This document shows positions 1 through 64,000 of a stretch of 64,000 nucleotides of DNA, one piece after another; positions within the stretch are counted from its first letter, which is position 1, and every line of letters starts with the position of its first letter. The notes under the pieces are model-generated. The model was not told the DNA's origin, ran no database searches, and saw only the letters and a list, made by a program, of their open reading frames with translations. The translations under genes were made by a program, and so were the position numbers. This DNA comes from a virus: the IMG/VR virus record IMGVR_UViG_3300027917_000041, positions 8,451 to 72,450 of that record. One strand, given 5' to 3'.

Positions 1-370
1 TGGGTATTTGTATACGCTCAGGATACCATTTGTATTCATCATCCTTAGCATAGAATAAAATATCGTCATGTTTTCGTGGAAATGCTCTCTTTGGTACTCC
101 ACCCCATTCCTGAATGTAAATCAAGTGGTTAATGAAGTTTTCTTCTCCAAAGATTTTATCGCAAAACAACTTCATGACGTATACTGAATGATAATCAGTT
201 TGTACAAAAAATACGCCGTTGGGTTTCAGTATCTTGTATGCCGCGGCAATCCAATTGAAGTCTAATTCCTCATAGATACAGTCAGCATAAATAGCATCAA
301 CATATACAGCGTCCATCCATAGCTTGTTCATAACTACTCTATTATCGCCTGAAAATAGCCTAACGCTCAT
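1..370 (-). CDS. Beta-class amino (N4-C/N6-A) DNA methyltransferase, truncated by window edge
   Basis: Not in ORF track; manual translation from ATG 370 gives MSVRLFSGDNRVVM...VDAIYADCIY...AYKILKPNGVFFVQTD...IFGEENFINHLI...FPRKHDDILFYAK, the N6_N4_Mtase N-terminal pattern (GD..., motif IV position, L.P.G, HD.ILFY.K). Motif IV reads DCIY instead of DPPY. Confidence 0.75.
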   Translation of the reverse strand, partial: MSVRLFSGDNRVVMNKLWMDAVYVDAIYADCIYEELDFNWIAAAYKILKPNGVFFVQTDYHSVYVMKLFCDKIFGEENFINHLIYIQEWGGVPKRAFPRKHDDILFYAKDDEYKWYPERIQIP

Positions 371-780
371 TTTATTATATCCACAACCTTTACCAGTTCG
401 TCAGCAAGCCAACGACCTTCTATCTTGTAGTAGCAACCACTCCAAAAACTAAACTTACTCTCTAAGCTCATTTGAATACCAGCGTCATGACATGCTTTTA
501 TAGAAACTAACCAAGGTACTCTAACAAGTAAAAAAGCTAATATTAAAAACGCACCAATCATAAAAAGGGTTGGTGCTATCCACCCATGACGTTCCAAAAA
601 TGAATACTCGTCGCTATGCCAAAGTTCATTTTCTTTAGTACCTTTACCACAGTATTTGCATTTACCAAATGTACGTACTTCAGCATGTCCGTGATATTTT
701 TTAGCGTCCTCTACTACATACTTTTCTTGTATTACGTAATGTCCGTTCCACCAACACTTAAACCTTATTAGCCAGTCCAT
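367..780 (-). CDS. Hypothetical membrane protein
   Basis: ORF with one hydrophobic segment (WIAPTLFMIGAFLILAFLLVRVPWLV); ATGA overlap with the next gene. Confidence 0.6.
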   Translation of the reverse strand: MDWLIRFKCWWNGHYVIQEKYVVEDAKKYHGHAEVRTFGKCKYCGKGTKENELWHSDEYSFLERHGWIAPTLFMIGAFLILAFLLVRVPWLVSIKACHDAGIQMSLESKFSFWSGCYYKIEGRWLADELVKVVDIIK

Positions 781-935
781 TCTTCCTCCAAATTTTCCAT
801 ATGATCTATTTGCATATCACCAGCAAAACTAGCTTGACAATTATCACATGTAATTACTAATGATATCCATTCACCTGAAATATCTATATAAGCTAATTCC
901 AAATCACCAGCTTCGCATACAGGACAGTTATTCAT
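768..935 (-). CDS. Small zinc-ribbon protein (55 aa)
   Basis: Manual translation MNNCPVCEAG...ITCDNCQAS...; CxxC...CxxC; fills the gap between neighbouring genes with overlaps. Confidence 0.6.
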   Translation of the reverse strand: MNNCPVCEAGDLELAYIDISGEWISLVITCDNCQASFAGDMQIDHMENLEEEWTG

Positions 936-1159
936 TTTAACTCCTCGAAATCAACTGTAATGGTTGCTTTTACAACACAAGCATTTTCTGGCATATAGTC
1001 GGGATACAGTTTAGTAATAGCTATCTCTGCACTTTTTTTATCCATATAAGGTGTGCCTCTAAAACGATGAACTTCCCAATTTTTTTGACTTGAGTTGAAA
1101 AATAAAATCCAACCATTTTTTGCCCTATATCCAACATACCACTTTATTTCGGTTTCCAT
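932..1159 (-). CDS. Hypothetical protein
   Basis: ORF track; packed in operon. Confidence 0.55.
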   Translation of the reverse strand: METEIKWYVGYRAKNGWILFFNSSQKNWEVHRFRGTPYMDKKSAEIAITKLYPDYMPENACVVKATITVDFEELK

Positions 1160-1467
1160 AATCTGTCCTCCAATCGTAGTACCACCTGTAGCTTATTAGG
1201 GTGTCCACTTGATTTAGCTACCCTAAAATCGTAATCAGAGAAGAATATTTCTAAATAGTCTAAAAACCATTTGAAATCTTTATTTAATGTTACTTCATTA
1301 TGTATACACTCAAACTCTAGTGAGCAACTATTATCATCTTTAAGAATGATGAAGTCTTTCCAATCTTCAAAGAAACCATCCTTAACTTTTTTATCAAACC
1401 ATTCCCTAAACGTCTCCGTTTCTGGCATTTTCCTTTTCCTTTCGTTTCTTACGTAACAGTTCATCAC
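1144..1467 (-). CDS. Hypothetical protein (true start probably MPETET)
   Basis: ORF track; packed in operon. Confidence 0.55.
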   Translation of the reverse strand: MMNCYVRNERKRKMPETETFREWFDKKVKDGFFEDWKDFIILKDDNSCSLEFECIHNEVTLNKDFKWFLDYLEIFFSDYDFRVAKSSGHPNKLQVVLRLEDRLWKPK

Positions 1468-1579
1468 GGCGTTTACGCTGTATTTCCTGAATTAGAAATA
1501 CGCTATCACCATCACGCCCATGCTTACGCTTATTTTTTCTTTTTCTATCTCGCCTTTCGGCTTTATATATGTTAGGCAT
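1406..1579 (-). CDS. Small Arg/Lys-rich protein (57 aa), probably leaderless
   Basis: Manual translation MPNIYKAERRDRKRKNKRKHGRDGDSVFLIQEIQRKRRDELLRKKRKEKENARNGDV; ATG lies 6 nt after a consensus -10. Confidence 0.55.
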   Translation of the reverse strand: MPNIYKAERRDRKRKNKRKHGRDGDSVFLIQEIQRKRRDELLRKKRKEKENARNGDV

Positions 1580-1585
1580 GTCTGC

Positions 1586-1614
1586 ATTATACCATATTTT
1601 TAGTTATTTGTCAA
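1586..1614 (-). promoter_or_regulatory. sigma70/sigmaA-type promoter
   Basis: TTGACA-N17-TATAAT with extended TG (CTTGACAAATAACTAAAAATATGGTATAAT). Confidence 0.85.
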
Positions 1615-1859
1615 GTCTTTTTTCTAGCAGCTTTTAAATTACCTAAGCGAAATGTAGCAGAACCTAGAATTCTACTTCCGGTTACTTCAAAGTGCATAGC
1701 TGCCACATCAACCAATTCCCCTACAGTATAAATACAGTCATGAGGTAAATCTAAGACACTAGCAATATCATTTACTGCTTGGTCATAAGTAAGTACCTCA
1801 AGACTGTCTTTATTTTCCATCCAATCCATCCTTCGTATAGGAAATTCAATTTCTATCAT
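1611..1859 (-). CDS. Hypothetical protein
   Basis: ORF with AGGAG RBS. Confidence 0.6.
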   Translation of the reverse strand: MIEIEFPIRRMDWMENKDSLEVLTYDQAVNDIASVLDLPHDCIYTVGELVDVAAMHFEVTGSRILGSATFRLGNLKAARKKT

Positions 1860-1861
1860 TA

Positions 1862-2164
1862 TTACTCCTGCGGAAACAAATCGTTTACCGCTGTCATCAC
1901 TTCGAGTAATCGTACAAAATCAGCCCAACTAAGCGTCATATCCTCAGAACCAACCACTAGATTGAAAGTCAATTCATGGCTATACCTCTCCACCAGCCCA
2001 AACTCGTCCATGTTGTCATTTTTCTCATAGGCTAATACTCGAACATGATCCTTTTGAATTAGTAATACACCTTTATGTGTCATTTTTTCCACTATCTTTA
2101 CTCCTATCAATAGATTTCCAAGGTTTCTTACGTCTATTATACAGTAATTCTTGGGTATTGTCAA
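1862..2164 (-). CDS. Hypothetical protein
   Basis: ORF track. Confidence 0.5.
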   Translation of the reverse strand: MTIPKNYCIIDVRNLGNLLIGVKIVEKMTHKGVLLIQKDHVRVLAYEKNDNMDEFGLVERYSHELTFNLVVGSEDMTLSWADFVRLLEVMTAVNDLFPQE

Positions 2165-2294
2165 CCAATGTTAGCTCCCCACCCGGAATTCGGACATATG
2201 TCTTTTGACATAGATCACACCAAAGAAAGGGTACTCCACCTTCGGGTTTGTAAGTCATACAACCTTTACATGTAGGACATTTTTTAGTAATCAT
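2073..2294 (-). CDS. Small zinc-finger protein
   Basis: MITKKCPTCKGC...WCDLCQK; CxxC...CxxC; start inferred at ATG 2294. Confidence 0.5.
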   Translation of the reverse strand: MITKKCPTCKGCMTYKPEGGVPFLWCDLCQKTYVRIPGGELTLVDNTQELLYNRRKKPWKSIDRSKDSGKNDT

Positions 2295-2452
2295 GACAAT
2301 CAGGATAGGTTTCATCGGGTGGAGTTTCCCCCACCCTTTGTATGAAACCATTTCTATATAAGAAATACTCTGCAATATTTATTGAGAACCAAGTTTTGCA
2401 AATTAAAAACCCCGCAATTAAACTTGCAATCGCTAAAATAATAACTTGAGTA

Positions 2453-3211
2453 TTATCCATTTAGCTTTCTCCTACCAAAGTTAGCCGCAAATGCTAGGAA
2501 TGTAAGTACAATTCCCAATACAGCAAACTGCATTAGCCCAAAGCCTTCGTCAAAGAAACCAGTTTTAGGTAACTCTTGTGGAGGCGTTGGAGTTGGCTTT
2601 TTCTTCTCTGGTGGGTTTGTAGGTGTCTCCGATGGCTCATTTGTCTGTGTTGGTGTCGTAGTAGGAGAGTCTGTCGGAGCTGGTGTCTCCGTAACCTCGG
2701 GCGTGTTTGTAGGTTTAGGAGTTGGTGTCCAAGTTTCCTCGGGATTTTCAGTAGGAGTGGGTGTCTCCGATGGTTCATTTGTTGGTGTTGGTGTTGGTGG
2801 AACTGGTGTTTCTGTAGGAGTTTCCGTTGGAACTTCTGTAGGAGTTTCCGTTGGAACTTCTGTAGCTGTTGGCGTAATCGGTGTAGCTGTTGGTGTGACA
2901 CCTAGTGGCTTAAACTTAGCCTCCAAATGTGAAATCTGCTGACAGGTAGGGCTAGGGTATCCAGTCAAACTTACAGACGCTTTTGTTCTAGCCCCATTAA
3001 AGTTAGCAGTGTAGCAACCATCTGTACCACTTTCAGTAAAGCCAAAACAACCTTGTCCAGCTTTTACCCATATCTTTTGTATTGTGTAGCCATCTGGGGC
3101 TAATGCTGGATTGCCTACATGCTCACCACCGCAGTGACTAGCTTCAGCTTCACCAAATGCCACCCCAAGAAACGCTATTACTAGTAAACTTGCTATTAAT
3201 AGTTTCTTCAT
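2453..3211 (-). CDS. Secreted Pro/Thr-rich surface protein with LPXTG sortase signal
   Basis: N-terminal signal peptide (MKKLLIASLLVIAFLGVAFGEAEA), small Cys-containing domain, about 110-aa PT/TE repeat stalk, LPKTG, hydrophobic TM, basic tail RRK. Confidence 0.85.
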   Translation of the reverse strand: MKKLLIASLLVIAFLGVAFGEAEASHCGGEHVGNPALAPDGYTIQKIWVKAGQGCFGFTESGTDGCYTANFNGARTKASVSLTGYPSPTCQQISHLEAKFKPLGVTPTATPITPTATEVPTETPTEVPTETPTETPVPPTPTPTNEPSETPTPTENPEETWTPTPKPTNTPEVTETPAPTDSPTTTPTQTNEPSETPTNPPEKKKPTPTPPQELPKTGFFDEGFGLMQFAVLGIVLTFLAFAANFGRRKLNG

Positions 3212-3305
3212 TTTTATCCTCTTTTCTAAAGGGGGGAGAGAAAGCTAGTACTCGGTTTAACGTGTTAGGCTCTCCGACTTCTATAACCGCCTCTCCCCGT
3301 TTAAA

Positions 3306-3644
3306 TTATCCTCCAACTTCCTCGTTTTTAAGCCCTCTAGCATAATCCTTCAAAGGCTGTAGACCTGCATTATACCCAACCAATGAGATTAGGGATGCAA
3401 GAAAGACTTGGAGAATTGAACGACCCCAACCTAGCCAATCGGCAGGTAGGGCAAAACCCTCGAATCCTAGTAATGCCAATAGAGGCACTACAAGAATATT
3501 CAGTACCGGAAGTGCTACTACATAAAACTTAGCAGGGAAATCAAATTCGGGATTCTTCAAAATCCAATTACGAAGAACCCACTTAGCACCCTCCAAAAGT
3601 AAAATAGAAACACCACCAGCAGTAACTAAAGTCAAACTATCCAT
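3306..3644 (-). CDS. Small multi-pass membrane protein (holin-like topology)
   Basis: Three hydrophobic segments, charged C-terminus. Confidence 0.55.
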   Translation of the reverse strand: MDSLTLVTAGGVSILLLEGAKWVLRNWILKNPEFDFPAKFYVVALPVLNILVVPLLALLGFEGFALPADWLGWGRSILQVFLASLISLVGYNAGLQPLKDYARGLKNEEVGG

Positions 3645-3646
3645 TA

Positions 3647-4264
3647 TTAAACCTCCGTCTTTTCAAATACGTTGTTAACAACTAATCTAGCAGACATCTT
3701 GAGAGTTTCCAGACTACCCTCGTTGTCAATGAGTATGTCGAAATCTTCATAATCATCTAATTCAACTTCGGATATATCCAGAGCTTCGGGTGTGCCAGCT
3801 AGAATTTCCCGGCTAGGTGCAACTATCCTTACGGTATAAATTCGCCTAGCTAGATTATTGTGTTCTTTTATAAAAGTAACTTCATTCTTAAAACGCCAAT
3901 CATCGATAAAGGCATATTTTAATCTGCCCTGAAAATGATAATTAGTATCTTCAATACCCTTCCAAGCTTTAGCAATCCAAACGTCAGGATTGTATGCTCT
4001 ACCTACCTGTCCCACACTTTGTAATAAACGTCTACCAGCTACGTCTTTTTGACCGTCCCAACCCATAGTTGAAGCTACGGATTTAACACCTAAAGCAATC
4101 GGCATAGTCATTATGATCATATCTGGATTATCTTCTTTTACCACTTCGCCTAGAAGCTGTGCAAACGTAGTCTTACCTACGCCAGCATGTCCAGAAATCA
4201 TAACTATAGCTGGTCTTGTCTCACCCCATTCTTGTGTGAGTGTATCTAAAAACGTATTCTCCAT
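3647..4264 (-). CDS. Deoxynucleoside-monophosphate kinase-like P-loop kinase
   Basis: SGHAGVGKTT Walker A; GRRLLQ.VG..GR; IDDWRFKNE; SE..LD motifs of phage dNMP kinases. Confidence 0.8.
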   Translation of the reverse strand: MENTFLDTLTQEWGETRPAIVMISGHAGVGKTTFAQLLGEVVKEDNPDMIIMTMPIALGVKSVASTMGWDGQKDVAGRRLLQSVGQVGRAYNPDVWIAKAWKGIEDTNYHFQGRLKYAFIDDWRFKNEVTFIKEHNNLARRIYTVRIVAPSREILAGTPEALDISEVELDDYEDFDILIDNEGSLETLKMSARLVVNNVFEKTEV

Positions 4265-4278
4265 GTAATGTTCCTTTC

Positions 4279-4476
4279 CTATTCAGTGTAGTATTCTTCT
4301 AAAATACCTTTTAGTACCTCTGGACTCATATAACCTAATTTCAATAAATCCAATAGAATATTAGCCAAAGTTGGAATAGAAATAACTATTCCGGTTGTAG
4401 ACGCTATAAATGTGCGTTCACCTTTATTCTTCTGGATTGAAACAGAATTTAGACCGTGTAATTTAATTATCCTCAT
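4279..4476 (-). CDS. Hypothetical protein
   Basis: Start inferred at MRIIKLHG after GGAAGG RBS. Confidence 0.5.
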   Translation of the reverse strand: MRIIKLHGLNSVSIQKNKGERTFIASTTGIVISIPTLANILLDLLKLGYMSPEVLKGILEEYYTE

Positions 4477-4477
4477 T

Positions 4478-5179
4478 TTAGCCTTCCTTTTCAATACTCT
4501 TATAGTGCCATTCTGGATATTCTTCGCCAACAACCGGAAATGGAAACGCTGACGTTGCTACGGGTTTGGGTATGTTATCCCATTCCCAATGTAACCAGTC
4601 CAATTGAGGTCTACCATCAAAACCATTTTTCCAGATAAAAATACCATAAGCCGTATCATCTGTTTTTCTATCACCTGTGAAGCTAATACGTCTAGTGGAC
4701 ACGAATACTTTATAAATCGGTGAATGCGTCCATAAAGTCTTATAACGCTTTAAACTTTCAAGCATAGCCAAACGTAATAAGAATACTAATTGCCCATTTG
4801 GAGCTAACAATTCTAAACTTTTATCAATAAACTCGTGTGCTACTTTGTAAGGCGGATTCCCCATGATAAGATCATAGCGATTTTCGGTTTCCCATTCTAA
4901 ATAATCGGCAAAATGCCATTCATTATATAGATTGTGGAACTCTGTATGATCTACAAATTCATGTGGCGGTTGGATTTCGACACCTGTAATGTGTGCCACA
5001 GGGTTATAAATTCTAAGTGCTTTAGCCCAAATTCCAGAACCAGCACCGGGATCGAGAGCGTACCTTACATGTCCAACATCACAAGGTATATTATACATTG
5101 TAGTAGCTGCGACTTCGAGAGGCGTTTCATAGAAATCATGTTCCCGCCTCTCTCTGCCGTTTTCTTTTATTATTGTCAT
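4478..5179 (-). CDS. N6-adenine DNA methyltransferase (gamma class)
   Basis: DFYETP, motif I LDPGAGSG, motif IV GNPPY. Confidence 0.9.
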   Translation of the reverse strand: MTIIKENGRERREHDFYETPLEVAATTMYNIPCDVGHVRYALDPGAGSGIWAKALRIYNPVAHITGVEIQPPHEFVDHTEFHNLYNEWHFADYLEWETENRYDLIMGNPPYKVAHEFIDKSLELLAPNGQLVFLLRLAMLESLKRYKTLWTHSPIYKVFVSTRRISFTGDRKTDDTAYGIFIWKNGFDGRPQLDWLHWEWDNIPKPVATSAFPFPVVGEEYPEWHYKSIEKEG

Positions 5180-5478
5180 TAGTTTAGTAGCTCACCACCA
5201 ATACCGATGATTGGTTCTTCATCCAGTTCACTGAAAAGGTCGTGATTCCGTGCTACTAAATACCCTTCCATGGATAGAAATACCTCAGCCAATGCAACAT
5301 CAAGAGTCTTAGCACTAGCACTCATTGTTACTGTTTTGGATTCCCATTCACTTTCGTTATCTACTCTACGACTCTGTACAAGATTTTGACTGACTTTCCA
5401 AAATCCAGTAGATTCTAGTTTAGCGTTTAGTTCACTGGATTGTTTCACTTCGGTGAATTCTATCTCGTCCTTTGCCAT
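5179..5478 (-). CDS. Hypothetical protein
   Basis: Start inferred at MAKDEIEF after AGGAGA RBS. Confidence 0.55.
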   Translation of the reverse strand: MAKDEIEFTEVKQSSELNAKLESTGFWKVSQNLVQSRRVDNESEWESKTVTMSASAKTLDVALAEVFLSMEGYLVARNHDLFSELDEEPIIGIGGELLN

Positions 5479-5488
5479 TATTTTTCTC

Positions 5489-6184
5489 CTATATACTTGT
5501 TCTAATCCACTTACGGAAGGGCATAATCTTATCATGCAATGCCTCTAAGATTTCCACATCCGCTACGTTATGGTCAATAACTTTCTTTAAAGCTTTAGTA
5601 TTTCCATACTTAGCCATTCTCCAATCACGTCTTTCGATTGGTGTTTTACCGCTAATACCAAAATAGTCACAAGCATTGTCTAAGCTATTACGTGACAAGT
5701 GGAACTTATTTCGGATTGTGTAGTAAAGGTCATGGTGGTAATATGTACCATATGCAGGAAAATCCAAACCATAGTGTACAGCCTTAGCACGAATGAATGG
5801 TAAATCAAAACCTGTACCATAATATGTAACCCAAATCTTGTGCTTACTTAGTTCTTCAATACAAGCTTCCACCAAATCCTTATCTACAGCTTCTTCCCTA
5901 AATAGTTCTTTCTTGGTAATAACCCCGTAAGTTGTTATTCCGTCTTTTGGTCTAATAGCCCAACTTAACATCGTAGCCCAATCTACTTTCAGACCATCAG
6001 CTTCAATGTCAAAATAACAAAAGTTGTGTTCTGGATATGTCCACCAAGGCGTTCTAGTGATCCGTTCCCATTCCCTATCATTCTCAAAATCGAATTTTAC
6101 TTTCCCCTCAGCGAAACACTTAGGATGTTCTTCAAAAGTGTGACGGTGTATACATCTTACGTCTTTAGTACGTTGCTTTGTCAT
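5489..6184 (-). CDS. DnaQ/RNase H-fold 3'-5' exonuclease (RNase_H_2/YprB-like)
   Basis: ExoI FDIE, ExoII YYG..FDLPF, ExoIII HNVADV. Confidence 0.85.
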   Translation of the reverse strand: MTKQRTKDVRCIHRHTFEEHPKCFAEGKVKFDFENDREWERITRTPWWTYPEHNFCYFDIEADGLKVDWATMLSWAIRPKDGITTYGVITKKELFREEAVDKDLVEACIEELSKHKIWVTYYGTGFDLPFIRAKAVHYGLDFPAYGTYYHHDLYYTIRNKFHLSRNSLDNACDYFGISGKTPIERRDWRMAKYGNTKALKKVIDHNVADVEILEALHDKIMPFRKWIRTSI

Positions 6185-6704
6185 TTATTAATCTCCTAAT
6201 CCGAGTCCTGCGAGAATTTTGCATGTACCGTAATACCTTATTTCTTTGTTTTTCATCTAAATTGTATTTATCACTCATATACTTTAGGTATCCTGCATCG
6301 GTAAAGTGTCCTTGCAGCTCGTATGATATTTTATTACACGTAGTAGAAAACCTTCTTATCAATAAATTTACGTCGGTCTGCTCTCTATGTGCCATTTCAA
6401 CTAGGCTATCACCACTGGATAACACATTTAGTACTTCGATATCTAGTAGGTCTATTTCTTTTTGCTTATACAGTTCCTTCACAGCCTTTTCGACCATTAG
6501 AATATCATTAAACATGGGATTGTACAAATCAGTATCTATAAAAACCCTAACATGTGCATCTAAGCCTGACATACCGCCAACTTTATTCAGTATTCGTAAA
6601 GCGTCAGGACTTTCCCCATCGTCGGACTCAATTATAAATCCGTCACTAAACTGTTGTTTTATACGTTCTCTATCTAATACCAGTGATTCTACATACCAAG
6701 CCAT
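6165..6704 (-). CDS. Hypothetical protein, possibly DNA-binding/sigma-like
   Basis: ORF track; possible HTH-like segment (GDSLVEMAHREQTDVNLLIRRF). Confidence 0.5.
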   Translation of the reverse strand: MAWYVESLVLDRERIKQQFSDGFIIESDDGESPDALRILNKVGGMSGLDAHVRVFIDTDLYNPMFNDILMVEKAVKELYKQKEIDLLDIEVLNVLSSGDSLVEMAHREQTDVNLLIRRFSTTCNKISYELQGHFTDAGYLKYMSDKYNLDEKQRNKVLRYMQNSRRTRIRRLINDKATY

Positions 6705-6712
6705 AGTGTTTC

Positions 6713-7447
6713 TTAGAACCTCACATCCTCTACTTCTTCATCTTCCTCTCTAATGAGGTCTAAACCAGTATCTTTATCACACAGATGACTAAATGAACAG
6801 TTCTTGCAAGCATTCCATGTATAAAAACCATTTCTAGGAAAGCTACCCCGTTCAATAGCTTCAAGCATATCGGGTATCACTTCGTTGTACAATGTATCCG
6901 TATAGACTTGATTAGGTTCGTAAATGCTTAGCTTGCCTGTGGGCAATGTTGCTAAGACAGCCTTCGGGTAAACTCCGTATTCCGTAAAATAGGAGTTATA
7001 ATACAAAATCATCTGAGTGTCAGCGGACAGGTTTTGTGGTGTCCATTTACCTGTTTTCCAGTCGATAATAGTATGCTCAGGGGTAATGCGGTCGTACTTC
7101 CCTGAGATATAAATACCTTTATCGTATTCAACCTTAAAGAATTTCTCCGTAATATCTTCAGCACTCGCTAGATGCTTAAAATTCTTAAAATAGCTCTGGA
7201 TATCGGTAAGTACTTTGCCTTTCCATTGCTCTGTCAGCTTCCAGACTTCCGATTGGGCAATACCGTACTTAATTGCTTTATCATGGTCATTCCAGAACTT
7301 CTCTAATGCATTGTGGACTATGATACCTACCGTCATGTACACACTACTTTTAGCTTGCTTATTAAAGTTCAAGCGATAATAGTAACGCTTTCGACATGAG
7401 ATAAAATCATCAATAGCCGACTTACTTAAGTAAAGTGGTCGTTTCAT
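6713..7447 (-). CDS. PD-(D/E)XK Cas4/RecB-like exonuclease
   Basis: LSKS.I..F..C...YY, G..VH.ALE, GKYDRI, IIDWKTG, Q...Y, C-terminal C..C....LC. Confidence 0.9.
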   Translation of the reverse strand: MKRPLYLSKSAIDDFISCRKRYYYRLNFNKQAKSSVYMTVGIIVHNALEKFWNDHDKAIKYGIAQSEVWKLTEQWKGKVLTDIQSYFKNFKHLASAEDITEKFFKVEYDKGIYISGKYDRITPEHTIIDWKTGKWTPQNLSADTQMILYYNSYFTEYGVYPKAVLATLPTGKLSIYEPNQVYTDTLYNEVIPDMLEAIERGSFPRNGFYTWNACKNCSFSHLCDKDTGLDLIREEDEEVEDVRF

Positions 7448-7806
7448 GATAGCGTCAACCTTTTATTAGCCTCGACTGTACGCCAAACATCTACCATTGA
7501 TTGTGAAATAGCCAGCTTTGCTTTCTCTTGGTCTAACACAGCTTCCTTCTCTGCTAGTTCTTCACGCTTAGGTAGAATTTCATCATCAAAACCAGCGTAC
7601 TTATATGCGCCCTCAATCCTATTTACGGGCATTCCCTCTTCCACGCCGCGCCTTACTGCCTGTACTTCCATATGTTTGATAGTGATTTTAAGTTTTGATA
7701 CCTCTACTGCTAACCCTGCAATTTTATCAACTGCGTGCATCATTTCCTCAAAATCGGGTAATGCTATGTCAGTCATAGTATTCAATCTCCTCTCTAATAA
7801 CCTCAT
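7444..7806 (-). CDS. Hypothetical coiled-coil protein (UvsY-like placement; start probably MTDIAL)
   Basis: Helical, C-terminal DVWRT.EAN.R; lies in the recombination cluster. Confidence 0.5.
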   Translation of the reverse strand: MRLLERRLNTMTDIALPDFEEMMHAVDKIAGLAVEVSKLKITIKHMEVQAVRRGVEEGMPVNRIEGAYKYAGFDDEILPKREELAEKEAVLDQEKAKLAISQSMVDVWRTVEANKRLTLS

Positions 7807-8155
7807 ATTTCTTACAAATTTTGTAAGATAGTCCTATTATATCATAATTTAGTAAGTTTGTCAAGCTCCAAATATTCATTTCGTACAATTCGTAGTTTCC
7901 CTGAGTCGTTTGATAAATACGCCACGGATTCAAATCTAAATCTATTAGCCACCCCTTGAAACCGTAATACTTAAACAAAATATCCTCTACAGCTTCTTCA
8001 CTTATATCGCTGAAATATGCTATTTTAGCGTTAGATAAACCGTGTACGCACAGCTTTAGTACGTTAAGTACGGAAATATAGTCTATAATTATCTCCGGTA
8101 TACTACTTTTTACGCTTATCCAATTTCTGATGTCTTTCCAGTGTTCGTTTTCCAT
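7769..8155 (-). CDS. Hypothetical protein, possible HTH
   Basis: GLSNAKIAYFSDISEEAV HTH-like segment. Confidence 0.5.
   Translation of the reverse strand: MENEHWKDIRNWISVKSSIPEIIIDYISVLNVLKLCVHGLSNAKIAYFSDISEEAVEDILFKYYGFKGWLIDLDLNPWRIYQTTQGNYELYEMNIWSLTNLLNYDIIGLSYKICKKYEVIREEIEYYD
7836..7864 (-). promoter_or_regulatory. Intragenic sigma70-type promoter
   Basis: CTTGACAAACTTACTAAATTATGATATAAT: TTGACA-N17-TATAAT with TG. Confidence 0.75.
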
Positions 8156-8568
8156 ATCGTTTTATCTAACTCATATTTTAAATCGTCAATGCGATTCATA
8201 ATTTCTGCAAATGCATCTATGTCCAACATCACGAATACTTGTGTACCGCTACGTGAACCTGAGAATTTACAGATTAATGCTGGAATAGAGTAGGTAGCTT
8301 CTGCCTCAGTTCGTATTTTGTCAAACCAAGCCTTCTGCACAGTCATTTGTTTAGCACCACCATACCCCACTTTGGCATCTAAACGAAAACCTTTGGGAAA
8401 TGCAGGAATGTTCTTACCAACAACATCACCCTGCAAAGTTGGTTCTTCAAGTATCGCACCCAAAGCTCCGCTACCTGCTACTCTTTTCCATTCACCGATA
8501 ACTTTTTCGTTCAATAACTTTGCCGCGTCACGTTCCCACTGTGAACCTTTGCGTTTTGAATTTACCAT
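8116..8568 (-). CDS. Holliday junction resolvase (Hjc-like PD-(D/E)XK)
   Basis: NSKRKGSQWERD, R...SGA, GDV, D.KVG pattern. Confidence 0.8.
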   Translation of the reverse strand: MVNSKRKGSQWERDAAKLLNEKVIGEWKRVAGSGALGAILEEPTLQGDVVGKNIPAFPKGFRLDAKVGYGGAKQMTVQKAWFDKIRTEAEATYSIPALICKFSGSRSGTQVFVMLDIDAFAEIMNRIDDLKYELDKTIWKTNTGKTSEIG

Positions 8569-9873
8569 TTAGAAATCTTCTGCCATTTCTATTAGGTTGG
8601 ATTCTAAGACCATTTCTAAAGGTATTAAACCCGTTGCACCATTTCTATGCTTTCTAACTAGCATTTCAAGAGCAACTCGAACATTTGGCTTTGGTTTACC
8701 TTTCTGATACATATCCGGTCTGTATAACATACCAACCAAATCAGCATCCTCCTCAATATTTCCTGATTGTCTTAGGTCTGCCAAAGTAGGACGCTTATCG
8801 TCACGCAACTCTAAGTTTCTGTTTAGCTGAGATAGTATCACGCTTTGTATCTTCAACTTACGAGATAGTATCTTCATTTCAGCCATAACACGACCTAATT
8901 CCATTGTTTGATTTTCATTTCTTGCTACCATTAATTGCAGATAGTCTATATAGGCTACCTTGATACCATAAATTTTATTATACTTTTTAACAGTAGACTT
9001 TACATATGTAATGTCCATTCCCGGCGTAGTGTCAATATACAAAGGTAGCTTTTCAAATTCAGCTATTGCATCCTTGTATATTCCAAATTCTTCCGGTGTT
9101 ATATTACCTAATCTTAGTCTTGTAAGGTTAATACCAGTATGTGTAGCTACCATTCTATCTAGCAAAGCTTGATTATCCATTTCCAGCTCTAGCATGATTG
9201 AAGGTATGCCGTCTAGAGCACCCCGCAAAGCGGAGTTTATCATCATTGCTGTTTTACCTACACTTGGTCTAGCTGCCCAAACCCAAATCATACCTTCTTG
9301 ATAACCACCAGTTAGCAAATCCAAGCCATTGAAACCCGTTGTTGTCTCAATATAGTTAGGATTTTCCATCCTTTGTTCCATGATCTGTAAAGCGTTGGGT
9401 GCTAGGTCTGCCATACTAGCAGTACCCTTACCACCTGTTACATCATCAATTCTATCTAAGTCTAACTTAGCATTTAGTAGAACGTCATCGACAACCGTTG
9501 CATCTGTAAGTTGACCCGGTATTCTCGAAGCCACCGCTATCAACTCTCTTTTCTTATATGCTTTGTTTACAATATTACAGTATTCTTCCAGATTGTCCGT
9601 TACATAATTATCTTCAAGTATTGTTTGAAAGAATGAGATATCTACCTGATTTTCTAACTTAGCACTTTCATTTATCTTGACTTCAATCAATGCTCTATCA
9701 GGTACTAGCCCATCGTTTACAAGACTCATAATAAGGTCGAATAGTCTTGTGTGGCTAATTGACGAAAACATGTACGGCTTTATGTGCTGTACTTCAAAAG
9801 CCATTTCTGGATTATTTGTGATTATGTTTAGTACTGCGTTTTCAGCCTCATATGTTGATACATTACTTGACAT
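8569..9873 (-). CDS. dnaB: DnaB-like replicative helicase
   Basis: AARPSVGKT, IDYLQL, LSQLNR, RPTLADLRQSGNIEEDAD, KHRNG. Confidence 0.97.
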   Translation of the reverse strand: MSSNVSTYEAENAVLNIITNNPEMAFEVQHIKPYMFSSISHTRLFDLIMSLVNDGLVPDRALIEVKINESAKLENQVDISFFQTILEDNYVTDNLEEYCNIVNKAYKKRELIAVASRIPGQLTDATVVDDVLLNAKLDLDRIDDVTGGKGTASMADLAPNALQIMEQRMENPNYIETTTGFNGLDLLTGGYQEGMIWVWAARPSVGKTAMMINSALRGALDGIPSIMLELEMDNQALLDRMVATHTGINLTRLRLGNITPEEFGIYKDAIAEFEKLPLYIDTTPGMDITYVKSTVKKYNKIYGIKVAYIDYLQLMVARNENQTMELGRVMAEMKILSRKLKIQSVILSQLNRNLELRDDKRPTLADLRQSGNIEEDADLVGMLYRPDMYQKGKPKPNVRVALEMLVRKHRNGATGLIPLEMVLESNLIEMAEDF

Positions 9874-10246
9874 GTGCCAACTCTCGCATAAAGTCAGATA
9901 AGTCTACCATATCCGGTTGATTTTCTGACGCTTGTTTGTGTATGTATCTACGCTCAGAAATTTTGTAGATAATGGGTATAATGTTACGAGTTGGCGTAAA
10001 ACCGTTCCAATCACATAAATCACAAATAGAATTAAATACTACTTCTGCACCAAATTCTTTAACAACCTTATACATTCCTGTAAGGTTCGCCTTGTAAAAT
10101 GGTTGACCAAACAAATCTCTATAAAAGTTATGCAGATGCTTGGCTGGATTCTTTGTACGTTGTAATCCAATCCAATAACTTTGTATAATTTGTTCCTGTG
10201 TCACACCTACCTCCTTACGGGAGAGGGGAGGCTTTCGCCTCCCCAA
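9863..10246 (-). CDS. Hypothetical protein upstream of helicase (possible loader/initiator)
   Basis: ORF overlapping dnaB start. Confidence 0.5.
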   Translation of the reverse strand: MGRRKPPLSRKEVGVTQEQIIQSYWIGLQRTKNPAKHLHNFYRDLFGQPFYKANLTGMYKVVKEFGAEVVFNSICDLCDWNGFTPTRNIIPIIYKISERRYIHKQASENQPDMVDLSDFMRELAHVK

Positions 10247-10251
10247 CTCTA

Positions 10252-11034
10252 CTAGTTAGCAAATAAATCTTCTGTAGCTTCTTCTGCTGTAGCCTCTACA
10301 TCTTCACTAGCTTCGACCTTGGCGGTAGCACGCCTACCAGCAAAGATATCACGTAAAGATACGCCGGAAACAAGCTTTTCCATTTCCTCAAAACTAACTT
10401 CTGGCAAAATTTTAGTCACATCATACAACTGTTCAGGAGGAACTTCTACCTCGTCACGACCATCACCAACGAGGGCGATTGACTGTCTTTTATTGCCTGT
10501 ACCTACAACTTGGAGTGTAATATCGAAATTCTGTACGCCGATTTCGTTACCATCCTCGTCTGTAGTTGTACGCTGTTTTTCTACAAATTGTTCAAACAGT
10601 GTTTTACCACCTTGAATAACTCGTACTTCATTAAGCGGTGCAACTTCAACATCTTTCAACTCACCCTTCTGACATACCGGGCAAATATTAGCGAATTCAC
10701 CACCAATGGCTTTAACTTCCTTACCGCATTCAGGGCAAACCTTGACAGGTGTACGATCTAATACGTTCATAAAGTATCGTATATTCAAGCCACGGTAGCC
10801 CTTTACCTTTTTGTAGTTATCAGGATTCTCCATCCTAATACGCTTATTTTGGATAGCCTGTGGGTCATCTGCACCCAAGGCTTTGACATGTCCACTTCCA
10901 AACCAATAACATAATTGAGCTGGAACGTCCTCGTCTAAGATACGAATGGTGTGTTCTCCGGGTGTCCAAACAAAATACTTGACACGCTGAAAATCTCCAC
11001 CACCAAATTCTACAACTTCTACACTAAATGGCAT
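10252..11034 (-). CDS. T4 gp32-like single-stranded DNA-binding protein with zinc-ribbon insert
   Basis: GEHTIRIL, RYFMNVLDR, CPEC...CPVC, G.G..R, acidic tail ending DLFAN. Confidence 0.75.
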   Translation of the reverse strand: MPFSVEVVEFGGGDFQRVKYFVWTPGEHTIRILDEDVPAQLCYWFGSGHVKALGADDPQAIQNKRIRMENPDNYKKVKGYRGLNIRYFMNVLDRTPVKVCPECGKEVKAIGGEFANICPVCQKGELKDVEVAPLNEVRVIQGGKTLFEQFVEKQRTTTDEDGNEIGVQNFDITLQVVGTGNKRQSIALVGDGRDEVEVPPEQLYDVTKILPEVSFEEMEKLVSGVSLRDIFAGRRATAKVEASEDVEATAEEATEDLFAN

Positions 11035-11040
11035 TTTATT

Positions 11041-11343
11041 TTACTCCTCTGTGCTTTGAATTTCCTCTAATCGGGATTGTATATTAGCATAAACTTGAGC
11101 TTCTTTTTCTACCAAGAGTTCGAGTCTCCCCTCGTCAGTTTCCGAACCATTGAGAATAAGAGCTTGTACACGATACTGATAATAAGCCTTGTCCATTTCT
11201 ACGAGCTGTAATTCTCTTAAGAGTTTCATAGCATCTTCGTCCAAGACAATTTCATCAGGAACATCGTTGATAAAGCTTGTCACCCTCAGTGATTTATAGT
11301 CACCAAGGTAAAAGACTCGCTCCAAACCTAACGTTCGTTTCAT
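11041..11343 (-). CDS. Hypothetical protein
   Basis: ORF track with GGAGG RBS. Confidence 0.55.
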   Translation of the reverse strand: MKRTLGLERVFYLGDYKSLRVTSFINDVPDEIVLDEDAMKLLRELQLVEMDKAYYQYRVQALILNGSETDEGRLELLVEKEAQVYANIQSRLEEIQSTEE

Positions 11344-11346
11344 ATC

Positions 11347-12408
11347 TTAAGCCTCCTGTAATTCTTCTTCGTCTACCATCGGGGTTTCCTTCCCGATTGT
11401 ACTATTATAACACAATTCTTTGATTTTGTCAAGTAATTCACGATTCTCTAATAAAGCATTTGCGGCGTTATTAGCACCGTTTCCTAACTTTTCTCCGTCA
11501 AAACTGTACCAATTGCCTGATTTATTGATTATGCCAAGAGCAGATGCAAAATCTAATGCATCACGTCCCTCATCAATACCCATACCAAACCGTAACGGTA
11601 CAAAGCCTGTCATAAACGGTTTAGCAACCTTATTCTTTTTTATTGTAAACTTACTTAGAATACCAGTAGTTTCACTACCTTCCGTAATTGGACTACCTTT
11701 ACCCAAGAAGATAATAACCGAACATTGATGATACAAAGCATGACCACCCGGCATTGTGTAGCCACCCATGTATGAACCAATCTTATCCCTAACCTGATTT
11801 ACAAATAAGAAAGCCGTTCTTGATTTCTCTAACTTATAAGCATTTCTTGGCAGGAATTTAGCCATCATCCTAGCCAATAACGCTACGTTATCATCACCTA
11901 ACTTATCATCCTTCAACTTCTGTGGTGCAAGAGCACCCACGCTATCTAAGACTATCAAACCAAAATCCGTAGATTCTAAACCAGCTTCGGCAATCTCTAA
12001 GGATTGTTCTGCTGTTTCTGGTCTGATAATCGTAAGATATTCCGGGTCAAAACCACCAACAACTGAGTTTACATAGCTATAATCCAAACCACTTTCCACA
12101 TCAATGTACAATGCCCTTTCTTCAAGTTGCCGTATCATCTTAGCAATACTTAAAGAAATCGTAGTCTTACCCGAAGATTCAGCACCATAGATTGTTGTGA
12201 ACTTACGTCTAGGTAAACCACCAATACCGATAGCCATGTCTAAACTTATAGAACCTGTAGGTAACGGTTCGGCTACCTCAAATCCTTCTTCCTGAGTTAC
12301 AACATAACCAGCGTATTCACTTTGTATGAATTGATCAAAATCTAGTTTTTCTTTTCTTTTCAAATTACGCTCTCCATATATCCAACTCTTGAAATAGTCT
12401 ACAACCAA
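11347..12408 (-). CDS. recA: RecA/UvsX recombinase (true start probably about 20 codons downstream)
   Basis: TGSISLD.AIGIGGLP, YGAESSGKTT, VLDSVGAL, FVNQVR.KIG, PGG.AL, KNKVA.PF. Confidence 0.97.
   Translation of the reverse strand: MVVDYFKSWIYGERNLKRKEKLDFDQFIQSEYAGYVVTQEEGFEVAEPLPTGSISLDMAIGIGGLPRRKFTTIYGAESSGKTTISLSIAKMIRQLEERALYIDVESGLDYSYVNSVVGGFDPEYLTIIRPETAEQSLEIAEAGLESTDFGLIVLDSVGALAPQKLKDDKLGDDNVALLARMMAKFLPRNAYKLEKSRTAFLFVNQVRDKIGSYMGGYTMPGGHALYHQCSVIIFLGKGSPITEGSETTGILSKFTIKKNKVAKPFMTGFVPLRFGMGIDEGRDALDFASALGIINKSGNWYSFDGEKLGNGANNAANALLENRELLDKIKELCYNSTIGKETPMVDEEELQEA
11404..11432 (-). promoter_or_regulatory. sigma70-type promoter within recA 3' end
   Basis: CTTGACAAAATCAAAGAATTGTGTTATAAT: TTGACA-N17-TATAAT with TG. 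Confidence 0.75.
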
Positions 12409-12637
12409 AATCCTTTCTAGTTTCCAAGCCTATATCACTTAGATCATCATGACCAGCTGTAAAAGACGTAATGTTTGCCCCTCTTACACCTGAATTTTCA
12501 TGAATAGCTTTACAATATCCCCACTCTGTACTAGCATATTCCCACTTGGCACACAGACCACAACTATCTACTTTGCGACTTCTAAGATTCGATGTCATAT
12601 TTTGGCAACTCCTCAATATTCTCAGGAAATCCACCAT
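12365..12637 (-). CDS. Small Cys-containing hypothetical protein
   Basis: CGLC.....WGYC...FGC pattern. Confidence 0.5.
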   Translation of the reverse strand: MVDFLRILRSCQNMTSNLRSRKVDSCGLCAKWEYASTEWGYCKAIHENSGVRGANITSFTAGHDDLSDIGLETRKDFGCRLFQELDIWRA

Positions 12638-12800
12638 GCTCAGTCAGATATTCATCAATATTATCATCATAATTTGACAAAGTAATTCCTAATTCTTTAG
12701 CAAAATAAATAGGGTGTAAGCTATGATCTTGCATAATTAGCTCACCATCTTTATACAAACCTTGCCATTCGTCTACAATAAACCAAGTAAATTCACTCAT
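12582..12800 (-). CDS. Hypothetical protein
   Basis: ORF track. Confidence 0.55.
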   Translation of the reverse strand: MSEFTWFIVDEWQGLYKDGELIMQDHSLHPIYFAKELGITLSNYDDNIDEYLTEHGGFPENIEELPKYDIES

Positions 12801-13084
12801 GATCCAAACTCCTTAAATACTTTAATTGATATTACGGGTATATTATATTTAGAACTCATTTCATACAAATTGGTATCTACGGCAACTTCAACTTTCAAAC
12901 GTTCTTTGGTCACAGCTTCTTTCACCAACTTATTTAGATGATAAGAAGTGTCCATTATTTCTCCCCAAAGCTTCGTTTGACGTTCCTTTTCATGCTCACC
13001 CATAATCCTATTTACCCGTTCCTGTACACCTTCTTCCAGTTCTTCTTCCGGATACATATTTCCTACTACCATTAGTGCCTCCAA
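12797..13084 (-). CDS. Hypothetical protein
   Basis: ORF track. Confidence 0.55.
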   Translation of the reverse strand: MEALMVVGNMYPEEELEEGVQERVNRIMGEHEKERQTKLWGEIMDTSYHLNKLVKEAVTKERLKVEVAVDTNLYEMSSKYNIPVISIKVFKEFGS

Positions 13085-15000
13085 GTTTTAGATAACATAC
13101 TATCAGCTTTCGCAGGAATATCCTTAAGAAATACCTGCTCAGCTTCCTCCATTGTTGCAACCACGAACGCCTCAGCTTCTTCCGCTATACTTTCGTGTAC
13201 TTCCCACACACCTTCATCGTGTACGGTCAGCAATAGTTTAAATAAATCTCCGAAGGGGTTTCTATGATATATGTCTACCAAGGCTATCTTTAAAATGTCG
13301 GCAGACCCACCCTGAATAATAGTATTAATTCCCCTTCGGAGTACAGATGCTTTTATTTTTGCTTTTTCATCGCCATCCTCAAAGATTTCAGGTATGTCAA
13401 AATAACGCTTTCGACCAAAAGGCGTAATAGAGTAACCAAGTTCCCAAATCTTCTCACCTGCCAACTCAATGAATTTTGCGATATAGGGATATGCGGCAAA
13501 ATAAGCTTCCAAGTGTGCCTCTCCCTCGTATTGTGGTATACCAAAATTATACTCCAAACCATAGGCTGTAGAACCATAGACGATAGCAAAATTGATTGAT
13601 TTTCCTCTACTTCTCTGTTCCTTTGTAACAATGTCATATTCAACCCCATAAATATTTGATGCTGTCAACACATGAATATCCAACTCATTGTTATAAGCGT
13701 CAATAAATGCACGTTCATTTGCAACAGCACCCAATAAACGCAATTCTGCTTGGTTAAAGTCTACGGTTAATAAAAGATGATCCTTGCTTGCCTCGAAACA
13801 TTCTCTATAACGAGCCTCTGGATCATCTTCATTCTCTCCAGGTATCTGCTGTAAGTTGGGTTTTTCGCAACTCCAACGTCCGGATACTGTACCAAGTTGA
13901 TTAAATTGTGCATGTAACCTACCCGTTTTTGGGTTTATTTTATCAAGAAAATCCTCACCGTAGGAATTGATACGCTTTGAATACGGTTTGAATTCCAAAT
14001 AGTCACGAATAACTTCATGATGCTTAAATCGAGCCAATTCTTTTTTATTGGCACTAGGCACATAAACTTTACTATATGTCAATATCTCTTTGAACTGTGC
14101 AGGACTGTTTAAATTCAGCCACTCACGCACAATACCTGCTACAGTTTTTCTATCGGTAATCCCTTCCATTGGATCACGATCACGCTTTAGTTTTACCTGC
14201 AACTTTAGCTTGTCAACAACTGTCAAAGCGTCAGCGTCACCAACCAATAGTTTATCCAAAGCCGGGTTAATCAAAGTATCCTTTAGCTTTTCTTCCCACA
14301 CCTTTTGACGTTCAATAGCAGACGCAGTAATTTCCTTCCAAAGTTTTTGATTTACAGATACACCTTCAAGCTCCATCCAAGCAACTTGAGGCAATAACTC
14401 CATTTCTAAATCTGCTGTTTTGGTTAGGTTCTTTTCTTCTAGTTCAACACAAATACTTTCGTATAAGTCTACTAAGTTTAAAACGTCTTTTGCGGCATAC
14501 AAGTACATTTCCTGAGTTACGATTGTAGCACCAATGAAATCTTCTCGTACATCCTTTTCCATTACAATATCAAGATGCTTAAATAGCAATGATTGTAATG
14601 ATACAAACGGTCTACCAAGTCCGGTATTTGCCACCCCATCACCAATCATGGTATCGAAAACGTTCTCAATCCCTACACCTGTATTGGCTTTAATAACTTT
14701 TATATCAAATTTGATGTTATGTCCGACACATAGAGCGTCACTGTCTAGAAGTGCCTGTGCCACAAAAGTCATGTGGTTTTTCAGTCCTACAATATCAAAA
14801 ACAAAAACAGTTTCGCCTATAGATACTTGCATAAGTAGCCATCTGTCGTTAAACGGATCAAGCCCTGACGACTCAACATCTAATCCAACAATGTCGACAA
14901 AGGGCAAGGCTTGTACAAATTCTTCTATTCCAGCTGTATCCTCAACTAATCTTAGTTTCAATGTCCTAAAACCTCTACTATTCCTGCTCTCGGTATCCAT
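13072..15000 (-). CDS. polA: Family A DNA polymerase with 3'-5' exonuclease domain
   Basis: ExoI LDVE, GHNIKFD, YAAKD; polymerase SGRWSC..PNLQQIP, DFNQAELR, K.INF.IVYG, NT.IQG.SAD, VHDE; true start probably TTG near 14961. Confidence 0.97.
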   Translation of the reverse strand: MDTESRNSRGFRTLKLRLVEDTAGIEEFVQALPFVDIVGLDVESSGLDPFNDRWLLMQVSIGETVFVFDIVGLKNHMTFVAQALLDSDALCVGHNIKFDIKVIKANTGVGIENVFDTMIGDGVANTGLGRPFVSLQSLLFKHLDIVMEKDVREDFIGATIVTQEMYLYAAKDVLNLVDLYESICVELEEKNLTKTADLEMELLPQVAWMELEGVSVNQKLWKEITASAIERQKVWEEKLKDTLINPALDKLLVGDADALTVVDKLKLQVKLKRDRDPMEGITDRKTVAGIVREWLNLNSPAQFKEILTYSKVYVPSANKKELARFKHHEVIRDYLEFKPYSKRINSYGEDFLDKINPKTGRLHAQFNQLGTVSGRWSCEKPNLQQIPGENEDDPEARYRECFEASKDHLLLTVDFNQAELRLLGAVANERAFIDAYNNELDIHVLTASNIYGVEYDIVTKEQRSRGKSINFAIVYGSTAYGLEYNFGIPQYEGEAHLEAYFAAYPYIAKFIELAGEKIWELGYSITPFGRKRYFDIPEIFEDGDEKAKIKASVLRRGINTIIQGGSADILKIALVDIYHRNPFGDLFKLLLTVHDEGVWEVHESIAEEAEAFVVATMEEAEQVFLKDIPAKADSMLSKTWRH

Positions 15001-15413
15001 ACGATCTCTACTTGATCTTTGAATTCACGAGACTTAACCCGGCTATACAATTTTCTAGCTCGTTTGTTGAGCTTTTTTAGTATCGGGTTGTTAACCTTCC
15101 ATCCATTTACCGTCTGTTTCACGGTTAGTTTACTATCACAGTAGATAGTCCACTTTGTATTTCTGTGGTGTTTCATGTAAAAATTGACATACTCTAGGAG
15201 TTTAATCATAGATTCATACTCTGCTTGGTTGCTAGTCTTTGAGTCTAAGTTAAAAGTTTCTGACCTAATCAATTCATCCTTTCCAAATACTGCAAAACTT
15301 CCATAAGCATCAGAGTGTGTCTTATTATTACAGCCACCATCTACGTAAGCTGTGATGTTTCTCAAATTTTCTGCCTCCTCGGACTGAGGAGCACTTCTAA
15401 AACTAATATCCAT
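14958..15413 (-). CDS. rnhA: Ribonuclease HI
   Basis: YVDGG, TSNQAEY, CDSKL, WIPR catalytic motifs. Confidence 0.88.
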   Translation of the reverse strand: MDISFRSAPQSEEAENLRNITAYVDGGCNNKTHSDAYGSFAVFGKDELIRSETFNLDSKTSNQAEYESMIKLLEYVNFYMKHHRNTKWTIYCDSKLTVKQTVNGWKVNNPILKKLNKRARKLYSRVKSREFKDQVEIVWIPRAGIVEVLGH

Positions 15414-15419
15414 GGCTTA

Positions 15420-15448
15420 ATTATACCATGGATTTAGTGTTTTGTCAA
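15420..15448 (-). promoter_or_regulatory. sigma70-type promoter for replication genes
   Basis: CTTGACAAAACACTAAATCCATGGTATAAT; ATG 6 nt after -10. Confidence 0.85.
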
Positions 15449-15459
15449 GTACTAATTTT

Positions 15460-15533
15460 AGGCATACCCAGCTGGACTTGAACCAGCACCGAGGGGTTTG
15501 GAGTCCCTAATGCTACCATTACACCACGGATAT
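15460..15533 (-). tRNA. tRNA-Trp(CCA), 3' end CCT
   Basis: Cloverleaf read manually; anticodon loop CTCCAAA. Confidence 0.9.
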
Positions 15534-15537
15534 GTAT

Positions 15538-15612
15538 AGGAGCGTGTGACAGGAGTCGCACCTGCACCGTATGGTTGGAAGCCACCCATGCTACTGTTAA
15601 CACCACACACGC
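15538..15612 (-). tRNA. tRNA-Gly(TCC), 3' CCT, non-canonical A18/G55
   Basis: Loop CTTCCAA; U73; T-loop TGCGACT. Confidence 0.88.
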
Positions 15613-15616
15613 ACTT

Positions 15617-15707
15617 AGGCGGAGAATACAGGGATCGAACCTGTACATCGGAGTTACCGACATCACCGTTTTCAAGACGGATAAGCACGCCAGCCTTGCG
15701 ACTCTCC
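15617..15707 (-). tRNA. tRNA-Ser(TGA), 3' CCT
   Basis: Loop CTTGAAA, long variable arm, G73. Confidence 0.88.
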
Positions 15708-15709
15708 GT

Positions 15710-15797
15710 AGGCGGAAGGTAGAGGGATCGAACCTCTGCATCCGGTTGGATGGTTATGGTTTAGCAAACCAGCGCATTACCACTCTGCCAACCTTCC
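15710..15797 (-). tRNA. tRNA-Ser(GCT), 3' CCT
   Basis: Loop TTGCTAA, long variable arm. Confidence 0.9.
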
Positions 15798-15800
15798 AAT

Positions 15801-15887
15801 AGGTCGCTATGGCAGGATTCGAACCTGCATGGACACATGCCCACCATGGTTTGAGCATGGCGTGTATACCAATTCCACCACACAGCG
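15801..15887 (-). tRNA. tRNA-Leu(CAA), 3' CCT
   Basis: Loop CTCAAAC, long variable arm. Confidence 0.9.
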
Positions 15888-15889
15888 AT

Positions 15890-15966
15890 AGGTGCTGAAC
15901 CCTAGACTCGAACTAGGAATCTTCCGCGTATCAGACGGATGCGTTAACCAGTTACGCTAGTCCAGC
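15890..15966 (-). tRNA. tRNA-Ile(GAT), 3' CCT
   Basis: Loop CTGATAC. Confidence 0.9.
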
Positions 15967-15969
15967 ATT

Positions 15970-16044
15970 AGGTGACTCTACAGGGGATTGAACCCTGATT
16001 CTCAGCTTGAGGGGCTGATGTCCTATCCATTAGACGATAGAGCC
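15970..16044 (-). tRNA. tRNA-Glu(CTC), 3' CCT
   Basis: Loop CCCTCAA. Confidence 0.9.
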
Positions 16045-16048
16045 ATAT

Positions 16049-16133
16049 AGGTGCTCTAGAGAGGAGTCGAACCTCTACGCCCGAAGGCACTTGGGTTTAA
16101 GTCAAGCGTGTCTGCCAATTCCACCACAAGAGC
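16049..16133 (-). tRNA. tRNA-Leu(TAA), 3' CCT
   Basis: Loop CTTAAAC, long variable arm. Confidence 0.9.
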
Positions 16134-16138
16134 ATTTT

Positions 16139-16325
16139 AGACCACCCGTAGGCAGGATTCTGTTCTATGCTATCATTTATCTTTGCACCAACCCGACTAT
16201 TATAGCGTAGCTCACCCGCTAAGTCTGTTTGGCTTGCTACCTAGGTAGTGCAAACGGCTTATGCCTCCTACCGTGAGCTAAGTAGTCCTGACCTTCCTCT
16301 GTTTCCAGCGATAGCTCGATGGTCT
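16139..16325 (-). ncRNA. rnpB: Minimal RNase P RNA (catalytic domain intact, S-domain nearly absent, no P18)
   Basis: CR-I GAGGAAGGUCAGGAC and CR-V AACAGAAUCCUGCCUA form P4 with the bulged U; P1 AGACCAUC/GGUGGUCU; P2 GCUAUCG/UGAUAGC; P3 CUG-GAAA-CAG; P5 CUAC/GUAG; P6 pseudoknot UAGCUCAC/GUGAGCUA; P15 GCCA/UGGU with GGGU; P16 GACU/AGUC; P17 UAGC/GCUA; CR-IV AGAUAAAUG. Confidence 0.92.
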
Positions 16326-16326
16326 T

Positions 16327-16401
16327 AGGAGTCCTAGGTGGGAGTCGAACCCACTCTACAGCGTTTTGCAGACGCTTTCCTAGCCATTCGGAATCTAGGA
16401 C
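16327..16401 (-). tRNA. tRNA-Cys(GCA), 3' CCT
   Basis: Loop CTGCAAA, U73. Confidence 0.9.
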
Positions 16402-16405
16402 ATTT

Positions 16406-16479
16406 AGGCTGAGGGTACTGGATTTGCACCAATGATACTTGGTTCAGAGCCAAGGGGTTTACTGTTAGCCTAACCCTCA
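16406..16479 (-). tRNA. tRNA-Gln(CTG), 3' CCT, non-canonical A18/G55
   Basis: Loop CTCTGAA; U1-A72; T-loop TGCAAAT. Confidence 0.87.
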
Positions 16480-16483
16480 GTAT

Positions 16484-16560
16484 AGGCGGTTACTACGAGA
16501 TTCGAACTCGCATATTCTTCCTTGACAGGGAAGCCCATTAACCAATTATGGTAAGCAACC
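16484..16560 (-). tRNA. tRNA-Asp(GTC), 3' CCT
   Basis: Loop CTGTCAA, G73. Confidence 0.9.
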
Positions 16561-16564
16561 ATTA

Positions 16565-16641
16565 TGGAGCTGAATACTGGATTCGAACCAGTACTTCTTG
16601 GTTACAAAGCAAGCGTGCTTGACCATTAACACTAATCCAGC
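16565..16641 (-). tRNA. tRNA-Thr(TGT), the only gene with encoded CCA
   Basis: Loop TTTGTAA; ends TCAGC-T-CCA. Confidence 0.9.
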
Positions 16642-16645
16642 TTGT

Positions 16646-16720
16646 AGGTGACATCTGACGGATTCGAACCGACACTTCCCTGATTGAAAGTCAGGTGTCC
16701 TTCCAGTAGACGAAGATGCC
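16646..16720 (-). tRNA. tRNA-Glu(TTC), 3' CCT
   Basis: Loop CTTTCAA. Confidence 0.9.
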
Positions 16721-16770
16721 ATACCGCAGGGCTTTCGCCCTGCACCCTGCCACGAATGGTCAGGGGTGAT

Positions 16771-16847
16771 AGGTGCAGGATACAGGACTCGAACCTGTGT
16801 TCTCTTTTTTGTAAGAAAAGCGATTTCACCAGCTAATCTAATCCTGC
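16771..16847 (-). tRNA. tRNA-Val(TAC), 3' CCT
   Basis: Loop CTTACAA. Confidence 0.88.
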
Positions 16848-16901
16848 AAATTGGTCTTGTTTTTGTAGCTTCTGGTACAAGACCGTAAACCTAGCTACCG
16901 C

Positions 16902-16977
16902 AGGTGGACAAGACGAGATTCGAACTCGTATTACTTCTGTGCAAGAGAAGTGTGTTCCCAATTGTCACTACTCGCCC
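16902..16977 (-). tRNA. tRNA-Ala(TGC), 3' CCT
   Basis: Loop CTTGCAC; G3:U70 identity pair. Confidence 0.9.
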
Positions 16978-16978
16978 A

Positions 16979-17055
16979 AGGTACTCCGTGGAGGATTTGA
17001 ACCTCCATCTCGTAGGTTAAGAGCCTAGTGGGTTAGCCGTTAACCCCAACGGAGT
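16979..17055 (-). tRNA. tRNA-Lys(CTT), 3' CCT
   Basis: Loop CTCTTAA. Confidence 0.9.
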
Positions 17056-17144
17056 ATGTACATCCAGTCTACGTTAATCGGAACCTCGTCCGATGCTTAT
17101 ATGCGTGTCCAGCGTAGACCAGTGAGAGCCGCTAAGCTCCCTAT

Positions 17145-17228
17145 AGGTGCGCCCGGAGAGAGTCGAACTCCCACAGCTTATAGCGGGTGGTTTACAGCCA
17201 CTTGGACTCGCCATTGTCCAGCAGACGC
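17145..17228 (-). tRNA. tRNA-Tyr(GTA), 3' CCT
   Basis: Loop CTGTAAA, long variable arm. Confidence 0.9.
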
Positions 17229-17231
17229 ATT

Positions 17232-17307
17232 AGGTAGCGGAGGACGGAGTTGAACCGACTTGGGACAGTTTATGAGACTGCCGAGTTTACCGAAACTCTA
17301 CTCCGCA
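17232..17307 (-). tRNA. tRNA-Met(CAT), initiator-like acceptor end, 3' CCT
   Basis: Loop CTCATAA; U1xU72 mismatch; A11-U24. Confidence 0.85.
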
Positions 17308-17311
17308 ATAT

Positions 17312-17390
17312 AGGTACTGGCACTTGGATTCGAACCAAGACCTTACAGTTTAAAAGACTGATGTGCTAGACCGTTAAACACCATACCAGT
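17312..17390 (-). tRNA. tRNA-Lys(TTT), 3' CCT
   Basis: Loop CTTTTAA. Confidence 0.9.
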
Positions 17391-17396
17391 ATATTT

Positions 17397-17470
17397 AGGT
17401 GTAGACCCCCGGAGTCGAACCGGGCTTGTCCGGGCTTCAACCGGATGCATAACCACTCTGCCAAGTCCAC
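17397..17470 (-). tRNA. tRNA-Phe(GAA), 3' CCT
   Basis: Loop TTGAAGC. Confidence 0.88.
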
Positions 17471-17474
17471 ATTT

Positions 17475-17550
17475 AGGTACTCGCACTAGGATTCGAACCT
17501 AGACTCAACCGTATATAAGACGGACGTGTTCACCATTACACTATGCGAGT
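17475..17550 (-). tRNA. tRNA-Ile(TAT), 3' CCT
   Basis: Stem CCGT/ACGG, loop CTTATAT, A73. Confidence 0.85.
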
Positions 17551-17554
17551 ATGT

Positions 17555-17629
17555 AGGCTGAGGGTGAAGGGGTCGAACCTCCATTTCAGGCTTCAAAGAC
17601 CTTAGTCTTTACCATTAGACGAACCCTCA
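17555..17629 (-). tRNA. tRNA-Gln(TTG), 3' CCT
   Basis: Loop CTTTGAA; U1-A72. Confidence 0.9.
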
Positions 17630-17637
17630 ATATTGAC

Positions 17638-17666
17638 ATTATAACACAAAAATTGATATTTGTCAA
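17638..17666 (-). promoter_or_regulatory. Internal promoter of the tRNA/RNase P array
   Basis: CTTGACAAATATCAATTTTTGTGTTATAAT; upstream of 22 tRNAs and the RNase P RNA. Confidence 0.85.
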
Positions 17667-17678
17667 GTACCAATTTCT

Positions 17679-17753
17679 AGGAGCATCTAGCAGGGGTCGA
17701 ACCTGCACTACTTGGTTCGTAGCCAAGTGGTCTATCCATTAGCCTATAGATGC
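17679..17753 (-). tRNA. tRNA-Arg(ACG), 3' CCT
   Basis: Loop CTACGAA; A20. Confidence 0.9.
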
Positions 17754-17756
17754 ATT

Positions 17757-17831
17757 AGGCGCAACCAAGAGGACTCGAACCTCTTCCATGGGCTTAGAAC
17801 ACCCTTATGCGATCCACTACACCATGGTTGC
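17757..17831 (-). tRNA. tRNA-Arg(TCT), 3' CCT
   Basis: Loop GTTCTAA; A20. Confidence 0.87.
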
Positions 17832-17969
17832 AATTTTATGTAAGATACGCCAAAATAGGTTATCTCGTTTCCAGATAGAAGTATGATCTTCTCTAAATCC
17901 CCATAGAAAATACCAGTCTATCTTAATACCACCTTTCTTGCGTTTGCTTACCTTACCAATTTTTGTCAT

Positions 17970-18044
17970 AGGCACTCAGGGGCGGGGTCGAACCACCGTC
18001 ACCACGGTTAACAGCCGTGTGCATTACCATTATGCTACCCGAGT
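17970..18044 (-). tRNA. tRNA-Asn(GTT), 3' CCT
   Basis: Loop CTGTTAA, G73. Confidence 0.9.
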
Positions 18045-18048
18045 GTAT

Positions 18049-18125
18049 AGGGGTAATCGGTGAGTCTCGAACTCACTATAACTGTGTTCACAGCACAGCG
18101 TCGCACCAGTTTGACTTCGATCACC
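18049..18125 (-). tRNA. tRNA-His(GTG) with encoded G-1:C73, 3' CCT
   Basis: Loop CTGTGAA; 8-bp acceptor. Confidence 0.9.
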
Positions 18126-18129
18126 ATAT

Positions 18130-18214
18130 AGGTGCTTCTCGTGGGAGTCGAACCCACATGAGTCTCCTCACTAGTTTCTAAGACTAGAGCGTATACCAAT
18201 TCCGCCAGAGAAGC
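18130..18214 (-). tRNA. tRNA-Leu(TAG), 3' CCT
   Basis: Loop CTTAGAA, long variable arm. Confidence 0.9.
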
Positions 18215-18216
18215 AT

Positions 18217-18290
18217 AGGTCAAGGTGAGAGGAATCGAACCTCTTCCGCAGAGTCCCAAACTCCGTGTGCGGCCATTACACCACACCCTG
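18217..18290 (-). tRNA. tRNA-Pro(TGG), 3' CCT
   Basis: Loop TTTGGGA; C1-G72. Confidence 0.9.
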
Positions 18291-18452
18291 TAGATATCCA
18301 CCTTTGTCATATTTAGCAAGGCAAAAGGTTTGATGAGTGGAAAATCCTTGTTGGCTGTAAGCCTCTTGTATATATTTATATATACAAGCTATTAATTAAT
18401 TATTTAATTAACTATTTAATTAATATATTAACTCTGTAGTTAATTGCTCTTA

Positions 18453-18481
18453 ATTATACCATAAAAAGTTGCATTTGTCAA
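18453..18481 (-). promoter_or_regulatory. Promoter at head of tRNA array
   Basis: CTTGACAAATGCAACTTTTTATGGTATAAT. Confidence 0.85.
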
Positions 18482-18527
18482 GCTTTTTAGATTAAAGGAA
18501 CATTAGAGAATTCTCATATTCAATAGC

Positions 18528-18556
18528 TTGACTTTTAGGACAATTTGTGGTATAAT
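18528..18556 (+). promoter_or_regulatory. Divergent rightward promoter
   Basis: TTGACT-N17-TATAAT with TG (CTTGACTTTTAGGACAATTTGTGGTATAAT). Confidence 0.8.
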
Positions 18557-18626
18557 AGTATATACCAATTGTTAATGTACAAGTGCTTTTGTAAGCATAG
18601 TACAATTATAACACAGAATAGGGAGT

Positions 18627-18863
18627 TTGTCAAGAGGCAATTTTATGATAGAACCGGATACATGGGAATACCACTTTTACGATCATGATAAGGATGATCC
18701 TGATTGCTTTATGTGTCAAACTGGCATGGGCTATCCAATAAAGTGCGATGAATGTGGAGGTTTAATTCATAGACAGGTGGTAGGAATTGCGGCTTATGAT
18801 TATCCCACAAGTTACTTTGTCATCTTTAGATGTGATTTGTGTGGAAAGGAGTGGGAAGAATGA
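18627..18863 (+). CDS. Small Cys-rich zinc-binding protein
   Basis: CFMC, CDEC, CDLC. Confidence 0.6.
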   Translation: MSRGNFMIEPDTWEYHFYDHDKDDPDCFMCQTGMGYPIKCDECGGLIHRQVVGIAAYDYPTSYFVIFRCDLCGKEWEE

Positions 18864-19063
18864 AAGATTATCATGAATTTTCGGTAGATTTAGATGATGC
18901 TATTGGTAATGACAATTACGTTTATGGTCAGCTCGATTATCAAGATACAAAGATTATGTTCTGGATTATCAACGGATACGAGGAGGCGGCTTGTTGGTTC
19001 ACCAAAGAACAGGCTGAAATGGTAATATCCGGTTTACAGGATTTGGTGAATAGACTAAAATGA
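18860..19063 (+). CDS. Hypothetical protein
   Basis: Start MKDYHEF overlapping previous stop (ATGA). Confidence 0.55.
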   Translation: MKDYHEFSVDLDDAIGNDNYVYGQLDYQDTKIMFWIINGYEEAACWFTKEQAEMVISGLQDLVNRLK

Positions 19064-19080
19064 TGCGGAGACTTTAGATA

Positions 19081-19314
19081 ATGGCTATTAAGAAAGGTGA
19101 TAGGTACGTTTGTTATTACTGTAACAGGCGTTATGAAACCAACAAAGAAGCTAACAAATGTACAGAATCCCATCAACTTATTTATGTGGGTTTGACGGAG
19201 GCTGATATTAGATCAATAATCAATTTTATGCATACAAAAAGGGAGGAAGTTTTGACGGAAGGTGCGGTCAAACAATTTATGAAATTCAATACCCTTAAGC
19301 AAAGGCTAAGATGA
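19081..19314 (+). CDS. C2HC/C2H2-like zinc-finger protein
   Basis: YVCYYCNRRY......C..SH. Confidence 0.6.
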   Translation: MAIKKGDRYVCYYCNRRYETNKEANKCTESHQLIYVGLTEADIRSIINFMHTKREEVLTEGAVKQFMKFNTLKQRLR

Positions 19315-19592
19315 CAGGGCTTGAACACTTTATATTTCATCAAAGTGGTTGGGCTTCACTGCTAATAGCCTTTTTTTGCATTATAGGAGTTGGTAAAGCT
19401 CTTTGGGATTTTTCAGAATCTATTTTTAATGGCGATCCATCACTTCTTACTAGTACTACAAAGTGTCCTAGATGTGATGGTACAGGTTTTTGGTCAATTA
19501 TCGATTTAGAAGCAGATTACGAAAGTGTCTGTCCACTATGTTCAGGAAAAGGATATATTTATGAACAAGAAGAAAAAGAGAAGGATAAATAA
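19311..19592 (+). CDS. Membrane-anchored protein with DnaJ-type zinc-finger repeats
   Basis: TM segment then CPRCDGTG and CPLCSGKG. Confidence 0.65.
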   Translation: MTGLEHFIFHQSGWASLLIAFFCIIGVGKALWDFSESIFNGDPSLLTSTTKCPRCDGTGFWSIIDLEADYESVCPLCSGKGYIYEQEEKEKDK

Positions 19593-19749
19593 GCGACCGT
19601 ACAGAGGAAATCGAAGTAAAAGAAAAGTAAGAGTGCCGGGATGGTCTGCTTGTAACAGAATGTATCAAAGAATAAAAGCTAAAATAACTGCTGACGAACA
19701 ACTAGAGGACTGGTTGAATGGTTACACTGAGGAGAGTGATTATGAATAA
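19561..19749 (+). CDS. Small basic hypothetical protein
   Basis: MNKKKKRRINKRPYRG... Confidence 0.45.
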   Translation: MNKKKKRRINKRPYRGNRSKRKVRVPGWSACNRMYQRIKAKITADEQLEDWLNGYTEESDYE

Positions 19750-20008
19750 TGCACTTTGGATGAACGAACTGGATAGGGAATTTGACAATGCCATGGAGTG
19801 TGAAAGGATTAGAAAAGAAATCTTTGAAATGTCAATAGATATTTTTGCTCACGCTGAATTAGATTGGGAATGGGATTGTGCCAATGCTTGTGAAGCTTCT
19901 TACGTAGCTGTAGAACTTTTGAGATTGCTAGGTTTGAGCGTACAAGATAGGGATGTACAAGCACATATAGCTAAACGTGTGAGGGAACTTTTGGAGGAAC
20001 TTTCGTGA
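19742..20008 (+). CDS. Hypothetical protein
   Basis: GAGGAG RBS before MNNALW. Confidence 0.55.
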   Translation: MNNALWMNELDREFDNAMECERIRKEIFEMSIDIFAHAELDWEWDCANACEASYVAVELLRLLGLSVQDRDVQAHIAKRVRELLEELS

Positions 20009-20244
20009 ATGAATGGGATTATTATGAGGCAATTCAAATAGTGGATGGACAGTTAAAGGCTGTACAATCTTTGATAGCGGTTGTTGAACAAGACCCTGTT
20101 GATGATTGGGATAGACGTTTGTTAAAGAAAGCACGCAAAGTAGAAACTCAACTTAAAGAGGAGTTAATAAAATTAGGAGATTTAGAACATGAACAACGAG
20201 AGCGAAAACGTAGAGAATGGCGTGACCCCCTCCTACCAATTTAG
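20005..20244 (+). CDS. Hypothetical coiled-coil protein
   Basis: ORF track, GGAGG RBS. Confidence 0.55.
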   Translation: MNEWDYYEAIQIVDGQLKAVQSLIAVVEQDPVDDWDRRLLKKARKVETQLKEELIKLGDLEHEQRERKRREWRDPLLPI

Positions 20245-20383
20245 TGTATATCACGATATTGAAGTAGACCGGGTTTTCGTTTACAGAAATGAAGAATTAG
20301 TAGGTGAGTGCGAGGCGTATGAACTAGACGCTATTTGTGCTTATCTAGGTGTTAGGTACGAGGAAATTGAGGAGGCATTTTAA
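20189..20383 (+). CDS. Hypothetical protein
   Basis: ORF track. Confidence 0.45.
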   Translation: MNNESENVENGVTPSYQFSVYHDIEVDRVFVYRNEELVGECEAYELDAICAYLGVRYEEIEEAF

Positions 20384-20389
20384 TAAAGA

Positions 20390-20779
20390 ATGACAACACG
20401 AGGCGATATGATTATAAATCTTACTGATGCCCTGCAAGTAGAACGGGAGAAAAACGCCCAACTGCATAGATTGCTGAATCAGGTTATTTTGATGCTTGAG
20501 GGTGCATTGTCAGATGAACGTGAGCATGAGTTGTTGAATGAGATAAACAAAGCCCTCGCAGACAGCGGGGGGCATGGAGGAACAGCTATGACACTAGATT
20601 ATCAAGAACTCACAACCTATTACATGAATAGGACAGTAGCCCTCGAAGCCCAGATCGCCCAACTACGGGCGGCGTTGGAGCGTCTTATCAACGTTCCCGC
20701 AAAAGATACCAAAGCAGTAGATGAAGCTTGGGATTTAGCAAGACAAGTCCTAGCCGATAGCAGGGGCATGGAGACATAA
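20390..20779 (+). CDS. Hypothetical protein made of two similar helical modules
   Basis: Repeated AQL...LI...LADS.G; higher GC than its neighbours. Confidence 0.55.
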   Translation: MTTRGDMIINLTDALQVEREKNAQLHRLLNQVILMLEGALSDEREHELLNEINKALADSGGHGGTAMTLDYQELTTYYMNRTVALEAQIAQLRAALERLINVPAKDTKAVDEAWDLARQVLADSRGMET

Positions 20780-20901
20780 TGCTCTGTTTCGGTTTTATAC
20801 TCGGAATAATATTTATGATCGGTCTAGGAAAAGCCGTGCAATTCTATTTATTTTTGAAAGGCACGAATAAGATTTAGGAGAAGAAATCCTAACTTTTCAT
20901 T

Positions 20902-21108
20902 ATGACCTGTTTCAAATGTAACAAGGAAATTGAAGGTCTATTGTCATGGATGGCACTAGACCGACCTTATGTTAATCTGCCGTTTCACCGTGAATGTTAC
21001 GAAAGTCTTAATGATGAATTGGCATACGTAACAGAACACATTGACAGGATTATGGAGTATATCGAGTATATTTATAGCTCAAAATATACCAAAAACAACA
21101 AAAAATGA
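20902..21108 (+). CDS. Small zinc-binding protein
   Basis: CFKC...FHREC. Confidence 0.55.
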   Translation: MTCFKCNKEIEGLLSWMALDRPYVNLPFHRECYESLNDELAYVTEHIDRIMEYIEYIYSSKYTKNNKK

Positions 21109-21145
21109 CCAATTTATGATATAATTATAATAGGAGATAGTTAAA

Positions 21146-21337
21146 ATGACAATTTATCAAGACTGTGCAATGACTTTTGAGGTCATTGAAAATAATGAAA
21201 CAGCTGCTTTAAAGCAACAAGATGATGAACCCACTAAAAGTATAATGGTATGTCCCTTGTGTGGCAATCATGCAATAGAGATTGTAAGTCGTTGTGCAAC
21301 ATGCAAAATCTGTGGTTGGAGTATATGTAATGCCTAA
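21146..21337 (+). CDS. Small zinc-ribbon protein
   Basis: CPLCG...CATCKICGWSIC; AGGAG RBS. Confidence 0.6.
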   Translation: MTIYQDCAMTFEVIENNETAALKQQDDEPTKSIMVCPLCGNHAIEIVSRCATCKICGWSICNA

Positions 21338-22073
21338 AGAGGCTAAAAAGCCCTTAACTACAAAACAAACAAGGGTGGACTTGCCAGATACGGAAAAGTT
21401 TAGAAACCTTAAACAATATGCTGACATGTCTGATGAGGAATATGAGCAATATTGGGAAGGTAAGGATGGTGAGGGAAAGATTCTGCTCACTGTTAGCCTT
21501 GAGGACTTTGAGGAACGCATTAAAGGTAAGATGGATGAATATGCGGAAGATTACGATCTTACTGATATGAAGTTCAATGACCGGGAAACGCTTAGAGCAC
21601 TTTGTCAGGCACAAATCCAACTAGAAGATTTGGAACAGTTTTCATACGAAATACGAAATTCAAATCAAGGTATAACATTAAACAATCTTACTTTGCTTGA
21701 TAAGTTAGCACAGCAAATGAGCCGTACAAGGCTTGATTTATCGAAGTTACAGGAAGATTTAAAGATATCAAGAAAGTTAAGACAAACTGATAAAAGTCTA
21801 GACGCTATATCAGAGCTTGACCGGGTAAAGGCACTTGCTAAACAGTTTTATGAAGAAAAGATGATTTATATCTTTTGTCCCAAGTGCAATCAGTTGCTAA
21901 GTACAAACTGGATTTTATTCAGCGATGCTGATAATATTATGCGTTTGGAATGCAAACGAGTTTTGGGAGATCGAGACGGTGAAATTTGTGGGAATGTATT
22001 TGATGTACATTTCAAAGATTTAGTACAAAAGGGAAGTAATAAGCCCGAAATTATGCCCGAATCATTAAGGTAA
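21330..22073 (+). CDS. Helical protein with C-terminal zinc ribbon; candidate terminase small subunit
   Basis: Coiled-coil core and position ahead of the island/TerL; function inferred only. Confidence 0.4.
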   Translation: MPKEAKKPLTTKQTRVDLPDTEKFRNLKQYADMSDEEYEQYWEGKDGEGKILLTVSLEDFEERIKGKMDEYAEDYDLTDMKFNDRETLRALCQAQIQLEDLEQFSYEIRNSNQGITLNNLTLLDKLAQQMSRTRLDLSKLQEDLKISRKLRQTDKSLDAISELDRVKALAKQFYEEKMIYIFCPKCNQLLSTNWILFSDADNIMRLECKRVLGDRDGEICGNVFDVHFKDLVQKGSNKPEIMPESLR

Positions 22074-22081
22074 GGAGGTAA

Positions 22082-23056
<975 letters not shown>

Positions 23057-24316
23057 ATGATCAAAACAGAAACTACATGTAGAGTCTGCGGTGGCGAACT
23101 CGTAGACCTGCTTGACTTTGGTGAAATATACCCTAGCGGTTTTGTTAAAAGTCAGGAAGGGCATACAAAAGCCCCGTTGGTATTGGTACAATGTATAAAG
23201 TGTACATTGGTACAACTTAAACATACCGTTAACTTAGATTTGATGTATCGCCAATATTGGTATTCATCTGCTTTAAATAAGTCAATGGTTAGTTCTTTAA
23301 AGAATATCGCTGACGAAACACAAAAACGGGTAGAGTTAGAAGAAGGTGACATTATAATCGACATTGGTTGTAACGATGGCACTTTGTTTCAGTTCTTTCC
23401 GGACGAATGTTTTAAAATAGGTTTCGATCCTGCCCTAAATTTAAAGGATCGAGCAGAGGAAAATTGTGACTTATTTATTAATGATTATTTTCGTAGCGAT
23501 CTGTTGCCTCTTGGAGTGGTTCGTGGAGCGAAGGTCATCACATCAATAGCAATGTTCTATGACCTACCAAAACCAGACGCTTTCGTAAATGAAATTGAAC
23601 AAGTACTTGCAGCTGACGGTATTTGGGTAGTGCAGTTTACGGATTTGCTTTCAATGTTGCAGATAAATGCATTTGATAATATCTGCCACGAACACCTTGA
23701 GTACTACAAGCTAGTAAACCTGCTACAAATATTTGATTACTATGACCTTGATATTTTTGATTTAGAATACAACAATGTCAATGGTGGTAGTTTGCGTGTC
23801 TATGTTTGCCATAAGGGTGCTAAACCAATAAAACCAATCGTTGAAGATATGTTCAACTACGAGAAGGCTTATTTTGAGAAATTCAAAGAGCCTTTCGGTT
23901 CTTTTGTTAGACGCATCAAGCACGCTGAGATTGCATTAAAAGATTACTTAGCCCGTTCAAAAGCAGCTGGAAAGACTACATTTGTTTTGGGTGCGAGTAC
24001 AAAGGGCAACACACTATTACAGGCATGGGGCTTAACCAAAGAAGATTTGCCTTACGCTTTAGAAGTAAACGAAGATAAGTTTGGTTTGCGTACTATCGGA
24101 AGTGATATTCCTATCATTTCAGAAGAAGAAGGTTTAGCGATGCAACCTGACCAATTACTTCTTTTGCCTTGGCACTTCATCACTGGCGTTAAAGCTAACT
24201 TACATGAGTATTTAGAAAATGGTGGTATCATAATAACGCCTCTGCCTAGCTTTACAATACACTATGAGGAGGATGGTTATTCATGGATATTAGAACAAAG
24301 AGCATCGGTTTTCTAA
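23057..24316 (+). CDS. NDP-sugar C-methyltransferase (Zn-binding N-terminus, SAM domain, C-methyltransferase C-domain)
   Basis: CRVC...CIKC.LVQL, DIGCNDG, FDNICHEH, NGGS.R, GASTKGNTLL, LLPWHF. Confidence 0.92.
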   Translation: MIKTETTCRVCGGELVDLLDFGEIYPSGFVKSQEGHTKAPLVLVQCIKCTLVQLKHTVNLDLMYRQYWYSSALNKSMVSSLKNIADETQKRVELEEGDIIIDIGCNDGTLFQFFPDECFKIGFDPALNLKDRAEENCDLFINDYFRSDLLPLGVVRGAKVITSIAMFYDLPKPDAFVNEIEQVLAADGIWVVQFTDLLSMLQINAFDNICHEHLEYYKLVNLLQIFDYYDLDIFDLEYNNVNGGSLRVYVCHKGAKPIKPIVEDMFNYEKAYFEKFKEPFGSFVRRIKHAEIALKDYLARSKAAGKTTFVLGASTKGNTLLQAWGLTKEDLPYALEVNEDKFGLRTIGSDIPIISEEEGLAMQPDQLLLLPWHFITGVKANLHEYLENGGIIITPLPSFTIHYEEDGYSWILEQRASVF

Positions 24317-24549
24317 TCGACCAACTTATTACTACCAATCTTCGGTGCTGGTTTGCACAAGAAGATATTATGAATCCCAATTTATCAGAAGAAAAACGTT
24401 TAGATGCAGCTATTAGAGCACAGGCACAGAACGCTATTCGTTCGCAACTAATAAAGGCTATTGATGGAGTGTTGGGAGAAGGTAGTATTACGATGGGTGG
24501 GGATAAGACTTACTACACCTATCACGATAAAGACAAAGGAGGAAGTTAA
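24283..24549 (+). CDS. Small helical protein of the sugar island
   Basis: SIG.LID.L...N...W..QE...N..RS.LI..ID. Confidence 0.55.
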   Translation: MDIRTKSIGFLIDQLITTNLRCWFAQEDIMNPNLSEEKRLDAAIRAQAQNAIRSQLIKAIDGVLGEGSITMGGDKTYYTYHDKDKGGS

Positions 24550-25199
24550 TGTCATATACTTATTCAAAGTGCTTAACACTAGAAGATTTTAATACATTTT
24601 CTGAGCACCAATTAATTGAACCTTTTATGCAAAGGATACACCCGAACTATCGGTACGAACACCCTATGCGTAAATGGGAATACGGATTAGCCCTTAAGTT
24701 ATTATTGGAAATAGGGGCTGAAAAGATTTTGGATGTGGGCGGTGGCGGTTCATTACTTGCACCAGTTTTATCTCATTATGGGATTCATGTTACACAGATT
24801 GACCCCGACCCAAGTGGTGAATCTACAGTTGCAAAACAAAATGAAATTTTAGGACAGTCTAACGAATTTATTTGTCAAGACTTCCTAGAGTATAGGGGAA
24901 GAACGAAATACGACGCTGTAATTTGTATGAGCACCATTGAGCATATAAAGGATGAAGATGAAAAGACCTTTTTCCTAAAACTGCTTAAACCTGCACCTTT
25001 TCTATTTTTAAGTACTGACTACTCTCCAAAGGGAAAGCCTTTCAGTGTAGCTCATGAACGCACATATAATTCAGCAAGCTTAAAGCGTCTTGCTAAATTG
25101 GCAAAGGGTTGGAGTTTCTATGGTGGTGTGGACTACTCCTATAGACAACCACTTGTATATGAGTATACATTTGCATCACTGGCTCTAGCTAAGAAATGA
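24549..25199 (+). CDS. Class I SAM-dependent methyltransferase
   Basis: R.WEY, ILDVGGGGS, YDAVICMSTIEHI. Confidence 0.85.
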   Translation: MSYTYSKCLTLEDFNTFSEHQLIEPFMQRIHPNYRYEHPMRKWEYGLALKLLLEIGAEKILDVGGGGSLLAPVLSHYGIHVTQIDPDPSGESTVAKQNEILGQSNEFICQDFLEYRGRTKYDAVICMSTIEHIKDEDEKTFFLKLLKPAPFLFLSTDYSPKGKPFSVAHERTYNSASLKRLAKLAKGWSFYGGVDYSYRQPLVYEYTFASLALAKK

Positions 25200-25843
25200 C
25201 CTATAGTATTTATGAAACACTAAGAGGGCGGTTTTTACTAACTGATGATAATGATTTAGTATCCGATCAAATCAAAGCCGACCAATTTTGGGAGCACGAG
25301 CTACAACCTACTTTTGACTTAATTTCACAAGATATGATTGTTGTAGAAGTTGGAGCATACGTAGGGGATCATACTGTAGATTTGGCTAAACGTTGTAAGT
25401 ATATTCATGCTTTTGAGGGGCATAAACCAACATATTATTTACTTGGTGCTAACTTACTTTTGCACAACTGTATGAACGTTACGACTTATAATCTATGTAT
25501 TGGAAATGGTAATAAAGTCGCTGGTAGAATACCCGATCCCGGCAATATAGCAGCTTATATTTACGAGCCATCAAATGATGGTGCTATTATAGCTCACCGT
25601 TTAGATGATATTCTTGTTGGTTTAAACGGATTAGACTTTCTAAAGGTAGATGTAGAGGGCATGGATTTAGAGGTAATGATGGGTGCTAAACAACTTATTG
25701 GGGATTTCAAACCTAGAATTGTCTATGAGTTTAGTTGGCCTCTCTCTAAGCAAAAGCACGTAGAGTACGAAGATTTTTTGAAACAGTTCGGCTATACCAC
25801 TACCAAGCTGGAGGGACTTTGGAATTGGCACGCTCACATATAA
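25196..25843 (+). CDS. FkbM-family methyltransferase
   Basis: VEVGAYVG, AFE, LDFLKVDVEGMD..V..GA. Confidence 0.9.
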   Translation: MTYSIYETLRGRFLLTDDNDLVSDQIKADQFWEHELQPTFDLISQDMIVVEVGAYVGDHTVDLAKRCKYIHAFEGHKPTYYLLGANLLLHNCMNVTTYNLCIGNGNKVAGRIPDPGNIAAYIYEPSNDGAIIAHRLDDILVGLNGLDFLKVDVEGMDLEVMMGAKQLIGDFKPRIVYEFSWPLSKQKHVEYEDFLKQFGYTTTKLEGLWNWHAHI

Positions 25844-26559
25844 AAAGCAATGACGTAGGCGATATTGACAACTTTGAATATGTAGTAATGGGAATGGCTA
25901 AAAGTGGAACAACATCTATCCAAGATTCTCTTAATATGTCTGGTCTACGATGCATTAAATTTCATTCAGATTACACACTACTTAGGGTTTTTCACAACCC
26001 ATCAATAAATGCGGAATGCTTAATAAAACATGCTCATAACGTATTTGTACCCTATCGTAATCCAATAAATAGAAAAGTTAGTCAATATTATTTCTATAAT
26101 AAGGCAACTGGAAAATCTGTGGCGCAACAAATAAATGAAATACGCTCTTATTGTTTGGGCGACTATTCATTATTTAGTAAAGACACTCAAACAGAAATAG
26201 ATGAAAATCAATTCTTTGCTGGCTTAAAGATTGCTACAGGCATTGATATTTTAAAGTATGGTTTTGTAAAAGAAAGGGGCTATGGTATTATATCTGAATA
26301 TGATATGTCATTGGTACATTTTTCAATAGAAAATATCAATAGTTTAGGTTCATTTTTGCGTGTATACCTAACACCCAATTTTAAGGTTATGACAAGTAGG
26401 GTATCTAAGAAATTACCCGAAAGAGTACAGGTAAGGAATTCATTGAACTTTAGCGACACTGAATTGGATACTATCTTTGGTAGTGAATATTGTCGTTACT
26501 TTTATAGTGAGCAACAAATAGAGGAGTTTAAGGCATGGGAAAAAAGACTGATGGCGTAG
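25819..26559 (+). CDS. Sulfotransferase-fold protein
   Basis: 5'-PSB-like GMAKSGTTS; 3'-PB-like RNPINRKVSQY. Confidence 0.7.
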   Translation: MELARSHIKSNDVGDIDNFEYVVMGMAKSGTTSIQDSLNMSGLRCIKFHSDYTLLRVFHNPSINAECLIKHAHNVFVPYRNPINRKVSQYYFYNKATGKSVAQQINEIRSYCLGDYSLFSKDTQTEIDENQFFAGLKIATGIDILKYGFVKERGYGIISEYDMSLVHFSIENINSLGSFLRVYLTPNFKVMTSRVSKKLPERVQVRNSLNFSDTELDTIFGSEYCRYFYSEQQIEEFKAWEKRLMA

Positions 26560-27437
26560 AGAATGTATATTTTTACAATCACTATGGGAATGGAGATATT
26601 TTTGAATCATTAGAATTTGTAAAAGAATGGATGGAAATTTTAGGAGAACGCAATTATTTTTATGCCCACGGTAAAAATCCTAAAATTGTGCGTGAACTTT
26701 CAAATGTAACTTCTATGAATGTTACGGAAGAAATGCACGCCATGAGAGCAATTCACTTTAATAACAACACAAGCTCCGTGTTTATTAATACATGGTTAGG
26801 TAGGGATGGACGTTACGTACTTCCCGGTATTGGTGTAGTTGTAGAGCAACTTTGGAGGATGCACAACCACATGCTTAATAGTATTGGGTTGCGCCCTTTA
26901 ATCAAACCAATTATAGAATATGTGCCTAATCTAAATTACAATTTATATCCTGATTGCGAACATGTAGATTTTTGGTTACGTTCAGAAGCTAAGCACCGTA
27001 AAATTTGGCTAATAGATAATGGAAATGTACAATCCAATCAAGCCAAAAACTTTGATTTCAATCCAATCATCAGCAAAGTAGCTCAAGAAGTACCAAATGA
27101 TTTTTTTGTTACAACTCAGCGTCATGGTATTATGAATACTAATGTTTGGGTTTTGGATGAAATTATACAAAGTAAAGATGGTTTTGATTTACCTGAACTA
27201 TCTTATCTAAGTAGATTTTCTGACGGTAGTATTGGTAGAAATAGTGGGCCGCACGTTTATACTCAAGTTAGAGACAATTGGCTAAATCCTGATTTTAAGT
27301 TTCTATCTTTTACTTATCAACGACAAGCAGCTTACTTTATACTCGACCAACCAGTACAAGCTAAAAAGTATTGGTCGCCATATCTAAACGATAAACAAAT
27401 AGTAGAAAATATATTAGAATTTGTGAGGGAAGTTTAA
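26535..27437 (+). CDS. Putative GT-B glycosyltransferase
   Basis: N-terminal G.GD motif and C-terminal IGRNSGP as in GT9-like enzymes; located in the sugar island. Confidence 0.55.
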   Translation: MGKKTDGVENVYFYNHYGNGDIFESLEFVKEWMEILGERNYFYAHGKNPKIVRELSNVTSMNVTEEMHAMRAIHFNNNTSSVFINTWLGRDGRYVLPGIGVVVEQLWRMHNHMLNSIGLRPLIKPIIEYVPNLNYNLYPDCEHVDFWLRSEAKHRKIWLIDNGNVQSNQAKNFDFNPIISKVAQEVPNDFFVTTQRHGIMNTNVWVLDEIIQSKDGFDLPELSYLSRFSDGSIGRNSGPHVYTQVRDNWLNPDFKFLSFTYQRQAAYFILDQPVQAKKYWSPYLNDKQIVENILEFVREV

Positions 27438-28351
27438 TGAGTAAAACACTTATTGGCATGGTAACGTTCGGAAATGTTGATTTCAGTAAACTTACTGTAG
27501 AATCAATTAGAAAAACAACAGAGAATGATATTAGTTTTTTCGTGGTTGTGGGCAAGCCCAATGACTTTGAAACAATCGATTGGTTGAACAAAGATAATAT
27601 TGCCTACACAGAACACGAAACAAATATCGGCTTTCCTGCGGGTCTAAATGATATTTATGACTTTGCTTGGAAATCACATAATTTCGACAACTTGATTATA
27701 TGTGGAAATGATATTGTAGCCTATCCCTATGCTATTGATGCGCTTATTAATAAAGCAGATACATCCGACTGGCAATGGATTAGTTCTTCTCAATTTGATG
27801 TGCGTGCTTTGGTTGATATGTATCCACAGACTAGAGATCAATTTAGCCCCGATGCTAAACTCAGGTTTCATAAGTTTGGTGAAGTAGCTCCTTGGGAAAT
27901 TCATACGGATTGGCAGAATAAAGAAGAACGACTAGAACCCAATGTTATTAAAGATGTGCATAATTTGTGTTTGTACAAACCTTCTGTAATGGAGGCTATC
28001 GGATACATTGATGTTAATTTTTATCCTGCCTATTATTCGGACAATGACTACGCAAGACGTGGGGTTAATGCTGGATTAAAAACCTGTGCATTGGGCAATT
28101 CACAATATTTCCACTTTTGGAGTAGGACTATACACCAAGGTTCAGGGGGTTCTAACAATAGGTACTTTGATAATAACAGACGTTTTTATATCAGCAAATG
28201 GGGTGGAGATTTTGCTAAAGAAAAGTGGACAATACCGTTTAACGGTGGTACATACCCCCTAACTAAAAATATAACGCTAGAAGGTAGTTTGAAGATCGAT
28301 AGTAGAGATCAAGAGGAGGCTATTACCCGATTCTGGCGTGGAGGTAGATAA
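27437..28351 (+). CDS. GT2-family glycosyltransferase
   Basis: NIGFPAGLN, NDI, IGYID.NF.PAYYSDNDY..R, HFWSRT. Confidence 0.88.
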   Translation: MSKTLIGMVTFGNVDFSKLTVESIRKTTENDISFFVVVGKPNDFETIDWLNKDNIAYTEHETNIGFPAGLNDIYDFAWKSHNFDNLIICGNDIVAYPYAIDALINKADTSDWQWISSSQFDVRALVDMYPQTRDQFSPDAKLRFHKFGEVAPWEIHTDWQNKEERLEPNVIKDVHNLCLYKPSVMEAIGYIDVNFYPAYYSDNDYARRGVNAGLKTCALGNSQYFHFWSRTIHQGSGGSNNRYFDNNRRFYISKWGGDFAKEKWTIPFNGGTYPLTKNITLEGSLKIDSRDQEEAITRFWRGGR

Positions 28352-29905
28352 TTGGCATTAGTCGAAAAAGTTAATCAAGTAGATGATTTATACTTCTATG
28401 AGATTATGCGTAATCCAGTACTGTGTGGGGAATTTATTCAAAATTACGACAAAGCTGAGTGGGAAGAATCATTTGAATTTACAATCTATCAGAAAGAAAT
28501 TCTATGCGACTTCAATACGCACGTTTCAGTTTGTACAGCCCGAGCTACAGGAAAGACCGTAAGTTTTGTAAATCTATTGCTGTGGGTATTGGTATTTAAT
28601 TTATTCCCCGGCGATTATATAGTTTACTCAGTACCTAACAAGGTACACCTTGAACCTGTGTTTACGGGTCTAGTGAGGATGTTACGTGGTAACACCTTCA
28701 TGAAACAGTTTATAGCGTCAGCAAAGGGTATTAACCAATCTACAAATACGGTTACTTTGCTGAATGGAGCGGTACTTTTATGTCGTATCGCTGGTCAGAC
28801 AGGTACAGGTGCTAACGTTATCGGTTTGCACACACCTTTTACATTAGTAGACGAAGGCGGGTATTATCCTTGGGGTACTTGGGTAGAGCAACAACCTACC
28901 ATGAACACTTTCACACCCGGTTTTAGATTGGGTGTAGCAGGAGTGCCGACAGGCTTAAGAGAAAATAATGTTCTGTATCATGCCGATATGGAAAACTCTA
29001 ACTATACAAAGCATCGTTTGTCTGCATATGACAATCCACGGTTTACACAAGAAGATGAAGATCGTGCCGTTGAGCAGTACGGCAGTAAAGAAAGCGATGA
29101 CTTTATACATCTTGTTCTTGGACAACACGGAGCACCAATCTTTGCCGTGTTCGACAGACAGCTGTTTCAAATAGAGGGTTATCCAGTACACAAGCTGGTA
29201 CTAGATGGTATCAAAATTCAAGGAAACTTAGCAGAATATCAGACCAAATTATCATTTCTTCCTAATCTTGAATATAAGAATGCCAAAGTACTTGTAGGAA
29301 TAGACTTGGGATATACCGATCCAACAGCTATTGTTATTCTGTATGACCGTGGAAATGGAATTTTGAAATTCCATGCTAGAATACAGCTAAACAAGGTAGC
29401 CTATCCAATTCAAGAGAAAATCATAGATTGGGTAGATACTAAATTTAATCCGTCTATAATTGGTCTTGATGTTGGTTCGTCCGGTTTAGCCGTGTCGCAA
29501 ACGCTGTTGGAAGGGGATGCCTATAAACGTAAGAAGTACAAGGATAGACTTATTCCTATAAACTTCTCGTCAATGGTAGTAATCGGTGTAGACTCCGATG
29601 GAGAGGAGCTAAAGCAGAAAACAAAACCGTTCTCTGTTTCTGTATTACAAACCTATTCTAACAATCATAGAATAGTGTATTCTTCAACTGATATGGAGTT
29701 GATTGCCGAACTTGAACGTATGACTTATACTAAAACTGTAACAGGGGATATTGTGTACAAAACAATGACTCCGCAGGGTGGACAAAGAGGGGAAGATCAC
29801 TTTACAGCAGCTATGTTATGTGCAGGAATGGCTTATTATTTAGAAAATGAAAGTTTGGTTCTCAACACCAAAACAAAGAAATTGCTGAAAGCAAGGTGGA
29901 TATAA
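28352..29905 (+). CDS. Terminase large subunit
   Basis: ARATGKT Walker A, LVDE Walker B, RNase H nuclease GIDLG..D, terminal DH..A. Confidence 0.9.
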   Translation: MALVEKVNQVDDLYFYEIMRNPVLCGEFIQNYDKAEWEESFEFTIYQKEILCDFNTHVSVCTARATGKTVSFVNLLLWVLVFNLFPGDYIVYSVPNKVHLEPVFTGLVRMLRGNTFMKQFIASAKGINQSTNTVTLLNGAVLLCRIAGQTGTGANVIGLHTPFTLVDEGGYYPWGTWVEQQPTMNTFTPGFRLGVAGVPTGLRENNVLYHADMENSNYTKHRLSAYDNPRFTQEDEDRAVEQYGSKESDDFIHLVLGQHGAPIFAVFDRQLFQIEGYPVHKLVLDGIKIQGNLAEYQTKLSFLPNLEYKNAKVLVGIDLGYTDPTAIVILYDRGNGILKFHARIQLNKVAYPIQEKIIDWVDTKFNPSIIGLDVGSSGLAVSQTLLEGDAYKRKKYKDRLIPINFSSMVVIGVDSDGEELKQKTKPFSVSVLQTYSNNHRIVYSSTDMELIAELERMTYTKTVTGDIVYKTMTPQGGQRGEDHFTAAMLCAGMAYYLENESLVLNTKTKKLLKARWI

Positions 29906-29906
29906 T

Positions 29907-31406
29907 ATGACAGATGAAATAACAAAACAATCAAAGCTAGCCAAAGCTGCCTTCATGAACACACGAAACAACATTTCAATGCAGAATCCATGGATGGCAG
30001 ACCAAGTAGATAAGCTTGAAATCGTTGATATAGAGGAGTTCAAGAAGATCGTATTTGCTTGTAGATTCTTTTATAAGCGTGATCCTATTGCGTCCACCGT
30101 TATCAACAAGATGATTGATATTGGTATTACCGATATCGATTTTGAGCGTTCTGAATTGAATAATAATGAGGAAAACCTAATTACAGGTATGCTACCTAAG
30201 CTTCTGGACTTTGCTGAGGCTATGGCAATGGAATACCTTATTTCTGGTTTGGTAATTCCAGAAGTAAAGTTCACTACTGTCAGCAAAGCAGAATTAGATG
30301 AAGCCGGGTTCAATATCAAAAAATACTCTGCCCTCACATTACCTACTTCTATGTGGGTACGTGATCCAGCAACCCTGATTGTTAAAAGTCCGGGTCTGTC
30401 AGATAAGCAATCGTATTTTATCAAGATACCCGATAAACTGGTTGACTTCATTACTTCAAAGGGTAGCTATGATAATTTAATGGAAGATAAGGAACTTTAT
30501 CGTTATCTTTTAACAGCCTACCCGCAGTTTGTTGACGCTGTACGTAGAGGACAGCTATTCTTCAAACTGGAAAATCCTACTGTTATTCGTCGTAAGGTAG
30601 TTAGTGACTCGCCCTATCCAATTCCATATCTGTACGCATCAATCGAGGCTATGAAGCACAAGAGAAACATTCGTAGGATGGACTACTCGATTGCATCAAG
30701 GGTTATTTCAGCTATCCAGCTAATTAAACTTGGTAATGACGAGTATCCACTAACAGAAGATGATGAAGAACAATTGCAGGATATCAAAGATCAAATGTAT
30801 TGGCGTAACACCGGAAACATTGACGTTGAACGTATTTTCCAATTATTCTCTAACCACACCCTAGATATAACATGGGTATTTCCTGATACAGAAGCATTGT
30901 TAGATGATACTAAATATAAGGAAGTAAATCGTGATATCTTCTATGGTCTAGGTTTTCCTGCTATCTTAGCTACTGGTGAAACAGAACGTTCATCCGCATC
31001 CGATGCTGAATATGCTATGTTAAGCCCTGTGGAGACTATGGAATCCTACAGACGTAAGATTATCCAAGTTTTGAACAAGGTAGTTGCGGATACGCTAGAA
31101 AATAATGGAATGAAAGGTTCTACTACTTTGAGATTCAAGCCAATTAACCTATCTAGCTTCCGTTACTTTGTAGACGCTATGATTAAGCTATATGAAACTG
31201 GTAACATTTCTAAGGAAACATTTGTTGAACAGTTCGGTATGAATTACCAAGATGAGTTTGAGCGTAGGGAGAGAGAAAAGGAACAATTAGACGCATCTGA
31301 TCTTGAAGAATTTCCTCAGCAACCATTCACAAATCCAGCAGGACGTGATGGCGGTGGTACTGACGGAGATCAGAAAAATAGTGATTCGGACAAGGAAAGT
31401 GCATAA
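29907..31406 (+). CDS. Portal protein
   Basis: Follows TerL; about 500 aa helical; PYP.P motif; acidic tail. Confidence 0.75.
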   Translation: MTDEITKQSKLAKAAFMNTRNNISMQNPWMADQVDKLEIVDIEEFKKIVFACRFFYKRDPIASTVINKMIDIGITDIDFERSELNNNEENLITGMLPKLLDFAEAMAMEYLISGLVIPEVKFTTVSKAELDEAGFNIKKYSALTLPTSMWVRDPATLIVKSPGLSDKQSYFIKIPDKLVDFITSKGSYDNLMEDKELYRYLLTAYPQFVDAVRRGQLFFKLENPTVIRRKVVSDSPYPIPYLYASIEAMKHKRNIRRMDYSIASRVISAIQLIKLGNDEYPLTEDDEEQLQDIKDQMYWRNTGNIDVERIFQLFSNHTLDITWVFPDTEALLDDTKYKEVNRDIFYGLGFPAILATGETERSSASDAEYAMLSPVETMESYRRKIIQVLNKVVADTLENNGMKGSTTLRFKPINLSSFRYFVDAMIKLYETGNISKETFVEQFGMNYQDEFERREREKEQLDASDLEEFPQQPFTNPAGRDGGGTDGDQKNSDSDKESA

Positions 31407-31428
31407 TCTGTTGTTTTTTATATCAATT

Positions 31429-31459
31429 TTGACAAAATTTATCGAAAATGTGGTATAAT
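31429..31459 (+). promoter_or_regulatory. Promoter upstream of head genes
   Basis: TTGACA-N19-TATAAT with extended TGTGG. Confidence 0.6.
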
Positions 31460-31504
31460 TAATAATAGGAGATTACGTCCTTTACCGTATGTCTCTATTT
31501 TGAC

Positions 31505-32572
31505 GTGAGGTACTTTATGACAGAGACTAATATTTTTCTTATCAAGGAAGCGGGTCTAGACGAAAAGGACGCTTTTGCGTCTGTAACTCTTAACCCTACG
31601 TTACGTTGGCTAAAGTTTATCTTGACCGATGACCAGCCAAATGCTAACAAACAAAGAATCCCCCAAGAAGAATTTGATAACCTTATTAAAAGTGGCATTA
31701 ATATGCCTATCAAAATGGCAGCTGGAGACATTGCAGACGGACACGAAAACTCCTTTCCAGTTGGTGTTATTACACACTTAAAGAAGGTTGCTAACAAGAT
31801 TGAGGGATTGGCAGCTCTTTGGTCTAAGGAAAGACCAGAGGACATCGATTTAATTATAAATGAATTTGAATCTGGATCGCCTCCTCAAATTTCTTGGGAA
31901 GTTCCCTACATGGAAGAGGTACTCAGAGAAAATGGAGTAAAAGACTTAATTGGTACAATACTCCGTGCGGCTACGTTGGTTAGACGACCTGCTTTTGAAG
32001 GGAGAACTCCCGTTATTGCGGTCGCAGCTAAAGAAGTAATCGAAGTGACCGAACCAACAGAAACAGATTCTAGTATGGAGGAAAATAATACAATGGAAGA
32101 ACTTGATGTTTTGAAATCTCAGTTGCAGGAAGCCCAAGACCGTATCAAGGAGCTAGAAGGTCAGCTTCAAGAAAAGGATGAAGGTTTTGCAGCTGTTGAG
32201 GAAGAACTAACTAGCCTTCGAGAATTCAAAGCACAGATCGAAAAAGAAGATGCAGAAGCTGAACAGTTGGCTTCGGTTCGTGCTAAGTTCGCTGAGGCTG
32301 GTATTGAAAAACCAGACGAGTATTACATCGAGAATCGTGAACGTTTCCTAAGTATGACTATGGAAGCTGTAGAATTCATGGTTCAGGAAATGACCGCATT
32401 TGCTAAGCTTGCAGAAGCTAGTTTAGAAGATGACGACTCAGAAGGTGATGGAGACGGTGGTGATAAAGAAGGTGAAGGGCTACCTGCTGTTGTAAATACA
32501 GATGATGCCTCAGACCTAGATAATCCTGCCGAAGTCGGGCGACAGCTACGACTATTAAAAGAAAAAAAGTAA
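31505..32572 (+). CDS. Prohead protease/scaffold fusion
   Basis: N-terminal protease-like domain (H, ISWE, PAFEG); C-terminal acidic coiled coil with internal GGAGG-ATG (MEELDV) start. Confidence 0.7.
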   Translation: MRYFMTETNIFLIKEAGLDEKDAFASVTLNPTLRWLKFILTDDQPNANKQRIPQEEFDNLIKSGINMPIKMAAGDIADGHENSFPVGVITHLKKVANKIEGLAALWSKERPEDIDLIINEFESGSPPQISWEVPYMEEVLRENGVKDLIGTILRAATLVRRPAFEGRTPVIAVAAKEVIEVTEPTETDSSMEENNTMEELDVLKSQLQEAQDRIKELEGQLQEKDEGFAAVEEELTSLREFKAQIEKEDAEAEQLASVRAKFAEAGIEKPDEYYIENRERFLSMTMEAVEFMVQEMTAFAKLAEASLEDDDSEGDGDGGDKEGEGLPAVVNTDDASDLDNPAEVGRQLRLLKEKK

Positions 32573-32591
32573 TTGGAGGATAACATAAATC

Positions 32592-33182
32592 ATGGAAATC
32601 AATAAGTATACTGATATCACTGGTGTTGTAACCTTGCAGGAAATCGTAGAGGGTCGTATGGTTCTCTTGGTTTCAAATGCTGAGGGTGGCAACTCGGTAG
32701 ATTATGATTTTGGTAGTAGACTTGACCTTCCGGGTGCACGCCTTCCTCTGACATCGGCAGAGGCTGAGAAAGCGCACTTTATCATCACATTTGCTGTTGA
32801 TAATTCAAGCATTCCTATCTACAATCCTTATCCAAGCTACTCATTTGCCCTACGTAGTGGGTTCGACCAAGCCGCAAACGTTCCGTTCGATGCAGAAGTG
32901 CATTTGACTCAGCGTTCGATGGTTGAAGGACTAACAATTCCTTCCGGTGTTCCTGCTCTAGCGTTTGGGCCAGGTGTGTTCACTGTACCTAGCGGTGCAT
33001 TCGTATATTCAGATAACTTGCAAGTTCCGGGTACGTGGTTGGAGGTTGCAAACCAGACTGATGACGGTGCTAATGTTGCAGGTATGTTGCAAGAAGATGC
33101 CGATGGTAGCGAAGGTAAGTTTGCTCAAGTTGAACGTTTCAGCGTTGCAGATTGGGCGTTGACTTTCCGTATTAATTGGTAA
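32592..33182 (+). CDS. Capsid decoration/cement-like protein
   Basis: Between scaffold and MCP; beta-rich. Confidence 0.5.
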   Translation: MEINKYTDITGVVTLQEIVEGRMVLLVSNAEGGNSVDYDFGSRLDLPGARLPLTSAEAEKAHFIITFAVDNSSIPIYNPYPSYSFALRSGFDQAANVPFDAEVHLTQRSMVEGLTIPSGVPALAFGPGVFTVPSGAFVYSDNLQVPGTWLEVANQTDDGANVAGMLQEDADGSEGKFAQVERFSVADWALTFRINW

Positions 33183-33207
33183 TATATAACAGGAGGAACT
33201 TAATACG

Positions 33208-34143
33208 ATGGATGAAAAGAGAATTAATGAAGCTGTAGCAGCTCTATTAAAGGATAATACGCCACAAGGTCGAGAAGCTTTAGCGGAAATGATTACTGAA
33301 TTTGTTCAGCCGAATCATATCGGTGTGAACTTTATCAGTATGTTGCTAAATACTCGTGCCTTACAGCCGGGTGATCTGCTAGTTAAAAAGATTCGTAAAG
33401 GGATCGATGTACGTACATTAGTTCCGGGTTCTATTCATCTTGCTAGTGAAATCACTGTACAGGATCGTATCAACTACGTGTTGGACGGTGCTGACGTTAA
33501 GGTGACTTTCAACGAGTGGGAGCTAGAATCAGGGCAAATCGGTTCTGTCGAAGAAATCCGTAAGGAAATGTATGCCTACTTGTCAGATTATTATTTGAAC
33601 AAGGTTTACACGCTATTAACTAGTGTGTGGACAGCGGGCAACACTCCTTCTAACTTTACTAACGTGGGTGGTTCAATCACAGCGTCAGCCCTAGAAGATG
33701 CGATTGACGAAATCAATCAAAATTCTGGTGGTGTGAAGGCTGTTGTTGGTACTCGTGCAGCTATGACACCTATCACAAAGTTTGGTGCGTTCTGGAACGA
33801 TGGTAATACTGTTGGTACAGATGCACAGTGGGCCGGTGTTAACTCACAGCTAGAAGAAATTGTTCAGCGTGGTATGCTTGGTAAGTACTACGGTGCGCCA
33901 CTTATCTCACTTGAACAATCATATGACAACCCTGTTGACTATAACGAGTTGATTCTGCCTAATAACAGAATTTTGGTTATTGGTCACAACGTAGGTGAGT
34001 TTATCACTTACGGTGATGTAAAGAGAAAGCAATGGACTGACATGGAGCCAACTCCTCCACAGTGGTTCTTGGAACTATATCAGCAGTTCGGTTTGATCAT
34101 CGACCGTGCTCAGGGTATCTACGTGCTTCAAGTTACGGACTAA
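33208..34143 (+). CDS. Major capsid protein
   Basis: 311 aa, HK97-like position and G...G.P motif (GKYYGAPL); strongly biased codons. Confidence 0.8.
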   Translation: MDEKRINEAVAALLKDNTPQGREALAEMITEFVQPNHIGVNFISMLLNTRALQPGDLLVKKIRKGIDVRTLVPGSIHLASEITVQDRINYVLDGADVKVTFNEWELESGQIGSVEEIRKEMYAYLSDYYLNKVYTLLTSVWTAGNTPSNFTNVGGSITASALEDAIDEINQNSGGVKAVVGTRAAMTPITKFGAFWNDGNTVGTDAQWAGVNSQLEEIVQRGMLGKYYGAPLISLEQSYDNPVDYNELILPNNRILVIGHNVGEFITYGDVKRKQWTDMEPTPPQWFLELYQQFGLIIDRAQGIYVLQVTD

Positions 34144-34211
34144 CACTTAGTTATGGGAGGGGGTCAGGGGAACTCATGCCCCCTCCCCAATTCTAATAGG
34201 AGAGGTATAAA

Positions 34212-34706
34212 ATGAATAAAGATTCACAGATGTATTCTGCTATGCAGAGTGACAATCCTTACGCTACATATAAGAAAGTTATCTTGGGGAAAGCTTCGGT
34301 AAAGGTTATTAACCCCTTCTCGGAGAATCCCGAGGAGATAATACTTGAAGGCAACCCCGGTAAGAATGAAGAAGGTTGCTTTATTGATGTATGGACACTA
34401 GAGCAAGATATGTTCTTCCAGCGTATAAATGAAACTCTAATTAAGCAGGGCGTAATTGTACCGTATGACCGTGTAAGCAAGCCTATTGTTAAGACGGTAA
34501 ATGAGTACAATGTAAAGACCGATGAGGAACTCTATGAAATTTTGACAGCACCTTTTTTCACGCTATCAAATGCGTTAGAAAAAATGGATTCCGAAGCCCC
34601 CGTACAGCGTTTGTTAAGTATTGCTGAGGATGAGGAAATGTCAGAAAAGAAAATCAATCATATTCGTCAAAGATTAGCGGAACTACAAGGAGTCAGCGTA
34701 GCATAA
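34212..34706 (+). CDS. Hypothetical head-associated protein
   Basis: ORF track. Confidence 0.55.
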   Translation: MNKDSQMYSAMQSDNPYATYKKVILGKASVKVINPFSENPEEIILEGNPGKNEEGCFIDVWTLEQDMFFQRINETLIKQGVIVPYDRVSKPIVKTVNEYNVKTDEELYEILTAPFFTLSNALEKMDSEAPVQRLLSIAEDEEMSEKKINHIRQRLAELQGVSVA

Positions 34707-35212
34707 TGGCTATAGATACAGAGACTAACTTAGATTATCTTATTACAGACTTAAGGTTACACTTGGGAGATACTAGTGAACCGTATCGTTATACGGATGC
34801 ATGGTTACGTACTTCCTTAGTTATGTCTGTTAAAGCTCTTATGCGTTGGTGGAACTACAAGTATTTGATTGATACTGATTATAATGCTTCAAGAAACCCA
34901 AACGTAACATTTTTGTTTGCGTCACCGCCTATAATAGAGTATGGAGACGAGCATCCAATAGTTCTTATGGCTTCCATAATAATCAAAGAAGGTTCTCTGC
35001 AAGAAAGTGCTTGGTCTGCTGGCAGTTGGAGGGATGCTGAGATAGCCTACTCTAACATAGAGGGAAACAGGGCTAGAACGCAATCGTTATTGAAAGATTG
35101 GGAAACTTTAGAAAGTATTCTAAAGCCACCGCAAAAGAGATTGGCACAAGCCAAGAAAGCCAGTACACCGGGCTACATAGACAATCAATATGAAAGAGGT
35201 TCAAAGTTGTAG
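34706..35212 (+). CDS. Head-tail adaptor-like protein
   Basis: LR..LGD....Y.YTD pattern; position. Confidence 0.6.
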   Translation: MAIDTETNLDYLITDLRLHLGDTSEPYRYTDAWLRTSLVMSVKALMRWWNYKYLIDTDYNASRNPNVTFLFASPPIIEYGDEHPIVLMASIIIKEGSLQESAWSAGSWRDAEIAYSNIEGNRARTQSLLKDWETLESILKPPQKRLAQAKKASTPGYIDNQYERGSKL

Positions 35213-35230
35213 TTATAAGGAGGTCACATA

Positions 35231-36427
35231 ATGGCAAGGAAAAGCAAGAAGGTTAAAGTTTTATGGTTCGGAGACGCAGTAACACCTACAGGTTTTTCAA
35301 GAGTAAACCACTCAATTCAATCAAATTTACCAAAATATCAGTACGATCTATACCAACTAGGTATTAACTACTACGGTGATCCACATGATTTCCCTGTAAG
35401 GATATTTCCAGCAGCTACAAAAGGGCAAATCTATGGTTTTAACCGTATTTCAGAACTAGCTAAGCACGACTTTGATATTATTTTTATCCTGAATGACTTA
35501 TGGATTATTAATGAATATCTGAAAGAAATCAAGAATCACTTCAAAGGAAAGATACCAAAGATTGTTACATACATGCCGATGGATTCTACTATGCCCGATA
35601 GGTCATGGTTTGAGCACTTCGATATCGTTGATAAAGTTTGTGTATACACCCAATTTGGCTATGATACCGTAAAAGAAGTTTACCCTGAACTTGATCTAAC
35701 TATAGTACCTCATGGTGTAGACAGCAGTACGTTTTATAAGTTTGATAAACCAAAGATTGAATGTAAAATGGGTGTTTATCCTGCTGAGAAGATGTTCCTA
35801 GAAAGTTGGATTGTGCTAAACGCCAACAGAAATCAGCCTCGTAAGAGAAATGATATAGCGTTTGAAGGGTTTGCACAGTTCGCTAAAGATAAACCAAAAA
35901 GCGTAAAATACTATCACCATGCAGGTATTGAGGACGTTGGTTGGGATATCTTAAGACTTTCTAATAAGCTGGGTAAGAAGTATGACTTCAACTTAGAAGA
36001 ACGTCTTATCGTTACTAACATGAATAGAAATACTCAGTCAGTGACGGACGAGCAACTAAATACCATTTACAATGCTACAGACGTTGGAATTAACGCTAGC
36101 TTGGGTGAAGGTTGGGGATTAGTAAACATGGAGCACGCAATGACTGGTTCTGTACAGGTTGTACCTAACCATAGTGCTTGTAAAGAACTATTCAACGACG
36201 TAGGCGTTTTAATCCCAACAAGTCAAGAGTTATGTTTTGAAAAAACATTAACATTCGGTAGGTTGGTAACTCCTGAAGCTATCGCTGAACAATTGCAATG
36301 GGTGTACGATCATCCAGAAGAAAAAGCAGAGTTAGAAGCTAAAGCTATTGAGAAGTTCACTGATAAGAAGTACTCTTGGAAATCTGTGGCGAACACATGG
36401 CATAACATTTTTAGAGAGATTTTATGA
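35231..36427 (+). CDS. GT4-family glycosyltransferase within neck genes
   Basis: TGFSRV, PHGVD, NRNQPRKR, YNATDV, GEGWGL..MEH. Confidence 0.9.
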   Translation: MARKSKKVKVLWFGDAVTPTGFSRVNHSIQSNLPKYQYDLYQLGINYYGDPHDFPVRIFPAATKGQIYGFNRISELAKHDFDIIFILNDLWIINEYLKEIKNHFKGKIPKIVTYMPMDSTMPDRSWFEHFDIVDKVCVYTQFGYDTVKEVYPELDLTIVPHGVDSSTFYKFDKPKIECKMGVYPAEKMFLESWIVLNANRNQPRKRNDIAFEGFAQFAKDKPKSVKYYHHAGIEDVGWDILRLSNKLGKKYDFNLEERLIVTNMNRNTQSVTDEQLNTIYNATDVGINASLGEGWGLVNMEHAMTGSVQVVPNHSACKELFNDVGVLIPTSQELCFEKTLTFGRLVTPEAIAEQLQWVYDHPEEKAELEAKAIEKFTDKKYSWKSVANTWHNIFREIL

Positions 36428-36882
36428 CTGATATAGTATGGCCGCAGGATACCAAAGAGACAATTGATGCAATACGTGGTGCTATAGGTAGGGACGTTGA
36501 CTTTTATGTAGTAGCGTCATCTATTGCTTGCCCTACGTGCTCTCTCGATCCAATAACTAACCATGCGACAGACTCTTTCTGTCCTACATGCTCTGGTGTA
36601 TATTGGATACCAGTATTCTCAGGTTATACAATCAGTGGACATGTGACTTGGGCTTCGGCAGATATTTTACAATGGCCTCCGGGGGGCTATCAGTTTGATG
36701 GGGATGTTAGAGTACAAATTGAATATACCGCTACAAATTTAGAAATAGTAGATGATGCACAAGAATCTGGTTTCGTACATGTAGACGGTAAGGTTATGGA
36801 GATCAAATCTAGAATACTTCGAGGAGTTCAAGAACTAAATCGAATACTTATAGATATGATTGAAAGGGAGAAATCAACATGA
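36424..36882 (+). CDS. Head-closure-like protein with zinc-ribbon insert
   Basis: CPTC...CPTCSG; position. Confidence 0.5.
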   Translation: MTDIVWPQDTKETIDAIRGAIGRDVDFYVVASSIACPTCSLDPITNHATDSFCPTCSGVYWIPVFSGYTISGHVTWASADILQWPPGGYQFDGDVRVQIEYTATNLEIVDDAQESGFVHVDGKVMEIKSRILRGVQELNRILIDMIEREKST

Positions 36883-37130
36883 GCAACAATGAAGAAGGAA
36901 AGTATCGGACAGAAGTTCATATGGGATTAGATTTATTCGATATTACTGATTTCATAGAACGAAAGAACAAAAAATTTCAGGCTATACTTCTAACGGAAAT
37001 TGAAGAAGTAATTCCAAAAGATTCGCCTGAATTTAAAGCAATTAGAAAACAAGTATTAGATAGTTATAATAACTACACACGTTCAATCATGAGAGCAATC
37101 TTTGGAAGGGACGACGTAGAGAATATGTGA
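36879..37130 (+). CDS. Hypothetical protein
   Basis: ORF track. Confidence 0.55.
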   Translation: MSNNEEGKYRTEVHMGLDLFDITDFIERKNKKFQAILLTEIEEVIPKDSPEFKAIRKQVLDSYNNYTRSIMRAIFGRDDVENM

Positions 37131-37136
37131 GGGTAA

Positions 37137-38162
37137 ATGGTAGATGGAACACTTGGGTTTACGGACATCAACATTGCTGAGACTAAACTACTTGAGGACG
37201 TGGAAAATGCTATTTCAACAGCGTCCCAACGACTACGAGAACTCTCAGATGATCTTAACAGAATTGAAGCACAAAAAGCCGTTGAAAAAGCAGCTCATTT
37301 AGAAGCTATCAACTACATTACTGATAGGGCAGAGCTGATACTTACAAACGCTTTTATGGAAGCTATCTTTGATACTGTTGAGTATAATGATCCTTTGTTC
37401 TTAGAACCATCACAAGAAGCTATTCGTTTACATTGGCAGGAAGTTTTATCAATAATTCCAAACAGTCCCGGCAATGTAACAGTAAAAGTAGACTTTTCAC
37501 CTTTAGGAGATATAGAAACCTACGCAGCTGCTGTACAAAGTACACGAGAAGTATTGGGTTTCAAAATGACAGCACGACCCGAATCACGTTCTATTTATTG
37601 GCAACGAAATATCTATAGTGTAGACAGGGAAGGTGGAAAGGTTTTCAAAGTACTAGAAGGCTATGGTAGAGGTTCAAAAACCAGAAATATAGATATTACT
37701 CATAGCTATAGAGGTAAGTGGGAAAAGACAGTAAGAACACGTATAAATCTAGTACCTGCGGGTACAGCCCCTTGGTGGTATTTGATAAATTATGGAAATA
37801 AAAACGCTTTTCAGGGATCAACAGGAGAGCCGTATCCTGAATTTTCAGGGAGGTACTTTGTAGAGAAGGTAGAAGTTCAGATAAAAGAAATTTTTGATCA
37901 AATTTATCAAGAATCTCTACAAGAATGGGAAGATTGGTACGCTGATAAGTTAGCCGACGACTACGGATTAAAGCAATTTGATGATTTTGATAATTTAGCA
38001 AGCGTATTAGAACCTGCTATTGTTGAACAAATAGAAAGAGAGGAACAGCTGAAACCTACAAATACAGCTCTAGGTACGATAGAACAAGATGGAAAAGTAT
38101 ATGACTTATATGTTACATCTAAAGGTAAGATTGCTAGACGTTACTCACTTTCAAAGAACTAA
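37137..38162 (+). CDS. Neck/tail-completion-region protein
   Basis: APWW...NYG motif; position. Confidence 0.45.
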   Translation: MVDGTLGFTDINIAETKLLEDVENAISTASQRLRELSDDLNRIEAQKAVEKAAHLEAINYITDRAELILTNAFMEAIFDTVEYNDPLFLEPSQEAIRLHWQEVLSIIPNSPGNVTVKVDFSPLGDIETYAAAVQSTREVLGFKMTARPESRSIYWQRNIYSVDREGGKVFKVLEGYGRGSKTRNIDITHSYRGKWEKTVRTRINLVPAGTAPWWYLINYGNKNAFQGSTGEPYPEFSGRYFVEKVEVQIKEIFDQIYQESLQEWEDWYADKLADDYGLKQFDDFDNLASVLEPAIVEQIEREEQLKPTNTALGTIEQDGKVYDLYVTSKGKIARRYSLSKN

Positions 38163-38171
38163 TGAGGTATC

Positions 38172-38621
38172 ATGCACATTGAACGTAAGAAAGACCTGAG
38201 TGTTTATTATTGGCTGGTAGATTTGTTTTCGGATGCATCGTACATAACAGTGAACGATGGTTATCCAGAGACAGGCTTGGTAATCCCCTCTGTGGTGGTA
38301 GACTATCAAAATATACGTCCACTACCTTATGAAATGGGGAATAAAAATCAAATGTTTCATAGACTTTGGGTATTAGATATCAATGCTAAGAATAAATCCC
38401 AACGTGATGAAATAGGCTATCGATTATTAGAAACATTACAAGATAGCATTCCCGTATATGACTACGATGAAGGTTTTCCACCTGATGTTACACCGACACA
38501 GCTAGGCAACTTGCTTCCTAGAAATATACAACTAATTCCAATAAAGGTTATGCCTGAACTGGTAACTAAGCTTTATTACAGGGCTGTGGTAACATTCACA
38601 GCTGAGTATTCACTAATATAG
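38172..38621 (+). CDS. Tail terminator-like protein
   Basis: About 150 aa; P.VVV; precedes tail tube. Confidence 0.6.
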   Translation: MHIERKKDLSVYYWLVDLFSDASYITVNDGYPETGLVIPSVVVDYQNIRPLPYEMGNKNQMFHRLWVLDINAKNKSQRDEIGYRLLETLQDSIPVYDYDEGFPPDVTPTQLGNLLPRNIQLIPIKVMPELVTKLYYRAVVTFTAEYSLI

Positions 38622-38634
38622 GAGGAATATATAA

Positions 38635-39816
38635 ATGGCTAAAAGATTAGCAATCGCATCTAAGGAACTACAGCTTAGAATTGTTGGGCCGTTCGACTCA
38701 TTCTTTGCTTCAAGAATCCAGCGATTAAGTATGAACACCGATATTCCTACAACACAGATCGATGAGTTAGGTAACGCTAACCATGTTGGTACAGTTACCG
38801 ACATTCCAGCTATTACTTTGACTTTCTCTGCATTCGATGTAGGTATTAATATCTTCGCTACCCTAACAGGTAACGATCCAGATGCATATCCGGGTGCTGG
38901 TGTAGACATTGGTGATCTTGGTGAGATTGATGCTATATTTTATGTGAAGGATGCTAACCTAGCTAATTACGCTAAGTCAGCTCACGCTAGACGTTTACAG
39001 ATTCGTGACTTTACGTATAACTATTCTGTAGACGGTGAATCTACTGAGGAATATACAGCGGTGGGTTCAGAAAAGCGTTGGTTCAAGAACCAAGTTGTTG
39101 TTGACAAATTCACTACAGGTACTACATCATTCACTCTAAGTGAGACACCTGTCACATTGCTTAACGGTAATGAACTATTGACAGTAGTCCTTGATGGTAG
39201 TTATCTAACAGAAGTTGCAGCTGGCCCGGCAACGGGTGAGTATAGCGTATCTGGTACAACTCTAACAACTGGCGACACACGTACAGCTCAAGTAATTGCT
39301 GTATATCAAGTGGCGTTTGCTGGTGGTGAGTGGTCAGATATTAGCGACACAGAATCAGCAGTTGCTATTCGTGGTAAAGACGTACAAGTACTTATCGGTG
39401 TAAACAGCCAAGAAAGAGTACAGTCGGTTACAATCAACGGTACACTGAATGTTCAGCCCGTAAGGGAAATGTACAATCAGAACATTGTTGGCTACCAAAG
39501 CCAAGTACCGACAGTTGAAGGTACTGTGACAGTTTTGGATACTGATACTGATTTGATCGACTTGCTTGTAACAGGGCAAGATGTATCTGGTCAGACAGAA
39601 TTCGAGCTGGCTGGTAGCTGTGCTGTTTCTGGTCTTGCTCTTGAAATTAAGCTGTACGATCCATGCGACACTTCAACAGTACTTAAGACCGTGTACGTGC
39701 AATCAGTACGTATTGTTGGTGACTCATTCACTCACAACGTGAACGAGAACGCCGTTCAAACATTCAACTGGCAATCAACAGACGCTAGTGTAGTAATCTA
39801 CTCTGGTGCTAGATAA
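38635..39816 (+). CDS. Major tail tube protein
   Basis: Beta-rich, strong codon bias, precedes chaperone and TMP. Confidence 0.75.
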   Translation: MAKRLAIASKELQLRIVGPFDSFFASRIQRLSMNTDIPTTQIDELGNANHVGTVTDIPAITLTFSAFDVGINIFATLTGNDPDAYPGAGVDIGDLGEIDAIFYVKDANLANYAKSAHARRLQIRDFTYNYSVDGESTEEYTAVGSEKRWFKNQVVVDKFTTGTTSFTLSETPVTLLNGNELLTVVLDGSYLTEVAAGPATGEYSVSGTTLTTGDTRTAQVIAVYQVAFAGGEWSDISDTESAVAIRGKDVQVLIGVNSQERVQSVTINGTLNVQPVREMYNQNIVGYQSQVPTVEGTVTVLDTDTDLIDLLVTGQDVSGQTEFELAGSCAVSGLALEIKLYDPCDTSTVLKTVYVQSVRIVGDSFTHNVNENAVQTFNWQSTDASVVIYSGAR

Positions 39817-39867
39817 ACCTAAAGACAACTGAATAAATAAGATCATACGGTAAAGGATTAGTTAGAA

Positions 39868-39919
39868 TATAAGGGGTCTGATAGAAAAAGCGATAGCTAA
39901 TCTGTTCAGACTCCTTTTT
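39868..39919 (+). terminator. Hairpin/terminator after tail tube gene
   Basis: AAGGGGTCTGA...TCAGACTCCTT followed by TTT. Confidence 0.5.
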
Positions 39920-39938
39920 ACTTAAATGGAGAGGTAAA

Positions 39939-40667
39939 ATGAATGATATTGAAAAGAACGACGTAGATATTAGTAAGTTATTCCAGTGGGGTGATAGTAT
40001 GGAATTACAAACCCCTAGTGGAAAGACCATCACAGTTTGGATGCGTATCATAGGTGACTCGGAAACCAACAGGGCTAGGGTATATGCTCTAAGACAAAGT
40101 GCAGACCTACGCAAGAAGCTTAAGGATGAAAACTCTGATGAGCGTATTGCTATGATACCCGAACTGGACGAAACTGATAAAGACAAAGTTATTGAAATTC
40201 TATTGGCTTTGAACATCAAGGAACTTACAGATAGGGCATACGAGAACATGGATATTAAATATCCTAAAGAACCAGCTTCGGATGCCTCTCTAGAAGAACA
40301 AGAACAATACCAAGCTATCATAGATGGTTTTCCAAAATACGTCGAGGAAAGGACAAACGAAATCTTAGAAAAAGAGATTAATAGGGAACGCAAAAACTTA
40401 GCTGGCGTATCTATTGAAGGTCTAAAGCAAATGTATTTTGACTTGTTGCTTAGACAGCTTTGTGAAACAGAAATGTACAAATCTTTCCAAGACATGACCG
40501 TTTACTTTGCTTGCTATAAAGACCCGGATTACACAGAACGATTATTTAGCAGCTTTGACGCATTTGATAATTTACCAACGAGTGTCAAAGAAGTCCTAGC
40601 TACATTCTATGGTACTCTTACTATAGATATTGATAACTTAAAAAAATCGCCAGAAGTAATGCAATAG
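39939..40667 (+). CDS. Tail assembly chaperone (gpG-like)
   Basis: Between tube and TMP; slippery A_AAA_AAA at 40640-40646. Confidence 0.8.
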   Translation: MNDIEKNDVDISKLFQWGDSMELQTPSGKTITVWMRIIGDSETNRARVYALRQSADLRKKLKDENSDERIAMIPELDETDKDKVIEILLALNIKELTDRAYENMDIKYPKEPASDASLEEQEQYQAIIDGFPKYVEERTNEILEKEINRERKNLAGVSIEGLKQMYFDLLLRQLCETEMYKSFQDMTVYFACYKDPDYTERLFSSFDAFDNLPTSVKEVLATFYGTLTIDIDNLKKSPEVMQ

Positions 40668-40936
40668 TAAGTTTATGGACGTTATCTAAAGCATTACAGA
40701 TACCCCTAGATAAAAAATTGAGCGAACTTCGAGATATACCCTATACTATCTCTTTCGTCATAAAGAAACGTATACAAATAGATAATCTAAACCAACTGCC
40801 GAAGGAAAAACGTCCTCCTGAGTGGATGATATGGGATAAGCCACCGGAGCAGATCGAGGAATGGATCGATAAAGTATTTAATCGAAAGAAAGAGGAAACG
40901 GCAGAAGTAGTAATTATGGAGCATGAGATAGAATAA
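40646..40936 (+). CDS. Tail assembly chaperone extension (gpT-like, -1 frame)
   Basis: -1 frame open from the slip site (IARSNAIVSLWTLSK...) through the 40718 ORF to TAA overlapping TMP ATG. Confidence 0.8.
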   Translation: MARSNAIVSLWTLSKALQIPLDKKLSELRDIPYTISFVIKKRIQIDNLNQLPKEKRPPEWMIWDKPPEQIEEWIDKVFNRKKEETAEVVIMEHEIE

Positions 40937-43900
40937 TGCCACAGAATCTAAGTTACATAGAGCGAGAGTTAGCTAATCTAAGCAGACAAGCTAAGGACGC
41001 TACTACCCAAATGAACCTTTTGGAGAAAGCGTTAGCAAATGTCATTAGAACTAGCACTAAGGGTGGTGGTGTAGCTTCACCTGTAAGCGTAGAGCGTGTA
41101 ACACAGCAAACGCTTTCTTCTGGTTTAAGTCCTGCGGGTGCACCTGTAGGTAATAGGGCTATTGTTGGTAGTGAAGTAACGCCTAAAGTTGAGGGTATTC
41201 TAAGAGAGTACGGAAGGCTAGAGGCTGAGGTAGCATTACTACAGAAACAAACAACACAGTTAAATGCGGCTAGTGCTCGTCTAGCTCAAGCTCAAGAAGA
41301 GGCTTCTGGTATTCTATTCAGCGAACAGCAGATAAATGCTAGGAAGGTGGCAGCTGCCGAAAGGCAAGCAGCTGCTGAACAAACTCTAGAAAGTCAACTA
41401 AATAAGCTACGTATAGAATCAGAAGATCAGTTACGTGCTTGGCAAGAAGATACACAAGCTACTAAAGACCTATCCAGAAAGAAGAAAGAAGCTGTTACTA
41501 AGTTAGGAGAAATGAGCCGCACTATAGATGCGGAAGGCTTTGCACGCCCCGGAGGTAAAACCGCTGGTGGTGGAGGAGCAGAGCAAGCAGCTCCTAGATA
41601 TACACAAGCCGACTTAGATAAAATATTCTCTAGACAGGCTGTAACAAACATCGGGCAAACAGCTGGACAGTATCAGTTTAGTCCAGAAAATATTAAGCGA
41701 ATCACAGAATACGCAAACTCATATAAGCAACTTCAATACGAAGCTCAAGGTGCTAACGGGGTTATGCGTAAATTGGTTTTAACTGTAGACCAAGCTGGAA
41801 ACGTATTTACAAGTACACAGAAACAGTTCCGTACATTCTTTAGTGCTATTCGCCGTAATGTTGGTGAAATGATTAAGTGGTCAACTGCGACACTTTTGGT
41901 ATGGGGTTCTATCCGTAAATTGGGTGAACTACTACAAATAGCAATCGACAACGAATCTAAGTTAGCAAGTATCGCGGTTATCCTAGGCGAAGAACACACA
42001 AATCTAACACAGGTATTCAATGCAGCTGCGGACGCGGCATCTGCTACAGGTGAAAGTATTGATGGTGTTCTTGATGGTTATGTACAGGCGTATCGTGCTA
42101 CTGGTAACATCACTAATGAGACAGAAAGAGCAGCTCAAGCACAAGCATTATTAACAGACGCACTTACATTGTCTAAGCTATCTAGCTTATCAACAGCACA
42201 AGCTATGGATACTTTGACAGGTGCTTTAAGACAGGCAGGTTTAGGCTTTGATGAAGGCTATGTACTACTAGATAAGTGGGTTGCCGTATCTAGACAAGCT
42301 AATGTAGGTATTGAAACATTAGCCGAATCCTTTGCGATTACGGCTACTTCTGCGTCTAACGCTGGCTTAGAATGGGATGAACTAAATGGTATAATAGCCA
42401 CCCTAGCTGAGTCTACAACGTTATCAGCTACCGAATCTGGTAACGCTATCCGTGCTTTTATATCTGGTTTCACTACAGATACAGCCGTAAAAGAACTAAC
42501 AAAGTTTGGTATTGCTGTAACTGATAAAACAGGAGAAACTAGAGGTTTCCTTGACGTAATGAAGGAAATTTCAGCATTGTTTGAGCAGGGGATTATTACG
42601 GAATCTGAATTGAATAAAATCTCAAGGGCTATTGGTGGTGGTGCTCGTCGTGAGGCGCAGGTTGCCACAACAATCAAGAACTTGGGCAGAGCACAGGAAG
42701 TAGCTGCAATATCAGCTCAGGCGAATGGAGACGCACAAAGAGCTTTGGCTATCCAATTGGATACAGTACAGACAGCACTAACTAAGCTAAATAACTCCTT
42801 CCAAAAGTTAGCCCGTACAATGGGTGCTGAGGGTGGTGTACTTGAAGCTGCTGGTACTGTGCTTGACATATTCACAAAGATGGTAGATGCAACGTCAACA
42901 CTTGTAAAGAACTTGGGAGACATTACACCAATTCTTGCAGGTATGGCTTTAGTATTTGCAGCTACATCTAAGGAAACAAGAGGACTATTTGCTACAAACC
43001 TAATTGGTGGTATTGGACAAACTATCAACAGATTTACAGGACGTGGTGATATATCCTTAGAAGATCAAAGACTTCTAGCAGCTTCACAAGGTTTGACAGC
43101 TGCACCCGGAGCACAGGTTGGTTTAGGTACAAGAGTATCTAATAGGCTACTTGGGCCGGGTTACGGTAGAAATGCTGGTTCATTAGCTGGACAAGCATTG
43201 GCTGGTGGTTTTACTCTATATTCAGCAGGTAGAGATATTCAGCAAGGTAACGTAGAAGGGGCAGCTGGTTCAGTGGTTGGTGGTATCATTGGTGGTTTAC
43301 TAACAGGTGGTTCACCTGTAGGTATTGTAATTGGTACAGCAGCTGGTGAAGCTTTTGCTAACGCCACATTCGGATATAAAGCAGAGTTCACTAGATTCTT
43401 CCAAGATATCTTTGACGAAGGTGGTAAAGACATCATAGACCCTGAAAAGACAGGGGCAGACCTATCAGCAGCTACCGAAGAAGTATTCAAGCAGTACGGT
43501 GGTGGAAGCACAGCTATTGGTAAGTTCTTCGCTAACTTAGGTGCTGGTGTACTAAATCTAGGTTACGGTGCTGGACAGGCTCTAGGTACACTACCTGCTA
43601 CTGCACCTAACGCTAGAATTACAGCAGAGACATTAGCCCTATCTGGACGTGGGGCATTTGGTGATATCAGTGCCGCGGCTGGAAGTGTGTACGAACTACA
43701 AATAGCCCAACAAGCTCTACGAGGACAGACAGCCGGGGAAGTAAAGCCCGGAGCTTTCAAGTTCGCTGTAACAGATGAACAGGAACAGTTACTAAAAGAA
43801 TATAGAGACTTCCTAACAGACTTAGAACTAACACAGGCTGAGATATTCCGTGCGGGTGCTATTGCTGGCGAGATTTCAGATAAGGACTTGAGAGACGCTT

Positions 43901-45468
43901 TAGATAAGATTCCTAACCTACAATCTATTCTAACTAAGTACTTTGTAACCTTTGGTGAAGAATTAATCAATGCATCTGACGAAGTAACAGGTGTGACAGA
44001 CGCTTTTGAGTACATGACTAACATCATCGTTAATGGTTCTACAGAACAGATACAGTACTTGAATGCCACAGCACAAGAGATTGCAGGTATTAGAAACGCT
44101 ATAGAAGCTGCTGATGCAGCTGGTACAGACCAAGTTATCTTAGGTTTTGATGACCCAAGTACTACAGATGTAGATGAAAGAAGAATAGTATCTAGAGCAG
44201 TGGCTATGCAGGAAGCTGCCGAAATTGCTCAAGGTGCTGTTACATCCCTACTTACACAAACTAGAGAACTAAACCAAGCACGTATTGATATTCCGGGTAT
44301 CGTAAATCTTGATGTAAATGAAGAAGATTTTGACGTTATTCTACAATATGCTGAGTCTATCCAAGATAGATTTTGGGAAGGGTTCTGGTCAGAGGGTATT
44401 CTAACTGACTTTACAGAAGCAGACTTAGAAGATACACTAGCACCGTTCATGCTAAAGGCTGGTCAAGATGGTGGTATGAAGTACGTAGAAGGCTTCAACC
44501 AAGCACTAATTCAGCAAGCAGCTAGTGAACTTATAGAACAAGGTATAATCGAAGAAAACAAACCTGCTGATAGAAGGGGATTGCAATCATTTGATATCCC
44601 ATCAAGTCAACTACCTTCGGTTATGGCACGTTATCAACAGTTGGTAAATATCACTGGTCAGGCTGGTTACTCACCTGATGAGGAAACTTTCGCAGCTCTG
44701 TTTACTGATTACATTGCTATGCCTATCACAGCAGACCTAACTTTGTTGAACATCGCTATGCAGGAATTGATTGATGTAAATAAGAAAGAACTTGATGGTA
44801 TCTATAACCTACCCACAGACGCTAGTTTCTACGTACCATTTACAGGCTATAGAGAGGGCTTTGTAAATCAAGGTGGAGGCGGTGGAGCAGGATTATTAGA
44901 AGGATTGGGTGCTGGTAACTTCCCTCTATCCGAAGCCGAAATAGAAGCTAGAAAAGAGAAATTCTTAGCAGAATATCCAAGATACGAATTACCTGAGCAA
45001 CTTGGGCCTCCTGTACCAGAAGGATTCTTTGGTAAACCATTAGGGCCTCCTACACCTGCAACATCTAAATATGACTATCCATCTGAGGGTGAAAGATTTA
45101 GAGGTCTAACACCCGAAATGTATGGTTATGAAGCTCCAGATACTCCTTTGATTTCGCCTCCTATTTGGCTAAAAAACCTATTTGAACAAGGCCGCGATGC
45201 AATTGGAGCAATCGAACCACCTGTACTTCCGGGGGCTGATGCAGCTGGTCAAATTATTACTGACCTAGGTAACTTACTAAAGTCTCTATTTGGTTTAGAA
45301 GGTGAGGATTCTACAATTACTACAAAACTACAAATTGAAAGCACTACAAATACTATCGTTCAACTTGATGGACAAGTTATAGCCAATGCTATTAAGCCTT
45401 ACCTATTGAATGATGAAGTACGATACGAAGGTACAGCGGGCAGTGCTGTAAAGAGATTCGTAATCTAG
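40936..45468 (+). CDS. Tape measure protein
   Basis: 1510 aa Ala/Gly-rich helical; TP901-type core (GN.IR.F...L.K.GI.V.D..G..R). Confidence 0.92.
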   Translation: MPQNLSYIERELANLSRQAKDATTQMNLLEKALANVIRTSTKGGGVASPVSVERVTQQTLSSGLSPAGAPVGNRAIVGSEVTPKVEGILREYGRLEAEVALLQKQTTQLNAASARLAQAQEEASGILFSEQQINARKVAAAERQAAAEQTLESQLNKLRIESEDQLRAWQEDTQATKDLSRKKKEAVTKLGEMSRTIDAEGFARPGGKTAGGGGAEQAAPRYTQADLDKIFSRQAVTNIGQTAGQYQFSPENIKRITEYANSYKQLQYEAQGANGVMRKLVLTVDQAGNVFTSTQKQFRTFFSAIRRNVGEMIKWSTATLLVWGSIRKLGELLQIAIDNESKLASIAVILGEEHTNLTQVFNAAADAASATGESIDGVLDGYVQAYRATGNITNETERAAQAQALLTDALTLSKLSSLSTAQAMDTLTGALRQAGLGFDEGYVLLDKWVAVSRQANVGIETLAESFAITATSASNAGLEWDELNGIIATLAESTTLSATESGNAIRAFISGFTTDTAVKELTKFGIAVTDKTGETRGFLDVMKEISALFEQGIITESELNKISRAIGGGARREAQVATTIKNLGRAQEVAAISAQANGDAQRALAIQLDTVQTALTKLNNSFQKLARTMGAEGGVLEAAGTVLDIFTKMVDATSTLVKNLGDITPILAGMALVFAATSKETRGLFATNLIGGIGQTINRFTGRGDISLEDQRLLAASQGLTAAPGAQVGLGTRVSNRLLGPGYGRNAGSLAGQALAGGFTLYSAGRDIQQGNVEGAAGSVVGGIIGGLLTGGSPVGIVIGTAAGEAFANATFGYKAEFTRFFQDIFDEGGKDIIDPEKTGADLSAATEEVFKQYGGGSTAIGKFFANLGAGVLNLGYGAGQALGTLPATAPNARITAETLALSGRGAFGDISAAAGSVYELQIAQQALRGQTAGEVKPGAFKFAVTDEQEQLLKEYRDFLTDLELTQAEIFRAGAIAGEISDKDLRDALDKIPNLQSILTKYFVTFGEELINASDEVTGVTDAFEYMTNIIVNGSTEQIQYLNATAQEIAGIRNAIEAADAAGTDQVILGFDDPSTTDVDERRIVSRAVAMQEAAEIAQGAVTSLLTQTRELNQARIDIPGIVNLDVNEEDFDVILQYAESIQDRFWEGFWSEGILTDFTEADLEDTLAPFMLKAGQDGGMKYVEGFNQALIQQAASELIEQGIIEENKPADRRGLQSFDIPSSQLPSVMARYQQLVNITGQAGYSPDEETFAALFTDYIAMPITADLTLLNIAMQELIDVNKKELDGIYNLPTDASFYVPFTGYREGFVNQGGGGGAGLLEGLGAGNFPLSEAEIEARKEKFLAEYPRYELPEQLGPPVPEGFFGKPLGPPTPATSKYDYPSEGERFRGLTPEMYGYEAPDTPLISPPIWLKNLFEQGRDAIGAIEPPVLPGADAAGQIITDLGNLLKSLFGLEGEDSTITTKLQIESTTNTIVQLDGQVIANAIKPYLLNDEVRYEGTAGSAVKRFVI

Positions 45469-45480
45469 GAGAGATAACAA

Positions 45481-45846
45481 ATGCCTGATTGGAGCTACGC
45501 TGGATATAGAATATTCGTTCAGGAATATCAATCTGGACACAAGCAGATTCTTCCTCGTCTAAACCCTATAGGTGGTGGTACTGTAATTCAACAGTTTGGT
45601 TATGATGAGCGTATTTTGAAGATAAACGCCTACGTAGTAGGTTTTTCAGATATGACACAAATACGTTTATTGACAACTTCCGGAATATCTTTTGATTTAG
45701 CTACTCCGATGGAAGGCACTTATGCTTATTATTGTAATGATGTACAAGATAAGTTAGTGAATTCTATATGCCAAACTCTTAGACCTGATTTACCAGAAGA
45801 TTCACCTGTATATCAAGTAGACTTGGAGCTTTATTACGATGGCTGA
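45481..45846 (+). CDS. Distal tail protein-like
   Basis: Small beta protein after TMP. Confidence 0.55.
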   Translation: MPDWSYAGYRIFVQEYQSGHKQILPRLNPIGGGTVIQQFGYDERILKINAYVVGFSDMTQIRLLTTSGISFDLATPMEGTYAYYCNDVQDKLVNSICQTLRPDLPEDSPVYQVDLELYYDG

Positions 45847-46855
45847 TATTCTTTATGCTAGTATTCCCGGCTTTACACAAATAGAATCTGTTAATGTTGC
45901 TACTCAGCATCAACAGTCTGTATCTACGGCTACTATTAAATGCTTGGGTACTACTAAAGATGTTGGCGATCAAGTAAATATTGACTTAGGTTATACAACA
46001 AACCACGGTCATGTTTTTAAAGGCTATGTAAAACAAATTGAACAAGTTTCACCGAACGCAGAATATCAAGTTACTTGTCACGATGTTATGTCAAGAGCTA
46101 TAGATTATTTCTTTGTTCCTGATAATCCAGATGCACCTTTTAGGCGTGCCAACATTTCAGCGGAGGATTTGATAGAAGATGTTCTTAGAGAAGCCGGACT
46201 TACAAGTTTTGATTTTGATTCTACTTCTTTTACATTCGCTGTTACTGCCGGAGTCTATGCCGAAGTTAAACTTATCTCAGCTTATGACTACGCAAACGGT
46301 GTTAGTGATCTTATCGCTTGGCATATGTGGGCTGATCCTGCTACTGGCACTATCAAGCTAAAGAATAGAAAACCCTATTGGATGGCCGCAGGTAGCCCCG
46401 AAGCTTCACAACCGGGATATACAGCGGATACAGCATTGAAAACACTTGCAGATGGTATTGGCGGTACAATCATCAATGCTCGTTATTATGAACATGAAAG
46501 AGACTTAAGAAACAGAGTAGTAGTACACGGTGCTCCGGGTACAAGTGCTACAGCCACAGCATCAAGCCCTTACTTACCAGCTGGTTACTATAAGTCAGCT
46601 GCGCTGTACTGGCCCATTTTAGATAGTCAGTCAATGGCAGATAAAGCAGCTTCGTACAACCTAAGTTTGCTAAACAGACTTTCTATAGGCTTAGAACTAA
46701 CCGTAGTTGGAGATCACGAACTACTAGCACATGAAGCGGTACACGCTACAGTAGACAGTATTTCAGTAGATGATGACTTTTATATTTATTATGCAGAGCA
46801 CAACTGGTCTGCCAAAGGATACACAACAACATTAGATTTACGAGCTAAGGAATAG
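45839..46855 (+). CDS. Baseplate hub/Tal-like protein
   Basis: F.GYV..I, RNRVVV.G, GY.T.L pattern. Confidence 0.65.
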   Translation: MADILYASIPGFTQIESVNVATQHQQSVSTATIKCLGTTKDVGDQVNIDLGYTTNHGHVFKGYVKQIEQVSPNAEYQVTCHDVMSRAIDYFFVPDNPDAPFRRANISAEDLIEDVLREAGLTSFDFDSTSFTFAVTAGVYAEVKLISAYDYANGVSDLIAWHMWADPATGTIKLKNRKPYWMAAGSPEASQPGYTADTALKTLADGIGGTIINARYYEHERDLRNRVVVHGAPGTSATATASSPYLPAGYYKSAALYWPILDSQSMADKAASYNLSLLNRLSIGLELTVVGDHELLAHEAVHATVDSISVDDDFYIYYAEHNWSAKGYTTTLDLRAKE

Positions 46856-46857
46856 GA

Positions 46858-49800
46858 ATGGCACAACAGACAATTAATGTTCAGATAAAACACGGTAGTA
46901 ACGACATTACAAATACCGTAATATCTTACAACAGACAGGGTAGCATTTGTACCGGAGTTACACAGCTTACCCTAACTTTGGATACACCACATGCACCTTC
47001 AATTAATGTTTGGGATGTTATCAAGCTGTACGAAGAAGGTGTACAGCATGGTAAGTTTAGAGCGTTGGATATTAGTCGTAATGAACGTGGTGAAACGATA
47101 GTAGAATGTCAAGATGAAAGTGTAAGATTGACAGATTACTTTATTACAGAATCCTACTATATTGATTATCCATCATATACTAAGACTTGGATTGATAAGT
47201 TTTGTGCTGAGGCAGGAGTAACCGTATCGTATACAGCTGCCGGGAGTGGCGTACTTGTTAGTGAAAACACAAGTATAGGTGTGGCATCTGCCTATGATGT
47301 GATAATGCAGATGTGTCAATACACAGGTTGGTACTTTTATTTCGATAATGATGGTACTATGATCATAGGTGATTTGGACAAAAACTATGGGAGTACAGAT
47401 TTAAGTGTCAACGAAAGCAAAATATTACAATTCGACCAATACATCGATGATAGCTTTTTACGTAATGAGGCTCATGTTTGGGGTAATGCTCAAAAAGATC
47501 AAAGTTGGGTGCTTGCAAAAGCACATGTAACTACACCTTGGGATAGAGGCCCAAAGGATCGTAGACCAATCTTATACGCTAATAGTAATATACATTCAAT
47601 TTCAGCAGCTTACAGTATAGCCTATAAAATGTTAGACGAGTTTGCTCATTTGAAAAATGAGAAAGTAGTCAAGCTCGCGGGAGGTTATGATGTCGAGTTA
47701 GGTGATTTAGTACACGTAAGTTGTCGTCAATGGACTGGAAAAGGACTAGTAACAAGTATTCAGTCTGAGGCTAGTAATAAGGGTTACATAACTACACTTT
47801 CAATAGATGAACGCTGTCCTAGACTACTTGGTTACTTTGGATTTAGTGATTGGGTTTACACAGGACATGATACCAATGGTGTATGGCGTAAGGAAATTTT
47901 AGGAAGTACTTGGGAAGATTTTTCAACGGGGTTAGAAGATTTACACGTAACAGACCTAATTATTAAGAGTAACATGTTTGCTTGTGTAGCTGGTGGAGAA
48001 ATGTACTGGCAAACAGGTACTACAGCATCATGGAATAAATACACACCGGAAGGTTTTGTAGATGCAGAAGGTTACTCATATCCACCAGAATCATTTGAAT
48101 GTGTAGCTGTAGATATTGATACTTACACAAATCATATATACGCAATATATAAGTTTACACAAGCTGTTGAGGACTTTGCAGGGGTGCAACGCACATTCGT
48201 AGAACAGGTTGCTTGGGGTACACGTATAGCTTACACAGAAGTACATTTTGTATATGATGGTACAGCCTACCAAGACATTGAAGCTGTAGACATAATGCAC
48301 TATGACTCAGGTGAAGTACTACCAACAGCAATAGCTCCATCGTTGTATGCCCTACTAAACAATCCAGAAGCATTATTTGGTACACGTAAAACCAATTGGA
48401 ATATAGTACCAGACGCTAATAGTTTTGTATTTGGGCCTCTTGCTAATGATGAATTAGATGGTGGTACGTTTGACTATATAAGTAACAACTTTGGTTCTCA
48501 TGTGCTTTGGGATAATAACTTAGGTATTTCAGTAAACAAGTACAATCAATTTTGCCTATTCAACTACAAAGAATACCCACCGGGAGACGCTTTAGCAAGA
48601 CTATCCTACTCTGGAAATGGATGGGTACTGGAAACGCTGGCTTTACCCGGCTTAAATAACTACTGGCCCACAGGAACAGAACGTCTAGCAGCTAGATACA
48701 TGTATTGGGATGGTGATCCTGATCCAGACGCTAGTGAATTCAAATTAATGGATGCCGCCTATACAGATGGTACTTTGAAAGTAGCGGTAGTAAATCAAGC
48801 TACAATTGGTGGACTTTGCGATTATAAAACACCGTATTTAGAATACTATAACTACATTAGTACAGAACATGTAACAGCGTCAGGTGTACAAGTAGTGGAT
48901 GGTACTGCAACTTCTACAGGCGATATTGTATTTCTAAAAGACCAAGACGATCCGGTAGATAATGGTGCTTACTACTGTAGTGATATTGCAGTTTGGTCTA
49001 GAGTACCTGATTGGATACCGGGTTCAGGTTTGATTGTACAAGCTAAGTACGGTAGTGAAAACTATCACCGTTGTTGGCAGTTGCGTTTCTACAAGCCAGA
49101 AGATTTAGAGCTTGAAGTAACAGATTTGAATTTTCAAGAAGTTCTGGATGTCAGAGAAACATCTTCTGATATGGTGTTTGACCTAAACTTAGCTAATGGG
49201 AACGATTCACAAGGTATTTGTGTAACTAAAGTACATGAACCTGTATTCTATCATGATAGAATGTTTTGGGTAATGAGATTACATACTTCTGACGACGCTT
49301 GTCCTTTTGGACAGTGTGGTTATGGTAATTTAGATTATTACCTAGCTACTTGTATTGCGGGAGAAATAGGTAAAGGTAATGGGTCTGTAGATGTTAAGTT
49401 TCTATATAGAGATACTTATCAAAACAACGCAGCTTCATTGCGTAAAATGATACAAGAACTTGAACCAGTCGCTTGCGGACAGGGTGTAGCATTTATTAGT
49501 ATAAAAGTAGACGCTGAAACAAATAATCCGCTAACTCGTTGGTATTTGGCTAAAACTGTAATTGATAGTGAGGGAGAGTTTACTTATTCAGAAGCTGACG
49601 CTATGATTGTAGCACCATATCCAGACTGTCAAGGAGCAGAATCTACATTATCACAAGTACGTAGAATAAAGGATGATATTGCTTGGACAGGGTATGATAT
49701 TAAGGGTGAAATGATTAACCCTTACTTTAGAGCTACAATTAGAAGTAGAAGTAACTATTATAATCCTAATTGTTTACATTGTGGAAAGTGGGGTTCACAC

Positions 49801-50946
49801 TACACAGAAACAGCAGTTGTATTAAGAGGTTCCATCTTCCAAGACTGGATGGAACAAGATGAAACTATAGGAGGGGAAGTGTGGACAGGGCTAACAGAGG
49901 TACAGTGTAGACCCGGTATACCATCATCTGTTTGTTGTACTACAACAGCGGAACAAGGTACGTTGGACATGACTGGCGACTTAGTGTATGGTACTTCTGG
50001 AAATAACAGCAATATTATTCCACTATCGAGTCGTTGGTATCCTATTTATGTATATTTAGGCTTATTTGTAAAAAGTTCAATAGACGATTCTGTAATTCAT
50101 CAATTAGACACACCAAGCAATAATAGACAGGTTTGTAGGCAGACTGACGATTTTGATGGTGGTATTTACATAATACGTGGTAATAACATGTATAAAGAAA
50201 TACCGGGCTTAGGCGTAGTTTCTATATCTTCTGGTGATCCAGTATACCCATTGGCTTATGGTTTCCAACTATTTTATCATGGTTGTGCTATGGGTACTAT
50301 GAGTAACCTAAACGGGCAGACTAGAATAGAAGTACTGGATAAGAATTATATACTTCCGGGCTTAGAACTATGTTACTTATGGGAAGATGAACGTGATGAG
50401 TTCGATGATGTAACAGGACAATATACAATTAGGGATATGGATTTCTTTGGTTTCAATACCGAGGATTCAAAACCTGAACCTGCTATTTCATGGACATTTC
50501 CACCAATGTTAGCAACCTATGAGTTTGGCGGGATAACTTACTCTGGTATATGGCCCGAAAATATGAAAGTGCATCGTAGTATAGCAGAGTTTAAAGGTAT
50601 TCCCGTATCTGGTATGTTTAATGATGGTAGAGTATTGAATTATGCTGGTACTACTCCAAGTGGTGTAACTTTTGATTATGATACTATGGCTTTGATGGCT
50701 ACTCGTACACCAGACTTAGTAATGATGCCTACAACAACCGTAAGTGGTCTAAGTCACTTTACTTCATTATCAGGTATCAACTTCTCTCTAGAAACTTCAA
50801 ATTGGGGAAGTAACCCTTATATGTTTGCAGGGCTAACACAGACTGTTCAATTTTGGCAGAAAGATGCTGGATTAGATGAGTTCGAGCAGTACCCCGGACA
50901 TCCCGGTTCAGACATCCTAGTAATCAGATTAGATGATAGGGTATAA
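46858..50946 (+). CDS. Large tail tip/central fibre protein
   Basis: N-terminal hub-like domain resembling the previous gene; long beta-rich Cys-containing C-terminus. Confidence 0.65.
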   Translation: MAQQTINVQIKHGSNDITNTVISYNRQGSICTGVTQLTLTLDTPHAPSINVWDVIKLYEEGVQHGKFRALDISRNERGETIVECQDESVRLTDYFITESYYIDYPSYTKTWIDKFCAEAGVTVSYTAAGSGVLVSENTSIGVASAYDVIMQMCQYTGWYFYFDNDGTMIIGDLDKNYGSTDLSVNESKILQFDQYIDDSFLRNEAHVWGNAQKDQSWVLAKAHVTTPWDRGPKDRRPILYANSNIHSISAAYSIAYKMLDEFAHLKNEKVVKLAGGYDVELGDLVHVSCRQWTGKGLVTSIQSEASNKGYITTLSIDERCPRLLGYFGFSDWVYTGHDTNGVWRKEILGSTWEDFSTGLEDLHVTDLIIKSNMFACVAGGEMYWQTGTTASWNKYTPEGFVDAEGYSYPPESFECVAVDIDTYTNHIYAIYKFTQAVEDFAGVQRTFVEQVAWGTRIAYTEVHFVYDGTAYQDIEAVDIMHYDSGEVLPTAIAPSLYALLNNPEALFGTRKTNWNIVPDANSFVFGPLANDELDGGTFDYISNNFGSHVLWDNNLGISVNKYNQFCLFNYKEYPPGDALARLSYSGNGWVLETLALPGLNNYWPTGTERLAARYMYWDGDPDPDASEFKLMDAAYTDGTLKVAVVNQATIGGLCDYKTPYLEYYNYISTEHVTASGVQVVDGTATSTGDIVFLKDQDDPVDNGAYYCSDIAVWSRVPDWIPGSGLIVQAKYGSENYHRCWQLRFYKPEDLELEVTDLNFQEVLDVRETSSDMVFDLNLANGNDSQGICVTKVHEPVFYHDRMFWVMRLHTSDDACPFGQCGYGNLDYYLATCIAGEIGKGNGSVDVKFLYRDTYQNNAASLRKMIQELEPVACGQGVAFISIKVDAETNNPLTRWYLAKTVIDSEGEFTYSEADAMIVAPYPDCQGAESTLSQVRRIKDDIAWTGYDIKGEMINPYFRATIRSRSNYYNPNCLHCGKWGSHYTETAVVLRGSIFQDWMEQDETIGGEVWTGLTEVQCRPGIPSSVCCTTTAEQGTLDMTGDLVYGTSGNNSNIIPLSSRWYPIYVYLGLFVKSSIDDSVIHQLDTPSNNRQVCRQTDDFDGGIYIIRGNNMYKEIPGLGVVSISSGDPVYPLAYGFQLFYHGCAMGTMSNLNGQTRIEVLDKNYILPGLELCYLWEDERDEFDDVTGQYTIRDMDFFGFNTEDSKPEPAISWTFPPMLATYEFGGITYSGIWPENMKVHRSIAEFKGIPVSGMFNDGRVLNYAGTTPSGVTFDYDTMALMATRTPDLVMMPTTTVSGLSHFTSLSGINFSLETSNWGSNPYMFAGLTQTVQFWQKDAGLDEFEQYPGHPGSDILVIRLDDRV

Positions 50947-50951
50947 AACAT

Positions 50952-52226
50952 ATGCAGTATGAAATCAACTCGTTCAATTATTTTGATACGTTAGTACGCT
51001 TTTTAAGAGCGCAACCTATCAACTTGGCTGGTATAGCTGCTCCTAGCGGTGGTCAAGGTGGCGGTTCTGGTTATATTGGATATCTACCACAAACTAGAGT
51101 AGCCTACGACGAAACAGAGGCGGCTACCTTAGATACAGCAGTAAGTGGTAGTCTATTAGATAACCTAAATCACATTCGTTATACTATTACTACACTTTCA
51201 GGTATCGCAGCTGGTGGTGTTATCATTGAAGAAGATGGTGTAGTTGTTGCTAGTGGTGTAACTGTAATAGACTTTATCAACGATTTTGAAGTAGTAGCTG
51301 CAACTCCTACTTCCGTAACAGTGGCACAGGTAGCAGCTTCCGGTGTAGTAGCTCTATCAGGTGTACACAATGAGGACTTATCATCACAGATCGATGGTGC
51401 TACACAGCACTTTGATCTAAATAATGTATTCCATCCCGGCTATCTACGAGTATATTACAATGGTCTAAGACAAGACGGCAACTTTACAGCAGACGGTGAT
51501 TTTGGTGGTTTTACTCTAGACTTTACACCAGAAACAGGGGATGCCCTAGTAGTAGACTATGACGTAGCTACGTCTGGTGGTAGTGGTACTTACGGACACA
51601 CTCACTCACAGTATGTAACACTGTCTTTCTTAGAGTCCAATTATTATACGGACGATGATGTAAATGATATTCTAGATAATAAAGCAGATAGTGTACACTC
51701 CCACGTAGAAGCAGAAATAACTGACTTGGAACACAATGCTACTGCCCTTCAAGGTGTGCCTGTATCTGGTATTATCCCTGCCGATGAATCTGTATTACAA
51801 TATGACGCTGATACCTTAGTATGGTCGCCTACTTCGTTGTCGGGTGTGCTAGCAAGAACAATACACCAGCAAACAATCTTCTCTATTGAAGGTACTAATA
51901 TGGCAGCTGCCGACCAAGGTGTGAAGCCTCTAAGAATGTACGTACATGATGTAGGCTTTGATTGCCAATTAGAAGAAGTCTTTTGTGCGGTTAATACAGC
52001 CCCCGGTGCAGCTGATTTGCATATTGATATACTAAAAAATGGTTCAACTATATTCAATGCACCGGAATATCTAACATTACCAGTAGGTAGTGGTTATGCA
52101 GCTAGAGGCGATTTTAATGATGCTCAACTAGCAAAGGATGATTATTTACAATTCGAGTTAGTACAAGGTGATAGTACAGCGTCGGATTTGACAGTACACG
52201 TAAGATTCAAGTGGGAGGCTACATAA
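50952..52226 (+). CDS. Tail fibre/virion structural protein
   Basis: H.H motifs (HTHSQY, HSHVEAEITDL), VYYNGLRQ domain. Confidence 0.65.
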   Translation: MQYEINSFNYFDTLVRFLRAQPINLAGIAAPSGGQGGGSGYIGYLPQTRVAYDETEAATLDTAVSGSLLDNLNHIRYTITTLSGIAAGGVIIEEDGVVVASGVTVIDFINDFEVVAATPTSVTVAQVAASGVVALSGVHNEDLSSQIDGATQHFDLNNVFHPGYLRVYYNGLRQDGNFTADGDFGGFTLDFTPETGDALVVDYDVATSGGSGTYGHTHSQYVTLSFLESNYYTDDDVNDILDNKADSVHSHVEAEITDLEHNATALQGVPVSGIIPADESVLQYDADTLVWSPTSLSGVLARTIHQQTIFSIEGTNMAAADQGVKPLRMYVHDVGFDCQLEEVFCAVNTAPGAADLHIDILKNGSTIFNAPEYLTLPVGSGYAARGDFNDAQLAKDDYLQFELVQGDSTASDLTVHVRFKWEAT

Positions 52227-53224
52227 TGGCTTGTTTATTATTAGAGAGTTTTGATACCTATGCAACGGGTAATTATACTGGAAAGTGGCAATCAATGGCT
52301 GGTACTATCGGAGCTTATGGTAGAGAAGGTACTAATGGTTTGACACATACTACAGAATCATTTATACAAAAAACCATTAGCAATAAACAAACGCTTATTG
52401 TTGGTATTGCTATTAAATTAGATACTACTAAGGATTGGAACTTGCTTGAATTTAGGGACGGCACTACAGTACAACTAGGCTTGTACACAGACGCATCTAA
52501 CCAGATTATAATCAAAAGAGGTACTACAACATTAGAAAATACTAGCTATGCTATTCCTACAAATACTTGGATATATCTAGAATTCAAAGGCACAATTGAT
52601 AACAGTGCAGGTTCTTATGAACTTAGAATTAATGGTGTTACAGAAGCTAGCGACTCGGGTATAGATACACAACAAACAGGTAATGCCTATGCTACATCAG
52701 TAGTATTTAGATTTAGTGGTATTGGTGCATCTAACCACTACCTTGATGATATCTATATCTTTGATGATGAAGGTTCTTTCTGCAATAACTTTGTAGGCGA
52801 TGTTTACGTAGAGGCTATATTTCCAAATGCTGATGGGTATACAAATACTTGGGTAGCTTTTCCGGGCAGTGGTGATAACTATGAAGAAGTAGATGAAACC
52901 GATCCAGACAGTGATACAACATTCGTAGCTACATCCGGTGTAGGTTTTATAGACAGCTATGCATTTAGTAACTTAGTAAGTACTAGTGGTAGTATTTATA
53001 CAGTACAAGTAAATCTATGGGCTAGAAAAGATGATGCTGGAAGTAGAACATTAAACGCCATAACACGTCCTACTACAGTGACTTATTCTGGTGCTGAACC
53101 GATAAGCTTAGGTAATACTTATCAATACAGCTTACATCACTTTGACTATAATCCAGAAACAGCAGGTAACTGGACAATAGCACAGATCAATGCAGCTGAA
53201 TTTGGTATAAAGGAAGAAGCATAA
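52226..53224 (+). CDS. Beta-sandwich (lectin-like) virion protein
   Basis: W.Y.E, ELRING, YLDDIYI; start MACLLLE after GGAGG. Confidence 0.55.
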   Translation: MACLLLESFDTYATGNYTGKWQSMAGTIGAYGREGTNGLTHTTESFIQKTISNKQTLIVGIAIKLDTTKDWNLLEFRDGTTVQLGLYTDASNQIIIKRGTTTLENTSYAIPTNTWIYLEFKGTIDNSAGSYELRINGVTEASDSGIDTQQTGNAYATSVVFRFSGIGASNHYLDDIYIFDDEGSFCNNFVGDVYVEAIFPNADGYTNTWVAFPGSGDNYEEVDETDPDSDTTFVATSGVGFIDSYAFSNLVSTSGSIYTVQVNLWARKDDAGSRTLNAITRPTTVTYSGAEPISLGNTYQYSLHHFDYNPETAGNWTIAQINAAEFGIKEEA

Positions 53225-53225
53225 A

Positions 53226-53441
53226 ATGACTAACATTAGGGTATCACAAGAAGCTCTTGAATACTTAATAAGTAGAAACCCTAACCTTAGAGCATCGCAG
53301 GTATCTATTGAGGCTTTGTTAGGATTACTTAATAACTCTAATCTTAGAGTTTCACAGGCTAGCTTAGAAGTGCTAATATCTGCTGTAGCTCCAACACCAT
53401 CAGCAGGTAGAGTACTTGGGCCTCCTGTGCAAATGATATAA
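53226..53441 (+). CDS. Small protein with three tandem NxRxSQxxxExL repeats
   Basis: NIRVSQEALEYL / NLRASQVSIEAL / NLRVSQASLEVL. Confidence 0.6.
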   Translation: MTNIRVSQEALEYLISRNPNLRASQVSIEALLGLLNNSNLRVSQASLEVLISAVAPTPSAGRVLGPPVQMI

Positions 53442-53451
53442 GGAGGAAAAC

Positions 53452-53811
53452 ATGCTTATTTCAGGAGGAGATAATATATTTCCATATGCACAGGTTTTTG
53501 TTGTACTAGTCGTACTAACAAATATCTATTTATTGTGGAAATACAGAAATGAAATTAAAGGTTACAGACAGGCATTAACAACACCGTTATATCACTGGTT
53601 ATTCCACGTATTGCTATTCTATTTGGTTACAACACCCGTACGTTTTTATACACACCCAAATTTGTTAGCAGATGACTTATTGACGTATTGGAGCTTAATA
53701 GTTAGATTACATGGTCAAATAGCATTAATAGCTACATTCTTAGGAATGGCTAGTAGGGAGGGTCTTACATGGAAGAACTTTTTACCCAAAGTCCTACGCT
53801 GGCGTTCATAG
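53452..53811 (+). CDS. Three-TM membrane protein, holin candidate
   Basis: Hydrophobic segments; lysis-region position. Confidence 0.5.
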   Translation: MLISGGDNIFPYAQVFVVLVVLTNIYLLWKYRNEIKGYRQALTTPLYHWLFHVLLFYLVTTPVRFYTHPNLLADDLLTYWSLIVRLHGQIALIATFLGMASREGLTWKNFLPKVLRWRS

Positions 53812-54152
53812 GGGCTGTAGTTATAGCCTTGTTAGGTGCGATACCGGGTATTTATGCTATCTGGAATCAGCGTAATAAAACACAAGCAGAAGTAGTAAGA
53901 ACTGACGCAGAAGCGGCCGAAATAATAGGGCGTGCCTATAAGCAGCTACAAGATAGCTACTTAGAAATGATAGAGGCAATACAAAGCGACTTCAAAGAAT
54001 GTGCTGGCAAAATAGATAAACTTACAACTGAGATCGCAGCTTTGAAAGCAGAAAATGAAAAATTGATTTTAGAAAATGTAGCTTTGTGCGAGGAAATGAA
54101 AAAGCTAGAAATTAGAATTAACGAACTTACTCAACAGCTAATGGAGGAGTAG
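53769..54152 (+). CDS. N-terminal TM plus coiled-coil protein (holin/antiholin-like)
   Basis: One TM then heptad repeats. Confidence 0.55.
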   Translation: MEELFTQSPTLAFIGAVVIALLGAIPGIYAIWNQRNKTQAEVVRTDAEAAEIIGRAYKQLQDSYLEMIEAIQSDFKECAGKIDKLTTEIAALKAENEKLILENVALCEEMKKLEIRINELTQQLMEE

Positions 54153-54153
54153 A

Positions 54154-54336
54154 ATGCCTTACGGAGTCGATAAGAAACAAGGAGGGGATAATCCCTCAAA
54201 TACAAGGTTTATGGAACGTTGCGTATCCCGCATAAAGGGAAAGAATAGCAAAACCGGACAACCCTATACCAAAGGCGAGAAGATAGCTATTTGTAAAAAA
54301 GCCTTGGAACTAAGACGTAAATCAAAGAAGAGGTAA
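54154..54336 (+). CDS. Small basic protein
   Basis: MP...ERCV....K.....AIC pattern. Confidence 0.55.
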   Translation: MPYGVDKKQGGDNPSNTRFMERCVSRIKGKNSKTGQPYTKGEKIAICKKALELRRKSKKR

Positions 54337-54339
54337 TAA

Positions 54340-56574
54340 ATGGCAAGTAGAAAAATCTATTTAGCTAGAAATGTAGAAGATGTAGATGTATCTGGTGGCA
54401 TTAATGATGGCGAGGTACTAGTTTGGGATTCAGGAGCAGGAGACTGGATACCGTCAACCGTTAGTGGTGCTAGCGGAGCTTCTACATTTTTGGACTTAAC
54501 AGACACACCTTCAGACTATGCAACTTATAGTGGTTATTTCGTTAGAGTAAACGATACAGAGGATGCTCTTATATTCGACACGGTTTCAGCAGAAGCTAAT
54601 ATAGCAATCCAACAAGACGATGTTGAGGTTGTTGCTACAGTCACAGCTTTAAACTTTGAAGGGCGAGATATAGTAGACGTAGCTGATGAGGGCGGTGGAA
54701 AAGCCACAGTTACAATTTCTGGTGGTGCTACTATACTAAATGAATTAGATGATGTTACTATACAAACTCTGGCAGCTAATCAACTACTATATTACAATAC
54801 GGTCAGTGGTTGGATAAATGATCTAGTTCCAATTAGTTATTTAGACGATGTTACAATTACAGACCCACAAGATCATCAATTTCTAATGTACGATAGTGCT
54901 ACAGGACAGTGGATTAATGAAGCTGTTTTAGGTGCAGATAATCTATTCCTTCATGAAGAAGCGTCCACAGTAGTAGGTGGGTATGAACAATTATTAACTA
55001 CCCCATCTGATGATGCAGAAAATGTAGAGCAAATAATAATAACATCTGCTTCTGGTATACATTTAATAGATTCTTTTGTAACAGAAGATACAATAGGTAG
55101 AACTATTCTACAAGGTGGTGCTTGGCATACTGTTATGTTTGCTAAAGTAGATAGTGCCTCTGGTTCTACTTCTAATTTGGTAATTCGTGGATATCTAAGA
55201 ACTGATGGGGGCGTAGAAACACTTCTAGGTGAACTTACAACTGATGCATTGACAACTTCCATAGAAGAATACGAAAATGACTTTGTACTGTCTGATATTA
55301 TATGTAATGCTGATGACCGTATAGTAATTAAAGTATACGGACAAACTACTTCTGTACCAGCTAGAACTATTAGCTTTTACTATGAAGGTAATGAGCATTA
55401 CTCACATGTACATACACCACTTTCGTTTGGTACAACGCAATCATTAGCTTTGGACGACTTGACAGACGTTAATGCACCAAGCCCGAATGATGGAGATGCT
55501 CTAACTTGGGATGATGATACGAGTAAGTGGATACCAGTAGCTGTTAGTGGTGGTAGCGGTGCTTCTGATTTCCTAAGTTTAGATGATACTCCAAGTTCTT
55601 ATTCAGGTGAAGGTGAGAAGTTTGTAAAGGTAAACGCAGCTGAGGATGCCCTAGAGTTTGTAACTGGTGGGGCTGGTGCTTCCACATTCTTAGATTTAAC
55701 AGATACACCAGATGACTATACCGATCAAGAATTCAATTATGTTGTTGTAAGTGGTGCTGAAAATGAATTAGTATTTATGCCACAAAATAGACAACCACTC
55801 TTTTATGGAGACATCCCCCCAGCTGAACCATATCGTACATATATGGCTGAAAACGGTAGCTCCGAATTTGAAATATATGGTGATTTAGATGGTTGGGAAC
55901 TGATAAATGGTGCTGGCTCAAATCCAACACACACAACTCTTTCAGGTTGGCTAAATAGCTATCCAACTGACGACTACTATGATGTACATAACTCTCTGCC
56001 TAGCCGTTTGATTATGTATGGTTATGGTATTGGTGAAAAAATGCTAATAAAGAAACAGTTTACAGTAGCATCAGGTACAATAAGTGCTATTGCGGCTAAA
56101 GTTGGTATGTTTAATTCTAACAACACCGGAGATAAAGTTAACTTCTTTATTGCTAGAGACGAACCATCTGGCTCATGGGGAAGCGGCCCACCTAACGGTA
56201 GTTATGCAAATTCTTTCGAGATACAAAGAAACGGTGATAACCTATTCCTAAGACACTATAGAAAGAACGGTGCTGGTGAAATTAACGTAGATACTACCCA
56301 ATTCATACCTTGTCAAGAAATATTTTTAGCTTTTACTACACAAAGTGACGACTCTATAAAAGCATGGTGGAGTATGGATGGTGTTATTTGGTCAAGGGTT
56401 ACACAAGATACATCAACAGATGTTCTTTGTGGAGCTATAAATTGGGTAGGTATTGGTTTGTATGATGGTAGCTTAGCCCATCCTCCTACTATGTGTGTAG
56501 TAGATTGGATTAGAATGATTAAAAATGAAAATAACCTATGGCGACTTGCAGGAAACTGGAAGAACGACTGGTAA
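54340..56574 (+). CDS. Tail fibre/receptor-binding protein
   Basis: Repeats FLDLTDTP..Y and L.DV......L.Y....W; C-terminal beta-sandwich. Confidence 0.75.
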   Translation: MASRKIYLARNVEDVDVSGGINDGEVLVWDSGAGDWIPSTVSGASGASTFLDLTDTPSDYATYSGYFVRVNDTEDALIFDTVSAEANIAIQQDDVEVVATVTALNFEGRDIVDVADEGGGKATVTISGGATILNELDDVTIQTLAANQLLYYNTVSGWINDLVPISYLDDVTITDPQDHQFLMYDSATGQWINEAVLGADNLFLHEEASTVVGGYEQLLTTPSDDAENVEQIIITSASGIHLIDSFVTEDTIGRTILQGGAWHTVMFAKVDSASGSTSNLVIRGYLRTDGGVETLLGELTTDALTTSIEEYENDFVLSDIICNADDRIVIKVYGQTTSVPARTISFYYEGNEHYSHVHTPLSFGTTQSLALDDLTDVNAPSPNDGDALTWDDDTSKWIPVAVSGGSGASDFLSLDDTPSSYSGEGEKFVKVNAAEDALEFVTGGAGASTFLDLTDTPDDYTDQEFNYVVVSGAENELVFMPQNRQPLFYGDIPPAEPYRTYMAENGSSEFEIYGDLDGWELINGAGSNPTHTTLSGWLNSYPTDDYYDVHNSLPSRLIMYGYGIGEKMLIKKQFTVASGTISAIAAKVGMFNSNNTGDKVNFFIARDEPSGSWGSGPPNGSYANSFEIQRNGDNLFLRHYRKNGAGEINVDTTQFIPCQEIFLAFTTQSDDSIKAWWSMDGVIWSRVTQDTSTDVLCGAINWVGIGLYDGSLAHPPTMCVVDWIRMIKNENNLWRLAGNWKNDW

Positions 56575-56591
56575 AATGGAGGCAATATATA

Positions 56592-57440
56592 ATGTTATTT
56601 GGTTTTGATGTAAATCATTGGAAGCATCCCGTACCTATTGAAACAATGATTGACGAGTGGGGAGCTGAGTTTATTATAGGTAAAGTAACGGATGGTGTAT
56701 CCTATCCCGAAGCCTATATCCAAATGTATCTAGATTGGAAGAAACGCACGGAGGCTAAAGGTAAGCCATTTGGTTCTTTCCACTATTGGAGAGTAACAAA
56801 AGACGCACACGCCCAAGCCGACTATTACCGTGAAAAAAGTGGTGAAACGGACTTTCCTCCTATCTATGATGTAGAGAAGTATTACAATGCTGGCTACTAT
56901 AGCAGGTATGTAAATGCACAAAGATTACGTAAGTCTATTGAACGTACAAAGATAAACTTTGGTGTCAAGCGTCCTATTATCTATACTAGCTACTATCATT
57001 GGCTAGAGCTAACTGGAAATGCCGACTTTACGGATTGCGATCTATGGATTGCTAACTACGGTGTAGTATCTCCTAAGATTGCTAAAGTATGGACAGAGTA
57101 TAAGTTCTGGCAGTTTACTGATAAAGCACAGGGTAAATATGATGGTAACTACTTTAATGGTGATTTAGCAGCTTTCATGCAATATTTGAAGAAAGAACCT
57201 GTAACTCCACCAGAACCTATCTATCATTTAGGTAAGATTTTGAAAGTACGAGTAAATGCTGTAAATGTAAGAAGCGGCCCAAGTACGGGCTATGGTAAAG
57301 TAGAATTACTACGACTAGGCGATGAACCAATTGAATTAGAAGAAGTGGTTAAATCTTCTAAGGAAGCATGGGCAAGAATAGGATGGAATCAGTGGGTAGC
57401 CAAGATGTATAATGGCAACACCTATGTAACTTATAAGTAA
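56592..57440 (+). CDS. GH25 muramidase endolysin with C-terminal SH3b
   Basis: GFDVNHW, K.TDG, G.FHY, DVE, IYT, LWIANY, FWQFT; NVRSGPSTGY; start after GGAGG. Confidence 0.9.
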   Translation: MLFGFDVNHWKHPVPIETMIDEWGAEFIIGKVTDGVSYPEAYIQMYLDWKKRTEAKGKPFGSFHYWRVTKDAHAQADYYREKSGETDFPPIYDVEKYYNAGYYSRYVNAQRLRKSIERTKINFGVKRPIIYTSYYHWLELTGNADFTDCDLWIANYGVVSPKIAKVWTEYKFWQFTDKAQGKYDGNYFNGDLAAFMQYLKKEPVTPPEPIYHLGKILKVRVNAVNVRSGPSTGYGKVELLRLGDEPIELEEVVKSSKEAWARIGWNQWVAKMYNGNTYVTYK

Positions 57441-57504
57441 TACAAGTGCTGTAGTATCATCCACAAATACAATAGCATAGGTAGGGGGCGAGAGGGCATG
57501 GATT

Positions 57505-58077
57505 ATGATAAGCAAAAAGCTTGTCGATTACTTAGTGATCGACCAAGATACAAATTTAAAATTTGCTATAGATGTAGAAGGCAGGAAATATCTTCTACCA
57601 CCCGATCTAACTATGCCAGATATACCTTCTATCACGCTTTCGGGCTTGGTGGTAACAATATCTGGCATTGACATATTTAATGAAGTAAACGTAGAACCAC
57701 CCGAAGTATACGTCACGGTTTCGGGGCTTAGTGAAAAATTTTATGAAGAAGTGTACCTACAAGGATACAACTCATCAAACTTTCCCAACATAAATAACTA
57801 CTACCCCATCCCCTACACGACCTATACTGTACAACCAAACGAAACTCTAGTCCTTACCTCGCTCGTCGCCGTTCAAGATAGAAATAAACAAAGTATACTC
57901 GCTTTTTACCGTGACGGTGTAAGAGAAAGAGAAATCCCCTTCATAACCGACCTAGGTATCAACTTTGAGAAGGGACATAGGTATTATGAAGGGGAGACAG
58001 TATCAATAAAGATAAAACCCGGTGATAAACGCACTAGGGTACAAGTATATGCAGATGGCTATATAATGGAGGAGTGA
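57505..58077 (+). CDS. Hypothetical (probably virion) protein
   Basis: Three T-x-S-G motifs; beta-rich. Confidence 0.5.
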   Translation: MISKKLVDYLVIDQDTNLKFAIDVEGRKYLLPPDLTMPDIPSITLSGLVVTISGIDIFNEVNVEPPEVYVTVSGLSEKFYEEVYLQGYNSSNFPNINNYYPIPYTTYTVQPNETLVLTSLVAVQDRNKQSILAFYRDGVREREIPFITDLGINFEKGHRYYEGETVSIKIKPGDKRTRVQVYADGYIMEE

Positions 58078-58078
58078 T

Positions 58079-58585
58079 ATGATTAGAAAAATAATATTTG
58101 GCATAATAACGGGTATTTTGCTTATAACTGGCTTAAGTGCATCAAATTCTGTGAGTTATAAGGTATTTCTACCTATAATATTCAAACCAAGAGAAACACA
58201 ATTATTGCAGTGTTCTCACTATTTACATGATAGTTATGGTATTAGTGCTGGCTATGTACAAGCGTGGGCATTAGTACAATACGAAGGAGATTATGCTGTA
58301 CAACTAATCCCTCAAAGCTATAACAATGGTAAGCCTGTAATATGGAGATGGGAAACACACACAGCTGCTCCTATTTTAGGTATACAGCCAGAACTAAACT
58401 TCTTATGGCAGAATCCTGATCCTGATACTTATTGGCATAGTAGCGGTGTTCCTATTACTGTAGGTTCAGCGTGGGAGGCTGTTACTCACATAGGTGGGTC
58501 TAAGGGTTATACTATTTATGCCTATGTGTTTCCAAAGTCTTACGGTAGTTATCCTATCAGGTGTACCCTACATCCACATGATTAG
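58079..58585 (+). CDS. Secreted protein with VFLPIIFK motif
   Basis: Signal peptide followed by YKVFLPIIFK. Confidence 0.6.
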   Translation: MIRKIIFGIITGILLITGLSASNSVSYKVFLPIIFKPRETQLLQCSHYLHDSYGISAGYVQAWALVQYEGDYAVQLIPQSYNNGKPVIWRWETHTAAPILGIQPELNFLWQNPDPDTYWHSSGVPITVGSAWEAVTHIGGSKGYTIYAYVFPKSYGSYPIRCTLHPHD

Positions 58586-58659
58586 TCTGTGAACCTTTAA
58601 TTGTTCTGTGGACTAAGGGATTTGGGGTGTGCCAGTCCGTGCCCTCCACATCGGCTGGC

Positions 58660-60420
58660 AATTCGGACAATTCAGGTCATATTTGTCCGAATAGGGGGGA
58701 TATCGGACAAAAACTATCCGAATTATCTACTTCAAATTGGAGTATTTCGGTCTAATTACTCTACTCTAAATCGGACAAAAACTATCCGAGTTATCTATTT
58801 ACTTGTGAAATACTTCACACCTATGGTACAGGAATGTTAAAGAATTCGCTTTAAGATACCTTAAAGAATTCGTTTAATGTTAAAGAATTCAGCTTTTAAG
58901 ATACCTTAACAAATTAAACCTTCATTAAAGGAAGATTAATAAAACCTTTCAAAATCGTTAAGATCAAAGTATGCTTTTTCAACTATAATGTATCTATGTT
59001 TGCGAGTAACAAACAAATCAAATCGAAAGTGGAGGTTTAAAATCATGGGCAAAAAAGCTTCAGAAATAACCAGAATTTTATCAGCGGTTTTCCAATTTGG
59101 TGAAACTATCATTAAGCTAAACGAAGAAAACCACAAAGCGGTTTTGGCGGGCTTGCTAAATATCCTCACATCGTATGCGGGCAACAACGATGCGATAGCT
59201 TCCCGTGAAACTGTCATGGATTTTATTTCGGATGTGAAAGTTTCCGAAATGAAACAATACCAAATCACTGTATCCGACGAAGTGAAAACAGTTTCTTGCG
59301 ATGGTGAAACCCTGCTTAACCTGCTTAATGCATGGGGTCAAGTTTCCACAGAATGGCATGTCGATCGTGGAGGCAAGAGGCAATACACGAAAGAATCACC
59401 CGCAAAGCTTGGAAGCTTGCAAAGCTAACTAATCAGACCAAATTACTCGCAAATCGGAGGGTGACACCAGTCACCCTCCAATCCTTATAAATAAGACCAG
59501 AATTATCTAAATTACAATCGGAGGCAAGATGACAGACCAGACAATTATCACCGGATTAGTCCAATTACTGACAAACTACCCAATTCATACCTTTTTTGTC
59601 GTGTTTTTTGTAGGCTTGCTACTCGGATTATTCAGACTAGAATTGTCCAAATTTCGTAGCTGATTGGAGGTGATCAAATCTAGATAATCCGGATGAATTT
59701 ACTCCGGATTATTTTTTTGGATCTAATTCGGACAATTCCGACCCAAATTGTCAACTCTGCGACGAATTGGACTATTCCTATCCGAATTGTCGTATTCAAC
59801 CCCAGGAGGATAATTCCGACAATTCCGACCGGCTTTGTCCAAATTGAGCCATGCCCGCTCGAATTCGGACTAATTGGATAGTTTTTGTCGCCTTTGGGCT
59901 TCGGCTAATTCGGACTAATAAGGTCTAATTTGTCGCCTCTGTGGTGGCTATACGCATATAACTGAAACTTAGGTAAATCAAACTTAGCTTTGTCAATAGG
60001 TAATGGCAAACTTAGCTTGTCCAAAATATGCAATTTCAAACTATGAAAAAGCTAACTTTTGTAAATCGGACAATTTTAGTCCAGTTTCCGTTGGTTTGGG
60101 ATGACAAACTTGGGTAATTTGGATATAGATTATCCTATTTATTGTACGATTCGTAGCAAAAGCATAGTTTGTTCTGTGCCGAAGTAAAGGGCGAGATAGC
60201 CTGTCCAAAAAATCCCCGGCTAAGTATGAAATGGCAAACTTTGGCTGTCCAAAAATTTCGGACAATTAAGGTCTAATTAGTCCAATTAAGGCTATACGCA
60301 TATAGGTGATACTTAGCTTTACCATACCTAGTAATGGCATAGTTAGGCTGTCCAAAATATCCGGCAATTCGGACAAAGTTTATCCAATTTGTCCTATTAG
60401 GCTATACGCATATGATTCCT
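58660..60420. repeat. Largely non-coding region of degenerate direct and inverted repeats
   Basis: ATCGGACAAAAACTATCCGA x2, AATGTTAAAGAATTC x2, GGCTATACGCATAT x3 (59946, 60290, 60400), AATGGCA...TGTCCAAAA x3, many TCGGA/TCCGA. Confidence 0.75.
59045..59428 (+). CDS. Hypothetical protein inside repeat region
   Basis: GGAGG RBS before MGKKASEIT; upstream TATAAT. Confidence 0.55.
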   Translation: MGKKASEITRILSAVFQFGETIIKLNEENHKAVLAGLLNILTSYAGNNDAIASRETVMDFISDVKVSEMKQYQITVSDEVKTVSCDGETLLNLLNAWGQVSTEWHVDRGGKRQYTKESPAKLGSLQS

Positions 60421-60714
60421 AAGTATGACTCGGCATAGTATGTGGGTGGTAGAATGGGTGAGCATACGGGTCAGTGTGTGTTTGTACTGAACCTCTCGAC
60501 TTCCCTAAGTATGCTTACTATATATTACTCTATATTGTATGCTACCTTATACTATGTAATACACAGTATGCTTTATCTATCTATGAATCTCCATACTACC
60601 CCTATCTATATAGCACTATTACTATTGATTTTACTATCTTTGATGTTTGTTTAGTCTGTTTGATTGTTTGCTTTTCCATAGTCTCACAGAGCTAACTTCA
60701 CCTTCTCACATTGG

Positions 60715-60743
60715 TTGACAATACTTAGTTTTCGTGGTATAAT
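60715..60743 (+). promoter_or_regulatory. Early promoter
   Basis: TTGACAATACTTAGTTTTCGTGGTATAAT. Confidence 0.85.
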
Positions 60744-60874
60744 GTATATAGTTTGGATAGCATAGATTGGTTTGGTTGGTCAAGGTTAGGCAAAGCTAGG
60801 TTTGGCAAATCTACCCTTTTCCATGTCGGCATTTAATCGGTTGTTTGATCTATCATAGTTTGAAGGAGCAAAAA

Positions 60875-61393
60875 ATGTCTTACCATAATGAGATAGCTGG
60901 GATTTACGAACCAAGTTTGGTCGAAATATTTGATAGGCTAAACTCGGAGGTATTCGATGGAAAGCTACCTACGCCTGATGCTTTGGCTTACGATTATAGA
61001 CCAAGCAATCGTAGGGGCGGGCAAATTTACTACCGATACTCAGATGGTCATTGTTACTACATCGTAGTTAGGGGGAAACAAAAAGACAATCCAAAGAACG
61101 TTGAGCTGACTATGCTTCACGAAATGTGCCACCTTTCTTTGATTGTCCAATTCTTTGAAAGCGACCTTCGGAACACCAATTATAGGATTAAGGATTTTGT
61201 CAAAGACAAATCTGGTACTTTCATCTTAGAGCTGGCTAAAGCTGCCATCAAGTACGGTTGCACATTTCGTGAATTGGAATGTTGGTCTGATGAGGATAGT
61301 CCTGACAAAGAAACCACAATTACTTCCAAGAAATACAATGAAATTCAATCCGCTAAATCATTGTTGGCTACTCTATCTCAGGGAGGCAAATAA
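60875..61393 (+). CDS. SprT-like zinc metalloprotease
   Basis: F..LN..VFDG.LP, G.., TMLHEMCH (HExxH); start MSYHN after AAGGAG. Confidence 0.8.
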   Translation: MSYHNEIAGIYEPSLVEIFDRLNSEVFDGKLPTPDALAYDYRPSNRRGGQIYYRYSDGHCYYIVVRGKQKDNPKNVELTMLHEMCHLSLIVQFFESDLRNTNYRIKDFVKDKSGTFILELAKAAIKYGCTFRELECWSDEDSPDKETTITSKKYNEIQSAKSLLATLSQGGK

Positions 61394-61800
61394 TGATCTT
61401 TCAAAACTTGATTGACTTCTTTCGACTGTTCAACGATAGCAAGCACATTGATAGGGTTACTATCATTCGGAGTACTGATGGCTTGCACAAAGTTGAGATG
61501 TACGATCTTAGGGATAACTTAGTAGCCGAGGCTAAGTTGAATTTCGTAAAAGGTTTACCAAGTTTGAAGATAACGTTTCAGGATCATCCTTTGGGTGCTC
61601 ATCTTGGGCTACGTCATACTTTCATGCCTTCCCAATTGGATGAAAAGTTGATTGCCGATTATTGGGAAAGACGAACTACACCCAAGCAAACTTCCAAGAA
61701 GGGTGCTAGACTCGGCAAGCTTTCTCGTATGAATCCAGAAGTCAAAAAACGACAAATTGCCTCAGCAAAAGCATTGTTGGCAACACTATCCAACCAATAG
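61393..61800 (+). CDS. Hypothetical early protein
   Basis: GGAGG RBS; C-terminus resembles that of the SprT-like protein. Confidence 0.6.
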   Translation: MIFQNLIDFFRLFNDSKHIDRVTIIRSTDGLHKVEMYDLRDNLVAEAKLNFVKGLPSLKITFQDHPLGAHLGLRHTFMPSQLDEKLIADYWERRTTPKQTSKKGARLGKLSRMNPEVKKRQIASAKALLATLSNQ

Positions 61801-61809
61801 GAGTTTGAA

Positions 61810-62052
61810 ATGCCAAAGTTCAATAATCAAGATGTAGATGTCAAAGAATTGGAAGCTGAGTTTGGTCATATCGAGTTTGTTTCCCTAGACCAAGCCATTC
61901 AAACTTTGCAACAGCTATGGTCGGAACCCGAACTTGAGGGTGATGACATTGAGGATGCAAGGATTGAATACCTACCAATGACCCTCGAAGATCGTGCCGA
62001 TAGAATACTAGAACAAGGATTGCGAATCCTAAAGGAGGGTGTCGATAGATAA
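61810..62052 (+). CDS. Acidic hypothetical protein
   Basis: AGGAG RBS. Confidence 0.6.
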   Translation: MPKFNNQDVDVKELEAEFGHIEFVSLDQAIQTLQQLWSEPELEGDDIEDARIEYLPMTLEDRADRILEQGLRILKEGVDR

Positions 62053-62077
62053 TTCTCTACCCATGATTGGGCTAAAG

Positions 62078-62107
62078 AAGCTCCACCGATTTTGGTGGGG
62101 CTTTTTT
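62078..62107 (+). terminator. Rho-independent terminator
   Basis: AAGCTCCACC-loop-GGTGGGGCTT then TTTT. Confidence 0.8.
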
Positions 62108-62171
62108 AGTTCCTCCAAACTTAGCTCAAAGTGGGGTAGCCCCGCCTTGACCAAACATAGGAGATACAAAG

Positions 62172-62501
62172 ATGGCTAAAACAAACATTGTAGTAATAAA
62201 CTCAGATGAAGTAAATTCAACAATGGCTTTCGATGATCCAAAGTCACTTATCAACTTTGCTGGTGAATACTTAGATGCATCTGACGATTGGTCTATTCCT
62301 TGCGAGATAATCTTGGTTCACAAAGATAATCAGGTTATCCGGCAAAGACTACATAAGGTATCTGACTTGATTGATTTCTTTCAAGGCTATTGTTCGGCAC
62401 TATGGCTTAGTGAAAGCAATCCTGTCAAACCTGACATGGACTGGACACAATGGGCAGACCAAAATACCATTAGCAAAGCCTATGACTCTAGGGATGCCTA
62501 A
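62172..62501 (+). CDS. Hypothetical early protein
   Basis: AGGAG RBS. Confidence 0.6.
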   Translation: MAKTNIVVINSDEVNSTMAFDDPKSLINFAGEYLDASDDWSIPCEIILVHKDNQVIRQRLHKVSDLIDFFQGYCSALWLSESNPVKPDMDWTQWADQNTISKAYDSRDA

Positions 62502-62547
62502 TAACTACAAAAGCAAACTATAACCTGTCAAAATATAGGAGACTAAC

Positions 62548-62793
62548 ATGAACCACAATGATTACATGAAAGAGTTTGGGATCGAAAATTCGCTCGAGCA
62601 TAGGGTGAAACTGATAGAACGCCAAGAACAGATTGAAGCCATGTATCGAGAGGATTTATTGGTAGCCAAAGTATCCCGCCAAGATAGACTTTGGATGGCT
62701 GGTATTCCCCAAATGCGATTCGTAACTAGGGATTTGAACTATACCCTGAATGTTACTCTTGATATTACCCCTATATGCTTTACGGAAAACTAA
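62548..62793 (+). CDS. Hypothetical early protein
   Basis: AGGAG RBS. Confidence 0.6.
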   Translation: MNHNDYMKEFGIENSLEHRVKLIERQEQIEAMYREDLLVAKVSRQDRLWMAGIPQMRFVTRDLNYTLNVTLDITPICFTEN

Positions 62794-62867
62794 CAAAAGC
62801 AAAGTTTGGTTTGTCAAACCCTGTGGAGAACCATACTTAGCCTGTCCATAAAATTAGGAGACAAAAA

Positions 62868-63143
62868 ATGCCAGATGTAGGAATGCTCGATAAGTACGTA
62901 AATGAAAATATAACCCTGACGATTGACCTTGATAGGTATGGTCAGGATGCCCAAGACCCAATGATTGTAAAGGGGTTCTTAGAGAAGTCAAAGACCAACA
63001 GGTATGAATATGAGCTAACTTTGCCCGATTGGTTTATTACCATCCGGTTTGTTCCAACTTCGGCACAAGTAACTTTGCAACTGGATGATGAAGGCAATGT
63101 CTATGATATTGCTATCTTGGTTCTATGTTTGGAGGATTCCTAA
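62868..63143 (+). CDS. Hypothetical early protein
   Basis: AGGAG RBS. Confidence 0.6.
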   Translation: MPDVGMLDKYVNENITLTIDLDRYGQDAQDPMIVKGFLEKSKTNRYEYELTLPDWFITIRFVPTSAQVTLQLDDEGNVYDIAILVLCLEDS

Positions 63144-63355
63144 TGTCACCAATGAAGTATGATCCTGAAAGTGGAACGTTCGTAGAAAGCGAAGGCTGGC
63201 GTAGCTGGGGATGTACGCTATTCTTAGTTGAATACCTAATTTCGCTGGTCTTGATTGCTTGGCAATTTATAATCTATGCTATTGCCTTTGCTGTTTTAGG
63301 CATTCCGATTGCATTGATTGTAATTGCTGTATTGGCTTTGTTTGGGCTAATATAG
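63143..63355 (+). CDS. Small membrane protein
   Basis: Start MSPMKY; long hydrophobic C-terminus. Confidence 0.55.
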   Translation: MSPMKYDPESGTFVESEGWRSWGCTLFLVEYLISLVLIAWQFIIYAIAFAVLGIPIALIVIAVLALFGLI

Positions 63356-63363
63356 GAGGCAAT

Positions 63364-63555
63364 ATGAATGGTTCAATTAATGTCCGCTATCAATTCATTT
63401 CAACTAATAAATTTATAGTTGTAAATGTCTATGATGGCACAGCGACTCTTAGCGTGATAGGTGATGGCCGCAAAGTTACAGAAATCAAACTTACACCAGA
63501 AGAGCTTGCAAATCTAACAATTTTCCTAAAAGAAGTTAATATTGTAGAGGTCTAA
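63364..63555 (+). CDS. Hypothetical protein
   Basis: Start MNGSIN after AGGAGG. Confidence 0.55.
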   Translation: MNGSINVRYQFISTNKFIVVNVYDGTATLSVIGDGRKVTEIKLTPEELANLTIFLKEVNIVEV

Positions 63556-63557
63556 CA

Positions 63558-64000
63558 ATGGAAGCACAATATATGTTAATAGAAAGAATCTATGATGGTG
63601 ATAGCTACCACAATCCTAGGATACTAGGCGTGTTCACCAATATGCTTGCCGTAGAAAGGTTTATACAAACTTCGACTGATTACGAATTACCTGATGGTAA
63701 GAAACCTAAGTTTGTTTCCTGTCGTCAGCTCATCGAATTTCCGGTTGGAGATACCCGTTACCAGTTAGAATTGACAAGCATTCCGCTCAATCCGTACAAT
63801 AGGATTGGTGAGCTAGCCGACCAGTTTGCGGATGAACCGTCATTCTTAGAACATGAAAATAACTTCCAAGCTCAGTCCAGTTTCTTAGCCCATCTAAAGA
63901 ACGGCATATCTGTTCATCTATGGTTTGGTAAGGATAGATTGGATTTGCAATTTTGGGGTTGGGCTATTGTCCTGCTGGAAGATGGAACTTGGTTTTGGGA
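63558..64000 (+). CDS. Hypothetical protein, truncated by window edge
   Basis: ATG after GAGG; frame appears open to the end (MEAQYMLIERIYDGD...). Confidence 0.5.
   Translation, partial: MEAQYMLIERIYDGDSYHNPRILGVFTNMLAVERFIQTSTDYELPDGKKPKFVSCRQLIEFPVGDTRYQLELTSIPLNPYNRIGELADQFADEPSFLEHENNFQAQSSFLAHLKNGISVHLWFGKDRLDLQFWGWAIVLLEDGTWFW

Follow-up and report, generated by a model that had tools for sequence, protein, structure and literature searches.

Phage tRNA genes with templated CC and U76: a trailer style that probably suits host tRNA 3'-end processing

The window, a 64,000-nt stretch of viral record IMGVR_UViG_3300027917_000041, carries an array of 28 tRNA genes (15461-18290, minus strand; predicted with ARAGORN) that are CCA-less genes of a C74-C75-U76 type: two Cs are templated and, in 27 of 28 genes, A76 is not. 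The motif is part of a wider pattern of a discriminator, zero to two Cs and then U, which is present in some bacterial chromosomes and in phage and mobile-element arrays. Because CCU falls within this wider pattern, its most likely cause is adaptation to the way the host makes tRNA 3' ends. As a whole, the explanation that CCT marks CCA-less genes suited to host 3' processing is the best available, and we give it a probability of about 0.55.

Trailer pattern along the array

Each 3' end was anchored on the 7-bp acceptor stem (7/7 pairs in 26 genes, 6/7 in two), and the discriminators called coincide with the ends of the Rfam tRNA model. RF00005 is reported for 26 of the 28 tRNAs; tRNA-Cys is unlisted and tRNA-Ser(TGA) matches best as tRNA-Sec, below threshold. 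Directly after the discriminator, C74 and C75 are present in all 28 genes. Position 76 is T in 27 and A in one, position 77 is A in 25, T in two and G in one, and positions 78-81 are mixed. The ends are CCTA in 25 genes, CCTG in tRNA-Ala, CCTT in tRNA-Lys(CTT) and CCA, as CCAT, only in tRNA-Thr(TGT), exactly as an earlier note on this DNA had tallied them. At the strand's T frequency of 0.31, the probability of at least 27 Ts in 28 at position 76 is 4e-13 (1e-7 at p = 0.5), and that of the A77 count is 7e-11. The near-invariant A77 is left unaccounted for by the host 3'-processing reading.

A predicted sigma-70-type promoter, a perfect TTGACA-17-TATAAT match with TG before the -10 element, lies upstream of the array (18453-18481, minus strand). 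Read along the minus strand, with the bases that follow CC given after each discriminator, the array begins with tRNA-Pro(TGG) (18218-18290; A73, TATG), tRNA-Leu(TAG) (18131-18214; A73, TATA), tRNA-His(GTG) with an encoded G-1 (18050-18124; C73, TATA) and tRNA-Asn(GTT) (17971-18044; G73, TATG). After a 139-nt gap come tRNA-Arg(TCT) (17758-17831; G73, TAAT) and tRNA-Arg(ACG) (17680-17753; T73, TAGA), then a 50-nt gap that holds a second perfect sigma-70-type match (17638-17666, minus strand) upstream of tRNA-Gln(TTG) (17556-17629; G73, TACA). This gene is followed by tRNA-Ile(TAT) (17476-17550; A73, TAAA), tRNA-Phe(GAA) (17398-17470; A73, TAAA), tRNA-Lys(TTT) (17313-17390; A73, TATA), tRNA-Met(CAT) (17233-17307; A73, TAAT) and tRNA-Tyr(GTA) (17146-17228; A73, TATA). 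Beyond a 90-nt gap, tRNA-Lys(CTT) (16980-17055; A73, TT) has the next tRNA starting 2 nt past its C75; that gene, tRNA-Ala(TGC) (16903-16977; A73, TGCG), precedes a 55-nt gap, and tRNA-Val(TAC) (16772-16847; A73, TATC) a 51-nt gap. Next are tRNA-Glu(TTC) (16647-16720; A73, TACA), tRNA-Thr(TGT) (16565-16641; T73-CCA, then TAAT), which is the sole gene with a templated CCA, tRNA-Asp(GTC) (16485-16560; G73, TATA), tRNA-Gln(CTG) (16407-16479; G73, TAAA) and tRNA-Cys(GCA) (16328-16401; T73, TAAG), whose trailer passes directly into an RNase P-like RNA (16133-16327, minus strand). The remaining genes are tRNA-Leu(TAA) (16050-16133; A73, TATA), tRNA-Glu(CTC) (15971-16044; A73, TAAT), tRNA-Ile(GAT) (15891-15966; A73, TATC), tRNA-Leu(CAA) (15802-15887; A73, TATT), tRNA-Ser(GCT) (15711-15797; G73, TACG), tRNA-Ser(TGA) (15618-15707; G73, TAAG), tRNA-Gly(TCC) (15539-15612; T73, TATA) and, last, tRNA-Trp(CCA) (15461-15533; G73, TAAA). 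Twenty of 27 gaps between tRNAs are 2-7 nt counted after C75, or the 1-6 nt that the earlier note gave when counted after T76; the other seven are 50-194 nt.

Conservation and distribution of the motif

The sister phage contig L072, which stops just short of the ribozyme position, is collinear with the window over 9.4 kb at 76% nucleotide identity, with tRNA order unchanged. CCT is present in 18 of 18 L072 tRNAs, including the ortholog of tRNA-Thr(TGT). Between the two, positions 74 and 75 are identical in 18/18 tRNAs, position 76 in 17/18 and position 77 in 15/18, falling to 11/18 at position 78 and 10/18 at position 79, and tRNA bodies are 67-100% identical. Retention of CCT in all 18 despite diverged bodies indicates, at the level of sequence comparison, that the motif is under selection. 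An alternative is historical accident, in which duplication of a unit that by chance carried CCTA built up the array and the motif persisted without selection. The spacers along the array are indeed very short and alike (TATA, TAAT, TAAA), but the 28 genes have 28 different anticodons, the L072 comparison shows the motif outlasting both bodies and neighboring positions, and the motif recurs in phages lacking a PolA homolog and in bacterial chromosomes. We disfavor this alternative as extremely improbable.

Arrays dominated by CCT are uncommon in phages (0 of 45 sampled). Among the 911 tRNAs of a trailer-unbiased set of phage arrays, 467 have CC at positions 74-75; in 166, C74 is followed by A or G, and on these the uracil rule discussed below is silent. 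CCT-rich phage arrays are present in L057 (23/27), L075 (10/12), L079 (15/24), L085 (13/25) and L088 (12/20). No PolA homolog was found in L079 or L085, and the two are therefore probably from unrelated lineages. Transfer-messenger RNA genes within other arrays match the local style (CCT in L075, CTT in L079, TAT in L046).

The style extends to bacterial genomes, which we chose for having at least one adjacent CCT-CCT pair and which thus establish existence without implying frequency. Chromosomal tRNA genes of a Caldilineaceae MAG (n = 34) comprise 17 CCT, 7 CCA and 7 CT, and those of a Chloroflexia MAG (n = 20) comprise 11 CT and 5 CCT; for bacteria in general, these counts run against the idea that CCT is phage-specific. 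MAG arrays from Planctomycetota, Actinomycetota and Anaerolineae also have tRNAs with C-T or CC-T trailers, and a Listeria rRNA-tRNA operon has T, CT and CCT among its CCA-less genes. The T that follows the Cs is also seen in GC-rich bacterial arrays, as CTG, CTC, CCTG and CCTC.

The embedded RNase P-like RNA

The RNA within the array is a putative type A RNase P RNA of 195 nt lacking the S-domain. It matches RF00010 at a sub-threshold 61.5 bits (gathering score 100; E = 1e-17), spanning model positions 1-367 with the S-domain positions deleted. Like class A RNAs it aligns at P1-P5, at the P4 strands, including the 3' P4 strand ACAGAA, and at P15/L15, where its CGGGUU falls on the L15 consensus. 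The earlier description of an S-domain-less phage RNA retaining GGGU in L15 is thus upheld by the alignment. A comparison is the engineered C-domain-only E. coli RNA (Eco CP RPR), which is catalytic but has no detectable activity once P15-17, the part that binds the 3' ACC of the substrate, is deleted (PMC5839562). Unlike that construct, the phage RNA is natural and phage-encoded, and its activity is putative.

The earlier note had proposed that C74-C75 is a docking handle for the phage's own ribozyme and that A76 is omitted as a maturation checkpoint or as protection from CCA-directed nucleases. Consistent with a handle are the mini RNase P RNA inside the array with its GGGU kept, GGT at L15 in all five aligned phage minis, the dependence of the E. 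coli C-domain on P15-17, and the prevalence of CC at 74-75 in mini-bearing arrays (28/28 in the window, 27/27 in L057, 24/26 in L013, 13/14 in L023 and 14/20 in L088) relative to the trailer-unbiased sample. However, Rfam-verified minis also accompany arrays with full CCA (24/26 in L013, 13/14 in L023) and the array of L046, where C74-C75 is present in 0 of 11 tRNAs. Conversely, RF00010 has no match in the whole records of CCT-rich L075, L079 and L085, the last a complete genome, in a search whose positive control, a set of five known minis, was recovered in full. Chromosomal bacterial genes have CCT as well, and docking accounts for CC but not for T in particular at position 76. The predicted co-occurrence of CCT with mini RNase P therefore fails, while the role of CC as a handle keeps its support from the 28/28 CC and the L15 GGGU; no computed result bears on or favors a checkpoint or nuclease protection. 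The proposal as a whole is unlikely, and the earlier interpretation is partly supported overall. CCT is most likely a device specific neither to this phage nor to its mini RNase P.

Probable fit to host 3'-end processing

Adaptation to host processing, the reading we prefer, would operate as follows. RNase P, in the form of the host enzyme or of the phage RNA with host protein, would cut polycistronic precursors at tRNA 5' ends, and L15 GGU of the phage RNA could pair with N73-C74-C75 while the transcript is still unprocessed. Removal of the short, U/A-rich trailer would fall to a host RNase Z/BN-type enzyme, exonucleases or both. Trimming is predicted to halt at C75 because, in published systems, U near the discriminator activates RNase Z and consecutive Cs at 74-75 resist both cleavage and trimming, so that CC may be both trimming stop and RNase P docking site. 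Only A76 would then be added, by the host CCA-adding enzyme. Of the recorded sequencing runs that contain this DNA, none is an RNA run, and these steps are predictions. CCU may thus be the longest templatable part of CCA that still leaves U among the first three trailer positions.

Several published observations underlie this scheme. Bacillus subtilis RNase Z, which also trims back as an exonuclease, is stimulated ~200-fold by a U up to 2 nt downstream of the discriminator, a feature of all CCA-less precursors (PMC10100781). RNase Z is suppressed by Cs directly after the discriminator, and those RNase Z enzymes that act on CCA-containing precursors cut downstream of CCA (PMC7479834); for ELAC2, the antideterminant consists of the first two Cs, whatever the third position (PMC11649783). 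Escherichia coli RNase BN/Z removes the ends of tRNA-CA, tRNA-CU and tRNA-CCU, the latter two being classical RNase BN substrates (PMC7479834, citing Asha 1983). Trailers that begin with CC are cleaved poorly by the B. subtilis and wheat enzymes (PMC7479834), so the scheme has to assume that RNase Z of the host would cut at or after CC. The published uracil rule concerns U up to 2 nt downstream of the discriminator; U76 of the array, as the third nucleotide, may fall outside it.

Exonucleases alone could account for trailer removal. One rival takes this as the whole story: host 3' exonucleases stall at CC, as RNase T stalls at C (the C-effect), A is added, and U76 has no positive role, T being the commonest non-A spacer base. 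Removal of terminal residues from tRNA-CU and tRNA-CCU by RNase BN/Z and the poor RNase Z endonuclease cleavage of CC-initiated trailers (PMC7479834 and PMC11649783) fit this rival. Yet 27 Ts, with G and C both absent from position 76, are far from composition, even at p(T) = 0.5, while positions 78-81 are mixed, and GC-rich bacterial arrays also have T after their Cs, making the rival quite unlikely.

The source of A76 can be approached through the genes. PF01743 nucleotidyltransferase has no match in the phage's 72-kb record, from which ~20% of the genome is missing, nor in five further records that carry CCT-rich arrays, including two complete ones that have terminal repeats. Since A76 is untemplated and a phage nucleotidyltransferase was not found, it is sound to infer that a host enzyme would add A76 post-transcriptionally, in line with the addition after transcription that had been proposed. 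Some bacteria have separate CC-adding and A-adding enzymes, and in such a host CC-templated phage tRNAs would need only the latter. The missing phage enzyme fits this idea, as do two PF01743 matches in each of five CT/CCT-style genomes (four Chloroflexota MAGs and one Sericytochromatia MAG); one match in G009 is a 30-bit fragment. But such pairs could be a CCA enzyme and an unrelated family member, an ordinary CCA-adding enzyme completes tRNA-CC too so that a split is needless, and U76 and A77 are left unaccounted for. We regard a split-enzyme host as very unlikely. In the Caldilineaceae MAG, PF01743 matches are accompanied by an RNase Z homolog (268 bits, covering positions 1-301 of the 302-position model).

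Known systems share parts of the arrangement. CCA-less genes of B. subtilis and other Firmicutes (Pellegrini et al. 2003, 2012, as cited in PMC10100781 and PMC7479834) likewise have untemplated CCA and U near the discriminator and need a cellular CCA-adding enzyme. They differ in that CC-U, found in 27 of 28 phage genes, is a minority form in the Listeria operon (L141, 3/22 tRNAs), and in that the phage U comes third in the trailer. The phage RNA is type A, whereas Firmicutes RNase P RNA is type B, and processing of the phage tRNAs is predicted from the genes. The tRNA cluster of phage T4 likewise leaves some 3' ends partly untemplated and depends for them on two host enzymes, RNase BN (RNase Z) and tRNA nucleotidyltransferase; CCA is absent in 4 of 8 genes, and tRNA-Pro (CTG) and tRNA-Gln (CGC) both keep C74. 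Unlike the window, T4 is mixed (4 CCA, 4 other), has no CCT and infects a host that templates CCA in all genes; it is not known to carry an RNase P RNA. Where the host is known, phage arrays follow host style (CCA in 24/26 for T5-like phage chee24 and 4/8 for T4), all E. coli tRNA genes encoding the motif (PMC8549757). Array units of phages, plasmids and chromosomes, such as those of Mycobacterium (PMC5966550), are similarly dense, with 20-40 genes for most amino acids, and MAG arrays (L100, L114, L173, L106, L152 and others) share C or CC followed by T. These units are mostly C-T, whereas the window is almost wholly CC-T with an embedded mini RNase P RNA.

Trailer uniformity and conservation in the tRNA array

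The array consists of 28 tRNA genes on the minus strand (15461-18290), all of which ARAGORN folds as cloverleaves, with acceptor stems that pair at seven of seven positions in 26 genes and at six of seven in two. Against Rfam RF00005, 26 of 28 exceed the 29-bit gathering score; Ser-TGA has its best Rfam score on the tRNA-Sec model, under that model's threshold, and Cys is absent from the Rfam list. Each 3' end was anchored on the acceptor stem, with position 73 as the discriminator. Across genes, C74 and C75 are invariant (28/28 each), T76 is present in 27 of 28 and A77 in 25 of 28, and positions 78-81 are mixed. Trailers are CCTA in 25 genes, CCTG in Ala, CCTT in Lys-CTT, and CCA in Thr, a tally made in the earlier note and reproduced here with ARAGORN and acceptor-stem anchoring. 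A76 is absent from 27 of 28 genes, Thr having the only templated CCA. The chance of T76 in 27 of 28 genes is 4e-13 at the T frequency of the strand and 1e-7 even at p = 0.5. Most genes are tightly packed, with 20 of 27 intergenic gaps measuring 1-6 nt past T76 and the other seven 50-194 nt.

Three perfect (12/12) matches to a sigma-70 promoter (TTGACA-17-TATAAT, with TG preceding the -10 hexamer) are on the minus strand. Those upstream of the array (18453-18481) and within it (17638-17666) are predicted to serve the tRNA genes; the third (15420-15448) precedes the RNase H gene and polA. Four of the longer gaps, of 51, 55, 90, and 139 nt (16721-16771, 16848-16902, 17056-17145, and 17832-17970, respectively), have GC-rich inverted repeats seen by eye. 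An Rfam search of these four gaps yielded nothing significant, and they may represent small RNAs or processing elements.

Comparison with a sister phage contig, L072, indicates that the trailer is under selection. The two are collinear over 9.4 kb at 76% nucleotide identity, with array segments 72-92% identical, and the tRNA order of L072 is that of the window from Pro to Gln-CTG, minus Tyr, where the contig ends. CCT is present in every one of its 18 tRNAs, including Thr, the one CCA gene of the window, and is extended to CCTA in 16. Identity between the contigs is 18/18 at positions 74 and 75, 17/18 at 76, 15/18 at 77, 11/18 at 78, and 10/18 at 79, and tRNA bodies are 67-100% identical. Because positions 74-76 stay identical as bodies and positions 78-79 diverge, CCU and, less strongly, A77 are under purifying selection.

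Near-identical copies of the array (15400-18400) are present in contigs of public DNA runs labeled as marine sediment, seawater, and estuary metagenomes, which come from six studies besides the probable source; none of the public runs containing the array is recorded as RNA. Long identical pieces were confirmed in all four runs compared. Of the 45 variant places between the contigs of these runs and the window, 40 are listed, and among these none is on tRNA positions 74-77 and two are on position 78 (15708 and 17553), a comparison that is uninformative because ∼1.7 are already expected by chance.

The mini RNase P RNA and its relation to CCT

The 194-nt gap in the array is filled by a 195-nt RNA (16133-16327, minus strand) that matches the Rfam model of bacterial RNase P class A, RF00010, end to end (model positions 1-367). 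It scores 61.5 bits (E = 1e-17), under the gathering threshold of 100, and 52.9 bits when RF00010 is searched alone. The alignment to model positions 1-367 includes a catalytic core with both P4 strands, P1-P3, and P15 with an L15 GGU. The RNA has GAGGAAGGUC and ACAGAAUCC at the P4 positions and CGGGUU at L15, columns that are kept in five phage minis. The specificity domain (P7-P14) is missing, with ∼140 model positions replaced by ∼31 nt. Contigs of public runs X4 and X5 differ from the mini RNase P of the window at eight places, all within 16204-16263. We found no description of a phage RNase P RNA in the literature searched, a limited collection.

IMG/VR was scanned for two P4 strands at a spacing possible only without the S-domain, and matches near tRNAs were then checked with Rfam. 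On viral contigs, this pattern matched at 44 loci, most of which are probably chance matches, with tRNAs nearby in seven. Five of these seven (L025 and L033 were left out) were checked, and three (L013, L023, and L046) carry an RNase P-like RNA (192-214 nt) within or next to a tRNA array; L028 and L042 were rejected as RNase P RNAs. In total, RNase P-like RNAs of 192-297 nt are present in five other IMG/VR records (L013, L023, L046, L057, and L088), always beside tRNA arrays.

A second IMG/VR scan, for two adjacent tRNAs both ending in CCT, identified 33 loci, six of which are arrays with at least ten tRNAs and at least half CCT. These are L072 (18/18), L057 (23/27, plus four CCA), L075 (10/12; record 87% complete), L079 (15/24), L085 (13/25; complete record with terminal repeats), and L088 (12/20). 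L057 and L088 have minis of 203 and 297 nt, respectively. Rather than building a covariance model, we ran RF00010 on whole records. The search detected each of the five known minis, which served as a positive control, and found no RNase P RNA in the records of L075, L079, L085, L011, and L058.

The earlier note proposed that CC is retained as a docking handle for the phage ribozyme and that CCT would track with its gene. However, minis also occur in arrays dominated by CCA (24/26 in L013 and 13/14 in L023) or lacking C74C75 (0/11 in L046), and some CCT-rich arrays are free of the ribozyme; CCT therefore does not track with the mini RNase P. GGT is present at L15 in all five aligned minis, and because L046, without CC in its tRNAs, also keeps it, pairing of the L15 GGU with co-resident CC cannot discriminate between models. 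In E. coli, an RNase P RNA consisting only of the C-domain is reported to be inactive without P15-17, which pairs with the 3' ACC of the substrate (PMC5839562). A link of CCT to the mini RNase P is not supported as a general rule, and a contribution by the ribozyme to the complete retention of CC in this one lineage is rather unlikely.

Bacterial CCT genes and proposed host 3' processing

CCT is not specific to phages. A scan of one genome per prokaryotic species with the two-tRNA CCT pattern returned at least 120 loci. Among the matches listed are chromosomal tRNA pairs, mostly of Chloroflexota MAGs; dense arrays in MAGs of Planctomycetota, Actinomycetota, and Anaerolineae, with trailers that are nearly all one or two Cs followed by T; and a Listeria rRNA-tRNA operon in which CCA-less genes show T.., CT.., or CCT. 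In five of these genomes, tRNA genes were sampled by tRNA score, whatever the trailer. In a Caldilineaceae MAG, 34 of 44 tRNA matches include 17 CCT, seven CCA, seven CT, two C[AG], and one T, and in a Chloroflexia MAG, 20 tRNA genes include 11 CT, five CCT, three T, and one C[AG]. Because each genome was chosen for having at least one CCT-CCT pair, these samples prove existence and not frequency, and they demonstrate that ordinary chromosomal tRNA genes can have CCT as their most frequent trailer. An RNase Z homolog of nearly full length and PF01743 matches are also present in the Caldilineaceae MAG.

The search of the phage genome for a CCA-adding enzyme, as the earlier note had suggested, gave no match to the PF01743 nucleotidyltransferase in the whole record (∼80% complete) or in five further records that contain CCT-rich arrays (G001-G005, two of them complete), and no metallo-beta-lactamase RNase is among 102 phage ORFs scanned. 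Given the lack of a phage PF01743 enzyme, we infer that A76 must come from a host enzyme. The phage would then be fully dependent on this activity, and the enzyme would be a host factor for infection.

The array is most economically read as CCA-less tRNA genes fitted to the 3' processing of the host. CC would be the stop point of 3' trimming, and on the primary transcript would also be open to RNase P docking, and U would be the residue recognized or removed by an RNase Z/BN-type enzyme, leaving A as the sole residue to add. CCU would template as much of CCA as is possible while leaving a U in the first three trailer positions, which would explain the series of U, CU, and CCU across genomes. 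Published studies provide elements of this scheme. A U that each CCA-less precursor has at most 2 nt past its discriminator activates B. subtilis RNase Z ∼200-fold, and the enzyme then trims back as an exonuclease (PMC10100781). E. coli RNase BN/Z trims the ends from tRNA-CA, -CU, and -CCU, and on CCA-containing precursors RNase Z enzymes cut just past CCA (PMC7479834).

RNase Z is suppressed by Cs that immediately follow the discriminator, and trailers initiated by CC or CCA are reported to be poorly cleaved by the B. subtilis and wheat enzymes (PMC7479834). In human ELAC2, the first two Cs are described as an antideterminant, with the third position irrelevant, and a UCU-to-CCU trailer mutation blocks processing (PMC11649783). 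Some observations fit the U-trailer mechanism less well. In 27 of 28 genes, U is in third place past the discriminator and may lie outside the published activation window. Since the endonucleases studied so far cut CC-initiated trailers poorly, exonucleases may do the trimming. A77 is left unexplained by the mechanism.

A more elaborate reading holds that in this lineage (the window, L072, and L057) the trailer is adapted to two enzymes simultaneously and that trailer style is a heritable signature of host machinery. C74C75 would be at 100% because the S-domain-less RNase P docks on the primary transcript before CCA addition, U76 would be the trigger for a host RNase Z-type enzyme, and CC-U would be the only three-nucleotide solution serving both the minimal ribozyme and the host 3' pathway. 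We regard this combination as doubtful; if true, trailer style (CCA, U, CU, CCU, or CA) could be used to predict hosts of uncultured phages. The closest known systems are Firmicutes CCA-less tRNA genes with a downstream uracil, phage T4 CCA-less tRNAs, which need host RNase BN and nucleotidyltransferase, and tRNA array units on mobile elements. The array belongs with these systems and is unusually uniform.

Trailer styles across phages and features of the record

A phage scan free of trailer constraint, based on two adjacent T-arms, yielded 119 loci (L212-L330) with 911 tRNAs. Trailers are CCA in 449, C[AG] in 166, CT in 159, T in 82, CCT in nine, CC[CG] in nine, and other in 37. CCT dominates in none of the 45 arrays that have eight or more tRNAs, and the style of the window is therefore rare among phages. 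The regularity of CCT is one extreme of a general pattern, common to phage arrays and some bacterial chromosomes, in which tRNA genes with untemplated CCA have zero to two Cs followed by U. The literature searched, a limited collection, yielded no description of CCU-type arrays, and CCT is not mentioned in the main text of Ardell and Hou (PMC5143459).

Of the 911 phage tRNA genes sampled, 792 retain C74, also where CCA is untemplated, which may reflect a general constraint of RNase P or RNase Z; we found no report of this retention in the searchable literature. Many arrays have C74 followed by A or G with no second C (e.g., 18/21 in L312, 16/24 in L261, and 4/7 in L028). This large class conflicts with the U-trailer rule and is explained neither by it nor by CCA templating.

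Where the host is known, phage arrays copy its trailer style. CCA is encoded in 24 of 26 tRNA genes in the T5-like phage chee24 and four of eight in T4, and is reported for all tRNA genes of E. coli (PMC8549757). Trailer style may help assign hosts to uncultured phages, and the wider pattern, with possible host prediction, is more useful than the CCT finding itself. For the window, no close cultured relative emerged among 50,697 phage records, in which blastn matched the array at nothing but short tRNA stretches, and the best tblastn matches of PolA are 27-31% identical; consequently, no host is inferable from cultured relatives.

tmRNAs within arrays have trailers that match the local tRNA style in L075 (1926-2243, CCT), L079 (6508-6874, CTT), and L046 (2540-2928, TAT). 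Two others are in L057 (4503-4753, CCA) and L013 (6-363, with an ambiguous trailer). In L011, a PolA-related phage contig, all 26 array tRNAs have C74 and only six have C75. This contig also has a 74-nt tRNA (3039-3112) with anticodon TCA, labeled SeC by ARAGORN, which may be of the opal-suppressor type.

The phage record is linear and 72,450 nt in length, with the window at bases 8451-72450, and is estimated to be ∼80% complete. Genes in the window encode ribonucleotide reductase, DnaB, RecA, family A DNA polymerase, RNase H, a tape-measure protein, and a GH25 lysozyme. Upstream of the window, the gene for the ribonucleotide reductase large subunit (bases 471-3080 of the record) has an intein with an HNH endonuclease domain, with Pfam PF14890 and PF13392 inside PF02867. 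A sugar-modification block on the plus strand of the window (22085-36427) includes genes for a GDP-mannose 4,6-dehydratase, a C-methyltransferase, several other methyltransferases, and a GT4-like glycosyltransferase.

What the first reader, a model, noticed from the sequence alone, without database searches (positions are those of the whole stretch)
16139..16325. Phage-encoded minimal RNase P ribozyme (187 nt) embedded in the tRNA array
Seen: the minus-strand gap between tRNA-Cys and tRNA-Leu(TAA) folds into the RNase P catalytic domain. Both strands of P4 differ from the bacterial consensus (GAGGAAAGUCCGGG/CCCGGCUUA becomes GAGGAAGGUCAGGA/UCCUGCCUA), yet every pair and the bulged U are kept. 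P1, P2 (7 bp), P3 (GAAA tetraloop), P5, the 8-bp P6 pseudoknot, P15-P17 and CR-IV (AGAUAAAUG) are all present. Only about 30 nt lie between P6 and the P5 3' strand, so the specificity domain is essentially deleted; P18 is also absent. Known: bacterial RNase P RNAs are about 350-400 nt, and S-domain-less natural forms are the archaeal type T RNAs of Thermoproteaceae. Inference: the phage carries its own 5'-processing ribozyme for its tightly packed tRNAs. It may borrow host RnpA, since no rnpA-like gene is evident in this window.
Basis: partly seen in the sequence, partly recalled or inferred. Interest (0 to 1): 0.96.

Follow-up and report, generated by a model that had tools for sequence, protein, structure and literature searches.

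The report
Phage-encoded miniature RNase P ribozyme gene
An uncultured marine-sediment phage carries, wedged between two of its 28 tRNA genes, a 187-base cut-down copy of RNase P RNA (the ribozyme that trims new tRNAs) that keeps the whole catalytic half and only a small stub of the half that reads the tRNA's shape.

Summary
Window 16139-16325 (- strand) aligns end to end with Rfam RF00010, bacterial class A RNase P RNA (52.9-61.5 bits, E 1e-16 to 1e-20). That is below the 100-bit gathering score, so routine annotation misses it.

All 58 base pairs I modelled are standard pairs. They cover P1-P5, a P7-like stub, P15-P17 and the P4 and P6 pseudoknots. P18 is absent. The specificity domain is reduced to a 29-nt conserved stub.

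I collected 43 distinct relatives from viral, metagenome and genome contigs. Across them, 93% of pair cells are paired, against 69% in shuffles and 31-45% when the partners are slid. Forty-seven of 58 pairs show compensatory changes. P4 and P6 were not in my search model and also covary.

A natural strain variant has 8 differences in 683 bases. All 8 lie inside this RNA, and 7 of them leave the modelled pairing intact.

The contig holds no rnpA. Perfect sigma-70 promoters drive the array. Expression and catalysis are untested.

This scan had already noted such phage mini-RNase P RNAs on other DNA (78 notes, at least 70 genomes). Nine literature searches found no published description. Best reading: a working 5'-processing ribozyme for the phage's own pre-tRNAs, probably using host RnpA.

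The parts
16139..16325 (-). Mini RNase P RNA gene, first to last paired base of P1 (187 nt). The Rfam and R1 envelopes run 16133/16135-16327/16328.
   Evidence: RF00010 global match; R1 202.4 bits (but this sequence is a seed of R1); all 58 modelled pairs are standard.
16317..16325 (-). P1 5' strand. It pairs with 16139-16148, where one G is bulged.
   Evidence: 9 pairs; all 9 show changes on both sides in the family.
16310..16315 (-). P2 5' strand. It pairs with 16169-16174 (6 bp).
   Evidence: alignment; covariation.
16299..16308 (-). P3 hairpin: 3 bp and a GAAA tetraloop.
   Evidence: P3 length varies in relatives (10-26 nt).
16286..16299 (-). CR-I and the P4 5' strand (GAGGAAGGUCAGGA). The bulged U is at 16291.
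   Evidence: P4 is 100% paired in 41 rows and 5 of 8 pairs are compensatory. P4 is not part of model R1.
16150..16163 (-). CR-V (ACAGAA, 16158-16163) and the P4 3' strand (UCCUGCCU, 16150-16157).
16273..16280 (-). P6 5' strand (UAGCUCAC). It pairs with 16208-16215 in the P17 loop, forming a pseudoknot.
   Evidence: 8 complementary bases. In the family the outer 4 pairs are 94% paired and 4 of 4 are compensatory; the inner 4 are 62.5% paired.
16244..16272 (-). Specificity-domain stub: a P7-like 5-bp helix, an internal loop (GA / GUUUGCA) and a 3-bp hairpin.
   Evidence: 98.9% and 99.1% paired; 4 of 5 and 2 of 3 pairs are compensatory. GGAG is kept in 38 of 43 rows and A78 C79 in 38 of 43.
16237..16240 (-). 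P5 3' strand. It pairs with 16282-16285. It is followed by the invariant GCAA linker (16234-16237).
   Evidence: 97.7% paired; GCAA in 43 of 43 rows.
16187..16233 (-). P15 (16231-16233 with 16187-16189), P16/P17 (16195-16225), and the L15 loop with its GGU motif at 16191-16193.
   Evidence: GGU is in 42 of 43 rows and was not forced by the search pattern.
16174..16182 (-). CR-IV (AGAUAAAUG). It follows P15 directly, so there is no P18.
   Evidence: 24 model positions of P18 are matched by 0 bases.
16328..16401 (-). tRNA-Cys. It ends 2 nt before P1.
16050..16133 (-). tRNA-Leu(UAA). It starts 5 nt (AAAAU) after P1, so an RNase P cut at its 5' end would also make the ribozyme's 3' end.
15461..18290 (-). 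Array of 28 tRNA genes, the presumed substrates.
17638..17666 (-). Perfect 12/12 sigma-70 promoter with TG, inside the array; the nearest one upstream of the ribozyme. Two more lie at 18453-18481 and 18605-18633.
   Evidence: a consensus scan, not proof of use.

Best explanation
The stretch is a phage gene for a miniature, bacterial type A-derived RNase P RNA.

It is transcribed with the tRNAs from strong sigma-70-type promoters. The tRNA-processing cuts on either side release it. It then removes the short, mostly U-ended 5' leaders of the phage's 28 closely packed pre-tRNAs.

Catalysis would use the retained core: P4 with its bulged U, CR-I, CR-IV, CR-V and the GCAA linker. With the T-loop-reading domain gone, substrate binding would rest on the acceptor end. 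The L15 GGU motif would pair with the C74-C75 that every tRNA gene here encodes. The extended P6 pseudoknot would hold the domain together. The protein cofactor is most likely the host's RnpA.

Shown: homology, anatomy, selection on the structure, genomic context, and absence of a phage rnpA on the contig. Inferred: transcription, release, catalysis, the RnpA partner and the biological benefit (extra or host-independent processing capacity).
For: - RF00010 matches end to end (E 8.4e-16 to 7.1e-20). It is the only such match in the contig.
- All 58 modelled pairs are standard.
- MAFFT alignment of 16 relatives, made without any model: 94.2% of cells paired against 74.2% shuffled (0 of 500 shuffles reach it) and 34-45% slid. 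39 of 58 pairs change on both sides.
- 43 distinct rows: 93.2% against 69.3% shuffled (0 of 500) and 31-45% slid; 47 of 58 pairs change on both sides.
- P4 and P6 were not in model R1. P4 is 100% paired with 5 of 8 pairs compensatory. The outer half of P6 is 94% paired with 4 of 4 compensatory.
- Motifs not forced by my search pattern are kept: GCAA in 43 of 43 rows, L15 GGU in 42 of 43.
- In contigs of two other studies (X4, X5) a strain variant has 8 differences in 16018-16700. All 8 lie inside the RNA and none in the flanking tRNAs. Four are at unpaired variable positions, one is C-G to U-G, two make one compensatory G-C to A-U, and one breaks a pair.
- Substrates: ARAGORN's 3' ends show CC after the discriminator in 28 of 28 tRNAs (a script scored 27 of 28). 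N-1 is U in 21 of 28.
- Four perfect 12/12 promoters lie on the - strand.
- Published work on an engineered E. coli C-domain shows that it cleaves without the S-domain, needs a P6-like pairing, and does not need P18 once the S-domain is gone (PMC5839562, abstract and section 21 read). That is the same combination seen here.
Against: - No RNA run holding this phage was available, so expression is not shown.
- No activity data exist.
- The score is below Rfam's gathering score.
- P3 is only 3 bp, so binding of RnpA cannot be assumed.
- The contig is about 80% complete, so a phage-encoded protein partner on the missing part is not excluded.
- The link between L15 GGU and encoded CC is not general in the family. 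Five related loci (L007, L040, L042, L051, L055) encode no CC in 0 of 7-12 tRNAs yet keep GGU.
- Tight flanking by tRNAs is also not general. A tRNA lies within 15 nt upstream in 12 of 38 loci and downstream in 5 of 35.
- One of the 8 natural differences breaks a modelled P17 pair.
- The conservation of CR-I, CR-IV and CR-V in my set was partly imposed by the pattern used to collect it.
Confidence: 0.72

Rival explanations
1. RnpA sponge or regulator. The RNA keeps the protein-binding core of RNase P RNA in order to capture host RnpA. This shuts down or retunes host tRNA maturation. The RNA itself would not be a useful catalyst.
For: There is no phage rnpA. The S-domain, which raises efficiency on pre-tRNA, is gone. 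PMC5839562 reports that the E. coli C-domain alone works with reduced efficiency (a 120-fold lower rate is quoted in section 21).
Against: Features needed for substrate handling and chemistry, rather than for protein binding, are kept: the L15 GGU in 42 of 43 rows, GCAA in 43 of 43, the bulged U, and a covarying P6. The gene sits among its presumed substrates.
Confidence: 0.1
2. A ribozyme with substrates other than tRNA 5' leaders. Having lost the tRNA elbow reader, it cuts hairpin-like or other non-tRNA targets, phage or host, that offer only an acceptor-like stem plus NCC.
For: S-domain loss removes tRNA-shape specificity. The C-domain cleaves model hairpin substrates (PMC5839562 abstract). 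In 18 of 40 family loci no same-strand tRNA lies within 500 nt, although many of those stretches are short.
Against: In this window the RNA lies 2 nt and 5 nt from tRNAs. All 28 tRNAs offer CC, and 21 of 28 have U at -1. 29 of 40 family loci hold tRNA genes in the fetched stretch.
Confidence: 0.08
3. A decaying relic of a captured host rnpB gene with no present function.
For: The score is below the Rfam gathering score. Large parts of the model are missing. In the strain variant the RNA changes faster than the flanking tRNAs.
Against: The same reduced architecture recurs in 43 distinct sequences with 47 of 58 pairs compensatory. All 58 pairs are intact here. Seven of the 8 natural differences leave the modelled pairing intact.
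Confidence: 0.03

Closest known systems
Bacterial type A RNase P RNA (rnpB, E. coli M1 RNA; Rfam RF00010)
   Same: Best and only Rfam clan match kept, aligned over model 1-367. It shares P1-P5, P15-P17 with the L15 GGU, the P6 pseudoknot, P4 with its bulged U, and CR-I, CR-IV and CR-V.
   Different: About half the size (187 nt against a 367-position model). P8-P14 with CR-II and CR-III are replaced by a 29-nt stub. There is no P18. P3 has 3 bp. The score is 52.9-61.5 bits against a gathering score of 100. It is encoded by a phage inside a tRNA array, and no rnpA accompanies it.
[quoted passage not shown]
   Same: A natural RNase P RNA that keeps the catalytic domain, has a degenerate specificity domain, and lacks P18. 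P10 ends in a small loop or is missing.
   Different: Type T has a 3-bp P2, a shortened P15 and archaeal protein partners (Pop5, Rpp30, Rpp29). This RNA has a 6-bp P2 and a bacterial L15/P16/P17, and its best match is the bacterial model. The resemblance is convergent reduction, not shared descent.
Engineered E. coli C-domain ribozyme (Eco CP RPR; PMC5839562, abstract and section 21 read)
   Same: A type A catalytic domain without the S-domain. Activity depends on a P6-like pairing. P18 is dispensable once the S-domain is gone.
   Different: That RNA is a laboratory construct. This one is natural, keeps a conserved P7-like stub, has a longer P6 (7-8 bp) and a minimal P3. Its activity is untested.
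Theta (HDV-like) ribozymes next to phage tRNA genes (PMC10879173; two passages read)
   Same: Phage-encoded ribozymes placed beside phage tRNA genes, proposed to make tRNA maturation less dependent on host RNases.
   Different: Theta ribozymes are small self-cleaving RNAs proposed for 3'-trailer removal. This RNA is a trans-acting RNase P homologue for 5' leaders.
Phage mini-RNase P RNAs noted earlier in this scan (for example e1-1907876, e1-6013108, e1-5988221)
   Same: The same kind of object: an S-domain-poor RNase P RNA in phage tRNA clusters.
   Different: Those notes concern other genomes and are unchecked AI notes. This copy (187 nt) is the shortest of the 41 full-length rows I collected. 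That set was biased towards compact forms by my search pattern.

Membership tests
Bacterial type A RNase P RNA (RF00010) | Score at or above Rfam's gathering score (100 bits) | tested here: not met
   52.9 bits and 61.5 bits. The RNA is absent from the gathering scan.
Bacterial type A RNase P RNA (RF00010) | Significant end-to-end alignment to the family model | tested here: met
   Model 1-367, E 8.4e-16 to 7.1e-20.
Bacterial type A RNase P RNA (RF00010) | P4 helix with a bulged U, flanked by CR-I and CR-V | tested here: met
   8 pairs plus the bulged U. P4 is 100% paired in 41 rows and 5 of 8 pairs are compensatory.
Bacterial type A RNase P RNA (RF00010) | CR-IV (AGAURAAUG) and the J5/15 GCAA linker | tested here: met
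   GCAA is in 43 of 43 rows. CR-IV was part of my collecting pattern, so its conservation in the set carries no weight.
Bacterial type A RNase P RNA (RF00010) | P15-P17 with the L15 GGU motif and the P6 pseudoknot (these distinguish type A from type B) | tested here: met
Bacterial type A RNase P RNA (RF00010) | Specificity domain P8-P14 with CR-II and CR-III (the T-loop binding site) | tested here: not met
   About 140 model positions are replaced by 31 nt. Only a P7-like helix and one hairpin remain.
Bacterial type A RNase P RNA (RF00010) | P18 | tested here: not met
   24 model positions are matched by 0 bases. 12 nt lie between P15 and P2.
Bacterial type A RNase P RNA (RF00010) | Cleaves pre-tRNA at +1 | not testable with these tools
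No RNA run was listed.
Bacterial type A RNase P RNA (RF00010) | An RnpA (C5) protein partner encoded in the same genome | tested here: not met
   PF00825 gives no match at E<=1 in the 72,450-base record, which is about 80% complete. A host protein would have to serve.
[quoted passage not shown] | 3-bp P2, shortened P15, 2-nt P5/P15 linker (PMC3579882, section 4) | tested here: not met
   P2 has 6 bp and the linker is 3 nt (CAA after the P5 G).
[quoted passage not shown] | Degenerate S-domain and no P18 | tested here: met
   This is analogy only, since the best clan match is the bacterial model.
Phage mini-RNase P RNA family (my model R1) | Full-length match to R1 with the GGAG...CG..UGCAC stub and the GGUGAGC-type P6 3' strand | tested here: met
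   202.4 bits. This sequence is one of the 16 seeds, so the score is by construction. The stub and P6 motifs are shared with non-seed rows.

The most novel reading that the evidence does not exclude
The 187-nt RNA is a self-sufficient phage RNase P.

It would work without bacterial RnpA, either alone or with an unrecognised phage protein. It would recognise substrates only through the acceptor end (U at -1, and N73-C74-C75 against the L15 GGU). It would be freed from the pre-tRNA transcript by the same cuts it catalyses.

Together with the 28 tRNAs that end in CCU, it would form a private tRNA-maturation system. That system would keep working when host RNase P is limiting, shut off, or of another architecture. 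The host looks monoderm (LPKTG sorting signal), so it may use a type B RNase P RNA.
Probability: 0.12. Interest if true: 0.95.

Novelty: new variant of a known kind. Interest (0 to 1): 0.85.

Why it matters
RNase P RNA is regarded as a strictly cellular, essential housekeeping ribozyme. A virus-borne copy extends the list of translation-related functions that phages carry.

It is also a natural experiment in minimisation. This copy is a bacterial-type ribozyme stripped to about 190 nt. It has lost the S-domain and P18 together and kept a strengthened P6. That is the combination laboratory truncations found workable (PMC5839562).

Such RNAs could serve several purposes:
- small, crystallisable or cryo-EM-friendly models of the RNase P core;
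- tests of how substrate recognition works without the tRNA elbow;
- markers for phage tRNA arrays, since these RNAs score below Rfam's threshold and are missed by annotation.

A related copy sits in a cultured bacterium, Achromobacter anxifer LMG 26857, beside that genome's own full-size rnpB. This makes the question experimentally approachable.

Tried and rejected
Rfam gathering scan of the whole window: tRNAs only. The RNase P match appears only below the gathering score.

MFE folding of the gap: z = -1.97, and 7 of 200 shuffles fold as well. This is weak. It cannot represent the P4 and P6 pseudoknots, so I did not use it as evidence.

blastn against GenBank phages:
- With the window stretch: apart from tRNA matches, only the uncultured huge phages LR756501 and LR756503 matched (72% over 136 nt).
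- The Rfam E<=0.01 scan of that locus (L002) found nothing. My model R1 later scored it at 108.5 bits.
- With L026: only LR756502.
- With L068: nothing.
- No cultured phage with a blastn-detectable copy was found.

Relatives of the phage by its DNA polymerase: 11 loci, at best 36-37% identity. None of L011-L021 had an R1 match at E<=0.01 in the stretches fetched. I therefore have no close phage relative other than a metagenome contig with an identical RNA (L065).

Pattern hits that are not family members:
- L046 and L069 had no R1 match.
- L067 (30.2 bits), L053 (44.6), L010 (53.4) and L006 (58.4) are weak or of other architecture. They were nevertheless left in alignment A2 and in the counts.

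Rows dropped: 11 loci whose core was identical to another locus (L024, L025, L041, L043, L047, L049, L052, L054, L059, L062, L066).

Expression: no RNA holder was listed for window 12000-20000.

PF00825 (rnpA) and PF01743 (CCA-adding enzyme): no match in the contig.

No other Rfam family was found in the larger gaps of the tRNA array at E<=0.1.

I considered reading the stub's internal loop as a kink-turn. By eye it does not fit the consensus as I recall it (7 nt, not 5, on the long strand). I dropped the idea.

I considered that L15 GGU retention goes with encoded CC throughout the family. Five loci encode no CC, so this was rejected as a general rule.

Literature. Searches found no paper describing a phage-encoded RNase P RNA. 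Term look-ups in four papers also gave nothing on this point:
- the 2024 RNase P review PMC11143913;
- the theta-ribozyme paper PMC10879173;
- two jumbo-phage reviews, PMC13282480 and PMC7824862.
The library lacks most subscription journals, and supplements were closed. A mention in a supplementary table of Rfam hits cannot be excluded.
Full report
**What is there.** ARAGORN finds 28 tRNA genes on the - strand at 15461-18290. All gaps between them are short except a few. The longest is 194 nt and lies between tRNA-Cys (16328-16401) and tRNA-Leu-UAA (16050-16133). The Rfam scan at gathering thresholds reports only tRNAs. A permissive scan of 16100-16360 gives one strong match: RF00010, bacterial class A RNase P RNA, at 16133-16327 (-). 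It covers model positions 1-367, scores 52.9 bits and has E 8.4e-16. The same match scores 61.5 bits in a 3.2-kb scan (E 1.3e-17) and in the search of the whole 72,450-base virus record (E 7.1e-20). It is the only such match in that record. The family's gathering score is 100 bits, so standard annotation would not call it.

**Anatomy.** I number the RNA from 16326 as position 1, so the window coordinate is 16327 minus the position. The helices, from the alignment and the check, are:
- P1: 2-10 with 179-188, one bulged G.
- P2: 12-17 with 153-158.
- P3: 19-21 with 26-28, closed by a GAAA loop.
- P4: 33-35 and 37-41 with 170-177; U36 is bulged.
- P5: 42-45 with 87-90.
- P6: 47-54 with 112-119, a pseudoknot into the P17 loop.
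- A P7-like helix: 55-59 with 79-83. It encloses an internal loop and a 3-bp hairpin (62-64 with 69-71).
- P15: 94-96 with 138-140.
- P16: 102-105 with 129-132.
- P17: 106-110 with 120-124.

Further features:
- The L15 GGU motif is at 134-136, CR-IV at 145-153, and CR-V (ACAGAA) at 164-169.
- All 58 pairs are standard pairs.
- Against the Rfam consensus, three P4 pairs are changed on both strands while pairing and the bulged U are kept.
- The 24 model positions of P18 are matched by 0 bases.
- About 140 model positions of the specificity domain are replaced by 31 nt.

**It is a phage.** The same contig encodes a large terminase, portal, tape measure and tail proteins. It also encodes a family A DNA polymerase, a DnaB-like helicase and a UvsX-like recombinase (PHROGs). 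The record is an IMG/VR virus contig, estimated 80% complete.

**Relatives.** I built a pattern from CR-I, CR-IV and CR-V with spacings near those seen here.
- The pattern found 8 loci in viral contigs, 45 in metagenome contigs and 3 in species-representative genomes.
- With the window this makes 57 matches and 44 distinct cores.
- One metagenome contig (L065) carries an identical RNA.
- I aligned sixteen well-bounded sequences with MAFFT (A1) and built model R1 from my nested structure.
- R1 then matched 45 places (43 distinct rows) in 58 sources at E<=0.01. Thirty-nine rows scored 92.7 bits or more.
- Those rows include a copy in the 735-kb uncultured phage LR756501 (108.5 bits), which the Rfam scan had missed.
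- Two pattern hits (L046, L069) did not match R1 and are chance or other RNAs.

**Selection on the structure.**
- On the model-free alignment A1, 94.2% of cells form standard pairs. The shuffled value is 74.2 +/- 1.0% (0 of 500 shuffles reach the observed value). When the 3' partners are slid by 1-3 columns the value is 34-45%. Thirty-nine of 58 pairs show changes on both sides.
- On A2 (43 distinct rows, including the weak ones) the figures are 93.2% against 69.3 +/- 0.6% (0 of 500) and 31-45% slid. Forty-seven of 58 pairs change on both sides.
- A2 is fitted to the nested helices, so those counts lean towards them. P4 and P6 are pseudoknots that R1 does not contain, so they are independent tests.
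- P4 is paired in 100% of 41 rows, with 5 of 8 pairs compensatory.
- The outer four pairs of P6 are 94% paired, with 4 of 4 compensatory. The inner four are 62.5% paired. The eighth pair exists in only 3 of 38 rows, of which this window is one.
- The P7-like helix is 98.9% paired (4 of 5 pairs compensatory). The stub hairpin is 99.1% paired (2 of 3 compensatory). Both are as well supported as the core.
- Around the stub, GGAG (38 of 43 rows), C71 (38) and A78 C79 (38) are conserved. The S-domain is therefore not just deleted. A small conserved module of unknown role has replaced it.
- Conservation of CR-I, CR-IV and CR-V in this set is partly imposed by the collecting pattern and I give it no weight. 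The GCAA linker (43 of 43) and the L15 GGU (42 of 43) were not imposed.

**Natural variation of this very phage.** Six DNA runs hold at least 72% of the sampled words of window 12000-20000, and two of them may be the source. I laid contigs of four others on 15800-16700.
- One run is identical over 15800-16547.
- One run differs at two places in tRNA-Glu and nowhere in the RNA.
- Two runs from different studies share a variant with 8 differences over 16018-16700. All 8 lie inside the 187-nt RNA and none in the roughly 490 nt of tRNAs and spacers.

Mapped on the structure:
- Two differences change the stub hairpin's loop from AUAA to GAAA.
- One turns its closing C-G into U-G.
- Two fall at the two variable positions of the internal loop.
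- Two convert G110-C120 of P17 into A-U.
- One breaks A107-U123, a pair that is already unpaired in 10 of 40 family rows.

The RNA evolves faster than its tRNA neighbours, but mostly in ways the structure tolerates. These are low-depth contigs (about 6-7x), so single differences could be errors. The same eight differences in two runs argue against that.

**Context that bears on mechanism.**
- Spacing: P1 starts 2 nt after the CC of tRNA-Cys, and tRNA-Leu starts 5 nt (AAAAU) after P1. The RNase P cut that matures tRNA-Leu would also make the ribozyme's 3' end. The 3' processing of tRNA-Cys would make its 5' end.
- How general this is: in the collected family a same-strand tRNA lies within 15 nt upstream in 12 of 38 loci and downstream in 5 of 35. 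One lies within 500 nt in 22 of 40 (many stretches are short). The tight fit is a feature of this phage.
- Promoters: four perfect 12/12 sigma-70 promoters with an extended -10 TG lie on the - strand. Two are upstream of the array, one is inside it (17666-17638, the nearest upstream of the ribozyme) and one is just after it. The ribozyme has no promoter of its own, so it is presumably co-transcribed with the tRNAs.
- tRNA ends: every tRNA gene has CC after the discriminator (28 of 28 by ARAGORN's ends; 27 of 28 by a script). The next base is U in 27 and A only in tRNA-Thr.
- The base before the mature 5' end is U in 21 of 28.
- From established work on bacterial RNase P (recalled, not tested here), the L15 GGU pairs with N73-C74-C75 of the substrate, and U at -1 is the preferred leader base. 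Both determinants are therefore offered by the substrates and kept by the ribozyme.
- This match is not a family rule. Eleven other family loci encode CCA in most tRNAs. Five encode no CC at all and yet keep GGU.
- The contig has no rnpA (PF00825) and no CCA-adding enzyme (PF01743).

**How it most likely works.** The retained parts are those that form the active site and bind the acceptor end. The lost parts (P8-P14 and P18) are those that read the T-loop and tie the two domains together. Mao et al. 2018 (PMC5839562; abstract and section 21 read) showed three things for E. coli. The C-domain alone cleaves, with reduced efficiency. Its performance depends on a P6-like pairing. P18 no longer matters once the S-domain is gone. 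The phage RNA shows the same logic in nature: S-domain and P18 are lost together, and P6 is lengthened to 7-8 bp. I therefore commit to a working trans-acting RNase P RNA that processes the phage's own polycistronic pre-tRNAs, most probably with the host's RnpA (confidence 0.72). Homology, anatomy, selection and context are shown. Transcription, release, catalysis and the cofactor are inferred.

**Rivals.**
- An RnpA sponge or regulator (0.10).
- A ribozyme redirected to non-tRNA targets (0.08).
- A functionless relic (0.03). This one is contradicted by the covariation.

**Comparison with what is known.**
- By sequence it is a derivative of bacterial type A RNase P RNA. It fails three defining features of that family as curated: the gathering score, the S-domain with CR-II and CR-III, and P18. 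I file it as a new variant, not a plain member.
- It works like, but is not related to, the archaeal type T RNAs of Thermoproteaceae. Those differ in P2 length, P15, the linker and the protein partners (PMC3579882, section 4 read).
- At 187 nt it is the shortest of the 41 full-length rows I collected. That set is biased towards compact forms. Very small mitochondrial RNase P RNAs are known (recalled). I make no record claim.

**Novelty.**
- Nine full-text searches found no description of a phage-encoded RNase P RNA. Look-ups in a 2024 RNase P review, the theta-ribozyme paper and two jumbo-phage reviews also found none.
- The library omits most subscription journals, and supplements were closed.
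- This scan itself has noted the same kind of RNA before on other DNA: 78 notes in at least 70 genomes, and look-alikes. Those are unchecked AI notes. I did not count them as evidence.

**A tractable system.**
- One family member lies in Achromobacter anxifer LMG 26857 (92.7 bits with R1, 82.7 with RF00010). It sits between tRNA-Pro and tRNA-Arg in a run of 32 tRNA genes within 8 kb.
- The same genome has its own full-size rnpB elsewhere, at 202.2 bits.
- Only 1 of 121 genomes sampled from that bacterial family had an R1 match at E<=1e-10. This fits a mobile element.

Noticed in passing
window 15461-18290: 27 of 28 tRNA genes read N73-C-C-U (mostly CCUA) rather than CCA; only tRNA-Thr has CCA. 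Among 17 other tRNA-bearing loci I scored, none shows this. They encode either CCA or no CC at all. CCU keeps C74-C75 for the L15 GGU but needs A76 to be added after trimming.
   Followed up: partly
window 18605-18633, 18453-18481, 17638-17666, 15420-15448 (- strand): Four perfect TTGACA-17-TATAAT promoters, each with an extended -10 TG. They frame and subdivide the tRNA array. An 11/12 promoter at 18528-18556 points the other way.
   Followed up: partly
window 2453-3211 (-): A 252-aa protein with a signal peptide, a long Pro/Thr/Glu-rich stalk, then LPKTG, a hydrophobic helix and a basic tail. This is a sortase sorting signal, which points to a monoderm (Gram-positive) host. If the host is a firmicute, its own RNase P RNA would be type B (recalled), unlike the phage's type A-derived copy.
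   Followed up: partly
L068 1-8000 (Achromobacter anxifer LMG 26857; G001:C5): 32 tRNA genes lie within 8 kb of a cultured bacterium's genome, with a 216-223-nt mini RNase P RNA at 6075-6297. The genome's own full-size rnpB is on another contig. This is probably a prophage or another mobile tRNA island. I did not annotate the flanking genes.
   Followed up: partly
L002 1492-1721 (GenBank LR756501, 735-kb uncultured phage): A 223-230-nt family member. It has a 41-nt insertion where P18 would be, against 12-14 nt in the others, so it may have kept or regained a P18-like hairpin. No tRNA lies within 1.4 kb on either side.
   Followed up: no
window 17832-17970 and 17056-17145 (- strand): Two further long gaps (139 and 90 nt) in the tRNA array have no Rfam match at E<=0.1. 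Their content is unexplained.
   Followed up: partly
runs X4 and X5, loose ends at 16171: A short contig joins 16171-16205 to different sequence containing another CR-V/P4-like string. The same samples therefore probably hold a second, related mini RNase P RNA from another phage.
   Followed up: no
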